From Deltaproteobacteria bacterium (GTDB taxonomy: Bacteria; Desulfobacterota; JADFXK01): DNA of 42,387 bases. The position numbers and the translations under genes are program-made. The stretch covers positions 9,537-51,923 of the forward strand of contig JADFXK010000001.1 in NCBI GenBank assembly GCA_015233625.1, written 5' to 3'. The notes below the pieces were generated by a model. That model ran no database searches, had not been told where the DNA came from, and was given only the letters and a program-made list of their open reading frames with translations. Positions 1 through 42,387 of the stretch are shown piece after piece; the stretch's first letter is position 1, and each line of letters begins with the position of its first letter.

Positions 1-255
1 AGATGATTATAACGCTTTCTTTCGCGTGAGGAATTTGGTATAGAAAAAAGCAAATTTAAAGTTAAACAAGGAGACGTTTGGCCATGTTGTCTTTTCAAGA
101 GAGAGTAAATATCAACATCTGGTTCATCCGACTAAGAAGTACTTGCTAACACAGGATTCGGTATCCCACAGGCGGCCGGCCGACATTGGTGTTACCGGCG
201 GCCAAATTGAACATCATAACCATGACGGTCAAACACAAGAAAGGAGCAACAACGA

Positions 256-732
256 ATGAAAGCATTAAGATTAATTGTTTTATTGTTAGCCGGTGTCCTG
301 GTCATCGGTCCTCTCGGCCTGGCGGAGTGTTCCGCCCTTGAGTATTGCTGGAACCTTTCTTATCCCGGGATGATAACTCCTCCCGAGTCCATCAGAGTCG
401 GCGTACTGGACATAGGCAACGGCCATTATGTCTTAGCCGGCTCGGCTAAAATTATAAGTGTTATCGACGGTAAATACAATACATTTGTCGTTAATGGAAA
501 CGCCGAGATGGTAGATAACGTCTTGGAAGTGTCGCTTCATATGGCCAGTCGCAATAAAATTTCACTTCTTCCCGGCGACTCAGACGGCTTGGGCTCCATA
601 ATGATTTTTATGAGGTTAAACCCGGTTACTCTAAGTGGAGATTATGCCAGGACACTTGATGGGACAAACGGACCTTTACAATTAAAGGGAACTTTTTTTG
701 ACGGAACCGTCACCTCCGGGCCTTGCAAATAG
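256..732 (+). CDS. Secreted hypothetical protein (paralog 1 of tandem pair)
   Basis: 158-aa ORF with AAGGAG RBS and an N-terminal signal peptide. It shares AECSALEYCWNL, VGVLDIGNGH, NGNAE, LEVSLHM and PVTLSGDY with the next ORF. Two Cys (YCW and near the C-terminus) may form a disulfide. Confidence 0.8.
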   Translation: MKALRLIVLLLAGVLVIGPLGLAECSALEYCWNLSYPGMITPPESIRVGVLDIGNGHYVLAGSAKIISVIDGKYNTFVVNGNAEMVDNVLEVSLHMASRNKISLLPGDSDGLGSIMIFMRLNPVTLSGDYARTLDGTNGPLQLKGTFFDGTVTSGPCK

Positions 733-770
733 GCGCCAGACGGTCAAATAAAAGAAAGGAATAATAACAA

Positions 771-1283
771 ATGAAAAAATCAAGATTATTTGTTTTGTTG
801 TTAGTCAGTGTCCTGGTCATCGGTCATATGGCCGCGGCCGAGTGTTCCGCCCTTGAATATTGTTGGAACCTTGCTGCTCCGGGAAAAACGGTTCCGGCCT
901 CATTGCAAAACGTTATGGCGGCGTCAATTCAGTCGATAAAAGTGGGAGTGTTGGATATTGGCAATGGCCATTTTATGTTGGCCGGCCTGACCACTCTCAA
1001 CAATATATTTAGTCGGAATGAATGGACCGGTTATGTCACCAATGGAAACGCTGAGTTAAGAAACAACGTTTTGGAGGTGTCGCTTCATATGTCCAGCCGC
1101 GATAATATAGCCGTAATTCCCGGAGATGCCTCAACGGCCATCATGACGATGGTGATTCATATGCGGTTAGACCCAGTCACTTTAAGTGGCGATTATTCGA
1201 TGATGTTTGATGGGGCAAAAGGAACTATCCAGTTTAAAGGAGCTGGGGTGAATGGAAAAGTCACCTCCGTATCTTGTAACTAG
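771..1283 (+). CDS. Secreted hypothetical protein (paralog 2 of tandem pair)
   Basis: 170-aa ORF with AAGGA RBS and signal peptide, colinear with 256..732. The leader gacggtcaaa...aagaaagga is duplicated as well. Confidence 0.8.
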   Translation: MKKSRLFVLLLVSVLVIGHMAAAECSALEYCWNLAAPGKTVPASLQNVMAASIQSIKVGVLDIGNGHFMLAGLTTLNNIFSRNEWTGYVTNGNAELRNNVLEVSLHMSSRDNIAVIPGDASTAIMTMVIHMRLDPVTLSGDYSMMFDGAKGTIQFKGAGVNGKVTSVSCN

Positions 1284-1673
1284 GCAGACAGCGGATATGC
1301 GGCTTACCCGGCAGATGACATTGATTTGATTCACCCCCGATGAGGTGGAAGCGGCTAAGGTGCGGATAAACAGGGCCAGGGAGCGGCGGAAAATCAAGTT
1401 GGAGCAAAAGTAAAGACCGACCCTAGATGACCGCCTGGATGAAGGAAGGCGTTTAGGGCGGGGCTGAATAAAAAAAGAAGGAACATCTTCACGCCCTTCT
1501 TTCATTATTCGGATTGGAGACCTTGAAATCCACCAAACTTTGCGGGCCAGGTCGACGGGCGGAAATCTGCAAACGATGGCCGACTTGCAATTTCCCGTAA
1601 ACGAACGATGGGCGGGTGAGCATTTTCCCGCCCATTTTTTATTGTTGGCCGGGCATGGCGTAAATTAAACCCT

Positions 1674-1712
1674 AAAAAGAAAAAAGGACTTGAGGCTTTC
1701 ACCTAAGTCCTT
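1674..1712 (-). terminator. Intrinsic terminator downstream of tRNA-Phe
   Basis: Minus strand AAGGACTT(A)G...(CTC)AAGTCCTT stem followed by a T-run, immediately 3' of the tRNA CCA end. Confidence 0.65.
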
Positions 1713-1720
1713 GTTTTCTG

Positions 1721-1796
1721 TGGTGCCGAGGGACGGAATTGAACCGCCGACACGGGGATTTTCAGTCCCCTGCTCTACCGACTGAGCTACCTCGGC
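1721..1796 (-). tRNA. tRNA-Phe (GAA)
   Basis: The reverse complement GCCGAGGTAGCTCAGTCGGTAGAGCAGGGGACTGAAAATCCCCGTGTCGGCGGTTCAATTCCGTCCCTCGGCACCA is a 76-nt cloverleaf with anticodon GAA, TTC loop and encoded CCA. Confidence 0.98.
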
Positions 1797-1805
1797 CTGG
1801 AATTG

Positions 1806-1834
1806 CGTATACCCTAACGCCTGGATGATGTCAA
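1806..1834 (-). promoter_or_regulatory. Sigma70-type promoter of tRNA-Phe
   Basis: Minus strand TTGACA (1834-1829), 17-bp spacer, TATACG (1811-1806), about 10 nt upstream of the tRNA 5' end. Confidence 0.7.
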
Positions 1835-1940
1835 GCATTTTTTCAGAACTTGAGGCAAGGGATTTCGTGGCCTAAGGATATGAGGACGAACCTGAACCAA
1901 TTGGGGCAATTCCACCTGCGATGTTTCTCTGTTTATTCTA

Positions 1941-2140
1941 ACCTTAGTTCGGTGATTTCACTAGGCGATTAAGAGAATGTGGTTGACGGACCATGATTTA
2001 ATCCGTAGATTGCGCCGAGTTACTCAGATTAAAAAAGACAAATGACCGCACGCGTTTGTGGGCCTCATCCATCTGCGTTCATCTGCGAAATCTGCGGATA
2101 AATTTCTGTGTCCCAATTAATAAAACTCGTCGACCTCTGT
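1941..2140. mobile_element. MITE-like element, copy 1 (200 bp, with target-site duplication)
   Basis: Imperfect terminal inverted repeats (ACCTTAGTTCGGTGA / TCGTCGACCTCTGT) and an internal palindrome of 3x CAGATT-like units against 3x ATCTGCG units. It is flanked by TTATTCTA (1933-1940) and CTATTCTA (2141-2148). Confidence 0.7.
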
Positions 2141-2275
2141 CTATTCTAATCACACTTATCGACCCGGAGCCTGGATTGATTATGTCTCCAGGTGGATGGG
2201 ATTGTTTTTTTCGGGATCATTACATAAGCTCGGTGTTCAAGACAATCGGGCCGGCTGGATAGAAGGAGCGGATTC

Positions 2276-4573
2276 ATGCCTGATGACCGGATTCCCCAAA
2301 TCGGGGTTGTTTTTCCTCGGACTGATGCCTTAACCAAGGTGCGCGGGGAGGAAAGATTCGCGGCCGACTATTATGGTCGGGATCTTGTTTGGGCCGGGGT
2401 AAAGCGGGCCGGGATACCCCACGCCCGGCTAAAGTCATTGGATGTCGATCAGGCCCGGCAGGTCCCCGGCGTGATCGCCGTCTTAACTCATCGGGATATC
2501 CCAGGGGAGAACCGACAGGGAGTAGTCCGCAAAGATCAGCCGGTCTTGGTCGACGACAAAGTCCGCCATGCCGGTGACGCCCTGGCCCTGGTGCTGGCTG
2601 AATCCAAGTCGGCTTTGGCCGCGGCTCTGAAGTGCATCATGTGTGAACTTGAACCCCTCCCCGGTGTGTTTGATCCGGAGCAGGCCCTGGCTGACGGCGC
2701 ACCTCTGGTCCACGAAGATAATCCGGAAGGCAACATCTTGCTCAAAGCGGAGGTCAAGACCGGAGGGGACGAATCAGTCTGGGATGAATGTGCCGCCGTG
2801 ATCGAAGCCTGTTTTGAGACCCCGCATCAGGAGCACTGCTTTCTGGAAACCGAATCCGGATGGGCCAAGGTCGAACCGGACGGGAAGATCGTGATTGTGG
2901 CCTCTACCCAAGCGCCTTTTCGGGACCGCACTGAGGTGGCCCCGGTACTGGGCCAAGACCCCACCAGCATCCGAGTCATTGCCCCATACACCGGTGGCGC
3001 TTTTGGCGGCAAAGATGGGATCACCGTCCAGAGTTTGCTGGGTCTGGCCGCCTTGCACGCCCAAGGCCGACCGGTCAAGATGTGGTGGGACCGGGAGGAG
3101 AGCTTCGTGGCCGGGACAAAGCGTCATCCGGCTCGGATGTACTATCGGTTAGGGGCCAAAACCGATGGGACCCTGCACGCCATAGATGTCCGGCTATACT
3201 TGGACACCGGGCCCTATGATCATTTGGGTGGGGCGGTTATGACTCAGGCCGTGGAACATAGCGGTGGGCCATACCGGATTCCCCACGCCCGATTAAGAGG
3301 CTGGTCTGTCTATACGAACAATCCCATAGGCGGAGCTTTTCGAGGCTTTGGAGTGGTTCAGGTGACGGCCGCCATGGAACAGATGATGGATTTACTGGCC
3401 GTCAAACTGGGCCTGGACCCGGTGCAACTCCGGTTGAAGAACGCAGTCCGCTGCGGGGACAAGAATTGTGTTGGCGTGACCCTGACCGGCTCGGCCGGGC
3501 TGGAAGAGTGCCTGGAAAAAATGGCCAGGCATCCCTACTGGCAAAACCGGCAGATCTGGATCCAAGCCGCCGGTTCATTAAAACGCCGGGGGGTGGGCCT
3601 GGCCGCAGTGATGCACGCCATGGGTTATGGTACTGTTGTGCCCGACGTAGCCAACGCCCAGGTGGAACTCACCCTCGAAGGTAAAATCCGAGTTTATTCC
3701 GGGGTGGTGGATATGGGTCAAGGCAATGCCGCCACCAACCTCCAGATCGCCGGCAGCATCCTGGGCCAGGCCCCGGGCCAAATGGAACTGGTCCAGCCCG
3801 ATACCGACCGAACATTGCCTTCCGGATCAGCCTCGGCCAGCCGATGTACTTACACTTTCGGGAACGCCCTAATTGGGGCCGCCCAGGCGCTGAAGGAAAG
3901 AATCCTGCAACGAGCCTCCGACTTACTCATGGCCGCCGGACCCGACGAACTGGTCCTGGTCTCGGGATTGGTCAGGCGGGTGACCACCGGACAAGACATC
4001 CCCCTGGCCGTCCTGGCTAAATGGTTGACCGACACTGAGCGCATCGCGGTTTATCGTTTCCGCGCCCCGGTGGCCCAAGAACGGCCGGCCAAGGACGAGC
4101 AGGTCAGACTGCACGGACTACCTCACTGCATCTTCTCCTATGGGGCTCACCTGGCCATGGTCGAAGTGGACGAATTGACCGGGGCGGTGGAGGTCCAAGG
4201 CTACCTGGCCATCACCGACAGCGGCCGGGTCCTCAACCCTCAGACCTACGAGCAGCAGATCCACGGAGGGATTGTCCAGGGCCTGGGTTATGCCCTAAGC
4301 GAAGACTTCCGGGTGGCGGACGGTCGAATTCAGACGTCCGACCTGGCTACTTATATCATCCCGACGGCCATGGATGTGCCGGAGATGTTGTCCATCCCGG
4401 TGGAGATCAACGAACCGACCGGTCCTTTCGGCCTGAAAGGGGTGGGTGAGGTGGCCATGAATGGTCCGCTGCCGGCGGTCGCCAATGCCGTGGCCGCGGC
4501 CTGCGGCGGGAGATGCTTTAGTTTTCCGCTGACCTCAGAACGGGTTCTCCAAGTCATGACCTTTGAATCATAG
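2276..4573 (+). CDS. Xanthine dehydrogenase/aldehyde oxidoreductase family molybdopterin-binding subunit
   Basis: 765 aa with motifs GGAFGGK, AFRGFG, DMGQG, QIHGGIVQGLG and KGVGE, plus an AAGGAG RBS. The substrate cannot be determined. Confidence 0.95.
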   Translation: MPDDRIPQIGVVFPRTDALTKVRGEERFAADYYGRDLVWAGVKRAGIPHARLKSLDVDQARQVPGVIAVLTHRDIPGENRQGVVRKDQPVLVDDKVRHAGDALALVLAESKSALAAALKCIMCELEPLPGVFDPEQALADGAPLVHEDNPEGNILLKAEVKTGGDESVWDECAAVIEACFETPHQEHCFLETESGWAKVEPDGKIVIVASTQAPFRDRTEVAPVLGQDPTSIRVIAPYTGGAFGGKDGITVQSLLGLAALHAQGRPVKMWWDREESFVAGTKRHPARMYYRLGAKTDGTLHAIDVRLYLDTGPYDHLGGAVMTQAVEHSGGPYRIPHARLRGWSVYTNNPIGGAFRGFGVVQVTAAMEQMMDLLAVKLGLDPVQLRLKNAVRCGDKNCVGVTLTGSAGLEECLEKMARHPYWQNRQIWIQAAGSLKRRGVGLAAVMHAMGYGTVVPDVANAQVELTLEGKIRVYSGVVDMGQGNAATNLQIAGSILGQAPGQMELVQPDTDRTLPSGSASASRCTYTFGNALIGAAQALKERILQRASDLLMAAGPDELVLVSGLVRRVTTGQDIPLAVLAKWLTDTERIAVYRFRAPVAQERPAKDEQVRLHGLPHCIFSYGAHLAMVEVDELTGAVEVQGYLAITDSGRVLNPQTYEQQIHGGIVQGLGYALSEDFRVADGRIQTSDLATYIIPTAMDVPEMLSIPVEINEPTGPFGLKGVGEVAMNGPLPAVANAVAAACGGRCFSFPLTSERVLQVMTFES

Positions 4574-4788
4574 TAAAAAAAGTACAAACAACCGCGACCC
4601 CTGGCTATAATCTAAAGGCAACGATTCCCTTACTTTTGATGAGCAGATTGATGAAACAAGAACATTGATAGTTGCAGATTTTCATATATTAAAGCACGAA
4701 CCATGCCGGGAAAAACCTTAATTGGGGAAGTGTGGTATAAAAAATAAGAAGGTAAATAATAAAGATCACCAAAAGTAATGGAGTCCAT

Positions 4789-5400
4789 ATGGGAGCAGAA
4801 AAAGTATTAGACACAAAAGCAGTTGCTGAAGCTTCAATTTTACCTCAGGGCAAAGGGAGTAGAGTAGACTTAAAAACGAATGAAGCACTCTGCAAAATGT
4901 ATTTAGATCTGTGGTTGCATCAAAATAGTTTGATGTGGGGTAGGTTACACGTTTTGTGGTTAGTTCAGGTGGGTTTTTTAAGCCTATCTTCCTACCTATA
5001 TGCTACTGATCTGACGTTGCACCTATCATTTCTTGCAAAATTTGCATCCTTGCTTTGTGCACTAACAACTGCCGGGCTGGGATATGTCATGTATAATGAT
5101 AAGAAATTAAGAGACATCTATAGGGCTGGAGTAGAGGATTGTGGACTGGGTCTTTATCCGGCTTCCATGAAGCGACAATCGATTGTTCGGGATAAACGTT
5201 CACTTAATGGTGAAAAACTTTTTTACATCGCAATCTTCGTGGTGTTTGTCTTTATCGACCTATACACAGCTTGGATCTTTAGTATGAGGCCCGCAACAAG
5301 AACTATGCCTGGAAAAACCGAAGCTGGAGTAGTATATATAATTCTCGCAAGAAATCAAACATTAGTAATACAGAGAACTACAAGTCATAATCCATTATGA
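4789..5400 (+). CDS. AT-rich hypothetical membrane protein (about 3 TM segments)
   Basis: 203-aa ORF with GGAG RBS and three hydrophobic stretches. It is visibly lower in GC than the flanking xdh genes. Confidence 0.65.
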   Translation: MGAEKVLDTKAVAEASILPQGKGSRVDLKTNEALCKMYLDLWLHQNSLMWGRLHVLWLVQVGFLSLSSYLYATDLTLHLSFLAKFASLLCALTTAGLGYVMYNDKKLRDIYRAGVEDCGLGLYPASMKRQSIVRDKRSLNGEKLFYIAIFVVFVFIDLYTAWIFSMRPATRTMPGKTEAGVVYIILARNQTLVIQRTTSHNPL

Positions 5401-5461
5401 AGGTACGTTCATCATCACTCACGAACCACCTTCATGAATCAAGGCAGGTGAGAGGTAACCG

Positions 5462-5926
5462 TTGAAAATCAATTTTATCTTAAATGGTCGAGAAATCGAA
5501 CTGACGGCCCCGTCCGATGTCCGGGTGGTGGATCTGTTGCGGGAAGAACTCGAACTGACCGGGACCAAAGAATCGTGCGGTTCAGGCGAATGCGGATCTT
5601 GCACTATCCTGGTGGATGGCCAGAGCCGCCTGTCTTGCCTGATGCTGGCCGCCCAACTCCAGGGCCGGGAAGTGACCACGATCGAAGGGTTGGCCGATGA
5701 CGCTGGACGGCATCCGGTCCAGGAGGCTTTTGTCCAGGCCGGGGCGGTCCAATGCGGTTTCTGTACTCCCGGAATGGTCCTGGCCGCGGTTGATTTGCTG
5801 GATCGCCGGCCCGATCCTTCCCGCTCGGAGATAAGAGAAGGACTTAGTGGCAACTTGTGCCGCTGCACCGGTTACCAGAAGATTGTCGATGCGGTGGAAA
5901 TGGCTGTCCATCGAGAGGAAGGTTAG
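5462..5926 (+). CDS. Xanthine dehydrogenase family 2Fe-2S subunit (CoxS-like)
   Basis: GTKESCGSGECGSCT, QCGFCTPG and NLCRCTGY motifs. TTG start after GAGG. Confidence 0.95.
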   Translation: MKINFILNGREIELTAPSDVRVVDLLREELELTGTKESCGSGECGSCTILVDGQSRLSCLMLAAQLQGREVTTIEGLADDAGRHPVQEAFVQAGAVQCGFCTPGMVLAAVDLLDRRPDPSRSEIREGLSGNLCRCTGYQKIVDAVEMAVHREEG

Positions 5927-5929
5927 CCC

Positions 5930-6772
5930 ATGCGAGAGGTTTTTTTGCCTCGGACGTTGGATGAATTGTGGGACCTGCTCCGCCGCCGGCCCGAGGCCGT
6001 CATCTATGCCGGGGGGACGGATGTGCTGGTCAAGCTCCGGGCCGGATTGATCGCCGCGTCGAGCCTGATCTGCCTGGAGCGGATTGAAGATTTACAAGGC
6101 GTCCGGGATCAGGGGGATGAAGTTTACATCGGGGCGGCGACGACCCATCGGACCTTACTGGCCGATCCCGTTATCCAGGAGCATTTTCCCATTTTGATCC
6201 AGGCGCTGAGCGTCCTGGGCTCCCCACCCGTCCGCAACATGGGGACGATTGGCGGCAACGTGGTGACAGCCTCTCCGGCCGGGGATACCTTACCGCCGCT
6301 CTATGTCCTGGACGCGGAGGTAGAGGTGCGATGGAGCGACGGCGCTAAACGATTGCCTCTGAGCCAATTTATCCTGGGGCCGGGAAAGACAAGTCTGGGA
6401 CCGGGCCAATTGTTGGCCGGTGTCTGGCTGAGAAAATCGGCTGATTATAACGTGCATCACTTCGAAAAGGTTGGCCAAAGAAAAGCCCTGGCCATCGCCG
6501 TGGTCAGCCTGGCGGCTCTCCTGAAGGTGTCCGATTCCGGCCGGATTGACCAGGTCAGGCTGGCCTGGGGTAGTGTCGGGCCGACGGTCATGAGATCGGG
6601 AGAGGTGGAGAGCGCCCTGGAGGGCCGGGTAATCTCCCGGGAGACCCTGGACCAGGCCGCGGCTCTGGCGCAGACCGCCGTATCGCCCATCGACGATATC
6701 CGAGCCAGCGGGGCTTATCGTCGCACCGTAGCCGGAAACCTGCTGCTGAGATTGATCAACTACGCTCGTTAA
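5930..6772 (+). CDS. Xanthine dehydrogenase family FAD-binding subunit (CoxM-like)
   Basis: AGGTD, RNMGTIGGN, SPAGD and PIDDIRAS..YR motifs. It starts 3 bp after the FeS subunit. Confidence 0.95.
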   Translation: MREVFLPRTLDELWDLLRRRPEAVIYAGGTDVLVKLRAGLIAASSLICLERIEDLQGVRDQGDEVYIGAATTHRTLLADPVIQEHFPILIQALSVLGSPPVRNMGTIGGNVVTASPAGDTLPPLYVLDAEVEVRWSDGAKRLPLSQFILGPGKTSLGPGQLLAGVWLRKSADYNVHHFEKVGQRKALAIAVVSLAALLKVSDSGRIDQVRLAWGSVGPTVMRSGEVESALEGRVISRETLDQAAALAQTAVSPIDDIRASGAYRRTVAGNLLLRLINYAR

Positions 6773-6848
6773 AGACCATGACCGGCAGGGCAGTTAACCA
6801 GGCAGCCGGAACACAAAGATACCTTCACAGAGACAGGACGGGGCCAAT

Positions 6849-8042
6849 ATGCCGGACGAGGACAAACTGTTCACCAAGGAATTTCTGGCGATAGATGGAG
6901 TTATTTTTATAGCCTTCAGCAGCTTGGCGATATTTTATGGGTTCGAACGGTTTCTGGCCACCTTGCCCATCGCCCCCAAGTGGTTTGGTCTAATAATCGG
7001 TCTATTTGCCCTGGCCACCGTGATCATCCGGCCGGTGATCAGCCCGTTCTTTCATCCCGGCAATGCCAAGAAATGGATGACCTATGGTATTGTTGCGGTC
7101 ATCATCTCATTATTATTATACCAGTTTGCCGACAACTGGTGGACGATGTCTCTGATTCGGGTGTTTCACGGGGCTGGCCATTCGGTCTTATGCTCCGCCG
7201 GCACCACCTTGATTGTTGGTTTTATCCCGGAGAAGAGGAGCGGCCAGGCCTTCGGGATCATTACCGCGCTGACGCTGGTGCCGTACGGAATCATTCCTCC
7301 GCTGGCCGGGATGGTGACCGGGTCTACCGGCGGCTTCCTACGTTTGATGAATTACTCGGCTATAATTTCACTCCTGGCCTTTCCTTTGGTGGCCCTGATC
7401 AGGGGCGAGGCAGCGGGCGGAGAAGACCGGCGGAGCGACCGGATGAAGTGGCCGGAGATTGCGGATGCATTGAAGGGTCGAAATGTTATCCTGTTGCAGT
7501 TAATTTGTCTATTGGTCTGGACGGCTTATGCGCCCGTCTTTTTTCTCATTGATGGTTATGCTAAAAAAATTGGTGTGATGGATACCGGCTGGTTTTTCAC
7601 CGCCTCAGTCTTCACCGAGATATTAGTCCGCCTGGTGGCCGGAAAATTTTTTGACAGAATAAGCAAGGTCATTACGTTGGCCGGATCTGCGGCCTGGCTC
7701 ACCTTGGGCTACCTGGCTTTAGCTAATTGCTCGACCGCGGCGGGGCTTTATTCTCTGGGCGCCTTCCTGGGCCTGGGATGGGGGGCAGCCATGCCGGTGA
7801 TAACCGGCCTGATGTTCGACATCTCGTCCTCCAGGCACAGGCCCCTATTGACCAATTTGCTTTTCGTGATGTACCAGGGCGGCTTTCTACTGGGTCCGCT
7901 GATTGGCGCCTATGTCTTGAACAACCAGGGGTATCGCGCCCTCTTTTATGTGTGCGGGGCGTTGACGGCCATTACCGTAGTTTTGACACCCTTTATTCGC
8001 ACCCACTCCAAGGCGGGTCAAGCCGGACTATCAAATGTCTGA
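6849..8042 (+). CDS. MFS transporter
   Basis: 397 aa with about 12 hydrophobic segments and MFS-type loops (IRVFHGAG, GKFFDRISK). Confidence 0.9.
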   Translation: MPDEDKLFTKEFLAIDGVIFIAFSSLAIFYGFERFLATLPIAPKWFGLIIGLFALATVIIRPVISPFFHPGNAKKWMTYGIVAVIISLLLYQFADNWWTMSLIRVFHGAGHSVLCSAGTTLIVGFIPEKRSGQAFGIITALTLVPYGIIPPLAGMVTGSTGGFLRLMNYSAIISLLAFPLVALIRGEAAGGEDRRSDRMKWPEIADALKGRNVILLQLICLLVWTAYAPVFFLIDGYAKKIGVMDTGWFFTASVFTEILVRLVAGKFFDRISKVITLAGSAAWLTLGYLALANCSTAAGLYSLGAFLGLGWGAAMPVITGLMFDISSSRHRPLLTNLLFVMYQGGFLLGPLIGAYVLNNQGYRALFYVCGALTAITVVLTPFIRTHSKAGQAGLSNV

Positions 8043-8254
8043 GACTGAGTATTAGTTACCGGTGACTCCAATATGTTCCTCAGGGAGGCTCATGAAAAGA
8101 TTTTTGAGTGGCCGACCAGACCGGAGGAGGGGCCTGGTCAGCCGTGGTGCAGGGATAAGAAAGAACGGGAAGGGTGGGACGATGATCAAAAGATTAAATC
8201 GCCATAGCCTCGTTGGAAAGGTTGCGGCGGTTTAAAGGATCGCCTCCGGGTGGA

Positions 8255-8737
8255 TTATTTACTGTACTTGTCAATCCACTCCTCGGTCAGAGACTTGCCT
8301 GTCTTGGGATGATCCTTCTTTTTGGCCAGGTGATGCTCCTTGCGTTTCTCCAGTTGAGCTTGTTGTTCCGGAGTCAGAACCTTCATAATCTGGGCCTTCA
8401 CTTGAGCCCGATTGATGACCAGATCCTCACGTGCCGCACTCAATGGCTTATAAGCGGCTCGCATGGCAGCTTCGGTGGCATTGGGAGCCTTAACCGCGGT
8501 GCGGAAGTTCTCTTTGGCCGTTTTCAGGCCGGCCCACAATTTCTGACTCTGAGCTTTATTGGATTTTAGGATGGTGGCGATGGAATGTTTCTGAGCATCG
8601 GTCAGATCGAGTTTCGTCACCCAGCCCAGAATTCCGCATGAACGCTTGTGGTGAGATCCGCCATAGGCGATGGCTCCAGAAACTACGCCAACCAAGACAA
8701 AGACCAGCACGAAGGAAACGATTAATGTTTTTTTCAT
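8255..8737 (-). CDS. Spy/CpxP-family periplasmic chaperone (LTXXQ motif)
   Basis: Signal peptide, two LTxxQ motifs (LDLTDAQK, VLTPEQQ), helical and basic, AAGGA RBS. Confidence 0.88.
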   Translation of the reverse strand: MKKTLIVSFVLVFVLVGVVSGAIAYGGSHHKRSCGILGWVTKLDLTDAQKHSIATILKSNKAQSQKLWAGLKTAKENFRTAVKAPNATEAAMRAAYKPLSAAREDLVINRAQVKAQIMKVLTPEQQAQLEKRKEHHLAKKKDHPKTGKSLTEEWIDKYSK

Positions 8738-8964
8738 GATTGCATTCCTTTCTTTTAAGTAAAAACAAGGTCTTGAATACCTAACTTAGTCAAGGTCAAG
8801 ACCGGTTGCTTGCCCTTGCAAGTATAGTCGTCGGTTCATGCTAAAAGGTTACTCGAAAAAAAAATAAAACAGCCGGGAACCTTCTCGACGATTTCAACAG
8901 ATTGCTCACCCCCGCGACCCGGCCACAATACCAGATCAACTCACGGTGTTTAACCAGGACTGCC

Positions 8965-9030
8965 GCTCTTCCCAGGAATGGCTATAGTCTTTATGACTTG
9001 GGTGGAAACGTTTGGGGGTGGTTGCGGAAC
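8965..9030 (+). pseudogene. Remnant of a formylglycine-generating-enzyme (SUMF1) domain gene
   Basis: The translation LPRNGYSLYDLGGNVWGW matches the FGE hallmark NxxGLYDMxGNVWEW, but no full-length ORF surrounds it. Boundaries are approximate. Confidence 0.55.
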
Positions 9031-9186
9031 CGGGACGATAGTGGTTGGGATGGTAAGCGGGGCTGCCGGTGGAGATACCCGGATGAATTCGGTGTGGCCC
9101 TAATCCGGCCATAGTCCCAAGGCCGGGAAACACCGTCTCCTGCTAACGGACGAATTTCGACGCAGGCGAGACCTGCGCCGGAGTTG

Positions 9187-9393
9187 TTATTCAGCCACTG
9201 GGAAATTGATCTCATTCAATGTTGCTTTGATCTTATCCAAAGAAGCCGGGGCGTCCCACTCCACGGTGACGGTTTTCGTTCCAGGGTCACCCTCCACCTT
9301 GGCCACACCAGGCATCTCACTCAATTCCCGCTTGATACTCATCACGCAATGACCACAGTTGATTTTGGGGATGGAAAATGTTTTTGACTCCAT
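9187..9393 (-). CDS. copZ: CopZ-like heavy-metal-associated (HMA) chaperone
   Basis: 68 aa with an INCGHC (CxxC) motif and AGGAG RBS. Confidence 0.88.
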   Translation of the reverse strand: MESKTFSIPKINCGHCVMSIKRELSEMPGVAKVEGDPGTKTVTVEWDAPASLDKIKATLNEINFPVAE

Positions 9394-9521
9394 GGTTTTC
9401 TCCTGTTAATTAGTTGCTGGTTCCTGATTGCTCGGGGCTCGGTGCCGGTTGCCGGTTATTTGTTCAATACGCTGGAATTTATGAACAACCTTAAACAAGC
9501 AATCAGCATCAAGCAAATACT

Positions 9522-11392
9522 TTATGGCCTGATTTCCTCAAATTCCTCTTTTAAAGACATGGTCAAGCTGAACACTCCGCTTTCAATCTTCCGGGTCAGG
9601 TTAGGAAAAATCTTTCGAAACACCTTCATCATCTTGGTGTTCTCAGCCAACACATCGGCGACCAGGGTCACTATTCCCTTGTCCTTAGCAATGGTGGCCA
9701 GGTATTTCAGCAGGAAGGTGCCTAACCCGAATCCCTGCCAGGTGTCATGAATGGCAAATGACACCTCGGCCGCATTGGACTCGAGGTCGAGATGATACAG
9801 GGCTACGGCGATGATCTCCGGATAGCCCCGGTATTCAGTAATCCCGACAATGGTCATTTCCTGGTGATAATCAATGTTGACCAGGTGTTGCATCCGGCTG
9901 TGGGGGGCTTCCCTGACCACGTGGAAGTACCGGAGATAGATGGCTTCGTCAGACATGGTATAAAAAAGATCCCGAAGCATGGTTTCATCCACCGGCTTAA
10001 TCGGTCGGAAAAAAACGGGCACCCCATTTTTAAAACTCCTGGTGATTTCCCACTGTTCTGGATAATTATCGACTAAGGAAGGGGGAAGTTGATCGGCAAA
10101 AATATAATGCTGTTTCTTGGCTGCCAGCATTAATCGTTGTCTGAAACGGGGATGGGCAATATTTATCAACTGCAGCGAGCGCTCAAAGATGGTCCGGCCG
10201 AACAAATAAGCTGTGCCGTATTCAGTAACCACGTAATGGATATCACTGCGCGGCACGGCCACCCCACTCCCCTCTTTCAGTTTAGGCACGATCCTGGATA
10301 CGGTTCCATTCCTGGCTGTGGACGGCAGGGCGATAATGGCCCGCCCGTTCTTGGCCTTACTGCCGCCATCGGTGAAGTCCAGGGTGCCGCCGACACCAGA
10401 AAAAAATTTGTGCCCAATGGAGTCAACGCACACCTGGCCGGTAAGGTCGACTTGCAAGGCAGAATTGATGGCCACCATGTTATCATTCAGGCTGATCACA
10501 TGGGGGTCGCAGACATAGTCGGAGGGGAGGAATTCCAGCATGGGGTTGTTGTCCACAAACTTGTAGAGCCATTCGTCGCCCATGCACATGCAAGCCACCA
10601 TTTTGCCTGGGTGTAAGGTCTTCTTCCGGTTAGTGATCACCCCGGCCTCAGCCAGCTCGGCGATGCCGGTGGTAAAGAACTCCGTATGAATCCCCAGGTC
10701 TTTCTTGTCCCGGAGAAAGGCCAGGGCCGTATTGGGCACGGTCCCGTAGCCGACTTCAATGGTGTCTCCATCTCTAACCAACTGGCTCAGATGACGCCCA
10801 ATCCGTTGGGTAATGACATCCGGCTCCTTGCTCACCACGGTGATTAAAGGGTGATTGCCCTTGACCAGGAAATCGATCTGATCGACGTGAAGGAAGCTGT
10901 CCCCCAGAGTCCGCGGCATATTGGGATTTACTTCGGCCACGATAATCTTGGCGCTTTCTGCCGCCGCTTTAGACACATCCACTGAAATGCCCAGAGAACA
11001 GAATCCGTGATGGTCCGGCGGCGAGACCTGAATCAGGGCCATGTCAAGTCGAATAATGCCTTGCTTGAACAGGGCCGGGACATCGGATGACCGGACCGGA
11101 ATGTAGTCGGCTCGTCCTTCCGCCACCGCCTCCCGAGCCTGGGGTCCAATAAAGAAGGTCTTCAGCCGCAGGCACTCTACATATTCTTTTCGGGCATATG
11201 GCGAGTCTCCTAAATTGGCGACATGATAAACACAGGTATCTACCAGATCGCGGCCGATTTTTTCTAAATGGCTGGTCAGGGTCTGAGGTTCCGCGCACCC
11301 GGTGTGAATGAAAAGTTATCTCCGTTCTTGATCTTTCTTAAAGCATTCTCGGCGGTGGAGACTTTATCCGCATACCTTGCTTCCCAATTCAT
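9522..11392 (-). pseudogene. Acetyl-CoA hydrolase/transferase + GNAT fusion with a single-base frameshift near 11311-11316
   Basis: ATG at 11392 reads MNWEARYADKVSTAENALRKIKNGDN. The next frame continues FIHTGCAEPQTL...AVAEGRADYIP into the 534-aa ORF (DLGIHTE, SGVGGTLDF, VVTEYG, C-terminal GNAT WQGFGLG). The total span is 1871 nt (3n+2). It may instead be a sequencing error in an intact gene. Confidence 0.85.
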
Positions 11393-11536
11393 ATCGTCTA
11401 CCTTAGTCGCCTATCACGTCGGCCGGTTACTGATTACAAGTTCAACTGGTTATTGGAGTTGATCCGCCGGTTGCCTCCGATACGCAACACGTAATTTGAA
11501 ACCCCTAACACGTAAGACAATTCACGACCAAGACCG

Positions 11537-12199
11537 TCAATACAAACCACCACCCTGGCCTTTCCTGCGGAACAAGACCAGGCCCAGCAGGATGCCGGCC
11601 AAAGCCACCCCGCCGACAGAAACCAGCCAATGGAGTTGGCTATCGAGATCGATCTTTTCCTTTTGATTTTGCATCGCGCCCAACTCCGCCTCTTGGCGCT
11701 TAACGACGGTGTCGATTTCTTTTTGTTGCTGACTTAACTTGGCGTAGCTTGACCTTACTTGTTCCATTTTTTGAATGCCCTGGTTCAAGGTCTCCAATTC
11801 TTTTCTCTGATCCTGGATATCTTTTTCAAACTTAGATATGTCACTAGTTAATTTAGTATTTTGCTGTTTCAGGGTACTTACTTCGTTGGTCAGGCTAGTG
11901 TTTCGATCTTTAACGCTTTTATAGCGATAGATCTTAGGCAAGTCGGGGCTCAGAAACTTTCTTAGGATCCAGCCTTGTTGCTCTTCTCTGGGTCCATACT
12001 TCACCTTGGCCCAATTTCCATCTTCATCTAATAACTCCACCTCTTGATAAGATTTAAGATAACCAACAATTTTGGCATCGGCGCCTGTCCCTGTCTTGAC
12101 CGCCACCTCAAAATCGTCAATGACATAAGTTGGACCGGCCATCGCCGAGACGGGAGATAGCAGCACAATAAGCCATAATAATATTACTATGTTACCCAT
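11537..12199 (-). CDS. SH3-domain coiled-coil membrane-anchored protein (TIGR04211/YgiM-like)
   Basis: Signal peptide, bacterial SH3 (WAKVKY...QGWI), long coiled coil and a C-terminal TM with a basic tail. Confidence 0.85.
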   Translation of the reverse strand: MGNIVILLWLIVLLSPVSAMAGPTYVIDDFEVAVKTGTGADAKIVGYLKSYQEVELLDEDGNWAKVKYGPREEQQGWILRKFLSPDLPKIYRYKSVKDRNTSLTNEVSTLKQQNTKLTSDISKFEKDIQDQRKELETLNQGIQKMEQVRSSYAKLSQQQKEIDTVVKRQEAELGAMQNQKEKIDLDSQLHWLVSVGGVALAGILLGLVLFRRKGQGGGLY

Positions 12200-12462
12200 T
12201 TTTTCCTCTCTTGGGGATGGTTCAGGTCACTCTTCATGTGATCTACTCTTAAATATTCGACAATGACTTTAACAGACTAGTGCCTAAAAGGTCAACAGGT
12301 CATCGTTTTAATGTTGACCCAATGGTCATTTTTTGTTAGGAAAAATAGTAACCATCCATACCTGGTTGCCCGGCAACGCCTGATCCCGATATACTGGACC
12401 GGGCCATCCGACGGATATACCTGGCTAACAAACTAAAATAATTAATATCTTCGAGGCAAATC

Positions 12463-12756
12463 ATGGACCGAATCTTAGCTTTGATCAATCAAGCGCGCGA
12501 CCTGGACTGGATGCAAACTATTCAAAACCCCTATGTCATCGCTGCAATAGTGGTCCTTTTGGCCTTGAGCTTCTGGCGCAAAGCTTATGCGGCCGTAGCC
12601 GTCATTATAGTGGTAGTCGCCTTTATTCCGTTGAGTTATTATACGCTGCCTAAAGGGGAAGAGGAGATCGATGTCGCCAAAGTGGCCATCTTTGCCGGCG
12701 GCTCGGCAATCTTGGGTGGGATTTTAATTTATTTTGGGTTCGTCAAAGGCAAGTAA
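12463..12756 (+). CDS. Small hypothetical membrane protein
   Basis: 97 aa with three hydrophobic segments and a GAGG RBS. Confidence 0.7.
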   Translation: MDRILALINQARDLDWMQTIQNPYVIAAIVVLLALSFWRKAYAAVAVIIVVVAFIPLSYYTLPKGEEEIDVAKVAIFAGGSAILGGILIYFGFVKGK

Positions 12757-12854
12757 ACCTGCCCCCGGGGACAATGAGTTCATGATCACCAAAATGTGCC
12801 CAAGATGAAATGTACTATTCCTTAGGTCTGGACGAGACCGGGTCGGGCATCAAT

Positions 12855-12888
12855 ATTTGGTACGCGATAATAATTTGGTACGCGATAA
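12855..12888. repeat. Tandem 16-bp direct repeat ATTTGGTACGCGATAA x2 (period 18)
   Basis: Identical copies at 12855-12870 and 12873-12888 in the intergenic region. Confidence 0.85.
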
Positions 12889-13044
12889 GATGTCGGCATT
12901 CATCTAAAGAAAGGATGTTTGATATTCTATTCGCCGCAGAGACCGGGGGCTGAAATGAGATAACTTGCAGTTACCACTCCCCTTGCTGAGCGCTGAAAAC
13001 TGCTCGCTCATAATATTTGTTGGAGAAGTCAAAAGGAGGCTCCC

Positions 13045-13797
13045 ATGGCCGACCAAACCCCACCATCCATCGGTTCCGGACAATCCGAAGTATATGTCGA
13101 ATCCAAGGAAATGAAGATCGGAACCGGCGTCACAGCCCGGATTCAAAAATCGGAAACATTTTACCAACTGATGGGAACTGAAGATGATGTGGTAGTCTTA
13201 AGCCTCCTGATAAAAGACACGCCATCCAAAATCATCGAAAAGGTGCCCTTTGACGAATTCGAGAAACGATTCAGCCGTGTGGAAAATTATTTTAAGGATA
13301 AGTCTAAAGAGGTAAATGTGAAGTTGACTCGCCATTTATCCATGGGGGAGCAACATCTGGAAAAGCAAGAATATTACAGCGCCGAATACGAGTTTGACAG
13401 CGCCCTCAAGATGGACCAAAGGAATCTGCGGGCTAATTTGGGCAAGAGTCAGACTCGGGCCGCCTTGGGCGATGAACAGGGCGCGGTTGAAATCCTAAAA
13501 AAAATGGCGGACTTCGATGACCTGTACCAGATAGAAAACAAACATGTATTTAACAAATACGGCATGCAACTCCGGCATCACAAACTGTATGATGACTCTG
13601 TTCAAAGCTATGTCAAGGCCCTCAAGTGCGACTCAGGTGACGAACACCTATACTATAACCTGGCCCGGGCCCTATATGAGAAGGGTGATCAAGAAAAAGC
13701 TTGCCGCGTATTAAAAAACGCCATCAGGTTGAACCCCGACTTCAAAGATGGTGAAACATTACTTGCCTACTATGAAAAGCATCCGCCCCAGACTTAA
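13045..13797 (+). CDS. Tetratricopeptide repeat protein
   Basis: TPR motifs (NLRANLG, HVFNKYGMQLR, DEHLYYNLARALYEKGD) and AGGAGG RBS. Confidence 0.85.
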   Translation: MADQTPPSIGSGQSEVYVESKEMKIGTGVTARIQKSETFYQLMGTEDDVVVLSLLIKDTPSKIIEKVPFDEFEKRFSRVENYFKDKSKEVNVKLTRHLSMGEQHLEKQEYYSAEYEFDSALKMDQRNLRANLGKSQTRAALGDEQGAVEILKKMADFDDLYQIENKHVFNKYGMQLRHHKLYDDSVQSYVKALKCDSGDEHLYYNLARALYEKGDQEKACRVLKNAIRLNPDFKDGETLLAYYEKHPPQT

Positions 13798-14006
13798 AAA
13801 CAAGAGTCCCCGCCTGCTTGACGCATCCCTAAGCCATCGGTGGTCTGCTTACAGCACTCGGCAAAACCAGAATAGCCTGTGGTCGGTAGTCTCGACTTAA
13901 CCTGGAATAAGACGGATGGAACGTCCTATCTTGTTGCTCTCGGCCAACATCGCCGGATAGTTCCTTACCCTGGGACCCAGATGATATTCAATGAAGGACT
14001 GACCGC

Positions 14007-16463
14007 TTGACGTCGGACTTAGCCATCTCGTTTCGTATGGTCATCTGGATCGGGCTGGCCGCGGGCCTGGGCCTGTGGTGGTCCCACCGGAGCCGAGAAG
14101 GCGAGGACCTGACCCCTTGGGCCATTGTCGTCCTTTACTGGTTGGCCCTGATGGTCTTGTTTTGGCCGGCGATAGTCTCTGACCGGTGTTTGGTCCCGGC
14201 GGACATCCTATTTCAGAATTATCCCTGGAAGGCTTTCTATCCAGGTGTCACACCCCATAATCCCCTCCTGACCGATCCGCTGGAAAGCGTTTACCCCTGG
14301 TGGCGGTCCTGGCTCAAAGCGGTCCACGAAGGAACCTGGCCTTTATGGAACCCGGCGGCCTACTGCGGATCTCCGCTTTTGGCCAATCTGATCTCCGCCT
14401 CTCTCCATCCCATCAACCTGTTGCTTCTCATCCTGCCCATCGAACAGGCCGGCACGCTGTTCCCCTTCTTGCGTTTGCTGGCGGCCGCAGGAGGTACCTA
14501 TGCCTTGTTGCGCGCCTTTCGGCTTCCCTCGGCCAGCGCCTTCTTAGGCGGGCTGTTGTATGCTTTTTGCGGTGTGCATATCGTCTGGTTGTCCAACTAT
14601 CCCAGTGTCAACGTCACCGCCCTGATGCCTTGGATTTTTCTCAGCCTGGACCGGCTGGCCCGCGGAGGGCGCCCCGGCTGGGCCCTGGGTCTAACCCTAT
14701 TTTCAGCCCTGCAGTTCTTGGGGGGGCACCCGGAGTCATCCTTCCATTTATACCTGGCCGCTCTGCCGTTTTTCATTTGGCGTCTCTTCGTGGAACGGCA
14801 GAGAGGGATCGGTTACCTGGTCCTGGTCGGCCGAATCGCCCTGGTGAGCGGCGCCGGTCTGGTCGCGGTGGCTTTAGTCGCGTTTCAATTGTACCCTTTT
14901 ATGGAATACCTGCCTCTGACCTCCCGGTATCAAGAAATCGCGGCCAGCGGTAAAAACATGTTTCAACACTTAGACTTCGGCGTCTGCCTCCGGCAAATCT
15001 CCGGCACGCTCATCTCTCCGGACTTCTACGGGAATCCGGTGCACGGAAACTACTGGGGCTTCGGCAACTATACGGAACAGAATACCCATCTGACCATCAT
15101 CGGGCTGATTTTGGCGGCCCTGACTCTAATCCGAAGCCGCACCCACCGGGGACTAAAGCGATTTCTGCTCTTACTGGCCTTGTTTTCTTTCCTGGTGGCG
15201 GTGCGGACGCCGGGGTTGTTTGATTTGCTCGCCCATCTACCGTTGTTTAAGGAAGCCAGCAACCATCGGCTGATCTTTGTCTTCTCCTTCTGCTGCTCTC
15301 TACTGGCCGCCCTGGCCGCGGCCGACTATCAGGCTGGGCCGGAAGAATCCATCAAGACACCGGTTCTGACGGCCATAGGGCTGGTGATTGTGGCCGGACT
15401 CCTTCATTTCTTTTCCTCAGATGGGTTGACCGAACTCCAATTGCATTACCGGCTGACCCATTTGGCGATGTTCCTGGCCTTCTTGGTGCCGGCTGTTTGC
15501 CTGACCGCGTATGGCGGCAGCCGGCGGAGACTGGGCCGCAGACTACCCTGGATCGCGGCCGGACTGGTGGTGCTGGAGGTGATGGCCTGGGGTTCGGATT
15601 ATAATACCTTCGTGAATCGGGCTCTGATCTATCCACCCACCCCCATGACCGATTTTATCACTTCTCGGCCGGGCCGTTTCCGGGTGGTCGGATACAAAGG
15701 TTGCCTCAGACGCGGGGCGGAGCAAGTCTACGGGTACGATAGCATTATCAGTATGGACCCGATGAAACCTGCGGCATATGAACGGGTGCTGGCGGCTGTC
15801 AACGGCCGATACCAGGCAGTGTTTACACCGGAAGTGGCCGCAGTGGATTCGCCCGGGGTAGATTTCTTACATGTTAAATATGTCGCCGTCGGGCCCGACG
15901 TAAGTACACAGGAGTTCTCATCAGAACGATTCAGATTGGCCTACACGGGGGTTGATGGGAAGGTATATGAAAATCGACAGGCCCTTCCGAGGGCTTTTTG
16001 GGTTGAAGAAGTTTTGATTGCTCCATCCGGGGCGAGCGCTTTTGGGCTGGCCGACATCCATCGTCATGAACTCAACCGGGTGGTAGTCATAGAAGCCCCG
16101 GTAGATGCCGGGTTTAACTCCGCCAGGTTTGCGGCGGCCAAAAATCCAACCGTGGTTGTAGTCGAGAAAAAACAGAACAGTTTCCGTGTGCGAGTCCACA
16201 CTACGGCCTCCGGCTGCCTGGTCCTGAGCGAGGTACTTCTTCCCGGTTGGCATGTCCGGTTGGATGGCCAAGAATCCCGGATCAACCGGGCCAATGGTGC
16301 CTTTATGGCCGTGTTCGTGCCGGCCGGAGTGAACCAGATGGAGTTTTACTATGCGCCGAAGTCTTTCCAGGTCGGACTCATCATCTCCGGGGCCGGATTG
16401 TTCGTCGTGTTCTTGGCCCTGGCCGGATGGATCAGGTGGCGGTTCAAGCGCTCCACAAAATGA
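14007..16463 (+). CDS. YfhO-family polytopic membrane protein (putative GT-C glycosyltransferase)
   Basis: 818 aa with WPLWNPAAYCGSPLLAN, GGHPE, ENRQALPRAF and C-terminal PGWHVRLDG...RANGAFMAVFVPAG motifs. The start codon is uncertain. Confidence 0.85.
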   Translation: MTSDLAISFRMVIWIGLAAGLGLWWSHRSREGEDLTPWAIVVLYWLALMVLFWPAIVSDRCLVPADILFQNYPWKAFYPGVTPHNPLLTDPLESVYPWWRSWLKAVHEGTWPLWNPAAYCGSPLLANLISASLHPINLLLLILPIEQAGTLFPFLRLLAAAGGTYALLRAFRLPSASAFLGGLLYAFCGVHIVWLSNYPSVNVTALMPWIFLSLDRLARGGRPGWALGLTLFSALQFLGGHPESSFHLYLAALPFFIWRLFVERQRGIGYLVLVGRIALVSGAGLVAVALVAFQLYPFMEYLPLTSRYQEIAASGKNMFQHLDFGVCLRQISGTLISPDFYGNPVHGNYWGFGNYTEQNTHLTIIGLILAALTLIRSRTHRGLKRFLLLLALFSFLVAVRTPGLFDLLAHLPLFKEASNHRLIFVFSFCCSLLAALAAADYQAGPEESIKTPVLTAIGLVIVAGLLHFFSSDGLTELQLHYRLTHLAMFLAFLVPAVCLTAYGGSRRRLGRRLPWIAAGLVVLEVMAWGSDYNTFVNRALIYPPTPMTDFITSRPGRFRVVGYKGCLRRGAEQVYGYDSIISMDPMKPAAYERVLAAVNGRYQAVFTPEVAAVDSPGVDFLHVKYVAVGPDVSTQEFSSERFRLAYTGVDGKVYENRQALPRAFWVEEVLIAPSGASAFGLADIHRHELNRVVVIEAPVDAGFNSARFAAAKNPTVVVVEKKQNSFRVRVHTTASGCLVLSEVLLPGWHVRLDGQESRINRANGAFMAVFVPAGVNQMEFYYAPKSFQVGLIISGAGLFVVFLALAGWIRWRFKRSTK

Positions 16464-16574
16464 GAATTGCTGGCCGATAGAAATCCAGATTGCTACTTGA
16501 CTCTGTTTGTGTTAATCTTAAAATATTCATCTTGTTTCGCGACAGCCTCAAAAACCACTTAAAAAGGGGAAAAA

Positions 16575-16901
16575 ATGAACGGGAACAAAGAAAAAGTCAA
16601 GTTCACCTATGTGGCGCCGCATCACCTTAGGGACTGCTATGTTAATGGAGCCTGGGGAGAAGTCACCGGACGAGACGAGATAGTCATGCACTTTTACTCC
16701 GAGAGACAACCTCTACCGAAATCAAGTGCCTATACCTTTGACGAGACCGGAAACGTCACCGATTACGAAGAAGAACCGGGCGGAGATACTGTTCGGCTCA
16801 TTCAGGCGTCTCTGGTCATGGATCTGGAAACGGCCCGGGCCATAAACCAGTGGTTGGCCGATAGAATTGATGCTCTGACGGTTCCGGAAGAAGGGGAATA
16901 G
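16575..16901 (+). CDS. Conserved hypothetical protein (DUF3467-like)
   Basis: 108 aa with a YVNGAWG...EIVMHFYSER pattern and a purine-rich RBS. The family name is tentative. Confidence 0.7.
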   Translation: MNGNKEKVKFTYVAPHHLRDCYVNGAWGEVTGRDEIVMHFYSERQPLPKSSAYTFDETGNVTDYEEEPGGDTVRLIQASLVMDLETARAINQWLADRIDALTVPEEGE

Positions 16902-16968
16902 TCTACTACCAATTAAATACCAAGATGATCTACCTCAGGCAATCCGGCGCTGACCCGGCCAGAGACTT

Positions 16969-18198
16969 CTAGACACAAATAAAGCGCTCATCGGCCGCGG
17001 TCAATTTTTCCCAGCCGGTCTCGGTGACTAAAATAGTGTTCTCAAAACCCACCGCACCATGTTCAGGGAAGACCATTTTTAGTTCCAGGGCAAAAGTCAT
17101 CCCAGGTTCCAACGCATACCTATGCCCTGGGGCCAAAAATGGTAACTCACCGATTTCGAGTCCGATGCCGTGCCCGATAAACTTGATCCGATAACCGTCC
17201 ACACCCAGAAAGTTCTCCTGATACCCCAACCTGGCCGCCAGGTCTAGACCGAAATGATAGAATTCCTCACAAACCACGCCGGGCTTGACTCGCTCCAGCA
17301 GGTCTGTCTCAATCTCTTGCAAGGCCTGGTAGGCCTCCCGGATTTGAGCCGGAGGTGAGCCGATGGCAAACATACGGGTTTGGTCCACCTGGTATCCGTC
17401 CAGGCAGATGCCGAAGTCGACCAACACCGCCTCTCCTTCGACGATGGGCTTAAGACTGGATCCGGCGGGAAAAGCCGGGGACAAACCGCATCCGGCAAAG
17501 GGCGCATCCAGCCCGCCGATTTCCGCCCCACACCGCCCGCTGACCACGTGCCAGGTGTGCATTTCGTTGTTGAATCCCCGAGCCCGGATCATGTTCTGGT
17601 GGCCCAGCGACATGGCCAGGCTGGTCATGCCGGCCGCCACATCCATCTCTGTCCGCCCTGGTATCAGTAGTCCGGGAATAGATCGGTAGACCTGCGCCGC
17701 GACCTGTCCGGCGCGGGCCATGCTGGATAGCTCATGGGGCGATTTGATTTTTCTGACCTGTCTAATCACCGGCCAGGCATCAAAGAACGGGATGCCGGGG
17801 AAGAGACTCTGCAGAAACTCGTACTGGTTGACCGGCAGCACATCCAATTCCAGACCCAAGGGCTGGGGTATCCTCCCGAGGGCATCATGGATCAACCCCG
17901 GCAGGTCCTTTAGCCCGCCGACCCGGACTATCCGATCCAAAGGAGATTCCCGCCTGGCCCGAGCTTCATCCCGCTTGACCATGAGGAGCGGCGTCCCGTC
18001 GGCCGGAACGAAGAGGTAAGCGTGTTGCATGGTGCCAGAGAAGTAAAACAGATCCACCTTCTCCATGATCAAGGCCGCGCCGGCATTCCGGGCCTGCAGA
18101 CCCTGTTGCAGCCTCCGAATTCGTTTGGTTATCTCTACCGTCACTGGAACCATCTCCTGCAGCTTAGATAAGGCCATTAAATCATCTCCGTTGTCCAC
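16969..18198 (-). CDS. Xaa-Pro peptidase family (M24) protein
   Basis: DLFYFSGT, RKIKSPHE, VDFG...DQTR, GHGIGLE, FALE and GFENT metal-ligand motifs. The true start may lie a few codons downstream. Confidence 0.92.
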   Translation of the reverse strand: MDNGDDLMALSKLQEMVPVTVEITKRIRRLQQGLQARNAGAALIMEKVDLFYFSGTMQHAYLFVPADGTPLLMVKRDEARARRESPLDRIVRVGGLKDLPGLIHDALGRIPQPLGLELDVLPVNQYEFLQSLFPGIPFFDAWPVIRQVRKIKSPHELSSMARAGQVAAQVYRSIPGLLIPGRTEMDVAAGMTSLAMSLGHQNMIRARGFNNEMHTWHVVSGRCGAEIGGLDAPFAGCGLSPAFPAGSSLKPIVEGEAVLVDFGICLDGYQVDQTRMFAIGSPPAQIREAYQALQEIETDLLERVKPGVVCEEFYHFGLDLAARLGYQENFLGVDGYRIKFIGHGIGLEIGELPFLAPGHRYALEPGMTFALELKMVFPEHGAVGFENTILVTETGWEKLTAADERFICV

Positions 18199-18242
18199 CG
18201 GGTACCCAGGGCCATCGGTGATCCTGGTCCGGTAGTGAAGAC

Positions 18243-18275
18243 AAAAAAGAGGGCACCCCTTGTGAGAGCGCCCCC
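18243..18275 (-). terminator. Intrinsic terminator after the distal csp gene
   Basis: Minus strand GGGGGCGCTCTC-ACAA-GGGGTGCCCTC followed by TTTTTT. Confidence 0.75.
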
Positions 18276-18300
18276 ATTGTGTTTCGGACCGATTGATTAG

Positions 18301-18501
18301 TTAGATTCTGGTGACATTTTTCGCTGATGGCCCTTTGTTACCTTTTTCCACATCAAACCTGACCCGGTCGCCCTCGGCCAAACTTTTGAAGCCATCCATG
18401 TTGATGGAGGAATGGTGAACAAATACGTCCTGCCCATCATCTTCGGCGATGAACCCATAACCTTTTTGGTCGCTAAACCACTTTACATTTCCTTCTGGCA
18501 A
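18301..18501 (-). CDS. csp: Cold-shock protein (CspA family), copy 2
   Basis: 66 aa with RNP1 KGYGFI and RNP2 VFVH. TTG start after AAGGAG. Confidence 0.96.
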
Positions 18502-18536
18502 AATGCTGCTCCTTCTTTTGTGCCTACCTCTTAGTG

Positions 18537-18563
18537 AAAAAGTAGCGCCCCCAAGGGAGCGCT
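18537..18563 (-). terminator. Terminator-like hairpin between the two csp genes
   Basis: Minus strand AGCGCTCCC-TT-GGGGGCGCT-AC followed by TTTTT. Confidence 0.55.
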
Positions 18564-18590
18564 GCGTTGAGTACTAGCTCGATTGATCAG

Positions 18591-18791
18591 TTAAATTTTG
18601 GTGACATTCTTGGCCGATGGTCCTTTGTTACCCTTTTCCACATCAAACCTGACCCGATCGCCTTCCGCCAGGCTCTTAAAACCGTCCATATTGATGTTGG
18701 AATGGTGAACAAACACGTCCTGCCCGCCGTCTTGTGCGATGAACCCGTACCCTTTTTGGTCGCTAAACCACTTTACATTTCCCTCTGGCAA
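18591..18791 (-). CDS. csp: Cold-shock protein (CspA family), copy 1
   Basis: Same 66-aa frame as copy 2, with TTG start at 18791 after an identical AAGGAG leader. The 102-aa call in the ORF track is over-extended. Confidence 0.96.
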
Positions 18792-18889
18792 AATGCTGCT
18801 CCTTCTTTTGTGCCTACTGGCGGTGATGAAATTAACCCCCGTAACACGGGGGCCTTTAAAATTCGGGGTGTCAACTCCCCACGGTTCAT

Positions 18890-18919
18890 AATATAGCACG
18901 GTCGGTTATCAAATGTCAA
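18890..18919 (-). promoter_or_regulatory. Sigma70 promoter of the csp pair
   Basis: Minus strand TTGACA, 18-bp spacer, extended -10 TGcTATATT. This implies a 5' UTR of about 90 nt. Confidence 0.65.
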
Positions 18920-19063
18920 GTGATAATTGTGATTTGTTTTAGAGAATAGTCCCATAACATGGCCTAAGACCCTAACAATTAATATCAAAAAATCATTAAA
19001 ATAAAATACCGGTCGTCTCGTTCTTCTATCGCCTCCCGGGAGTCTCCCTTCGGCCCCAAAAGA

Positions 19064-19960
19064 CTAAACCAGGTTCTTGGTAGTACAAACATCACATTCA
19101 AACTGCAAAGTGACATGATTGATCCTGTGGCAACTTAATTTCTCCTCAATCATGGCGCTCAATCGGCAACTCTCACTGATCAGCATATCTTCCACATCCA
19201 CGTGCGTCTCAAAATGAATGCTCTGTTCGTTGAGCATCCACAGATGCGCATGATGGATATTTTTAACACCCGGGATAGCCTCTATTTCCTCGCGAATGTG
19301 GCCTAAAGAAATGAATTTGGGAGCCGCCATCATCAACACCCAGGTGGCCTCCTTGACAATCCCGAAACTACCTTTGAGAACATAAAGTGAAATAACGATG
19401 GTCAAAAGAGGATCTAACCAGTAGATCTGGAAGAAGTAAATCGCCCCCCCTCCGATGATGACGGCCAGGCTGGAAATCGCATCACTCAGCAAATGAAGAT
19501 AGGCTGATCTGATATTAATGCTTTCTTTAGAGCCCTGATGTAACAGCCTGGTACAAATGAGGTTGGCCACCAACCCGATGCCAGCCACAACCATCATCAA
19601 CCCACCGGCAATTGGTTCGGGGTGGGTGAATCGACTGAAGGCCTCTTTGCCCAGATAGAAACAAATGGCCATAAGTACCGAGGCGTTGATAACCGCGGCC
19701 ATAATCTCAGCCCGTTTTAGTCCAAAGGTGTAACTCTCCGTATTGGACCGCTCACCCAATCTCATGGCCAGGTAGCTGATAATAATGGCCACTCCATCAC
19801 TGAAATTATGTAAGGCATCGGAAATCAGCGACAGGCTCCCGGAAAGAACCCCTCCGATGACCTCTGCTACCGTGATAACAAAATTCAAGGCTATGGTGAA
19901 AAACAGACGGGCCGTGGAAATGGGTCCATGGGAACAATGCTCTGAGTGGTGGTGGGTCAT
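19064..19960 (-). CDS. Cation diffusion facilitator (CzcD/ZitB-like)
   Basis: His-rich N-terminus, SLSLISDALHNFSD, AYLHLLSD, IHHAHLW and HVTLQFE motifs. Confidence 0.93.
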   Translation of the reverse strand: MTHHHSEHCSHGPISTARLFFTIALNFVITVAEVIGGVLSGSLSLISDALHNFSDGVAIIISYLAMRLGERSNTESYTFGLKRAEIMAAVINASVLMAICFYLGKEAFSRFTHPEPIAGGLMMVVAGIGLVANLICTRLLHQGSKESINIRSAYLHLLSDAISSLAVIIGGGAIYFFQIYWLDPLLTIVISLYVLKGSFGIVKEATWVLMMAAPKFISLGHIREEIEAIPGVKNIHHAHLWMLNEQSIHFETHVDVEDMLISESCRLSAMIEEKLSCHRINHVTLQFECDVCTTKNLV

Positions 19961-20271
19961 GGGGTGTCCTTACACTACAAACCTGACTCTTCGATCTTAC
20001 GAAACCTCAATCCAATGTGTTGCCTGCGGCCATTATGAACCTGGGGAATTCGCCCGTCAAGAAGAATCAAAAATCTTCAAGGCCAGCGTCCACGATGCCA
20101 CCTGCTCTGGGTTGAACAAGGTGTGACTATTGTATAGGGGATATTTTAGGTGATTTGCGCTAAGGAATCAAGGGCAAAGTCTTCCAGCCAGGAGATAGAA
20201 GGGGCGGAGGAGCAGTCTGTCCTCAGGAACGGATTTCTTATTTATCGTTTAACCGAGTCTAAAAGCATAAT

Positions 20272-20355
20272 CACCGAAGACAAGGAAATCTCGATACAAT
20301 AGACGGAAGATTCGGGGAAGCATCGCATTTTCAAGGTTCTTCAACGTCCTCGGTG
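20272..20355. repeat. Imperfect intergenic inverted repeat (REP-like palindrome)
   Basis: CACCGAAGACAAGGAAATCTCGA is matched by the reverse complement of TCAAGGTTCTTCAACGTCCTCGGTG about 35 bp downstream. Confidence 0.5.
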
Positions 20356-20408
20356 TTATGCTCTTTGATTTGACGAAACCACACCTGATTATTGATGAAT
20401 ATGGAATA

Positions 20409-21740
20409 TCACGCCGAGCCGACCAGTCCATCACTGGATGTCTTAGCCATCGTCCCGTCTGTCCGCTGGTAGGTAGTCGTCACACCACCGCTTCCATCTA
20501 TCTGGGCCACTCCCACGGGGGCCGTCACATTCAGCCGGAGCTTCAGCAGGTCGTCGCCCTGATCGTTCTTACCTTTGGCCACATCTTGGACATTGACAAA
20601 GGGGTCGAAGATCTGTCTTGATTGATCCATCTGATCAGTGAATTGCCTGGCCATGTCTTTGATCTGATCGATCGCCGTCTGGAATGGAGATCCAGCCTGA
20701 TCCGTTTGGCTGGCTGCCGTCGATCCTGCAAAGGCCGCTGTCAGGTACTGGGGAACACTGGTTTGGCTGGCGTTATCATCCATCATCCCGGCGTTTCTAA
20801 CAATTTGGTCTAAAGTCCGTTTCAACTGATCGTCATTTCCACCAGCCGGTCCGGCCGTGGGATCATTAGTACTTATCCCGTCACCGATTTGCCCGCTGCG
20901 GAAACTCACCAGGGAAGCCGTATAGGACTGCCAGGATTGATATTCTCCGATGTCTGAGCGGTTCAGGGCCCTGGCCATGTGCCTCCTGTTAAAGTGTGGA
21001 TCCTCAGGAATCCCGTAGATTTTCGGGCCCCTGTCATGATGTCTCCTGGCATGGTGTGTATTCATGGAAGAAATCTGGGTGTTCATCTGGACATTTACAG
21101 CCGACACTTCCTGGTGGTTCACACTAACTTCACCAGTCCGACTGTTGATGGATATATCAAGAGATTCCATATTCATAGCGCTGACATGCTGAAAGGAACT
21201 CATCCGCCCGCCCAGTCCCGAGGCCGCAGTCTGGAAGTCCGATGAAGTGCCGGATGAAAAAGAAAAATCCATGGCTCCAGACTGAGAGTCGGAATTATTT
21301 TGGAGGGCTGAAATAATCTTTTCGGCATATGACTCGGACTCATCCGGTTTAAACCCGATAGCTTCGAATAAGCCGGCCATTTCGTGACTTGTGCGGTGGA
21401 ATGCCGCCTGAGTCATTTCCGTCTGGGCGGTACCCGGATCGACCGACTGGGCCCCGGCAAATACCTGGCTGACACTGGCGGCTAGCATAGACACTGACTC
21501 GGACTCCTGAGTGAACGTGGCCTCCCTCGGCCCGAACCCGGTCTGACCGTGTCCACAATCGCCCCTTGACCGTTGGCGGAACTCGTCGCAGGTCCCTTTC
21601 AGTTCCGATTCAAAATCCAACCCGGCGCCCTGGGAATATCCTGCCCCTAAGGATGAGAGACTGCCCAGATCTATCCCTGACCCACATCTGCCCAGCAGCC
21701 CCGATTGGGGGAAACCTGAACTCATTCCATAAATATTCAT
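20409..21740 (-). CDS. Ser/Gly/Gln-rich hypothetical protein
   Basis: Long ORF of about 443 aa from ATG 21740, which lies 6 nt after AAGGAG. No family was recognised. Confidence 0.75.
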   Translation of the reverse strand: MNIYGMSSGFPQSGLLGRCGSGIDLGSLSSLGAGYSQGAGLDFESELKGTCDEFRQRSRGDCGHGQTGFGPREATFTQESESVSMLAASVSQVFAGAQSVDPGTAQTEMTQAAFHRTSHEMAGLFEAIGFKPDESESYAEKIISALQNNSDSQSGAMDFSFSSGTSSDFQTAASGLGGRMSSFQHVSAMNMESLDISINSRTGEVSVNHQEVSAVNVQMNTQISSMNTHHARRHHDRGPKIYGIPEDPHFNRRHMARALNRSDIGEYQSWQSYTASLVSFRSGQIGDGISTNDPTAGPAGGNDDQLKRTLDQIVRNAGMMDDNASQTSVPQYLTAAFAGSTAASQTDQAGSPFQTAIDQIKDMARQFTDQMDQSRQIFDPFVNVQDVAKGKNDQGDDLLKLRLNVTAPVGVAQIDGSGGVTTTYQRTDGTMAKTSSDGLVGSA

Positions 21741-21988
21741 AAGCATCTCCTTCTCCCCCACGGCCCCGGAGGCTACCGCCGGGATGAGACCATCCGTTGT
21801 CCATTGTGACCAGGCCAGGCCGCGACTGCTGCCGGTCTTGCCCCCGCCCTACGCTCTGGTCTTCTCTGACCGCTCCGGCGAAATTGCCGGGTCATCCCCC
21901 ATCCTCGGCCGGTGCTTACCATAAGTCTTATCAGGACCGACCCAAACTTGCCGACTACAATCAATAATAGACTTCTACCGGTTCGTGT

Positions 21989-22004
21989 TGCAATAGTCGC
22001 GCCA
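21989..22004 (-). promoter_or_regulatory. Sigma54 (RpoN) promoter
   Basis: Minus strand TGGCGCG-ACTA-TTGCA matches TGGCACG-N4-TTGCW with exact GG-N10-GC spacing and points toward 20409..21740. Confidence 0.7.
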
Positions 22005-22330
22005 GTCCGCCACCTGTCACCTCTTTTGGAGAACTACTTAACAAAAGTAAACAATTTGGGATTACCCGATTAGCCGGCGCTCTATGCAAGGAGTAGTGGG
22101 GGAATTTTTTTCCCAGTGGCAGGAAAGATACGCGGGTGTTGGGATGGGCGAGGAAATGGGGTCAGGCTTGGAAAGGAAGGACGCTCAGATTTCTCGAAAG
22201 GGGCATTTTCGTGCCGCTTGTTTATTTAATTCGTGGTGAGCGTTGGCAACGGCCAATTTAGTCCACCGGTTTGAGTATCTTTCGTCCCGATGGATTTGAA
22301 CGCCGCCCACGCTTGACTTGGCAGGAGGGG

Positions 22331-24757
22331 CTAATTCGGTTGCGCCTTAGTGGCCTTACTCCGAGAGGCTTGCAGTTTGGCCAGATTCTTCCGAACTTTT
22401 GACGTAAGAGGATGCTCCGGCCCCAGGACCTGCTCCACTATCTTCAGAGCTTGATTAAACAGCAATTCTGCCTGCTTATATTTACTCTGAGCCAGGTATA
22501 ACTCCGCCAGGTTATTTATGGTCCTGGCCGTGTCGGGATGACTCGGCCCAAGGATTTTTTCCCTGATCTTCAACGCCCGTTGAAAAAGCGGCTCGGCCTT
22601 GTCATTCTTACCCTGGGCCAGGTATAGGTTCGCCAGGTTATTCAATGTCTTGGCCGTGTCGGGATGATCAGGCCCCAGGACTTTTTCCCCGATCTGCAAC
22701 GCCCGCTGATATAGAGGCTCGGCCTGGTCATATTTACCCTGGTCTTGGTATAGCTCCGCCAGGTTATTCAAAGTCGTGGCCGTATCAGGATGATCAGGCC
22801 CCTGGACCTTTACCCTGATCTGGAACGCTCGTTGATATAAAGGCTTCGCCCGGTCATACTTCCCTTGGGCCCGGTATAACTCTGCGAGGTTGTTCAGGGT
22901 CATGGCCAAGCTGGGATGCTCCGGCCCCAAGGCTTTTTCTTTGATCTGCAATGCCTGTAGATATAGAGGCTCGGCCCGGTCATACTCACCATTGGCGTAG
23001 TATAGTTCTGCCAAGTTGTTCCGGGCCATGGCCGTGTCGGGATGATCCGACCCCAAAACCTTTTCCCTGATTTTCAACACCCGTTGAAAGAGCGGCCCGG
23101 CCAAGTCATACTTACCCTGAGCCCAGTATAGTGCCGCCAAGTTGTTCAGAGTCGCGGCCGTGTCGGGATGATCGGACCCCAGGGCCTTCTCCACGATCGG
23201 CAACGCCCGTCGATAGAGGAACTCAGCTTGGTCATACTTCCCCTGGGCCCAGTATAGGAGCGCCAAGTTGTTCAGAGTCGCGGCCGTGTCGGGATGTTCC
23301 GGCCCCAGGCCTTTTTCCCTGATCTTCAATGCCCGTTGATATAACGGCTCGGCCTGGCCATACTTCCCCTGAGCATAGTGTAGCCCTGCCAAGTTGTTCA
23401 GGCTAGCGGCCGTGCCGGGATGTTCCGGCCCCAGGACTTTTTCTCTAATCTGCAACGCCCGTTGATAGAGGGGCTCGGCCTGAGCATACTTCCCCTGGGC
23501 TTGGTATAGTGCAGCCAGGTTGTTCAGGCTGTTGGCTGTGTCGGGATGATCCGGCCCCAGGACTTCTGCCCTAATCTTCAATGCCCGTTGAAGAAGCGGC
23601 TCGGCCTGGCCATACTTCCCCTGGGCTTGGTATAACTCCGCCAGGTTGTTCAGGGTAGCGGCCGTTTCAGGACGATCGCCACGGGTTGTCTCCATGACCC
23701 GCAATGACCTGTGGTATAAAGGCTCGGCCTGGCCATACTTCCCCTGGGCTTGGTATAACTCCGCCAGGTTGTTCAGGGTAGCGGCCGTGTCGGGACGATC
23801 GGGGCCCAGGACTTTTTCCCTGATCTCCAATGCCCGTTGAAAAAGCGGCTCGGACTTATCATACTTCCCTTCTTCTCGGTATAGCACCGCTAGGTTATTT
23901 TGTGATTCAGCGATGTTAGGATCATCTGGCCTCAGGAGACGTTCTCTTATATCCAGACTGGCCCTTTGCGATGCCTCTGCTTCGGTATATTTACCGGCAC
24001 GGTAAAGCGCAGTCCCCTGCTGATTCAAATAGTCAGCTTTGACCAATTCCAGGCCGGACGGGACAAGCTCAGCGGCTTGCCGATAGTAATCAGCCGCCGC
24101 GGCATAGGCCAACAAAGTCATCTTCAGGTTCCCAGCCGCTGCCCTCGCGGCAGCAGCAGACAAGTATTGTTTCGCCGCAATTCCTTGATGTCTTTTCGCT
24201 TCGGTCAAAGTCAAGTTACCTGCCTGGTAGAGTAGTTTTTCCGCCATGGCAAAATCGCCCAGGTCCAATCCTTGCTTGGCTTTAGCCATAAGGACGTTGA
24301 CCTCAGAATCATCGGAATCGGTTTGAGCCAGTTTCTCCTGAAGTACTTTATACCGGACGGCCATCTCCCGCAGAGTGTGGTCCAGTTTTTCCGGAGGGAC
24401 GTACTGCTGCTTCATAGTCTTAAAGAAATACTTTAGAGCTGCTTGGGTCACACCCAACTCTGCGGCGAGCTTGTCGTATCGCTCCAGCGAAGGACCGTAA
24501 TTGTCAATAGTTCCGCTTCCAATGTTGGCCTGTTTTTCCGCGGTGACATTTCCGCCTATGGATATTGTATTGGTCTTCGGTGGCTTAGACCAGGGGATGA
24601 TGCGAGACCAGGGGACAAACTGATTCAATAAAAAAACGACCAGCCCAACGCTAATCCCATTAAAAACCCACTGCATTGTCTCTCCTAGCCGGCCGGGTCT
24701 TTGACTGATGTCTCTCTCTTGGGGCTTAGTTCCGGGTTTCTTTGTCTTCTTTTCCAT
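22331..24757 (-). CDS. Membrane-anchored TPR protein with 13 tandem ~42-aa (kinesin-light-chain-type) repeats
   Basis: N-terminal TM segment, then repeats of AxxLNNLAxLYxAQGKYxxAEPLYQRALxIREKxLGPxHPDT. Confidence 0.93.
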   Translation of the reverse strand: MEKKTKKPGTKPQERDISQRPGRLGETMQWVFNGISVGLVVFLLNQFVPWSRIIPWSKPPKTNTISIGGNVTAEKQANIGSGTIDNYGPSLERYDKLAAELGVTQAALKYFFKTMKQQYVPPEKLDHTLREMAVRYKVLQEKLAQTDSDDSEVNVLMAKAKQGLDLGDFAMAEKLLYQAGNLTLTEAKRHQGIAAKQYLSAAAARAAAGNLKMTLLAYAAAADYYRQAAELVPSGLELVKADYLNQQGTALYRAGKYTEAEASQRASLDIRERLLRPDDPNIAESQNNLAVLYREEGKYDKSEPLFQRALEIREKVLGPDRPDTAATLNNLAELYQAQGKYGQAEPLYHRSLRVMETTRGDRPETAATLNNLAELYQAQGKYGQAEPLLQRALKIRAEVLGPDHPDTANSLNNLAALYQAQGKYAQAEPLYQRALQIREKVLGPEHPGTAASLNNLAGLHYAQGKYGQAEPLYQRALKIREKGLGPEHPDTAATLNNLALLYWAQGKYDQAEFLYRRALPIVEKALGSDHPDTAATLNNLAALYWAQGKYDLAGPLFQRVLKIREKVLGSDHPDTAMARNNLAELYYANGEYDRAEPLYLQALQIKEKALGPEHPSLAMTLNNLAELYRAQGKYDRAKPLYQRAFQIRVKVQGPDHPDTATTLNNLAELYQDQGKYDQAEPLYQRALQIGEKVLGPDHPDTAKTLNNLANLYLAQGKNDKAEPLFQRALKIREKILGPSHPDTARTINNLAELYLAQSKYKQAELLFNQALKIVEQVLGPEHPLTSKVRKNLAKLQASRSKATKAQPN

Positions 24758-25216
24758 TGCCGTTATCCGAAATTGATAATTCGCTTTCTTCGTTTCGCCA
24801 CCCCAAAAATGCAGCGCAGGGTTTCAAAAGTCAAAAATCCTCTGATCTTCTCTTTTCTCTCTGCGTCCTCATCGGGTTGCCTTTTCTTTCAATTTGTTAT
24901 CCCCTCGTTAAGCCGGGTCGGCCTGATTCCCTGCCCTGATCAGGGCCGAGCGCGTCAGGCGAGGGGGCCGTAATCTTGCATTCTTTGGTCCGGTCTACGG
25001 TCTCGCAGGCCAAAAGCTAAATCTGCCAGGTTATGTTGGTCAACTCAGCACAAGAGCTATAGCTTTTCCGGAAAGAAAGTCCCTGAGGTTTTGGGTCGTT
25101 AATTTAATGAAGCCAAGTTGAACGCTGGCCGCTGCAGCCTTTATCCGGCTATCACTTTTTCTCCCGATGGACTTAGAGGCTACCCTCGCTTTGCCTGGCT
25201 GACGGGGCCAAATCGG

Positions 25217-26186
25217 CTACGCCTTACTGGCCTTAGCTCGTGATGCCATCAGTTTGGCTTGATTGGTCCGAACCTTGGCCGATCGGGATGCCCCGTCCCC
25301 TGGGCCGCCTTAGGTGTGCAACGCCGGTTATATAGCAGATCGGTCAAATTATACTTCCCCGGGCTCCGTATAAGCACACCAGGTTGTTCAGGAAGCGTTG
25401 ATATTTGAACCATTCGACTTAAAAAGTCGTCCCCTCGAATAATTAGGATGCCTTTTATGGGCGCTTCCGTTTTGGGTACTTGCCGGCAAGATAAAGCGCC
25501 GTCCCCTGCTGATTCAAATAGTCAGCTTTGGCCGATTCCGAGCCGACCGGGACAAGTTCAGCAGCTTGCTGATAGTAATCTGCCGCTGCTGCATAGGACG
25601 TCAAAATCATCTTCAGGTTCCCGGCCTCAGCCCAGGAGGCGGCCGCAATCATCTTCAGGTCCCCAACTTCAGCCCAGGAGGCAGCCGCAGTGAGGAACTC
25701 TTTGTCAGCGGTTTCACTTAATTTTTTGGCCTCTCTCTTAATGCTATCAGCCTTGCTTAATGATCGTTGCCAGGCCTGATTAAGCTGATTTTCCGCCTGG
25801 AGATAATCGCTCTGGTCCAAGGCGTCCTTGGCCCTAGCCCTAAGGGCTTTTACTTCGGGATTATCGGATGCAGTCGTAGTCAGTCTCTCCCCGAGGGCAT
25901 TGCGCCACTCCCCTATCCCGGCTGGCTTTGCATATCCTTCCAGAGAAGGGCTGTAGGTGCTGTTTTGCTGCTGGTTAGGCATGATGTGGTTTTGCTGCTG
26001 GTTAGGCATGGGGGCATGCGGGCTTAAAAGGAAATTGACTACCGTGGCTAAAAGAACGGTGACGAGCCCGTTTAATAGATACTCTTTGCTAGATAGCCAC
26101 TTCATTGTCTTTTTGAGCCTGCCTGGTCCCTTCTCGATATCTCTTTCTTGGGGGTTACCGCCGGTCGTCTCTATTTTCTCTTCCAT
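25217..26186 (-). pseudogene. Decayed paralog of the TPR gene (repeat array collapsed, frameshifted)
   Basis: The 243-aa ORF matches the N-terminus of 22331..24757 up to AGKY and then shifts frame. Downstream remnants read LNNL..LY, GKYN and AKVRTNQAKLMASRAKASKA* (paralog C-terminus SKVRKNLAKLQASRSKATKA). Confidence 0.85.
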
Positions 26187-26478
26187 TGCCGTTATCCGAA
26201 ATTGATAATTCGTCTTCTTCGTTTGGCCACATAGAATATGCAGCGCAGGGTTTCAAAAGCCAAAAAACCTTTGGGTCCTTTATCCTAAGCCTATTCCCAA
26301 CTGATGGGAAACAGAATATAATATCATCCATCCGGCGGAACCGGACTCCGGCCCCAACCGAAACAACCGGGGCATACATCCCCTTATTATTTATCTTATA
26401 CCACATGACAATCGTTTTTTCAAGCCGGAAATCCGACGCCAGCCATAAAGTCACCAGCCGATCCGCCATCAGGCCACA

Positions 26479-27042
26479 TCAGACCTGGCAGCCCGGAATC
26501 TGACCTAAGGGAGAGATGAAATAGAATGTGAAGGCGGCCAGGACCATGGCGTGATCCATCTCGCCGCTCCGGATCATGGCCGGGATCTCAGCCAGCGGCC
26601 GGGTGAGCACTTCGATATCCTCCCCGTCATCCTGGCGTTGCCGACCCAGCCGGGTCACTCCCTGGGCCAGGTAGGTGGCGCAAGCATTGCCGAACAAAGC
26701 CGGATTAGGGTTGACCTGGCCCAGCAGGATGATCTCCCCTCCCCCGTATCCGGTTTCTTCCAACAGCTCCCGCCGGGCTGCCTCCTCAGCCGGTTCGTGA
26801 GGATCCACCAGACCTCCGGGGATCTCCAGCGTGACCGATCTGGACCCGAACCGGTATTGCCGGATCAGGACCACCTGATTATCGGGGGTAATGGGAATGA
26901 CATTCACCCAGTTGGGCGAGTCGATCAGGTGAAAATCGTGCTCCATTCCAGTCCGGGGCGAGCAGGCGCGGTCCGTTCTGACCGAAAATACCCGGCACTG
27001 GTATTGGAGTTCCGAGGAGACAATGGGCCATGGTTTGATCAT
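26479..27042 (-). CDS. NUDIX hydrolase (ADP-ribose pyrophosphatase-like)
   Basis: Nudix box GGLVDPHEPAEEAARRELLEETGY, plus LIRQYR and NPNP. Confidence 0.93.
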   Translation of the reverse strand: MIKPWPIVSSELQYQCRVFSVRTDRACSPRTGMEHDFHLIDSPNWVNVIPITPDNQVVLIRQYRFGSRSVTLEIPGGLVDPHEPAEEAARRELLEETGYGGGEIILLGQVNPNPALFGNACATYLAQGVTRLGRQRQDDGEDIEVLTRPLAEIPAMIRSGEMDHAMVLAAFTFYFISPLGQIPGCQV

Positions 27043-27094
27043 TAAACGTCACCTTATGGATATATAGTTGTTTGAAGAAAGGTTCTGCTTAGCG

Positions 27095-27210
27095 ATGATT
27101 TAATCTGCAGATTGCACCGAGTTGCGCAGATTAGAGCATACAAGCGATTGAATTCAAGCTTCCATCTGTGGGTCTCTTCCATCTGCGTTAATCTGCGTAA
27201 TCTGCGGATT
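27095..27210. repeat. MITE-family palindromic core, copy 2 (ends eroded)
   Basis: ATGATTTAATCTGCAGATTGCACCGAGTTGCGCAGATTA ... ATCTGCGTTAATCTGCGTAATCTGCGGAT, colinear with 1993-2100. Confidence 0.8.
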
Positions 27211-27578
27211 CATCCTTGCTATCAAAAAAGATCATCCGCGTCAATCACCCTATTTAATCGGATTCTCCAGGCCCCGGTGACCGCATGCAAGAACCGGCAG
27301 CTTATCCGAAAATCGCTCCCCGGCATGAAAATCCCTTGACTTATGCGCACCCTGTGATAAATATCGTGGGTTTGAAAACTACGGTTGATGCCCCGTCGGG
27401 GCCATCGTCCTCAAACCAATTGCCTGCTTTAAGAGACTGCTTCATTTCGGCACAAGTTGTCGATAGATGGAACAGTCTATTCGTGTTCGCCGACTCGCCC
27501 CGAGACCGGTATATCTCAACCAGGGCCATGAAAGGCAAGTGGGAGACCCTCCGCGCTAATGAGTAATGGGAGTAATTA

Positions 27579-30371
27579 ATGGACTATAAAGACACGCTCA
27601 ATCTTCCCCAAACCAGCTTTCCCATGAAAGCCAATCTGACCAAAAACGAGCCGGAACAGCTCAAGGAATGGGCCGAAACTGATCTATATCATCAGATCCG
27701 GCGAAGCTCGAAGGGAAGACCGCCATATATTTTGCACGACGGCCCTCCTTACGCCAACGGCCACATCCATATGGGCACCGCCTTCAATAAGGTGATCAAA
27801 GACTTCATCGTCAAATCCCGGCAAATGATGGGCTTTGACGCAGCTTACGTCCCCGGCTGGGATTGCCACGGGTTGCCCATCGAGCATGAGGTCGATAAGA
27901 GATTAGGCGCCAAAAAGGCCGAGGTCTCGGTCGTCGAGAAACGGCGGATGTGCCGAGAATATGCCGAAAAGTTCATCGACATCCAGCGGGAGGAATTCAA
28001 ACGGCTGGGTGTGCTCGGTGATTGGAACGACCCTTATCTGACCATGAAATATTCCTACCAGGCCGTGATCATGCGGGAGTTCGGCAAATTCGCCCTATCC
28101 GGCAGCGTCATGCAAAGCAAGAAACCGATCTACTGGTGTTCCTCCTGTCAGACGGCCCTGGCCGAGGCGGAAGTGGAGTACGATAACCATACTTCGCCCT
28201 CCATCTACGTCAAATTTCCCATGATCTCCGATGTCTCCGACCTCATTCCGGGCGTCGACGCCAACAGCCGGGTGTTCGTGGTCATCTGGACGACCACACC
28301 CTGGACTATTCCAGCCAACCTGGCCGTGGCCCTGCACCCCGACCTGGAGTACGTAGCGGTGCGGGTCAAAGACGACATCCTGATCCTGGCCCAGGGATTA
28401 CTGGAGCAGTTCATGACCATTCTGGGCCAGACCGATTACCAGATAGTGGCCACGATTAATCCCCGAGCCATGGAGGGCCGCAAAGCCCGACACCCCCTGT
28501 ACGACCGGGAGTCATTGGTGGTCCTGGCCCCGTATGTGACCCTGGAAGCCGGGACCGGTTGTGTGCATACCGCCCCAGGGCACGGCCGGGAAGACTACGA
28601 AACCGGGCTGCATTACGGCCTGGAGGTCTACTCGCCGGTCAATGACCAGGGTTGCTTCACTCCTGAAGTGGAATTCTTCGCCGGTCAGTTTGTCTTCGCG
28701 GCCAATAAATCGGTCATCCAGAAGCTGGCCGAGGTGGGCGCTTTGCTGGCCGAGAAATCCATTGACCACTCCTACCCCCATTGTTGGCGTTGCAAGAATC
28801 CGGTCATCTTCCGGGCCACGGAACAATGGTTCATCTCCATGGACAAGACTGGCCTGCGTCAAAAGGCCCTGGCGGAAATCAACAAAGTGACCTGGACCCC
28901 GGCCTGGGGCCGCGACCGGATCTACAGCATGATCGAAAACCGGCCCGACTGGTGTATCTCCCGGCAACGAGCCTGGGGCATTCCCATCATTGTCTTCTGG
29001 TGCCAGGATTGCGGCGCATATTTGATCACCCAGGAGACCATAGACCATATCTCCGCGATGGTCGAGAAGGAGAGCGCTGATATCTGGTATTCTAAAACAC
29101 CGGCCGAGTTATTGCCTCCGGGCACCGTCTGTCAGCAGTGCGGGTCAGCCCACTTAGAAAAAGAGACGGACATCCTGGATGTCTGGTTTGATTCCGGGGT
29201 CAGCTTTGCTGCGTGTGTGGAAGCCAGGGAGGACTTGCGGTTCCCGGCCGACCTGTACTTAGAAGGCAGCGACCAGCACCGGGGTTGGTTCCACTCTTCC
29301 CTCTTGGCCTCGGTGGGGACCAGAGGCGTGGCTCCCTATAAGCACGTCCTGACCCACGGCTTCGTGGTTGATGGCAAAGGCCATAAGATGTCAAAATCTC
29401 GGGGAAATGTTATCGCTCCTGACGACATCATCAAGAAGAATGGGGCTGAAATTCTGAGATTGTGGGTCGTGGCCGAAGACTACCGGGAGGACATTCGGTT
29501 GTCGGGGGAGATCCTGTCGCGGTTGACCGACTCTTATCGCCGCATCCGCAATACCGCCCGCTTCCTGCTGGGCAACCTGAGTGATTTCAATCCGGCCACG
29601 GATGCCGTGGCCCCGGCCGACATGGACGAGATCGACCTGTGGGCTCTGGATCGGCTGCAACGGTTGACCGAAAAGGTTATAGCGGCATACCAGGACTTTG
29701 AATTTCATCTGGTCTTCCACTCCATCTATAATTTTTGCGTCACCGATATGAGCGCCTTTTACCTCGACGTGCTTAAGGATCGGATGTACACCTTCAACCG
29801 GACGGCCCGACCCAGGCGCTCGGGACAAACGGTGATGTACCGGGTGCTGGATGCCTTGACCCGCTTGATGGCTCCGGTGTTATCCTTCACTTCCGAGGAG
29901 ATCTGGAAGTATCTGCCGGCGGATCCCAATCGGGAAAAGAGCGTCCATCTGGCCGGATTCCCTAGTGTTGACCCGGCCCTGAAGAATGCCGAACTGGCTG
30001 AGCGCTGGACCACTTTCTTGAGTGTCCGGAGCGAAGTGACCAAGGCTTTGGAAATCGCCCGGAAAAATAAAGACATCGGGCACTCCCTGGATGCCGCGGT
30101 AACACTTCATGCGACCGGAACGCTGTTCGAGGCGCTGCAACCCTTCGCGGCCAAGATGCGGGATCTGTTCATCGTCTCCAGTGCCCGACTCACGGCCGAA
30201 CCGGCCCCGGAAGGCGCCTATAAAAGTGACCTGCTCACCGATTTCGGCGTCCAGGTGACCCAGGCTGCCGGCCTGAAGTGCGCCCGCTGCTGGGTCAAGG
30301 ACGAGCAGGTCGGCACCTATCCGGACCATCCCGAAATCTGCCCCCGGTGCCATGAAGCCTTAACTAGCTGA
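27579..30371 (+). CDS. ileS: Isoleucine--tRNA ligase (type 1)
   Basis: [54 protein letters not shown] and a C-terminal CxxC..CxxC zinc site. Confidence 0.99.
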
Positions 30372-30407
30372 TCAAAATGCCGCATCAGTTTATCAGGTCG
30401 AGGAAGG

Positions 30408-30731
30408 ATGATGAATAAAACCATATGGCTCTCTTTCGATATCGCGATTAGGGGTGATTTAGAAGGGCTCTATGCCTGGTTGGACTCACATGGCGCCAAA
30501 GAGTGTGGCACCAGCCTGGCCGTCCTCAAGTATCCTGATACTGGTAACCTCATTGAGGACCTAAAAAAAGACCTGGAAGAGCATGTGACTCTTGAAAAGA
30601 ATGACCGAGTTTATGTGACATATCAGAACCCTGATGGTAAGGTTATCGGTAAATTTATCTTTGGCAAACGCAAAGGAGACCCCTGGAAAGGGTACGGCCC
30701 GCAAGGTACAGATGAAGATGACAGCGATTAG
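30408..30731 (+). CDS. Hypothetical protein, possible Cas2/VapD-like fold, putative partner of the PIN protein
   Basis: 107 aa with GAGGAAGG RBS. The N-terminal strand IWLSFD followed by a helix resembles the hhhxYD start of Cas2/VapD-like proteins (inference). Acidic C-terminal tail. Confidence 0.65.
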   Translation: MMNKTIWLSFDIAIRGDLEGLYAWLDSHGAKECGTSLAVLKYPDTGNLIEDLKKDLEEHVTLEKNDRVYVTYQNPDGKVIGKFIFGKRKGDPWKGYGPQGTDEDDSD

Positions 30732-31152
30732 CTTTCCTTTCAGAGTCCTGGTCGACACAAGTTTCTGGATCGCCCTTTATGACACCAAAGATCGGTGGCA
30801 TAGCCAAGCGGTTGACCGGGAGGGAGTTTTGACTATATCAAATGTCATCCTGCCCTGGCCGATCCTCTACGAGACGTTGCGGACAAGGTTTGTCAAGAAC
30901 AGGCCATGGGGAATACACTTTCGGCTGCTCCTGGGTACTCTCCATGTATCCCATGTCTGCGATACGCCTTACCGGCAACGCGCCTTTGATGACACGGTGA
31001 CCGATTCCAACGTCCGTCGAGGTATCAGCATGATTGACATGTTGATCAGGCTGATGCTGCAAGATAAGAATCTGGGGATAACTCACCTGCTGACATTCAA
31101 CGTGAAAGATTTTGAAGATGTTTGTCGTGAGAGACGGATCGAACTGGTGTAG
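30712..31152 (+). CDS. PIN-domain (VapC-like) nuclease
   Basis: VLVDTSFWIAL..D..H, ILYETL, GISMID and LLTFNVKDF are typical PIN acidic motifs. Likely start is ATG 30712 (or 30718), overlapping the upstream ORF. Confidence 0.85.
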   Translation: MKMTAISFPFRVLVDTSFWIALYDTKDRWHSQAVDREGVLTISNVILPWPILYETLRTRFVKNRPWGIHFRLLLGTLHVSHVCDTPYRQRAFDDTVTDSNVRRGISMIDMLIRLMLQDKNLGITHLLTFNVKDFEDVCRERRIELV

Positions 31153-31201
31153 CCGCCCCAAAGCAAGAGCTAAAGCTGACGATTGACCAAAGGAAGACTA
31201 A

Positions 31202-31687
31202 TTGACTGAATCTTTAAAAAAATACTTAATCCTGATATACGTCGCTGTGCCTGTCCTTATTTTGGATCAGGTGACCAAGGCGATCATTCTTCGGAAGTTG
31301 ACCTTGCACCAGAGCCTGGAGGTGATTCCGGGTTTCTTCAATATTTGCTATGTCCGGAACAAGGGTGCGGCCTTCGGCGTTCTGAATAATCTTTCACCAT
31401 CTTTAACCCGCTATTTATTTATCGCCGTCGGGATCTTGGCCGTGGTGGTCATCGCCTATCTGGTCAATCAAATCAAAGAGGACGGCCGAGGGATGGTGAT
31501 CGCCTTGGGATTGGTCCTGGGCGGGGCGGTGGGCAATAATCTAATCGATCGGGTCAGATGGGGGGAAGTCATCGATTTCCTAGACGTCTACGTCAAGTCC
31601 TATCACTGGCCGGTATTTAATGTCGCTGACTCCGCCATTAGCGTCGGGGCAATTCTTTTGGCCTATCAGATCATCAGGAGGATTTAA
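31202..31687 (+). CDS. lspA: Lipoprotein signal peptidase
   Basis: LDQVTK, NKGAAFG, GAVGNNLIDR, VIDFLD and WPVFNVADSAI motifs, downstream of ileS. Confidence 0.97.
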   Translation: MTESLKKYLILIYVAVPVLILDQVTKAIILRKLTLHQSLEVIPGFFNICYVRNKGAAFGVLNNLSPSLTRYLFIAVGILAVVVIAYLVNQIKEDGRGMVIALGLVLGGAVGNNLIDRVRWGEVIDFLDVYVKSYHWPVFNVADSAISVGAILLAYQIIRRI

Positions 31688-31689
31688 TC

Positions 31690-32475
31690 ATGTTCCCGAC
31701 CATTGTCCGGCTGGGTCCTTTGGCCATCCACACTTACGGTGTTCTTATCGCCACGGCTTTTCTGGCCGGCGTGGGCCTGGCCATGCGGGAAGCCCGGCGG
31801 TTGGGCCAGGACCCGACCAAGGTCATGGACCTGTCTCTATATATCGTCATCTCCGCCATTGTTGGTTCCCGCTTACTCTATGTCCTGCTTAAATTTGATT
31901 ACTATATCAAAAAGCCCCTAAATATCTTTATGATTTGGGAAGGCGGGCTGGTCTTTTACGGTGGTTTGATAGGTGCCTTGATCGTGGGTCTGTGGTACAT
32001 GCGGCGGCATGGGCTGAATATGTGGCAGACCTGCGATATCTTTGCTCCGTCTCTGCCGCTGGGCCAGGCCATTGGCCGGCTGGGTTGTTTTTCGGCGGGA
32101 TGTTGCTATGGCAGCCCCACCAACCTCCCCTGGGCCGTGACCTTCACCAATCCCGAGACCTTGGCCTCACCCCTGGGCGTGCCGATCCATCCCACCCAGT
32201 TGTATTCTTCGGCCATTGGTTTGGTGATTTTCCTCATTCTAATGATCATGCGGAAACACAAAAAGTTCGACGGCCAGTTGATCTGGGTCTATGTCGTCTT
32301 GTCGGGAATAGGACGTTTCTTCGACGAATTCTGCCGGGCTGATTTCCGCGGTCCGGAAGTCTTCGGCGTCATTTCCACCACCCAGGCGATCAGCATTGTC
32401 AGCGTCATAGTCGGCGTGGTCATGCTCATCATCTTAGGCAAGAAGCACCAGTTGGCACCTAGGCCCAACCCGTGA
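31690..32475 (+). CDS. lgt: Prolipoprotein diacylglyceryl transferase
   Basis: IWEGGLVFYGG, GQAIGRLGCF..GCCYG, HPTQLY and RFFDEFCR motifs. Confidence 0.97.
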   Translation: MFPTIVRLGPLAIHTYGVLIATAFLAGVGLAMREARRLGQDPTKVMDLSLYIVISAIVGSRLLYVLLKFDYYIKKPLNIFMIWEGGLVFYGGLIGALIVGLWYMRRHGLNMWQTCDIFAPSLPLGQAIGRLGCFSAGCCYGSPTNLPWAVTFTNPETLASPLGVPIHPTQLYSSAIGLVIFLILMIMRKHKKFDGQLIWVYVVLSGIGRFFDEFCRADFRGPEVFGVISTTQAISIVSVIVGVVMLIILGKKHQLAPRPNP

Positions 32476-32491
32476 AACTAACCACCTAAGC

Positions 32492-32545
32492 AAAAAACAC
32501 GACGCAGAGGTTTTCAGAGTTTCTCGAAGACCTCTGCGTTTTTTT
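32492..32545. terminator. Bidirectional intrinsic terminator between lgt and pirin
   Basis: A-run, then ACGCAGAGGTTTTC ... GAAGACCTCTGCGT stem, then T-run, between convergent genes. Confidence 0.75.
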
Positions 32546-32600
32546 ATCCAGAAGACTCTGTGATGCCGTGTTCCAGTCCGGTACAGCACCTCGTTGGCCG

Positions 32601-33347
32601 TTATCTCCGCATCCCCCGAAGCGTTTCTTCGCTGTAGCCCCACCCCTTGCACGACGGGACGTCGATGAGAATGAAATCAGCATCTTTGTAAGCTTCAAAA
32701 TTCAAGGGTGCCTCGGTATCGATTCGGGCCTGCCCGCCTTCCTCAACCTGCCGGCCATTGATGGCTAACATCCCCTTGGTCAGGTAGACGAAGATCCGAC
32801 GCCCGCGGGTGGCCTCGAAGGACAGCTCCTGGTCCTTATCCAGGTCGGCCCGGTAAATAGTCGCGTCTGCGTGTAACGTAACGGTATCCGGAATGCCCCG
32901 CCCGGAAGCCACCGGGAAAAGTGTGTTCATCCATAACACTGGCGCATATGTTTTTTGGTCATAGGTTGGCTGAAGTCCGGATTTGTCCGGGAAGATCCAG
33001 ATTTGATAGAAATGGACTGGATTATCGGCCAGATTGAATTCGGAATGGGTTAGCCCGGTCCCGGCTGACATACGTTGGACATCATTGGCCTGGATGACCG
33101 CCTGGTTGCCCATGCTGTCCTCATGCGTGATTTCGCCCTGGAGGACGATAGTGACGATCTCCATTTCCTGGTGGGGATGAGTCGGGAAGCCGGTTCCCGG
33201 GGCCACCACATCATCATTAAACACCCGCAAAGCGCCAAACTGGATGTTGTGCGGATCGAAATAGTTGGCGAATGAAAACAACCAGTAGGTCTTCAGCCAG
33301 CCGAAGTTGCTGAAATGGCGCTCCTCTTTCCTGATGATCTGAATCAT
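32601..33347 (-). CDS. Pirin family protein (YhhW-like)
   Basis: FSFANYFDP, FGALRVFNDD, GFPTHPH, HEDSMGN, MSAGTG.THSE and QIWI motifs. ATG 33347 follows AGGAGGAG. Confidence 0.95.
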   Translation of the reverse strand: MIQIIRKEERHFSNFGWLKTYWLFSFANYFDPHNIQFGALRVFNDDVVAPGTGFPTHPHQEMEIVTIVLQGEITHEDSMGNQAVIQANDVQRMSAGTGLTHSEFNLADNPVHFYQIWIFPDKSGLQPTYDQKTYAPVLWMNTLFPVASGRGIPDTVTLHADATIYRADLDKDQELSFEATRGRRIFVYLTKGMLAINGRQVEEGGQARIDTEAPLNFEAYKDADFILIDVPSCKGWGYSEETLRGMRR

Positions 33348-33357
33348 ATCTCTCCTC

Positions 33358-35199
33358 CTACAAGGCGCAGGGGCAACCGGCCGACCAGAAACGCCCGTCT
33401 GAACCCATGATGACCAGATGGGCATGATTGCCGTCGGGATGCAGGTACCCACAATCGCCGTGCGTGTGCTTGGGCGGGGCGGAGTTGGAATTGTCGTAGC
33501 CTCCGTATCGGGCCACGGGAGACCAGTCCGGGCTGACCGGCGGCATCGGCGGGGCTAGTTCGGAGAACTCTGCTGCGGCATACACGGGTTTTCCGCCTAA
33601 TATGGTCAGGACGCTCTCAATGCCGCGGATCTCATCTTCCTCGACAGCGAAATAATCCGCATTCAAGACGGCCAGGTCAGCCAGATAGCCACTCACCAGC
33701 CGGCCTTTGCGATGGTCATCCCGGCTGAACCAGGCGCTGCCGGAGGTGTACAGCCTCAAAGCTTCCTCGCGACTGAGTCGGGACTTCTTATCGCCGGTAA
33801 GGAGGGTCCCGCCCACGCCCTTGCCAGACACCAGCCACCACAGACAGGTCCAGGGATGATACGAGGCCACCCGAGTTCCGTCTGTTCCGGCCCCGACCGG
33901 CAGGCCCAGTTCCATCATTTTCCGGATTGGCGGTTTGGCCTCCACGGCGGCTCGTCCGTAGCGCCGGATGAAGTATTCCCCCTGGTAGGCCATCCGATGC
34001 TGCACGGCGATGCCTCCGCCCAGGTTCAGGATGCGTTCCATGTTTTGCGGGGTAATCGTTTCGGCGTGGTCGATGAACCAGCGCAGATCATCGATGGGCG
34101 TGTCCCGGTGCACCCTCTCGAATAGATCCAGAAAACGGCCGATGGATTCATTGTAAGTGGCATGGATCCGCCAGGGCCATCGGGCTTCCGCCAGTTTCCG
34201 GATCACCTGTTCCAGTTCGATGTCCATAACCGGCCGGAGTTCGGGGCGAGGCTGCAAAAAATTCTCGAAATCGGCCGCACTCCACACCAGATTCTCGCCG
34301 GCCCCGTTGACCCGGAGCAGGTCGTCGCCGTCACCGGGATGGGTCAGGCCCAGCCACCGGGTGTAATCCTCCGCTTCGGTCCCGGATTTCTGGGCGAACA
34401 GGCTGTAGGCGATCCGGACAGTCAGGTCCCCCGCGTTGGCCAGTTGGCGGATGACCGCATAGTCTTCCGGGTAGTTCTGACCGCCCCCACCCGCATCTGA
34501 GGCGCTGGTGATGCCGAACCGGTTTAGTTCCCTCATGAAATGGCGCGTGGAATTCAACTGGTCCGGGAAGTTCAACTTGGGGGCGGTGGCGATGGCCGAA
34601 TAGAGGATCAGGGCATTGGGTTCGGCGATGAGCAGACCGGTGGGTTGGCCGCGGGCGTCCCGGGCGATCACGCCGCCTGGGGGATTGGGAGTGGTTTCAT
34701 CAAAGCTCAGGGCCCGTAATGCGGCCCGGTTAAGCAGGGCGCAATCGTACAGGTGCAGGACAAAAACGGGAGTGTCCGGAGCGGCCGCGTTGATCTCTTC
34801 CAGGGTCGGCATCCGGCCTTCGGCAAACTGCAGTTCACTCCAGCCGCCGATAACCCGGACCCACTGGGGCGGCGGAGTCCGCTGGGCCTGTTCCTGGAGC
34901 CGACGCATGGCCTCGGCGATCCGGGGCACGCCATCCCACCGCAGTTCCAGGTTGTAAAACAGCCCGGCCCGGATGACGTGCAGGTGGGAGTCGTTGAGCC
35001 CGGGGATCACCCGGCGGCGTCGAAGGTCAATCTGCCGGGTCCCGGCATCACCCAGAGCCAGGATGGTCCGATCATCACCCCCGGCCGTGACCAGTCCGTC
35101 TTTAACGGCCAGGGCGGTGACTTCCGGCTGCCGCGGATCATTGGTGGTGATCCGGCCGTTGTACAGAATCAATTCCGGGGCCGGGTTGGGGCCGGTCAT
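33358..35199 (-). CDS. Amidohydrolase (YtcJ / amidohydro_3 family)
   Basis: PGLNDSHLH, RIHATY, DHAE, GAGTDGTRV and LADLAVL motifs, with a His/Cys-rich tail. Confidence 0.93.
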   Translation of the reverse strand: MTGPNPAPELILYNGRITTNDPRQPEVTALAVKDGLVTAGGDDRTILALGDAGTRQIDLRRRRVIPGLNDSHLHVIRAGLFYNLELRWDGVPRIAEAMRRLQEQAQRTPPPQWVRVIGGWSELQFAEGRMPTLEEINAAAPDTPVFVLHLYDCALLNRAALRALSFDETTPNPPGGVIARDARGQPTGLLIAEPNALILYSAIATAPKLNFPDQLNSTRHFMRELNRFGITSASDAGGGGQNYPEDYAVIRQLANAGDLTVRIAYSLFAQKSGTEAEDYTRWLGLTHPGDGDDLLRVNGAGENLVWSAADFENFLQPRPELRPVMDIELEQVIRKLAEARWPWRIHATYNESIGRFLDLFERVHRDTPIDDLRWFIDHAETITPQNMERILNLGGGIAVQHRMAYQGEYFIRRYGRAAVEAKPPIRKMMELGLPVGAGTDGTRVASYHPWTCLWWLVSGKGVGGTLLTGDKKSRLSREEALRLYTSGSAWFSRDDHRKGRLVSGYLADLAVLNADYFAVEEDEIRGIESVLTILGGKPVYAAAEFSELAPPMPPVSPDWSPVARYGGYDNSNSAPPKHTHGDCGYLHPDGNHAHLVIMGSDGRFWSAGCPCAL

Positions 35200-35231
35200 A
35201 TCGTTCTCTCCCTTTCTGATTTCCTCATCCG

Positions 35232-35486
35232 GTTTGCGTTCGGCGAGTTCGCTGGGCGATCAGGCAACTGCGGTTAGCAAACCAAGACTTTATCCGCAGA
35301 TTACTCAGATTTTCGCAGATTAAGAAAATGCAAAATGATAGTGTCAGAAGGCTTGCATCCAGGCCGCGGTCGGCCAAAGTTCAGCAAATGATCGCAAAGT
35401 CTGTAGTCTCTTTAATCTGCGTTCATCTGCGTAATCTGCGGATACATTTTTTATTTCCCGATTTATAGGGCCCGTCAACCTTAGGT
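35232..35486. mobile_element. MITE-like element, copy 3
   Basis: The left 60 bp align without gaps to copy 1 (GTTCGGCGAGTTCGCTGGGCGATC... vs GTTCGGTGATTTCACTAGGCGATT...). It has the same palindromic core and the right end CCCGTCAACCTTAGGT. Confidence 0.7.
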
Positions 35487-35493
35487 TTTTACA

Positions 35494-36174
35494 CTATTTC
35501 TTCACCACATGCGGATTTTGGGCGGCCTGGGGAGCCTTGTGGACCATGGAATAGGCATACTCGATGCCGCAGCCGTAAGCGCCCGCATGTTCCCGGAACA
35601 GTTGCATGAGCGCATTATAGTGATCATGGTTGGCCCAGTCCCGCTGGAACTCCAGCACCGTGGCCACGGTGGTCATAGGCACGGCCCCCGCCTGGACACA
35701 CCGCCGGATAGCCGCATCATGAGCGACGTGGGAGGTGGCCCCACAGGCATCCTCCACGATGTAGACGTTGTAGCCTTCCTTGAGCATAGCCAGGGTGGGC
35801 CAGGTGACGCAGACCTCCGTCCACAGCCCGGCCACGACGATGTTCTTCTTCCCCGTGGCTTTGACGGCTTCCCGGAACGCGGGCGAGTCCCACGAATTCA
35901 TGCTGGAGCGCTCAATGGGCTGCCGGCCCGGAAGAGCATCCATCAGTTGCGGCCAGATGTAGCCGCTAAACGATTCCGTCTCCACCGCGGTCAAGATGGT
36001 GGGGATGCCGAACTCCCTGGCCCCCTTGGCCAGCAGAACCACATTGTTCATCAGAAGCAGCCGATCGATGTTGGCCACACCGAAAATCATCTGCGGTTGA
36101 TGATCAATGAAGACCACCGCGCAGTTGTCCTTGGTAATAAGGCCACTATCAGTGCCGGGTAGGATGTTCGCCAT
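35494..36174 (-). CDS. YcaC-like isochorismatase-family hydrolase
   Basis: FIDHQPQM, ERSSMNSW, AGLWTEVC (catalytic Cys) and EFQRDW. ATG 36174 follows AAGGAGG. Confidence 0.93.
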   Translation of the reverse strand: MANILPGTDSGLITKDNCAVVFIDHQPQMIFGVANIDRLLLMNNVVLLAKGAREFGIPTILTAVETESFSGYIWPQLMDALPGRQPIERSSMNSWDSPAFREAVKATGKKNIVVAGLWTEVCVTWPTLAMLKEGYNVYIVEDACGATSHVAHDAAIRRCVQAGAVPMTTVATVLEFQRDWANHDHYNALMQLFREHAGAYGCGIEYAYSMVHKAPQAAQNPHVVKK

Positions 36175-36253
36175 GGGACTTCCTCCTTTATCCGTTGTGT
36201 TATCCAACATCAAAACTCTTCTGTGTCGCAATCGACAGCCCCGCCGCAGCCGA

Positions 36254-36461
36254 GGACCATGATTTAATCCGCAGATTGCGCCGATTGGCGCAGATTAAAA
36301 GCAATGCAAAACGCTTGTGCCCGAAGGCTTGCATCCAGGCCTCGGTCGGCCAAAGTTCAGAAAATGATCGCCTGGTCTGTGGTCTCTTTAATCTGCGTTC
36401 ATCTGCGTAATCTGCGGATACCTTTTTGGCCCCCAAATTACCAGACTCGTCGAACTCAGGT
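36254..36461. mobile_element. MITE-like element, copy 4 (left end eroded)
   Basis: The core and spacer are highly similar to copy 3 (GAAGGCTTGCATCCAGGCC.CGGTCGGCCAAAGTTCAG). The right end is clean: ACTCGTCGAACTCAGGT. Confidence 0.75.
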
Positions 36462-36647
36462 TATTCATAGGAAATCAGGTTGCGGCAGGCAGGAAGGGAT
36501 GCCCTCGACCAAACGCGGCTCAAATTCCAAGCATGATATGAGCATTCACTCGGTTTGTAAATAGGGCGGGGGATTCATTTCTCTGGTGATTTTCCCGATT
36601 GGGCATGGATTTTTCCCGGTGGGGTTCATATGGGGGGATGGGTTCGA

Positions 36648-37364
36648 CTAGATGCTGCTCTCTCGTGGTTTAAGAATCATCTTCACTTCGACAACTCGCT
36701 GCTCTCGCGTGGATTGTCCAACAATGCGTACTCGCTGTTCCTCAGTAAACATTTCCAGGACCGTATCAAATTGCTCGACCGGAAAGCTACATTGTCGTTC
36801 TGGTTCACCAATAATCTCTCTCAAAGTAAATGTATATTTATCGCGATCAAGCTCTCTGATGATTCCTTCTTTATCAAATAGGGAAAATTCATCATCCGCT
36901 GAGGTGACTTGTTTTATAATCTCCCCTGGTATATTCTCTTCTTTTATCTGTTGGCCTGTGGCCTTAATCGGCAGTACCGGTTCCAGGTGCGGATAAAGCA
37001 GCACGTCTGCCTCTGGAAGTGCGTCTTCCGGTAAATCTTTTATTTGAATCTGCCAAGACTTCCTGACGCCCCAGTCGGTAGTCGTAATATCAACGAGCCA
37101 CATTATAGGTTGGTCTAATGCCTCCCGAATGGAAATAGTCCCTAACTTCAATTTGTCCACTATTGATGGGCGAGTCGGAGCCACCACGTATCGCAGTATA
37201 TCATCCTGATCATCGCTCAAGTAGGCGATAGCCAAACCGTTCAACGGAGTTTTAAAAGTAAAAATCAACGGTTCGTTGTATTCATACAGCATTTCTTCCG
37301 GAGGAAATAAGTTTCCGATGAGTTCCACCGGGTATTCAGGAGCGCTTACATCCCAAAGAGCCAT
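36648..37364 (-). CDS. Hypothetical protein with DUF6575-like N-terminal domain
   Basis: 238 aa. LYEYNEPLIF...SIREAL...DALPEADVLL resembles DUF6575 (from recollection). The C-terminal GIIRELDRD..TFTLR segment is predicted beta-rich. It starts 2 bp after the upstream ORF. Confidence 0.7.
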   Translation of the reverse strand: MALWDVSAPEYPVELIGNLFPPEEMLYEYNEPLIFTFKTPLNGLAIAYLSDDQDDILRYVVAPTRPSIVDKLKLGTISIREALDQPIMWLVDITTTDWGVRKSWQIQIKDLPEDALPEADVLLYPHLEPVLPIKATGQQIKEENIPGEIIKQVTSADDEFSLFDKEGIIRELDRDKYTFTLREIIGEPERQCSFPVEQFDTVLEMFTEEQRVRIVGQSTREQRVVEVKMILKPRESSI

Positions 37365-37366
37365 GG

Positions 37367-37747
37367 TTATCCCCTGAATATTTCTTGAAAAGTTAAATGG
37401 CTATATTTCCAAAAAGTGGCATGACTCGGTACAGGTCCCTCGGTCATTTTAATCTTACCATGCTCCGGCTTGAGGTCAGCCACAATTATATACCTTTTTC
37501 TACGTGGAAACAACCGGCGTATTTCCACCGCATCTTCGACTGTCGTAGATACAGATAATCCACATCGTTGACACAGGTCCTGTCCCGGTTTGACTGGAAC
37601 ATTCATTTCGTGGAAAGTCTCAATATCGTGCTCACCGGGAGGATTTTCCTTTGAATGCCCATAAGCCGTAATATTTGCATCAACAGCGTCAGCCGGAGGA
37701 CAATTGGCCGGCCAGTCGTCTGGAAATCGCAATTCATCTTCTGGCAT
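37367..37747 (-). CDS. Hypothetical protein, possible ADP-ribosyltransferase/RES-like fold
   Basis: 126 aa with GGAG RBS and the pattern FP..WP..CPP..A, C..CGLSV, G.I and SHATFW. The fold is inferred. Confidence 0.65.
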   Translation of the reverse strand: MPEDELRFPDDWPANCPPADAVDANITAYGHSKENPPGEHDIETFHEMNVPVKPGQDLCQRCGLSVSTTVEDAVEIRRLFPRRKRYIIVADLKPEHGKIKMTEGPVPSHATFWKYSHLTFQEIFRG

Positions 37748-38095
37748 TCGGTTCTCTCCGGTTCGTTTTCACATTATCCTCGTAAAAAATTGATTGATTT
37801 CCTTACGCTATATTTTTTTGAAAGTCAAGAAAGCAGTCGGCCGCCGGTCCCACGACCGGGAGACGAAGTTGCGTGGACCATGCCAGCCGAGCATCTTCTA
37901 GCACCTTGTGATCTTGGCGTTGAGCGAAAAGCCCGCTTCGATAAGCGAAAGGCACCGGCCTTGAACCATGCCTTCAAGGAATGATTCAGGAAAATGTCCA
38001 AGGTAATCTGTCAACGGAGGCTCATTTTGAACGAAACATTGAGCCACGTCGCACATAGTCGCGCAAGAAGCTGAACGGCCGTTCGCTGCGTCGGG

Positions 38096-38560
38096 TTAAG
38101 TCCTTTGATGCGCGTAATGTTTCATTGCCCCTCTGGCTAGCATGCCAACAAGCAAGCATACTACTATGGACCATATAGCTTCTGCAAATATTAAAATGGG
38201 GTATTCAAAGAAATCCTGAGGAGTTATTAAGAAAAAAGTAATTTTCCGAAAAGATTCTCCCCCGATAGCAAATAAAAGCAAGTGGGCGATGACTCTTGCC
38301 TTGGCCGTGCAAGCAATGAGTGCTGCTGGTATTCCAAATGAGATTGACCTAAACAAAAAATGATAAAATAGAACCCGAGGATGGATTACGATTTCATACT
38401 CTCGGGCAACTCTAAAACTATCTTGAATTCCAGTCACGTTTCGAAATTCCACTACGACCGACCAGAATATGGTGTTTTCAGCCGCCGCCAATAATAAGGA
38501 AGCAAGCAAGAACACTATCAATGCTATCAGTAAGCAGTCTATGTTTATTTTTTTCATCAC
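38096..38560 (-). CDS. AT-rich hypothetical membrane protein (about 4 TM)
   Basis: 154-aa hydrophobic ORF. Its stop codon lies inside ACTTAAC (RYYYAAC). Confidence 0.6.
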   Translation of the reverse strand: MMKKINIDCLLIALIVFLLASLLLAAAENTIFWSVVVEFRNVTGIQDSFRVAREYEIVIHPRVLFYHFLFRSISFGIPAALIACTAKARVIAHLLLFAIGGESFRKITFFLITPQDFFEYPILIFAEAIWSIVVCLLVGMLARGAMKHYAHQRT

Positions 38561-38570
38561 ATATCACGAG

Positions 38571-38638
38571 CTTCACCAATCCGGAGACCCTGGCCTCACT
38601 ACTGGGCGTGCCGATCCATCCCACTCAATTATATTCTT
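38571..38638 (+). repeat. Diverged 68-bp copy of an internal lgt segment (32142-32209)
   Basis: 61/68 identity by manual alignment. It translates FTNPETLASLLGVPIHPTQLYS against lgt FTNPETLASPLGVPIHPTQLYS. Confidence 0.9.
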
Positions 38639-38721
38639 TGACGATTGACTTATATGTTTGATAAGGTAGTTTTTGGCATGCCTTAATTTGAAGAGACCCA
38701 CACTTGGAATTTTGCATAAGG

Positions 38722-38793
38722 CTCGGACGCAAATAGCTCAGGGGATGGCAAGAAGTGCAGCTTTTTGCCATCCCCTGGAACGCAATGTTAGAT
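38722..38793 (-). other. attC site (cassette with DUF900-like hydrolase)
   Basis: Minus strand ATCTAAC-ATTGC-GTTCCAGG-GGATGGCAA...TTGCCATCC-CCTGAGC-N7-GTCCGAG, starting 2 bp after the stop codon. R'' is perfect and R' is degenerate. Confidence 0.75.
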
Positions 38794-38795
38794 AT

Positions 38796-39785
38796 CTATT
38801 TAGTGCGTACCAGTTTGAGTTTCCCATCTGATCCCGCTACTCGGGTAGGAATAACTGATCTATCGAGATCACCTTTTATAGTTTCAAAGAGATCGCGTGC
38901 AAATAGCTTATTGCCAATATGCCAGGAGTGATCGAAAGAGCCTAAGACATTCGTTTGGTCTGCCTTTTTGATCTCTTCATTTGAATCAAGTACCCTGAAG
39001 TAATCTGTGCAATCGATATTTACACCCTTTGTCGGAGCGTCGGCGGGCAATCCTACACGCCCAACTCGTGGTGCCAGACCTAGGCGCTTTGCATTGGATA
39101 GCTTCAACACCGAGTCACACAAGTTTGAGTAGTTCGTCAACCTGGTACAGTGCCTATACAAAGAATCTGTTGAGCTATTTCCATTAGTTAAAGAGGAAGA
39201 GGAGATATCGCCACCAATGAACGCAACCTGGCTGACAGTCCATGAGTTATTTGGTAGACGGGCGTCGTCGGCGTCGTCAAAGGCCTCTCGGATTACGTAT
39301 GCACCGGTTGAATGGCCGAGCAAATGGATATTGATGGTGCAATCCGGAGCTTGTCGAGCTGATAGTGCCAAAATTCCATCGGACACAAGTTGCATAGCCG
39401 TTTTCTTCGCATCGTGTCTGTCTTCCAGGTAGTTGATAGCCCAGTCATCGCTTGGCCAGTCGAATGACAAAATTTCACCTTTAAAACCTACGGAAGTCAA
39501 ATCACTCTTGAGCTGTGCATGGCGATCCATCACGGTTTTCTGGTTGTTGTTGTACCCATGCACAAATACGAGCAAATCACCTCGATCTCGCCCGCCGTTA
39601 CGAGAATCTTTGCCCCACGTTGCAGCCGTGCGTAGTTTCTTAAACCATTGATTAGTGTTCTTCACTGCCTGCTTTGGTGATGGAAGGTCGCCTTCCGGAA
39701 CAATCAAGAATAAGGATGGTCCGGGTTCGGCTATAAAGACACCACCTTCCACGGCACGGGCGCACATGACAAATTGGTCAGCCAT
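38796..39785 (-). CDS. Alpha/beta hydrolase (DUF900-like), integron cassette ORF
   Basis: LVFVHGYNN, FDWPS, HLLGHSTG (nucleophile elbow), DSVLKLS and DHSWH motifs, with AGGAG RBS. Confidence 0.9.
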   Translation of the reverse strand: MADQFVMCARAVEGGVFIAEPGPSLFLIVPEGDLPSPKQAVKNTNQWFKKLRTAATWGKDSRNGGRDRGDLLVFVHGYNNNQKTVMDRHAQLKSDLTSVGFKGEILSFDWPSDDWAINYLEDRHDAKKTAMQLVSDGILALSARQAPDCTINIHLLGHSTGAYVIREAFDDADDARLPNNSWTVSQVAFIGGDISSSSLTNGNSSTDSLYRHCTRLTNYSNLCDSVLKLSNAKRLGLAPRVGRVGLPADAPTKGVNIDCTDYFRVLDSNEEIKKADQTNVLGSFDHSWHIGNKLFARDLFETIKGDLDRSVIPTRVAGSDGKLKLVRTK

Positions 39786-39807
39786 TCTATTCTCCTATAG
39801 TGGTAAA

Positions 39808-39895
39808 GCCTAACGCCCGCCACCAGCCACTGCCGGAAGCCGAACCGACGCAGGAGCATAGGCTGTTCCCAGTCGGCTGCAAACCCTTGTCGGCT
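39808..39895 (-). other. attC site (cassette with GH19 enzyme)
   Basis: Minus strand AGCCGAC-AAGGG-TTTGCAGC-CGACTGGGAA...TTCCGGCAGTG-GCTGGTG-GCGGGC-GTTAGGC. R' is a perfect GTTRRRY and R'' is degenerate. Confidence 0.75.
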
Positions 39896-39952
39896 AGGAC
39901 GTTAGAACAGACATTGGCAAGGTCTAAGGTGAGTTTGCCTCCTGGGTTGGTA

Positions 39953-40846
39953 TTATGACTGCGCTGAATTCTTTACTCCCTTGATTGTATCAAGTCCTCG
40001 CTTGATGGCATCTTCGGTGACCGGGCTGGCGATACCATCAGCAACAATGCCCACAGCAGCTTGAAAGTTCTTCACGGCCTGGCGCGTGGCTGGGCCATAG
40101 CGACCGTCAACGACGAGTTTAGGCACTGCCCCAAGGTCGTTGAGGGCTTTCTGAAGCCTCTCCACATTGTCGTCTTCGACGCTGGTTTGCCAAGGCTCCG
40201 CATCGGCGTTCAGCAACGGCCACACCATGTTGAACCATGCTTCCCGTTCGTCGAGTCCTGTCAAGCCACCGTTGATGCGCTTGGTGATGGTGATGATATC
40301 GTTCTTGTCCGCAAATGTGTTAAGGTTGTTTTCAGTCCACTCACCTACGGCTGGCTTCAAGGCGTGTGCAGGGTAAGTCACCAAATCGGGGTTGCCTACG
40401 AAATTAACTCCACAGAGGGTACCCATGTGCTGGTGGTTTCGTCGTCCAGTGGTTTGGAACATCCCGTTACCACGATAGAGAAATCCATCGCCTCGCTGTG
40501 TATTGCCGAGATCGTGCGCCTTGGACGGGTTGCCGAGGCCATAAACCCTCTCGGCGATGTCTTCCGGGTGGTGGGCGAGTGTCTCTGCCTCATCAGCCGT
40601 CACCGCAGCGCTATGATGGGCGCCAAATATCTTGAGGAGTCGCTGTGCAGAGTAGTTCATATTCTCGCGCAGGATCGTGAAGCCACCCGTCTCGTGCAAG
40701 GCCTGAGCCAGGAAATGCGTCATGCGCAGCGGTGTCGTGATCCTGTGTTCCTTAAACAGTGAGTCGCCTTGGCGGATTGCCTCAAGGTAATTGTCGAGCG
40801 CGTTGGTAGCCGTACGTCTGACCACGTTGATAGTATTGATCGTCAT
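39953..40846 (-). CDS. Glycoside hydrolase family 19 (lysozyme/chitinase-like) with C-terminal peptidoglycan-binding domain, cassette ORF
   Basis: HFLAQALHETGG, LGN...DGFLYRGNG.FQTTGR.N, ITKRINGG and LQKALN..G...VDG.YGPAT..AV..FQ motifs. ATG 40846 follows GGAGGT. Confidence 0.92.
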   Translation of the reverse strand: MTINTINVVRRTATNALDNYLEAIRQGDSLFKEHRITTPLRMTHFLAQALHETGGFTILRENMNYSAQRLLKIFGAHHSAAVTADEAETLAHHPEDIAERVYGLGNPSKAHDLGNTQRGDGFLYRGNGMFQTTGRRNHQHMGTLCGVNFVGNPDLVTYPAHALKPAVGEWTENNLNTFADKNDIITITKRINGGLTGLDEREAWFNMVWPLLNADAEPWQTSVEDDNVERLQKALNDLGAVPKLVVDGRYGPATRQAVKNFQAAVGIVADGIASPVTEDAIKRGLDTIKGVKNSAQS

Positions 40847-40907
40847 GAAATCTACCTCCATTTTTGTCTGTGTTCGGTTGGAGAAGAAATCTGGACACCC
40901 CCGCGAA

Positions 40908-41011
40908 GTCGAACGTCGCGGGTAACTCCTTAACGACCATGGGCATGGGCTTGCAATAAAGGACTCCGAATACGCCCTATGGTTGCTCAACGGGTTAACT
41001 CGCTGTCAGGT
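40908..41011 (-). other. attC site (cassette with Macro-SEFIR/TIR fusion)
   Basis: Minus strand ACCTGAC-AGCGA-GTTAAC...ACCATAGGGCGT...ATGCCCATGGT...GTTACC-CGCGAC-GTTCGAC, an imperfect palindrome starting 9 bp after the stop codon. Confidence 0.72.
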
Positions 41012-41020
41012 CATTATGTT

Positions 41021-42016
41021 CTATACCCAAACAGGTGGCTTCCCGACCGGCGGTGCAAGATCGATGTTATAGAGTTCCTTAAGAAGTCTTGTCCAGATTT
41101 CTCTACCATCATCGGCAGGGGCACAATGAAAGCAGTATTTTGTCTTTAAGTACTTGGGAACACCTTTCTCGAAATCCTGTTCTCTGATGATAGCCAGATA
41201 TTTGTTGTTGCCAGCCGGAAGATTCAACAGATCACCTTGAATAATCATCGTCTCCCATCCAACTCCGCCCGAGCGGCCGTCAGCCTTCGCAGCATATTGT
41301 GCATCTGAGACAATTACCACTCTGTCGGCCATTGCCAATTCGTTCGTCATCCATTGGGGCAGATCCATACCCTCGCGCAAGTGCCATTGGTCGAGACGTG
41401 CTTCGATGCCGTTGTCCCTTAGGTATGTCGCAAGCCCTGCCACCCAGCCCTTCTGCTCTTGGGTTGCACCAGTGTAGCTTATGAATACCCGAATCGGTTC
41501 TTTGACCTGTGGCTGCGGGACCAGGCCGGGGCCCGATGGTTTGACGTAGTTACTGAGGCGACGAAAAACATTCTCATGCAAGATGCTGATGGTTAGGATT
41601 GCATCCGGATGCGCTTTACTTTTAAAGCCCTCTGCAATTGCGTCAACCACATGCTCACTTCGGAGCCCGCCCGCACCTGCACCTAGGAGTGGAGCCGATA
41701 CAGCTCTGACTGATGAGTAATCTTGTGTGGCCGAGCCAAGCCGCGTTCCTATCAACCGAATAGCTGCGGTGGTAGAATGCATATTTATTACAGAGGCCGC
41801 AAATGCGACGTATTGAGCGATGTTCTCGCCACCTGTGAAGGGCATAATATCTACCTGGCCCAGCTCATATGCCCTTTTTGGGTCCGGTATCCTGTACTCT
41901 TGAAGTGCTGTAGCAACAAAACTCGTTATCGTCCCGCCCGTTGAGCAGGGCAATACAACTAAATCGGATGGCCCGTCAAATATGTTACCAAGTCGCAACT
42001 TAACAAGAGCAGCCAT
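41021..42016 (-). CDS. Macro-domain + SEFIR/TIR-domain fusion protein, cassette ORF
   Basis: The N-terminal half has LGNIF...DLVVLP...APLLGAGAGG (macro). The C-terminal half has VFISY, WV..LA..LR.NGI...LDQW.L..G.DL..WM and KADGRSGGVGWE (SEFIR/TIR with Glu retained). ATG 42016 follows AAGGAGG. Confidence 0.88.
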   Translation of the reverse strand: MAALVKLRLGNIFDGPSDLVVLPCSTGGTITSFVATALQEYRIPDPKRAYELGQVDIMPFTGGENIAQYVAFAASVINMHSTTAAIRLIGTRLGSATQDYSSVRAVSAPLLGAGAGGLRSEHVVDAIAEGFKSKAHPDAILTISILHENVFRRLSNYVKPSGPGLVPQPQVKEPIRVFISYTGATQEQKGWVAGLATYLRDNGIEARLDQWHLREGMDLPQWMTNELAMADRVVIVSDAQYAAKADGRSGGVGWETMIIQGDLLNLPAGNNKYLAIIREQDFEKGVPKYLKTKYCFHCAPADDGREIWTRLLKELYNIDLAPPVGKPPVWV

Positions 42017-42063
42017 TGTTGAAATCCTCCTTACACATGACTTAGTCTCTACACGTTCTGGAG

Positions 42064-42320
42064 TCGTAACGTTCGACATGAACGGATTACACCGGCTTGG
42101 CCGTAGCGGTCGTTCGATGGCCCGATTTGGCAGTTCCGCTTACAGGTGCACCGGCCAATTTGTGTTGCCAACCTTTAGGAATCAGGTTGAGGCGGCTTCC
42201 AATTTCAGCAATGAAGTCTGTGAATGTGCGGCTTATCTGGTGAATGCCGTATTGAGTGTGATATACTACTCCAACTTAGGTTGTGACAGGCACGATTATT
42301 GCTTGCAAGCTGTGTTATAG
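42064..42320 (-). other. Probable long or degenerate attC site upstream of the Macro-TIR cassette
   Basis: The right arm CCGTTCATG-TCGAAC-GTTACGA is attC-like. A candidate left arm CTATAAC-ACAG-CTTGCAAG lies 14 bp after a minus-strand stop (42335-42337). The left boundary is uncertain. Confidence 0.4.
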
Positions 42321-42387
42321 ACAAAAACAATATCTCATATATCCTCTAAAAGCCATAGTCCGTTTCGGACTTTCAACTTATTGCTTT

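Follow-up and report, generated by a model that had tools for sequence, protein, structure and literature searches.

We suggest, at somewhat better than even probability, that the segment between 38.7 and 42.1 kb of the window, by which we mean the whole 42,387-nt stretch of DNA analysed (Deltaproteobacteria bacterium, JADFXK010000001.1:9537-51923), is a short cluster of integron-derived gene cassettes with worn attC sites that lies in a hypervariable defence hot spot. In this model, the genes for a Macro-SEFIR protein, a GH19-type lysozyme and a DUF900 hydrolase would each retain a worn attC at the 3' end, and the cluster would be placed between pirin-side core genes on one side and, past an IS630-like insertion, SIR2 and the core genes of contig C615 on the other. 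The cassettes would have left integrons elsewhere by excision, and a trans-acting integrase would then have inserted them here, or beside one another, by recombining attC with attC or attC with a genome site; the integrase gene itself is absent at the locus. Later decay would have cost site A its AAC, site C its GTT and site B its conserved inner bases. We infer that the genes are now fixed and immobile, and they are probably expressed from local promoters. On this reading, the arrangement is of a known kind and is not an active integron; strictly, it is a CALIN-like relic and not a demonstrable CALIN.

The gene content agrees with the sequence-only reading of the window, which had described three co-oriented minus-strand ORFs; ORF calls together with Pfam and PADLOC assignments confirm all three. 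The Macro-SEFIR gene (41021..42079, minus strand) has its likely true start at 42016, with an AAGGAGG ribosome site, and its homologues start near residue 22 of the ORF as called. Its product matches TIR_2/SEFIR in Pfam and bSEFIR in PADLOC (2.5e-50). In a structure search with the AlphaFold model (pLDDT 80), the N-terminal half resembles macro domains and the C-terminal half the prokaryotic SEFIR domain 5Y8E (31% identity); ESM Atlas leads for the N-terminal domain were all below 0.85, and it is the structure search that settles this domain as a predicted macro fold. The lysozyme-like gene (39953..40846, minus strand; ORF 39953-40990, likely start 40846) combines a GH19-like catalytic part with a peptidoglycan-binding domain (PG_binding_1 4.2e-14; Glyco_hydro_19 3e-4, sub-threshold; both Pfam), and a homologue search in 400 other genomes of the same phylum gave only three distant matches, which is uninformative on its cassette status. 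The DUF900 alpha/beta hydrolase gene (38796..39785, minus strand; Pfam 1.4e-15) has relatives with up to 83% identity in several phyla, and these are encoded in 279 of 444 candidate stretches from the species genome collection.

To score the intergenic spacers we used three covariance models of attC (R1, R2 and R3) built in-house from integrase-adjacent arrays of the same phylum; the training set comprises one phylum plus Macro-SEFIR loci, and the calibration is rough. The models are specific in that the 82 matches that R1 gives across 41 integrase-adjacent loci are all on the expected strand. Two of the three palindromes in the window, sites A and C, are its top two matches under all three models alike, both on the minus strand, while the plus strand has no comparable match. 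These matches are weak, with 10-18 bits and E-values of 0.06-3.7 per window versus 28-66 bits for the 70 array sites that went into R2; the best remaining matches in the window after A and C have 8.8-11.5 bits, and noise matches of about 11 bits were seen at L082:2462-2500 and at window positions 5651-5695. If the E-values are rescaled to the three spacers (576 nt, one strand), site C has approximately 5e-4 and site A 4e-4 to 0.03. Each site directly follows an ORF of its own strand: from stop codon to R'' the distance is 21 nt for B, 46-58 nt for A and 2 nt for C. Each site is also without a conserved AAC or GTT triplet, or without conserved inner bases, and AAC...GTT in R''/R' is found at one site of the three (B, with 5/7 pairs). 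At genome scale, the sites are below attC acceptance with the in-house models (site C, E 7.5). No Rfam family fits any of the sites, and the sole Rfam match in the window is a tRNA.

Site A (39808..39895, minus strand) has GTTAGGC as R', 22 nt ahead of the start codon of the DUF900 gene, and holds the consensus L'' motif CAGCCGAC, as in array attCs. In the model alignment it follows the 7-5-4-1-5-1-4 geometry with one mismatched stem, and its R'' is AGCCGAC, with GAC replacing AAC; a better R'', TTCTAAC, lies at 39901-39907 but with the wrong spacing. It scores 14.8, 10.2 and 16.2 bits under R1, R2 and R3 (E 0.27, 3.7 and 0.063). Site C (38728..38793, minus strand) has the R'' sequence ATCTAAC and a 5-nt spacer followed by an L''/L' hairpin with consensus TTCCAGGGGA...CCCCTGA; GTT is absent at R', and of the two extrahelical bases the second is either paired or deleted. 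Its scores are 11.4 (partial), 18.1 and 14.8 bits (E 1.7, 0.069 and 0.15 per window), the R3 alignment spans 38714-38793, and under R2 it is the second-best site of the 4.59-Mb genome among the matches listed. At the core of site C lies a 17-bp hairpin whose fold is much more stable than that of shuffled sequences (z -4), whereas A and B are not distinct from shuffles, with A at z -1 to -2. Site B (40920..41000, minus strand; R'' AGTTAAC, R' GTTACCC) fits the 7-5-4-1-5-1-4 geometry exactly, with 15 Watson-Crick pairs and one G-U pair of 20, but its covariance score is 2.2 bits, and geometry scores as high as this occur 145 times per 9.17 million strand-bases of the genome. Both of its inner stems are perfect, a property of five sites genome-wide including the canonical attC on contig C208. 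Of the palindromes proposed from the sequence, A and C thus stand as weak top matches of the window, while B stands by geometry only. A scan combining R-boxes with folding energy was dropped, as site A passed it but so did many coding and terminator sites. The reading of A, B and C as terminators was rejected because none of them has a T-tail.

Homologous loci elsewhere support a cassette origin. Among 65 metagenome loci encoding Macro-SEFIR homologues, 17 contain a total of 33 attC matches, all of them oriented with the gene, and in 15 of the 65 a match of 23.8-59.6 bits begins within 160 nt after the gene, the closest relatives (71% identity) included. At the family level, flanking by bona fide attC sites is thus seen for Macro-SEFIR at part of the loci; the nearest homologues have no DNA similarity to site B. 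With the nearest DUF900 homologues, DNA similarity extends 25-49 nt beyond the stop codon and into site C, the 3' tail with site C is common to the homologues at L083 and L084, and a DUF900 copy in Nitrotoga has a 12.3-bit attC-like site at the matching position. Further downstream, at a distance of 1-1.5 kb, loci L084 and L089 have attC matches (23 and 45 bits), and an attC match at E<=1 was found at 2 of the 80 DUF900 loci. The other genes of the cluster are present at none of these 80 loci and at none of the 65 Macro-SEFIR loci; the fixed gene order that an ordinary operon would show among relatives was therefore not seen. Taken together, the claim of gene-cassette architecture is supported for the layout, which is cassette-like, and for the ancestry of at least two of the three genes as judged from homologue loci, but not for the sites, which are too weak genome-wide.

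The locus is variable. The block 36643-42259 is unmatched in three sister genomes except for one 65-nt piece. At the syntenic locus, the sister species G002 has an attC of 32.5 bits (E 2e-5) and the sister G003, in which the locus carries TIR and FRG, has a site of 16.3 bits that follows a different TIR gene; both sites are oriented as here. On the pirin side, the variable region is bordered by a dispersed repeat (copy at 36232..36647), here as well as in both of these sisters. The proximal end of the strain-specific block holds two overlapping genes of 126 and 238 residues (36648..37747, minus strand), and the 238-residue product weakly resembles PD-T4-10_B (PADLOC, 3.2e-6). The stretch 37748-38095 has no match to R1, R2 or R3; a weaker attC candidate that had been proposed at 37835-38101 gave no match of 8.5 bits or more, and a terminator-like hairpin lies at 37858-37838. 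A small membrane protein gene follows (38096..38557, minus strand); its product matches no family, and the gene is not followed by an attC-like site. Between this gene and site C lie a fragment of lgt (38571..38650, plus strand; 38555-38650 aligns at 88% identity with 32126-32221 in the window's own lgt) and the 65-nt element (38663..38727, plus strand), which shares 80% identity with sequence upstream of an unrelated gene on G002 contig C288.

At its other end the window stops, together with the contig, inside the left end (terminal inverted repeat) of an IS630-like element (42264..42387, plus strand), which has split a SIR2_2-family gene. The final 127 nt match the start of C199 at 100% identity and C560:1400-1526 at 94%; in the C560 copy, HTH_33/HTH_32 ORFs come next after the IS end. 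A matching inverted end is found on C615 and C232, and a short TA-flanked derivative on C321. The TA duplication, inverted ends and HTH expected of an IS630 element were seen, and the DDE part is absent from the assembly. On the window side, the SIR2 gene retains its 3' end of 57 codons plus stop (42087..42263, minus strand), and the 5' part lies on C615:951-127; with one copy of the TA target (42262-42263) removed, a single open frame of 333 codons runs across the junction. The C615 part matches SIR2_2 (1.1e-19), and ThsA/SIR2 matches in PADLOC are weak (approximately 7e-9) and confined to the SIR2 part. Contig C232 was rejected as alternative junction partner because that junction gives no open frame. 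The far flank thus reads IS, SIR2 and then core genes on C615, and neither an attC match nor an R'-type boundary was found on C615 upstream of SIR2; likewise, no attC-like boundary was found upstream of Macro-SEFIR. As a consequence, the sequence-only reading loses its support here: the candidate attC at 42064-42320 is the 3' coding end of SIR2 plus the inverted-repeat end of the IS, the minus-strand frame ending at 42335, which had been taken as continuation of the array, falls within the IS end, and the array proposed to extend beyond the window towards the rest of an integron gives way to an IS630-like insertion in SIR2 on the way to core genes.

A search for intI, which had been recommended beyond the window, found no integron integrase at the cut-off (TIGR02249, at least 265 bits) in this MAG (67.8% complete) or in three sister MAGs, with completeness in the range of 61-79%. 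The best match in the genome has 81.9 bits and looks XerC/D-like. At 67.8% completeness, the absence of IntI from the organism is therefore not proven. Integron integrases are common in the phylum, with 103 of 301 genomes above the cut-off, and the genome analysed here has a canonical attC on C208 (43.6 bits); both facts speak for a cassette origin.

Which explanations compete with a relic of integron cassettes? It is possible, if not likely, that the locus represents an ordinary island of defence genes or a hot spot for integration, shaped by non-integron mechanisms (homologous recombination between flanks, dispersed repeats, IS elements), in which the hairpins are incidental and one or two genes belong to families that are cassettes elsewhere. 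Such an island would readily accommodate matches that are weak or sub-threshold, a missing integrase, the 78 of 80 DUF900 loci without an attC match, and the lack of attC-like sites at the 126/238-residue pair, the membrane ORF and SIR2; the dispersed-repeat border, the IS, the lgt fragment and the stray 65-nt element are themselves signs of non-integron rearrangement. However, it leaves unexplained that A and C rank first in the window under three models and on the right strand, that an R'' consensus lies 2 nt past a stop codon and an R' consensus 22 nt ahead of the next start, that an attC-like tail has been kept with the DUF900 gene across lineages, that G002 has a 32.5-bit attC at the syntenic site, and that the hairpins are without terminator tails. 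That the resemblance to attC is due to chance, with palindromes unrelated to attC and an over-read pattern, is what one would suspect from the single E-values of 0.06-3.7 per 42 kb, which are not significant alone, from the commonness of the geometry score of site B and from the folds of A and B; yet the two scoring sites coincide with spacers and a strand that were defined beforehand, giving the rescaled E-values of approximately 5e-4 (C) and 4e-4 to 0.03 (A), and the comparative evidence from the G002 and G003 sites, the DUF900 tails and the attCs of Macro-SEFIR loci opposes chance, which we consider highly improbable.

An active array, whether a CALIN still competent for recombination or the distal part of a complete integron with an unassembled integrase, is hard to reconcile with a far flank that leads from IS to SIR2 to core genes and contains neither intI nor an attC match, with the same bounded locus in G003 being likewise without intI, and with sites that each miss a conserved element needed for cleavage or score at noise level. 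We therefore judge it very unlikely, although the MAG is 68% complete, integron regions often break assemblies, many of the relatives' IntI matches are at contig ends, the three sites are unlike one another, as is the case in mobile arrays, and a canonical attC is present on C208.

CALINs are clusters of attC sites without an integron integrase and were defined with IntegronFinder (Cury et al. 2016, 10.1101/030866; IntegronFinder 2.0, 10.1101/2022.02.28.482270). We took as CALIN at least two attC sites accepted by a covariance model at its threshold, no more than 4 kb apart and without intI; sites A and C are approximately 1 kb apart, with in-house E-values of 0.06-3.7 per 42 kb and a genome-scale E of 7.5 for site C. 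As in CALINs, the locus is chromosomal, has co-oriented, unrelated and promoter-poor ORFs that are each followed by an attC-type palindrome, and is without an integrase nearby. Unlike in CALINs, two of the three sites are detectable here and at relaxed thresholds only, none passes genome-wide with the in-house models, and A and C each lack either the conserved AAC or the conserved GTT. SALINs and small CALINs have been attributed to integrase-mediated insertion of cassettes at genomic attG sites (10.1101/2022.09.11.507474). The locus resembles these in having isolated cassettes outside any integron and a distal junction of site C that adjoins non-cassette DNA, and canonical single attC sites are dispersed in the genus, namely on C208 of this genome (G000), on C220 and C255 of G001 and on C47 of G002; however, the GWT motif described there is absent at the junction after site C, and the insertion mechanism proposed here is putative. 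Integron cassettes also encode anti-phage defence, as reported in two studies (10.1101/2024.07.02.601719; PMC12614218). The bSEFIR-like, defence-type gene fits this theme as a cassette with homologues flanked by attC matches in metagenomes, but here it sits in a decayed, integrase-less cluster of an environmental MAG, and its defence role is putative.

The C-terminal domain of Macro-SEFIR links the gene to bSEFIR (PADLOC PDLC03957), a single-gene defence system reportedly going back to Millman et al. 2022, through the PADLOC match and the 31% identity to 5Y8E. It differs from bSEFIR in being fused to the N-terminal macro-fold domain and in that the match is limited to profile positions 35-197 of 412. 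The SIR2_2 gene precedes the called Macro-SEFIR ORF by 7 nt, and a Thoeris-like pair (ThsA SIR2 plus ThsB TIR) was considered; it was rejected as a conserved system because SIR2 is not a neighbour at any of the 65 Macro-SEFIR loci.

If our reading is right, the locus shows where integron cassettes end up in a lineage that has been little studied: defence genes would have come as cassettes, been stranded without integrase and be turning into ordinary chromosomal genes, and Macro-SEFIR would join the integron-carried defence genes in nature. Both points extend published ideas on CALINs, SALINs and defence cassettes and open no new ones. A practical lesson is that sub-threshold attC-like palindromes need comparative support before an array is called. 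More tentatively, and in our estimate rather improbably, we speculate that, in this genus, the hot spot between the core genes of the pirin side and those of the XDH side serves a trans-acting integron integrase as a natural landing pad, on which defence cassettes arrive again and again (here Macro-SEFIR, lysozyme and DUF900; in G002 other genes with a 32.5-bit attC; in G003 TIR and FRG), with the attCs then losing AAC or GTT and the genes becoming fixed. If so, the locus would be a field example of the birth and death of integrase-less cassette clusters, and Macro-SEFIR a widespread integron-borne defence cassette.

We suggest, as the most economical account and one to which we give slightly better than an even chance, that the right end of the window holds a small cluster of integron-derived cassettes with decayed attC sites and no integrase, situated in a defence hot spot. 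In this account, cassettes would have been inserted and their attC sites would subsequently have decayed. The window corresponds to positions 9537-51923 of contig C111 in the source genome G000, and its right edge coincides with the contig end. The bulk of it is core chromosome, including IleRS, lspA, lgt and pirin. Beyond ~36.6 kb, every gene is on the minus strand. The first of these are a two-gene pair (126 and 238 residues; 36648-37747), of which the larger protein weakly resembles PD-T4-10_B (3.2e-6) and which may be a further defence pair of the island. Next come the genes for a small membrane protein at 38096-38557 and for a DUF900 hydrolase at 38796-39785. Positions 39953-40846 encode a lysozyme-like protein that combines a peptidoglycan-binding domain with a sub-threshold GH19 match, and 41021-42079 encode a protein of 352 residues whose C-terminal domain is of the SEFIR/TIR type (PADLOC bSEFIR, 2.5e-50). 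In a structure search with an AlphaFold model of the latter (28 input sequences, mean pLDDT 80), the N-terminal half resembles macro domains (TTHA0132, DarG and viral macro domains) and the C-terminal half the prokaryotic SEFIR domain 5Y8E; we refer to it as Macro-SEFIR.

Rfam is without an attC family, and its sole match in the window is a tRNA. We built covariance model R1 from 22 clear attC sites hand-picked in DNA from the array side of 40 integrases. On 41 loci, R1 identified 82 sites, and because all 82 are on the strand predicted by the integrase orientation, we take the model to be specific. Seventy of these sites went into a rebuilt model, R2, and 84 sites, some of them from other phyla, into R3; the calibration of R1-R3 is rough and their training sites are mostly from one phylum. 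With filters off and both strands searched, the top two matches to each model in the 42-kb window are sites A and C, two of the palindromes noted in the sequence-only reading; both are on the minus strand and follow the lysozyme-like and DUF900 genes, respectively. Site A (39808-39895) scores 14.8, 10.2 and 16.2 bits (E 0.27, 3.7 and 0.063) and site C (38728-38793) 11.4 (partial), 18.1 and 14.8 bits (E 1.7, 0.069 and 0.15) with R1, R2 and R3, respectively, and the runner-up matches elsewhere in the window reach 8.8-11.5 bits at best. Because the 70 array sites behind R2 score 28-66 bits, sites A and C are far weaker than array attCs. In site A, R' is perfect (GTTAGGC) and lies 22 nt ahead of the DUF900 start, and L'' carries the consensus CAGCCGAC; its defect is an R'' with GAC in place of AAC. 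In site C, it is R'' that is perfect (ATCTAAC); it lies 2 nt past the stop and is followed by a 5-nt spacer, and the site carries the consensus TTCCAGGGGA...CCCCTGA. Its defect is an R' without GTT. Site B (40920-41000), which follows the Macro-SEFIR gene, has consensus geometry with two correctly placed extrahelical bases and 15 Watson-Crick pairs and one G-U pair of 20, is without the conserved inner bases and scores 2.2 bits. A terminator-type T-tail is absent from all three hairpins.

Homologues of three of the genes were sought elsewhere. Macro-SEFIR was found at 65 metagenome loci (some of them near-duplicates) at up to 71% identity. R2 has 33 matches in 17 of these loci, all 33 in gene orientation; in 15 of the 65, the closest relatives among them, an attC starts at most 160 nt past the gene, and at several loci an additional attC is present just upstream. 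Only two of 80 DUF900 loci (many phyla, identity up to 83%) have an attC match at E<=1, each 1-1.5 kb downstream. In the two nearest DUF900 homologues, DNA similarity extends 25-49 nt beyond the stop into site C, the aligned tails have the R''-spacer-L'' pattern in common, and at the position of site C the copy from Nitrotoga reaches 12.3 bits; thus, as read from these alignments, the DUF900 gene and its attC-like tail have moved together. For the GH19-like gene, a search of 400 other genomes of the phylum yielded just three homologues, all distant. Neither SIR2 nor another cluster gene is near Macro-SEFIR at any of the 65 loci, and no neighbour is common to the window and the 80 DUF900 loci; the ORFs are not kept in one fixed order at these loci.

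DUF900 homologues of 60-83% identity (L083-L162) come from Nitrotoga, Victivallales, Brocadia, Nitrospira, Acidobacteriota and a Bifidobacteriaceae MAG. Identity this high between lineages so far apart suggests that horizontal transfer of this functionally uncharacterized gene has been intense.

The locus differs among sister genomes. Window positions 31000-33533 are present in the sister MAGs G002 and G003 at 86-88% identity, where the dispersed repeat of 36486-36642 adjoins directly, and 36643-42259 is unmatched in the three sister genomes except for one 65-nt piece. At the same place, G002 has two unknown genes and then an attC of 32.5 bits (E 2e-5), and G003 (L078:3548-5470) one TIR_2 and one FRG-domain gene, then an attC-like site of 16.3 bits and the same xanthine-dehydrogenase flank as contig C615; these genes and sites have the orientation of the window's genes. 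Because different genes and attC-type sites occupy the same place, the locus is, by this comparison, a hypervariable hot spot, and attC-type sites occur there in no fewer than two species. A search of the 4.59-Mb source genome (G000; E<=10, 150 of 1235 first-look candidates scored) gave two matches, site C and a canonical attC of 43.6 bits (C208:3896-3955; L067). The latter follows a small ORF of repetitive sequence, and its contig, of 5.6 kb, has no second attC site. Lone attC matches are present in G001 (C220:2467-2529, 46 bits; C255:15625-15685, 31.8 bits), G002 has a further single canonical attC on C47, and isolated cassettes seem to be present in the genus. These single attCs are consistent with a preprint (10.1101/2022.09.11.507474), according to which isolated cassettes are common, as are small clusters without an integrase, and cassettes can be inserted into genomic sites by integrases.

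The alternative that we consider possible, if clearly less probable, is a plain defence island in which the hairpins are incidental. The low scores of all three sites fit this alternative, and the hot spot also bears non-integron scars: its edge is marked by the dispersed repeat, and it contains a piece of lgt, a stray 65-nt element and an insertion sequence. The rank of sites A and C, the cassette-type homologues and the attC-type sites in the sisters argue for integron-derived cassettes instead. That the cassettes form an active array is improbable, as sites A and C each have a defective box. Integron integrases are common in the phylum (TIGR02249 cut-off exceeded in 103 of 301 genomes); none was found with TIGR02249 in G000 (67.8% complete) or the three sister MAGs, all four of which are incomplete. 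Chance resemblance, to which the 145 sites in G000 with a geometry score as high as that of site B would lend themselves, is about equally improbable in light of the strand agreement at the Macro-SEFIR loci and the shared DUF900 tails. We retain decayed, integron-derived cassettes as the preferred account.

The array had also been proposed to continue past the window end. The window closes with 127 nt of repeat sequence, which matches the start of C199 at 100% identity and C560 at 94%; on C560, the next ORFs carry HTH domains of the IS630 type. This IS630-like element has a TA duplication and inverted ends, and C615 begins with its opposite end. Deleting one TA copy gives a 333-codon open frame for a SIR2_2 protein from C615:951 into window 42263-42087; C232, the sole other candidate junction partner, was rejected because this frame is absent. 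Past SIR2, a region conserved with G003 precedes an MFS gene and a gene of xanthine-dehydrogenase type on C615, and no attC match is present upstream of SIR2 on C615. Thus, the array stops inside the window. The minus-strand frame ending at 42335, taken earlier for its continuation, falls within the insertion sequence, and the weaker attC candidates are lost as well, with 42064-42320 being coding sequence and insertion-sequence end and 37748-38095, spanning most of the candidate at ~37835-38101, having no match to any model. The full IS630-like element has at least two left and at least two right junction contigs in the assembly, and a TA-flanked, MITE-like non-coding derivative of ~180 nt with both inverted ends is present at C321:9226-9404 of G000.

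The dispersed repeat (~100-200 nt) lies at 35200-35493 and 36232-36647, on both sides of the isochorismatase gene, and has dozens of copies on other G000 contigs and in all three sisters; in G002 and G003, one copy marks where the variable region is bounded. These two genomes are without the amidohydrolase and isochorismatase genes of 33534-36485 at this place; their pirin flank directly meets the repeat, and this difference is likely a repeat-bounded insertion or deletion. The lgt fragment (38571-38650, plus strand) lies between site C and the membrane ORF, and 38555-38650 is 88% identical to the window's lgt at 32126-32221. The 65-nt element (38663-38727), with 80% identity to a stretch just upstream of an unrelated gene on C288 of G002, is perhaps a regulatory or mobile fragment that both genomes share. 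Finally, ATT replaces GTT at R' in weak or isolated attC-like sites (L083:3491-3560, L083:4338-4397, L079:2833-2920 and window 38728-38734), and one attC-like site in Nitrotoga has AAT-ATT pairing; ATT at R' may represent decay or a variant core.

Follow-up and report, generated by a model that had tools for sequence, protein, structure and literature searches.

A divergent macro domain fused to a bacterial SEFIR domain: a possible one-gene, NAD+-depleting defence protein

The window considered here, that is, the whole stretch of 42,387 nucleotides that was analysed, carries near its end a genuine minus-strand gene, established from the ORF list and its translation, for a protein of 331 amino acids in which a divergent macro domain is followed by a SEFIR domain (Table 1). 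The open reading frame has two candidate starts, at 42079 (352 amino acids) and at 42016 (331 amino acids). We place the start at 42016, because this methionine is where the homologs in the alignment begin and because a Shine-Dalgarno sequence precedes it; the reading from 42079 is ruled out on the same two grounds. Further upstream there is a weak sigma-70-like promoter match, and the consensus scan found three such sites in total, compared with 2.2 expected from shuffled sequences. The motifs named in a preliminary description of this DNA are all in place, with GNIF at residues 10-13, PLLGAGAGG at residues 109-117 and GGVGWE at residues 250-255, the last residue being Glu255.

Table 1. Positions of the gene, its parts and the neighbouring features (window numbering).
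Feature	Position	Strand	Basis
Endolysin-like gene (GH19-like and PG_binding_1), context only	39953..40861	-	PHROG, Pfam
Macro-SEFIR coding sequence, 331 aa, stop codon 41021-41023	41021..42016	-	ORF list, translation, homolog starts
Bacterial SEFIR (STIR-clan) domain, residues 175-331, GGVGWETMII motif	41024..41494	-	Pfam, PADLOC, 5y8e
Pro-rich disordered interdomain linker, residues 159-174	41495..41542	-	pLDDT, composition, homologs
Divergent macro domain, residues 1-158	41543..42016	-	AF2, structure match, family profile
Shine-Dalgarno sequence AAGGAGG, 9 nt 5' of the ATG at 42016	42026..42032	-	read from sequence
Dispersed repeat at contig end	42259..42387	.	84-88% identical copies on other contigs
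Sigma-70-like promoter match TTGTCT-18-AATAAT, weak	42295..42324	-	consensus scan

The end of the window is also the end of the contig, 370 nt upstream of the gene, and the break in the assembly was probably caused by the dispersed repeat located there, of which the same-genus genomes G002 and G003 have copies on four further contigs. The locus is surrounded by repeats of a dispersed element that is specific to the genus and occurs dozens of times in each genome. These repeats bound a species-variable hotspot, which differs between genomes of the same genus and is occupied by a TIR gene in the sister genome G003. The adjacent gene on the other side encodes an endolysin-like protein (PHROG 181 endolysin, 5.2e-61; Pfam PG_binding_1, 4.2e-14), which is not conserved beside the homologs in the 51 loci inspected.

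The gene had previously been read as an integron cassette with an attC recombination site of its own, and this reading has to be corrected. At or beyond position 40700 there is no RYYYAAC...GTTRRRY core pair with a spacing of 47-157 nt, and the only two places in the whole window where such a pair occurs are both within ORFs. Shuffled versions of the downstream intergenic strand fold as well as the strand itself (z = -0.14), and no integrase domain is found in the 34 window ORFs that were scanned, on a contig that ends shortly upstream of the gene. The repeats at the locus belong to the dispersed element described above and are not attC sites. A GTTAAC hexamer 22-27 nt past the stop codon, and nothing else, speaks for the cassette, which we regard as most improbable.

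The AF2 model of the protein (pLDDT 83) consists of two globular domains. The Pro-rich linker proposed between them is borne out by the data: 5 Pro occur within the 20 residues 156-175, the pLDDT is below 50 at residues 162-171, and the length of this segment varies among the aligned homologs. No transmembrane segment is predicted in the 331-residue protein, for which the maximum Kyte-Doolittle 19-mer score is 1.41, in line with the single soluble polypeptide suggested previously. The best explanation of these observations is that the protein is cytoplasmic, self-contained and encoded by one gene.

For the C-terminal half, the earlier assignment as a SEFIR/TIR domain with a retained glutamate is upheld by the profile, structure and homolog comparisons. 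It matches Pfam SEFIR with 1.9e-12 (48.1 bits against a cut-off of 23) and Pfam TIR_2 with 9.9e-13, and the PADLOC model for bSEFIR (PDLC03957) matches residues 171-330 of 331 with 2.2e-50 and 170.7 bits, whereby only the stretch 35-197 of the 412 profile positions is involved. The sequence also matches that of the Bacillus cereus SEFIR structure 5y8e (E 3.7e-21), and here RSGGVGWETMII in this protein is aligned with RRGGVGTETMII in 5y8e. In the structural comparison of this half, 5y8e and the TIR domain of SPARTA (8ifl) both give Z 15.8. Glu255 is invariant in 32/32 aligned homologs and is also kept in the sequence of 5y8e, and we infer that it may be the catalytic residue.

The N-terminal half has a macro fold, as had been suspected from its motifs. 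The best structural match in the VIA-align comparison is Thermus TTHA0132 (2dx6), with Z 18.4 and an rmsd of 2.4 over 152 residues, and dozens of macro domains, many of them with bound ADP-ribose, appear at Z >= 15.5, including the VEEV macro domain 3gqo (Z 16.8) and the DarG entries 5m3e (Z 16.4) and 5m3i (Z 16.1). The closest folds include hydrolases such as DarG, YmdB and viral macro domains. Foldseek likewise returns macro domains, 2dx6 among them, at E 1e-7 to 1e-6. At the sequence level, a family profile built from 28 sequences matches 2dx6 at E 5.3e-7 over positions 2-152, that is, over the whole domain, and an alphavirus macro domain at 0.0027. The domain is nevertheless divergent. Pfam Macro does not match this protein and matches only 5/28 family members, weakly, with a best value of 1e-3; Pfam ThsA_Macro also leaves this protein unmatched and finds 3/28 members, again weakly. 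ThsA macro structures are absent among the 50 VIA-align entries listed, which leaves room for similarity beyond these entries. The ESM Atlas gave sub-threshold leads only, with values of 0.88-0.89 for unnamed clusters and 0.87 for one Macro cluster.

The alignment to TTHA0132 gives an indication of what the pocket may do. Asp18, Gly112 and Gly116 are invariant in 28/28 family sequences. Asp18 pairs with the Asp of GDAIV in TTHA0132, and the PLLGAGAGG loop lies opposite PLLGTGVGG; following the macro-domain literature, we take the former to be the adenine-contacting Asp and the latter, Gly loop 2, to be the diphosphate-binding element. At the position of VNAAN, however, the protein has VLPCS, with the two asparagines changed to Leu and Ser, and loop 1 is remodelled and not Gly-rich, so that the MacroD-type combination of NAAN asparagines and a Gly-rich loop 1 at the distal ribose is lacking. 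Judged from the aligned residues, the pocket retains the adenine and diphosphate contacts, while the distal-ribose (catalytic) site is remodelled. The replacement of the NAAN asparagines suggests binding rather than canonical hydrolysis, and no Lys equivalent to the catalytic residue of DarG/TARG1 was identified in the domain. It should be pointed out that Pro23-Cys24, located beside the distal-ribose site, is invariant across the wider family in all architectures, and Cys24 could be a catalytic nucleophile instead of a binding residue.

The protein belongs to a large, widespread and unstudied family. At E <= 1e-3 there are 1160 homologous clusters, of which the best 120 are all full length (91-100% coverage) and are distributed over many phyla. 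Cultured non-pathogens with a homolog include Marinicella sp. W31, Stieleria sp. JC731, Collimonas silvisoli and Bradyrhizobium tropiciagri. The identity between proteins of Planctomycetota, Cyanobacteria, Zixibacteria, Acidobacteria and Proteobacteria amounts to 50-58%. In 40 relatives of the host, among them 3 same-genus genomes that are 61-79% complete, no full-length copy was found. Given this identity across phyla, the absence from the relatives and the variable hotspot, the gene is by all appearances accessory and mobile. A phage origin finds no support: there are 0 relatives among 38 candidate stretches from IMG/VR, and the 6 GenBank phage records with a match cover the SEFIR half only, none of them reaching >= 80% coverage.

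While the macro-like domain is constant, the domains attached to it are exchanged. Of 150 listed representatives of the macro-like family, 75 were scanned. A STIR-clan domain is present in 40 of these 75, divided into 22 with SEFIR and TIR_2, 14 with TIR only and 4 with an N-terminal CAP12/Pycsar-type TIR. The other partners in this set are DUF4062 (1), PNP with EAD7 (2), CHAT (1), KAP NTPase (3) and EADs alone (6), and a fusion to a dCMP deaminase occurs as well. There is also a stand-alone macro-like gene, which overlaps by 4 nt with a gene for an SNase-HhH nuclease. In total, at least eight further effector-type or adaptor domains are joined to the module besides SEFIR. In a metagenome scan for the rarer TIR-macro proteins of the CAP12 type, all 80 loci matched the macro part only; most of them are again macro-SEFIR/TIR proteins, and the few forms with a C-terminal macro domain lie on short contigs.

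The absence of a partner gene, stated in the preliminary description for this one locus, is borne out by the family. In 51 loci (+-4 genes) there is no conserved neighbour, and no neighbour family is common to more than 4 loci. In 2/51 genome loci (L006 and L023) the gene directly upstream, in the same orientation, is of the TIR type, and this arrangement is also seen in one metagenome locus (L065). The enrichment of the homologs in defence islands, which had been put forward as a check, did not materialise in a crude test, in which the +-2 neighbours were compared with 148 random ORFs of the host genome using PADLOC models at E <= 1e-5. Matches were found for 28/171 neighbours (16/51 loci) and 17/148 controls (Fisher p = 0.26), for 16/171 and 9/148 when only strong matches (E <= 1e-20) are counted (p = 0.30), and for 5/171 and 0/148 in the case of TIR/SIR2-type neighbours (p = 0.064). 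These numbers are to be read with the criterion in mind, which is unspecific in that housekeeping genes also match the ABC-ATPase, IscS and methyltransferase models, and with a control that comes from a single genome and includes one region with a type I R-M system.

In comparison with the known systems, the protein is a variant of two established kinds, bSEFIR and the macro sensors of Thoeris. The bSEFIR protein of Bacillus sp. NIO-1130 is described as a single-gene anti-phage system with 460 listed SEFIR homologs (Millman et al. 2022, 10.1101/2022.05.11.491447), and SEFIR is elsewhere described as a single-protein system that depletes NAD+ (10.1101/2024.02.11.579819). The present protein has the homologous domain, a single gene without conserved partner and the GGVGxETMII motif, which is common to it and the B. 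cereus structure. The SEFIR half is, as far as sequence can tell, a close relative of the family behind this system. The published selection rule for bSEFIR, as described, asks for a SEFIR domain at the N-terminus (10.1101/2022.05.11.491447), whereas here it is C-terminal, the C-terminal region of bSEFIR is absent, and a macro domain stands N-terminal to the SEFIR instead. The novelty suggested previously is thus only partly retained: the architecture falls outside the published definition, but the PADLOC bSEFIR model matches the C-terminal half, and automated tools may already call the gene 'SEFIR'. Such HMM-based annotation would miss that the architecture is a different one.

The comparison with type II Thoeris drawn in the preliminary description agrees with the literature, where the TIR protein ThsB is reported to make a signal that is sensed by a separate TM-macro protein, ThsA. 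The macro domains of ThsA are reported to bind ADPR/IAD and to form nucleotide-induced oligomers (PMC11204291), and His-ADPR is reported to activate the effector of type II Thoeris through the macro domain. The present protein similarly couples a macro domain with an ADP-ribose-type pocket to STIR-clan NAD+ chemistry, but it does so in one polypeptide without TM helices, with no conserved ThsB (the upstream TIR-type genes mentioned above being confined to two of the 51 loci), and with a macro domain of another subfamily, as seen from the ThsA_Macro results. TTHA0132 of Thermus thermophilus, a stand-alone macro protein deposited as a hypothetical protein, is the closest relative in both structure and sequence and has a nearly identical PLLGTGxGGL loop; it differs in having VNAAN and the Gly-rich loop 1, and in lacking a SEFIR domain. 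The macro fold of DarG is similar too, and the NCBIfam DarG model picks up the Gly loop weakly (E 0.19), but at 10.9 bits this is far under the cut-off of 250, and no DarT/DarG models are among the PADLOC matches of the protein or its +-2 neighbours. In TIR-SAVED, TIR-STING and the Pycsar TIR effectors, a nucleotide-binding domain and an NADase that becomes active by oligomerisation form one polypeptide, and a dedicated cyclase is encoded adjacent. The logic would be the same here, and four macro-like members have exactly such a CAP12/Pycsar-type TIR (Pfam CAP12-PCTIR_TIR) in front of the macro-like domain. In the 51 loci, however, no adjacent cyclase is conserved, and the place of the SAVED, STING or cNMP-binding sensor is taken by a macro fold.

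On this basis we propose, tentatively but as a quite possible reading, that this single gene encodes a defence protein for the depletion of NAD+, whose macro domain would bind an ADP-ribose-type ligand and gate the SEFIR domain. The SEFIR domain would be the effector, which on self-association would cleave NAD+ to ADP-ribose and nicotinamide, an activity proposed because of the homology with the bSEFIR defence protein, and the loss of NAD+ would starve the infecting phage. The macro domain most likely binds an ADP-ribose-type nucleotide, which could be ADPR, a derivative of it or an ADP-ribosylated molecule that is produced in the course of an infection, and this binding would control the assembly and activity of the SEFIR domain, either by switching it on or as a brake. 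A sensor that operates a NADase switch fits with the retained pocket contacts and the exchange of effector partners. What counts against this proposal is that defence neighbours are not significantly enriched and that no full-length relative occurs in the phage collections. Furthermore, a ligand sensor usually comes with a dedicated signal maker, and the absence of a conserved one beside the gene is therefore a point against a ligand sensor.

Another option is that the macro domain is a second enzyme and not a sensor, which would make the protein a two-step NAD+-destroying effector that converts or traps ADP-ribose against the reconstitution of NAD+ by the phage, or strips ADP-ribose from phage-modified targets. 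The Cys24 that replaces NAAN is a possible nucleophile, and its invariance together with Pro23 counts against a domain that only binds. The macro-EAD fusions point in the same direction, since they fit the 'effector' slot of NTP-dependent conflict systems, for which macro is listed among the enzymatic effector domains acting on ADPr/NAD+ (PMC7159879), and this speaks against a sensor. Phage NARP1 is reported to rebuild NAD+ from ADPR, a contest of defence and counter-defence over ADPR derivatives, including a macro phosphatase, is described in the literature, and the nearest folds are in part hydrolases. However, the canonical catalytic asparagines of NAAN are missing, the DarG/TARG1 lysine has no identified counterpart, and Pfam Macro misses this protein and finds its relatives only weakly, and we consider the second enzyme rather unlikely, although a serious competitor.

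It is clearly doubtful that the protein works as one part of a multi-protein system whose components are dispersed. It could in that case be a Thoeris-like receptor or effector for the signal of a TIR protein encoded elsewhere, or its SEFIR domain could be a homotypic adaptor, as in IL-17R/Act1, by which the macro domain is brought into a larger complex in the manner of the EAD-fused paralogs. The three loci with an upstream TIR-type gene are consistent with this option, and so is the alternation of the C-terminal partners between SEFIR/TIR and death-like EAD adaptors; mutation of a residue predicted for the SEFIR-SEFIR interaction is also reported to abolish defence (10.1101/2022.05.11.491447). 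On the other hand, 49/51 loci have no adjacent TIR gene, there is no conserved neighbour, and the SEFIR domain retains the motif common to defence-type bacterial SEFIRs. A role outside immunity, as an enzyme of NAD+/ADP-ribose metabolism that serves housekeeping or stress signalling, would agree with the neighbour test and with the lack of full-length phage relatives, but it is difficult to reconcile with the patchy spread at 50-58% identity across phyla, with the absence from the 40 relatives, with a variable hotspot that has repeats, an endolysin-like gene and a TIR gene in the sister genome, and with partners that are typical immune effectors. We regard it as very improbable.

The depletion of NAD+ by domains of the TIR, SIR2 and SEFIR types is a recurrent and important feature of bacterial immunity. 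To our knowledge, the only macro domains known there are those of the separate receptor in the membrane in type II Thoeris and those of enzymes with which phages counter the defence, while here one small soluble protein, which occurs in many phyla and lacks a conserved partner gene, combines a SEFIR domain with a macro pocket that has been remodelled. Should the macro domain gate the NADase, it would be a new sensor module, and metabolites of the ADP-ribose type would signal danger with no synthase dedicated to them. Should it be an enzyme, the defence would process what it has itself produced, and this would be relevant to the arms race with the NAD+ reconstitution pathways of phages.

Finally, one can speculate, with a probability that we put as low, that the macro-like domain with the PCS motif is an undescribed modular alarm sensor, similar to SAVED, CARF or SLOG but without a dedicated signal synthase. 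It would sense ADP-ribose-type molecules that are present only when NAD+ is cleaved or transferred in the course of an infection, the sources being other NADase defences of the cell, phage ADP-ribosyltransferases or the basal activity of its own SEFIR domain, and the invariant Cys might trap the ligand covalently. The sensor would make its fused effector oligomerise, be that effector SEFIR, TIR, DUF4062/NIR, PNP, a deaminase or a caspase-like domain, and the macro-SEFIR protein would then be a self-amplifying, product-triggered switch for NAD+ depletion or a second-line amplifier of immunity.

The gene had been placed correctly in the preliminary description, as a minus-strand ORF with its stop codon at 41021-41023. 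Two starts are possible, at 42079 (352 aa) and at 42016 (331 aa), and the latter is taken as the true one because 32 aligned homologs begin there and an AAGGAGG lies at 42026-42032, 9 nt upstream. The motifs quoted earlier are all found in the translation, GNIF at residues 10-13, PLLGAGAGG at 109-117 and GGVGWE at 250-255. The C-terminal half is a SEFIR/TIR domain. Pfam matches this half only (TIR_2 9.9e-13 and SEFIR 1.9e-12, residues 176-296). The PADLOC bSEFIR model aligns to residues 171-330 (2.2e-50), with profile positions 35-197 of 412 only, and in a sequence comparison 5y8e, the B. cereus SEFIR crystal structure, scores 3.7e-21. In the latter alignment the RSGGVGWETMII motif pairs with RRGGVGTETMII.

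The nature of the N-terminal half was no more than hinted at by single-sequence searches, with TTHA0132 (the Thermus thermophilus macro protein, 2dx6) at E 0.17 and DarG at E 0.19. A profile built from 28 varied N-domain sequences of the family matches 2dx6 over the whole domain at E 5.3e-7, and the macro homology is thus visible in sequence too. An AlphaFold2 model, built with 32 homologs, has a mean pLDDT of 83 and predicts two globular domains, with values below 50 at residues 162-171 in the linker, which is Pro-rich as described (5 Pro in 20 residues). Foldseek and VIA-align clearly assign the macro fold to modelled residues 3-158. The best match is 2dx6 (Z 18.4, rmsd 2.4 over 152 residues), followed by the VEEV nsP3 macro domain (Z 16.8), DarG (16.4) and Af1521 (16.1), and dozens of ADP-ribose-bound macro domains reach Z >= 15.5. 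Modelled residues 174-330 match both 5y8e and the SPARTA TIR domain with Z 15.8. The macro-type N-terminus is thereby confirmed. The maximum hydropathy is 1.41 and no TM segment is predicted, which supports a soluble protein.

We now turn to the macro pocket. The Asp of GDAIV is the adenine N6 contact in macro domains, and in the profile alignment to 2dx6 it pairs with Asp18. PLLGAGAGG pairs with the diphosphate loop PLLGTGVGG, while VLPCS stands opposite VNAAN, so that neither asparagine of the catalytic motif remains, and loop 1 of the family is not Gly-rich. Asp18, Pro23, Cys24, Gly112 and Gly116 are invariant in the 28 members, across all architectures, and also in six proteins with a C-terminal macro-like domain. 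Pfam Macro matches 5 of the 28 weakly (best 1e-3) and ThsA_Macro matches 3; the protein studied here matches neither in the Pfam scan. On the basis of this alignment, the invariant columns and the weak or absent Pfam matches, the N-domain is assigned to a divergent macro clade, with a predicted intact adenine/diphosphate site, a remodelled distal-ribose site and an invariant cysteine.

The family is large. A word-indexed search gave 1160 homologous clusters at E <= 1e-3 among 5400 candidates, and the best 120 of these have 91-100% query coverage, 52-100% identity and both SEFIR and TIR_2. These 120, annotated only as 'TIR domain-containing' or 'hypothetical', come from Planctomycetes, Ignavibacteria, Cyanobacteria, Hyphomicrobiales, Myxococcota, Gemmatimonadota, Anaerolineales, Acidobacteria and Gammaproteobacteria. 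Scanning one genome per species gave at least 56 loci, a lower bound, 53 of them with a near-full-length match of 35-58% identity. The N-domain alone (170 aa) was found in 362 of 1.84 billion representatives at E <= 1e-3, in 202 at 1e-10 and in 28 at 1e-30.

The macro-like domain is modular. Its partners were surveyed by Pfam in a hand-picked sample, mostly of 230 aa or more, of 75 of the 150 N-domain proteins listed, with short fragments and several query-like 320-340-aa proteins left out. A STIR-clan domain is present in 40 of the 75: SEFIR+TIR_2 in 22, TIR only in 14 (two N-terminal, one with Mrr_cat) and a CAP12/Pycsar-type TIR, N-terminal to the macro-like domain, in 4. EAD1, EAD5 or EAD7 alone occurs in 6, PNP_UDP_1 plus EAD7 in 2, KAP NTPase in 3, and DUF4062, CHAT, Pkinase+GGDEF, PD40 and CarboxypepD_reg in one each, leaving 19 with no Pfam domain. 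DUF4062 has been renamed NIR NADase (10.64898/2026.09.04.749371). A further partner, absent from the representative set, was seen in metagenomes, where a 469-aa protein (L087:5749-7155, also L088 and L089) fuses the macro-like domain (residues 4-146) to dCMP_cyt_deam_1 (4.8e-14). At another metagenome locus (L058:191-796) the end of a macro-like gene that stands alone (202 aa) shares 4 nt with the start of an SNase-HhH nuclease gene (796-1767); sensor and effector may here be split over two genes. When one domain stays the same while its effector-type partners change, it is usually a sensor or regulatory module. Fusions to EADs, by contrast, fit the effector slot of NTP-dependent conflict systems, for which PMC7159879 lists macro among the enzymatic domains acting on ADPr or NAD+.

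Neighbours within +-4 genes were compared at 51 loci by longest-ORF calling and BLASTP clustering (L014 and L032, with no focal ORF, were dropped). The commonest family, whose members match ABC-ATPase-like 'mad3' models, occurs at 4 loci and every other at 2 or fewer. As proposed earlier, there is no conserved partner gene in this range, and the gene stands alone. At genome loci L006 and L023 and at metagenome locus L065 the homolog is immediately preceded, in the same orientation, by a TIR-type gene. Locus L006 (7421-10006, Marinicella sp. W31 chromosome) has three STIR-clan genes in a row, for a ThsB-like TIR (181 aa), the homolog and a 299-aa protein that matches a TIR effector, in a TIR-rich island of the complete genome of a cultured strain.

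PADLOC matches at E <= 1e-5 were found for 28 of 171 +-2 neighbours, spread over 16 of the 51 loci, and include type II and IIG R-M (L003, L017), SIR2 (L028, L045), TIR (L006, L023), CapH/CapP-like regulators (L042), SoFic (L047) and a DRT-type reverse transcriptase (L051). One match was excluded from this count, the focal gene's own SEFIR half at L040 (8001-9052, an alphaproteobacterial MAG), called there as a separate 134-aa ORF; this homolog is probably frameshifted or misassembled. Of 148 ORFs drawn at random as a control, in nine random 20-kb regions of the host genome, 17 had a match, so that the defence-island enrichment proposed as a check was not shown by this crude test (Fisher p 0.26). 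Strong matches do not differ significantly either (p 0.30), and TIR/SIR2-type neighbours number 5/171 against 0/148 (p 0.064). The window's five downstream ORFs have one weak PADLOC match, PD-T4-10_B (3.2e-6). In the Clostridia MAG locus L042 (9396-10557), capH (3.3e-13), PDC-M69B (2.4e-29) and capP (7e-23) matches lie ~450 nt downstream of the homolog, a single instance in which a CapH-like HTH and a CapP-like peptidase hint at DNA-damage-responsive control.

Features of the window around and downstream of the macro-SEFIR gene, and its tRNA gene
Feature	Position	Strand	Remarks
tRNA gene	1721-1796		sole one of the window
~180-210-nt repeat, copy 1	about 35235-35487 (tighter: 35279-35456)		internal inverted repeats
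Isochorismatase-family gene			between the two repeat copies
~180-210-nt repeat, copy 2	about 36253-36464 (tighter: 36256-36432)		internal inverted repeats
Three ORFs	36648-38560		no family
DUF900 alpha/beta-hydrolase gene	38796-39785	-	follows the endolysin-like gene
Endolysin-like gene	39953-40861	-	PHROG 181 5.2e-61; PG_binding_1 plus weak GH19
Macro-SEFIR gene	41021-42016	-	331 aa
Second dispersed repeat	42259-42387		last 129 nt; 84-88% identical copies on four other contigs of same-genus genomes G002 and G003

The window (C111:9537-51923) belongs to an assembly of 619 contigs that is 68% complete, and the gene has its upstream side 370 nt from the contig end. The break probably arose because the last 129 nt are a dispersed repeat. 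The endolysin-like and DUF900 genes, directly downstream of the macro-SEFIR gene, may be what remains of a prophage, or a pair of secreted effectors. The two copies of the ~180-nt repeat are 81-90% identical over aligned stretches. This element recurs dozens of times in every one of three same-genus genomes, with 57-66 matches per genome in total, and looks like a MITE/REP-like dispersed repeat of the host genus. The DNA is 82-89% identical to these genomes up to the pirin gene (30000-33533). In G002 and G003 the match then resumes at ~36487-36643 and is followed by unrelated genes, the next one in G003 encoding a 235-aa TIR protein (L150:5635-6339, TIR_2 6.4e-18); the ORFs at the hotspot loci of G001 and G002 (among L149-L151) have no Pfam family. 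The stretch 33534-42387 is thus a hypervariable hotspot among same-genus genomes. None of 40 relatives (3 same-genus, 61-79% complete, and 37 same-phylum) was found to have the full-length protein, and only G003 and G025 have SEFIR-half matches. Given this absence and the divergence of the same-genus DNA, the gene is accessory, in a species-variable hotspot.

In the literature, bSEFIR is described as a one-protein Bacillus system against phi29, with homologs in 460 genomes and instances chosen only with an N-terminal SEFIR match (Millman et al., 10.1101/2022.05.11.491447), whereas here the SEFIR domain is C-terminal. NAD+ is reported to be broken down by SEFIR to ADPR and nicotinamide, from which phage NARP1 remakes NAD+, and a phage macro phosphatase is reported to extend NARP1 (Osterman et al., 10.1101/2024.02.11.579819; aRES preprint; 10.64898/2026.09.04.749371). 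Thoeris ThsA macro domains bind ADPR or IAD and oligomerise on nucleotide binding (PMC11204291), and His-ADPR activates the type II Thoeris macro effector (10.64898/2025.12.03.692087). The SEFIR catalytic residue is not named in the texts consulted. SEFIR NADase defence, Thoeris macro sensors and ligand-gated TIR effectors are known already. A macro-SEFIR or macro-TIR fusion in bacterial immunity is not described in the literature searched, and the same holds for the PCS-type macro clade and its partner network. The earlier view of an unnamed system stands for the fusion and not for its SEFIR half, which the PADLOC bSEFIR model already matches; annotation with today's profile-based tools would probably label the gene 'SEFIR'.

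We tentatively favour a one-gene NAD+-depleting immune protein, in which the macro domain would bind an ADP-ribose-type ligand and, once bound, gate SEFIR self-association, the SEFIR domain then depleting NAD+ as the immune response. The analysis establishes the two folds, their conservation, the modular use of the macro-like domain, the stand-alone state of the gene and its accessory distribution; that the protein cleaves NAD+, which ligand it binds, whether the macro domain activates or restrains SEFIR, and that it serves defence are inferences. Alternatively, the macro domain could itself be enzymatic, with the SEFIR product or ADP-ribosylated targets as its substrate; its invariant Cys and the architectures with EADs speak for this option, which we consider unlikely on balance. 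Membership of a dispersed system, in which SEFIR would serve as an adaptor or the signal would come from a TIR protein encoded elsewhere, is rather improbable, and a non-immune metabolic role is more improbable still. Judged from sequence and models, this is a large and cleanly testable family with a predicted defence role, for which the sole quantitative defence-association test, a crude one, was negative.

The last option, that the gene is an integron cassette with its own attC, as the preliminary description had it, is effectively ruled out. There is no RYYYAAC...GTTRRRY pair (40-150 nt apart, both strands) at or beyond 40700, the two in the whole window lying within ORFs (16144-16265 and 39059-39175). 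The 176-nt strand after the stop folds with -19.1 kcal/mol, compared to -18.7 +- 2.9 for shuffles (z = -0.14), that is, with no excess, and no integrase domain was found in the 34 window ORFs scanned.

Finally, phage collections were considered. None of 38 candidate stretches from IMG/VR is a relative. Six GenBank phage records match the SEFIR half only, some annotated 'SEFIR domain protein', and this half matches PHROG 11745 at 5.8e-31.
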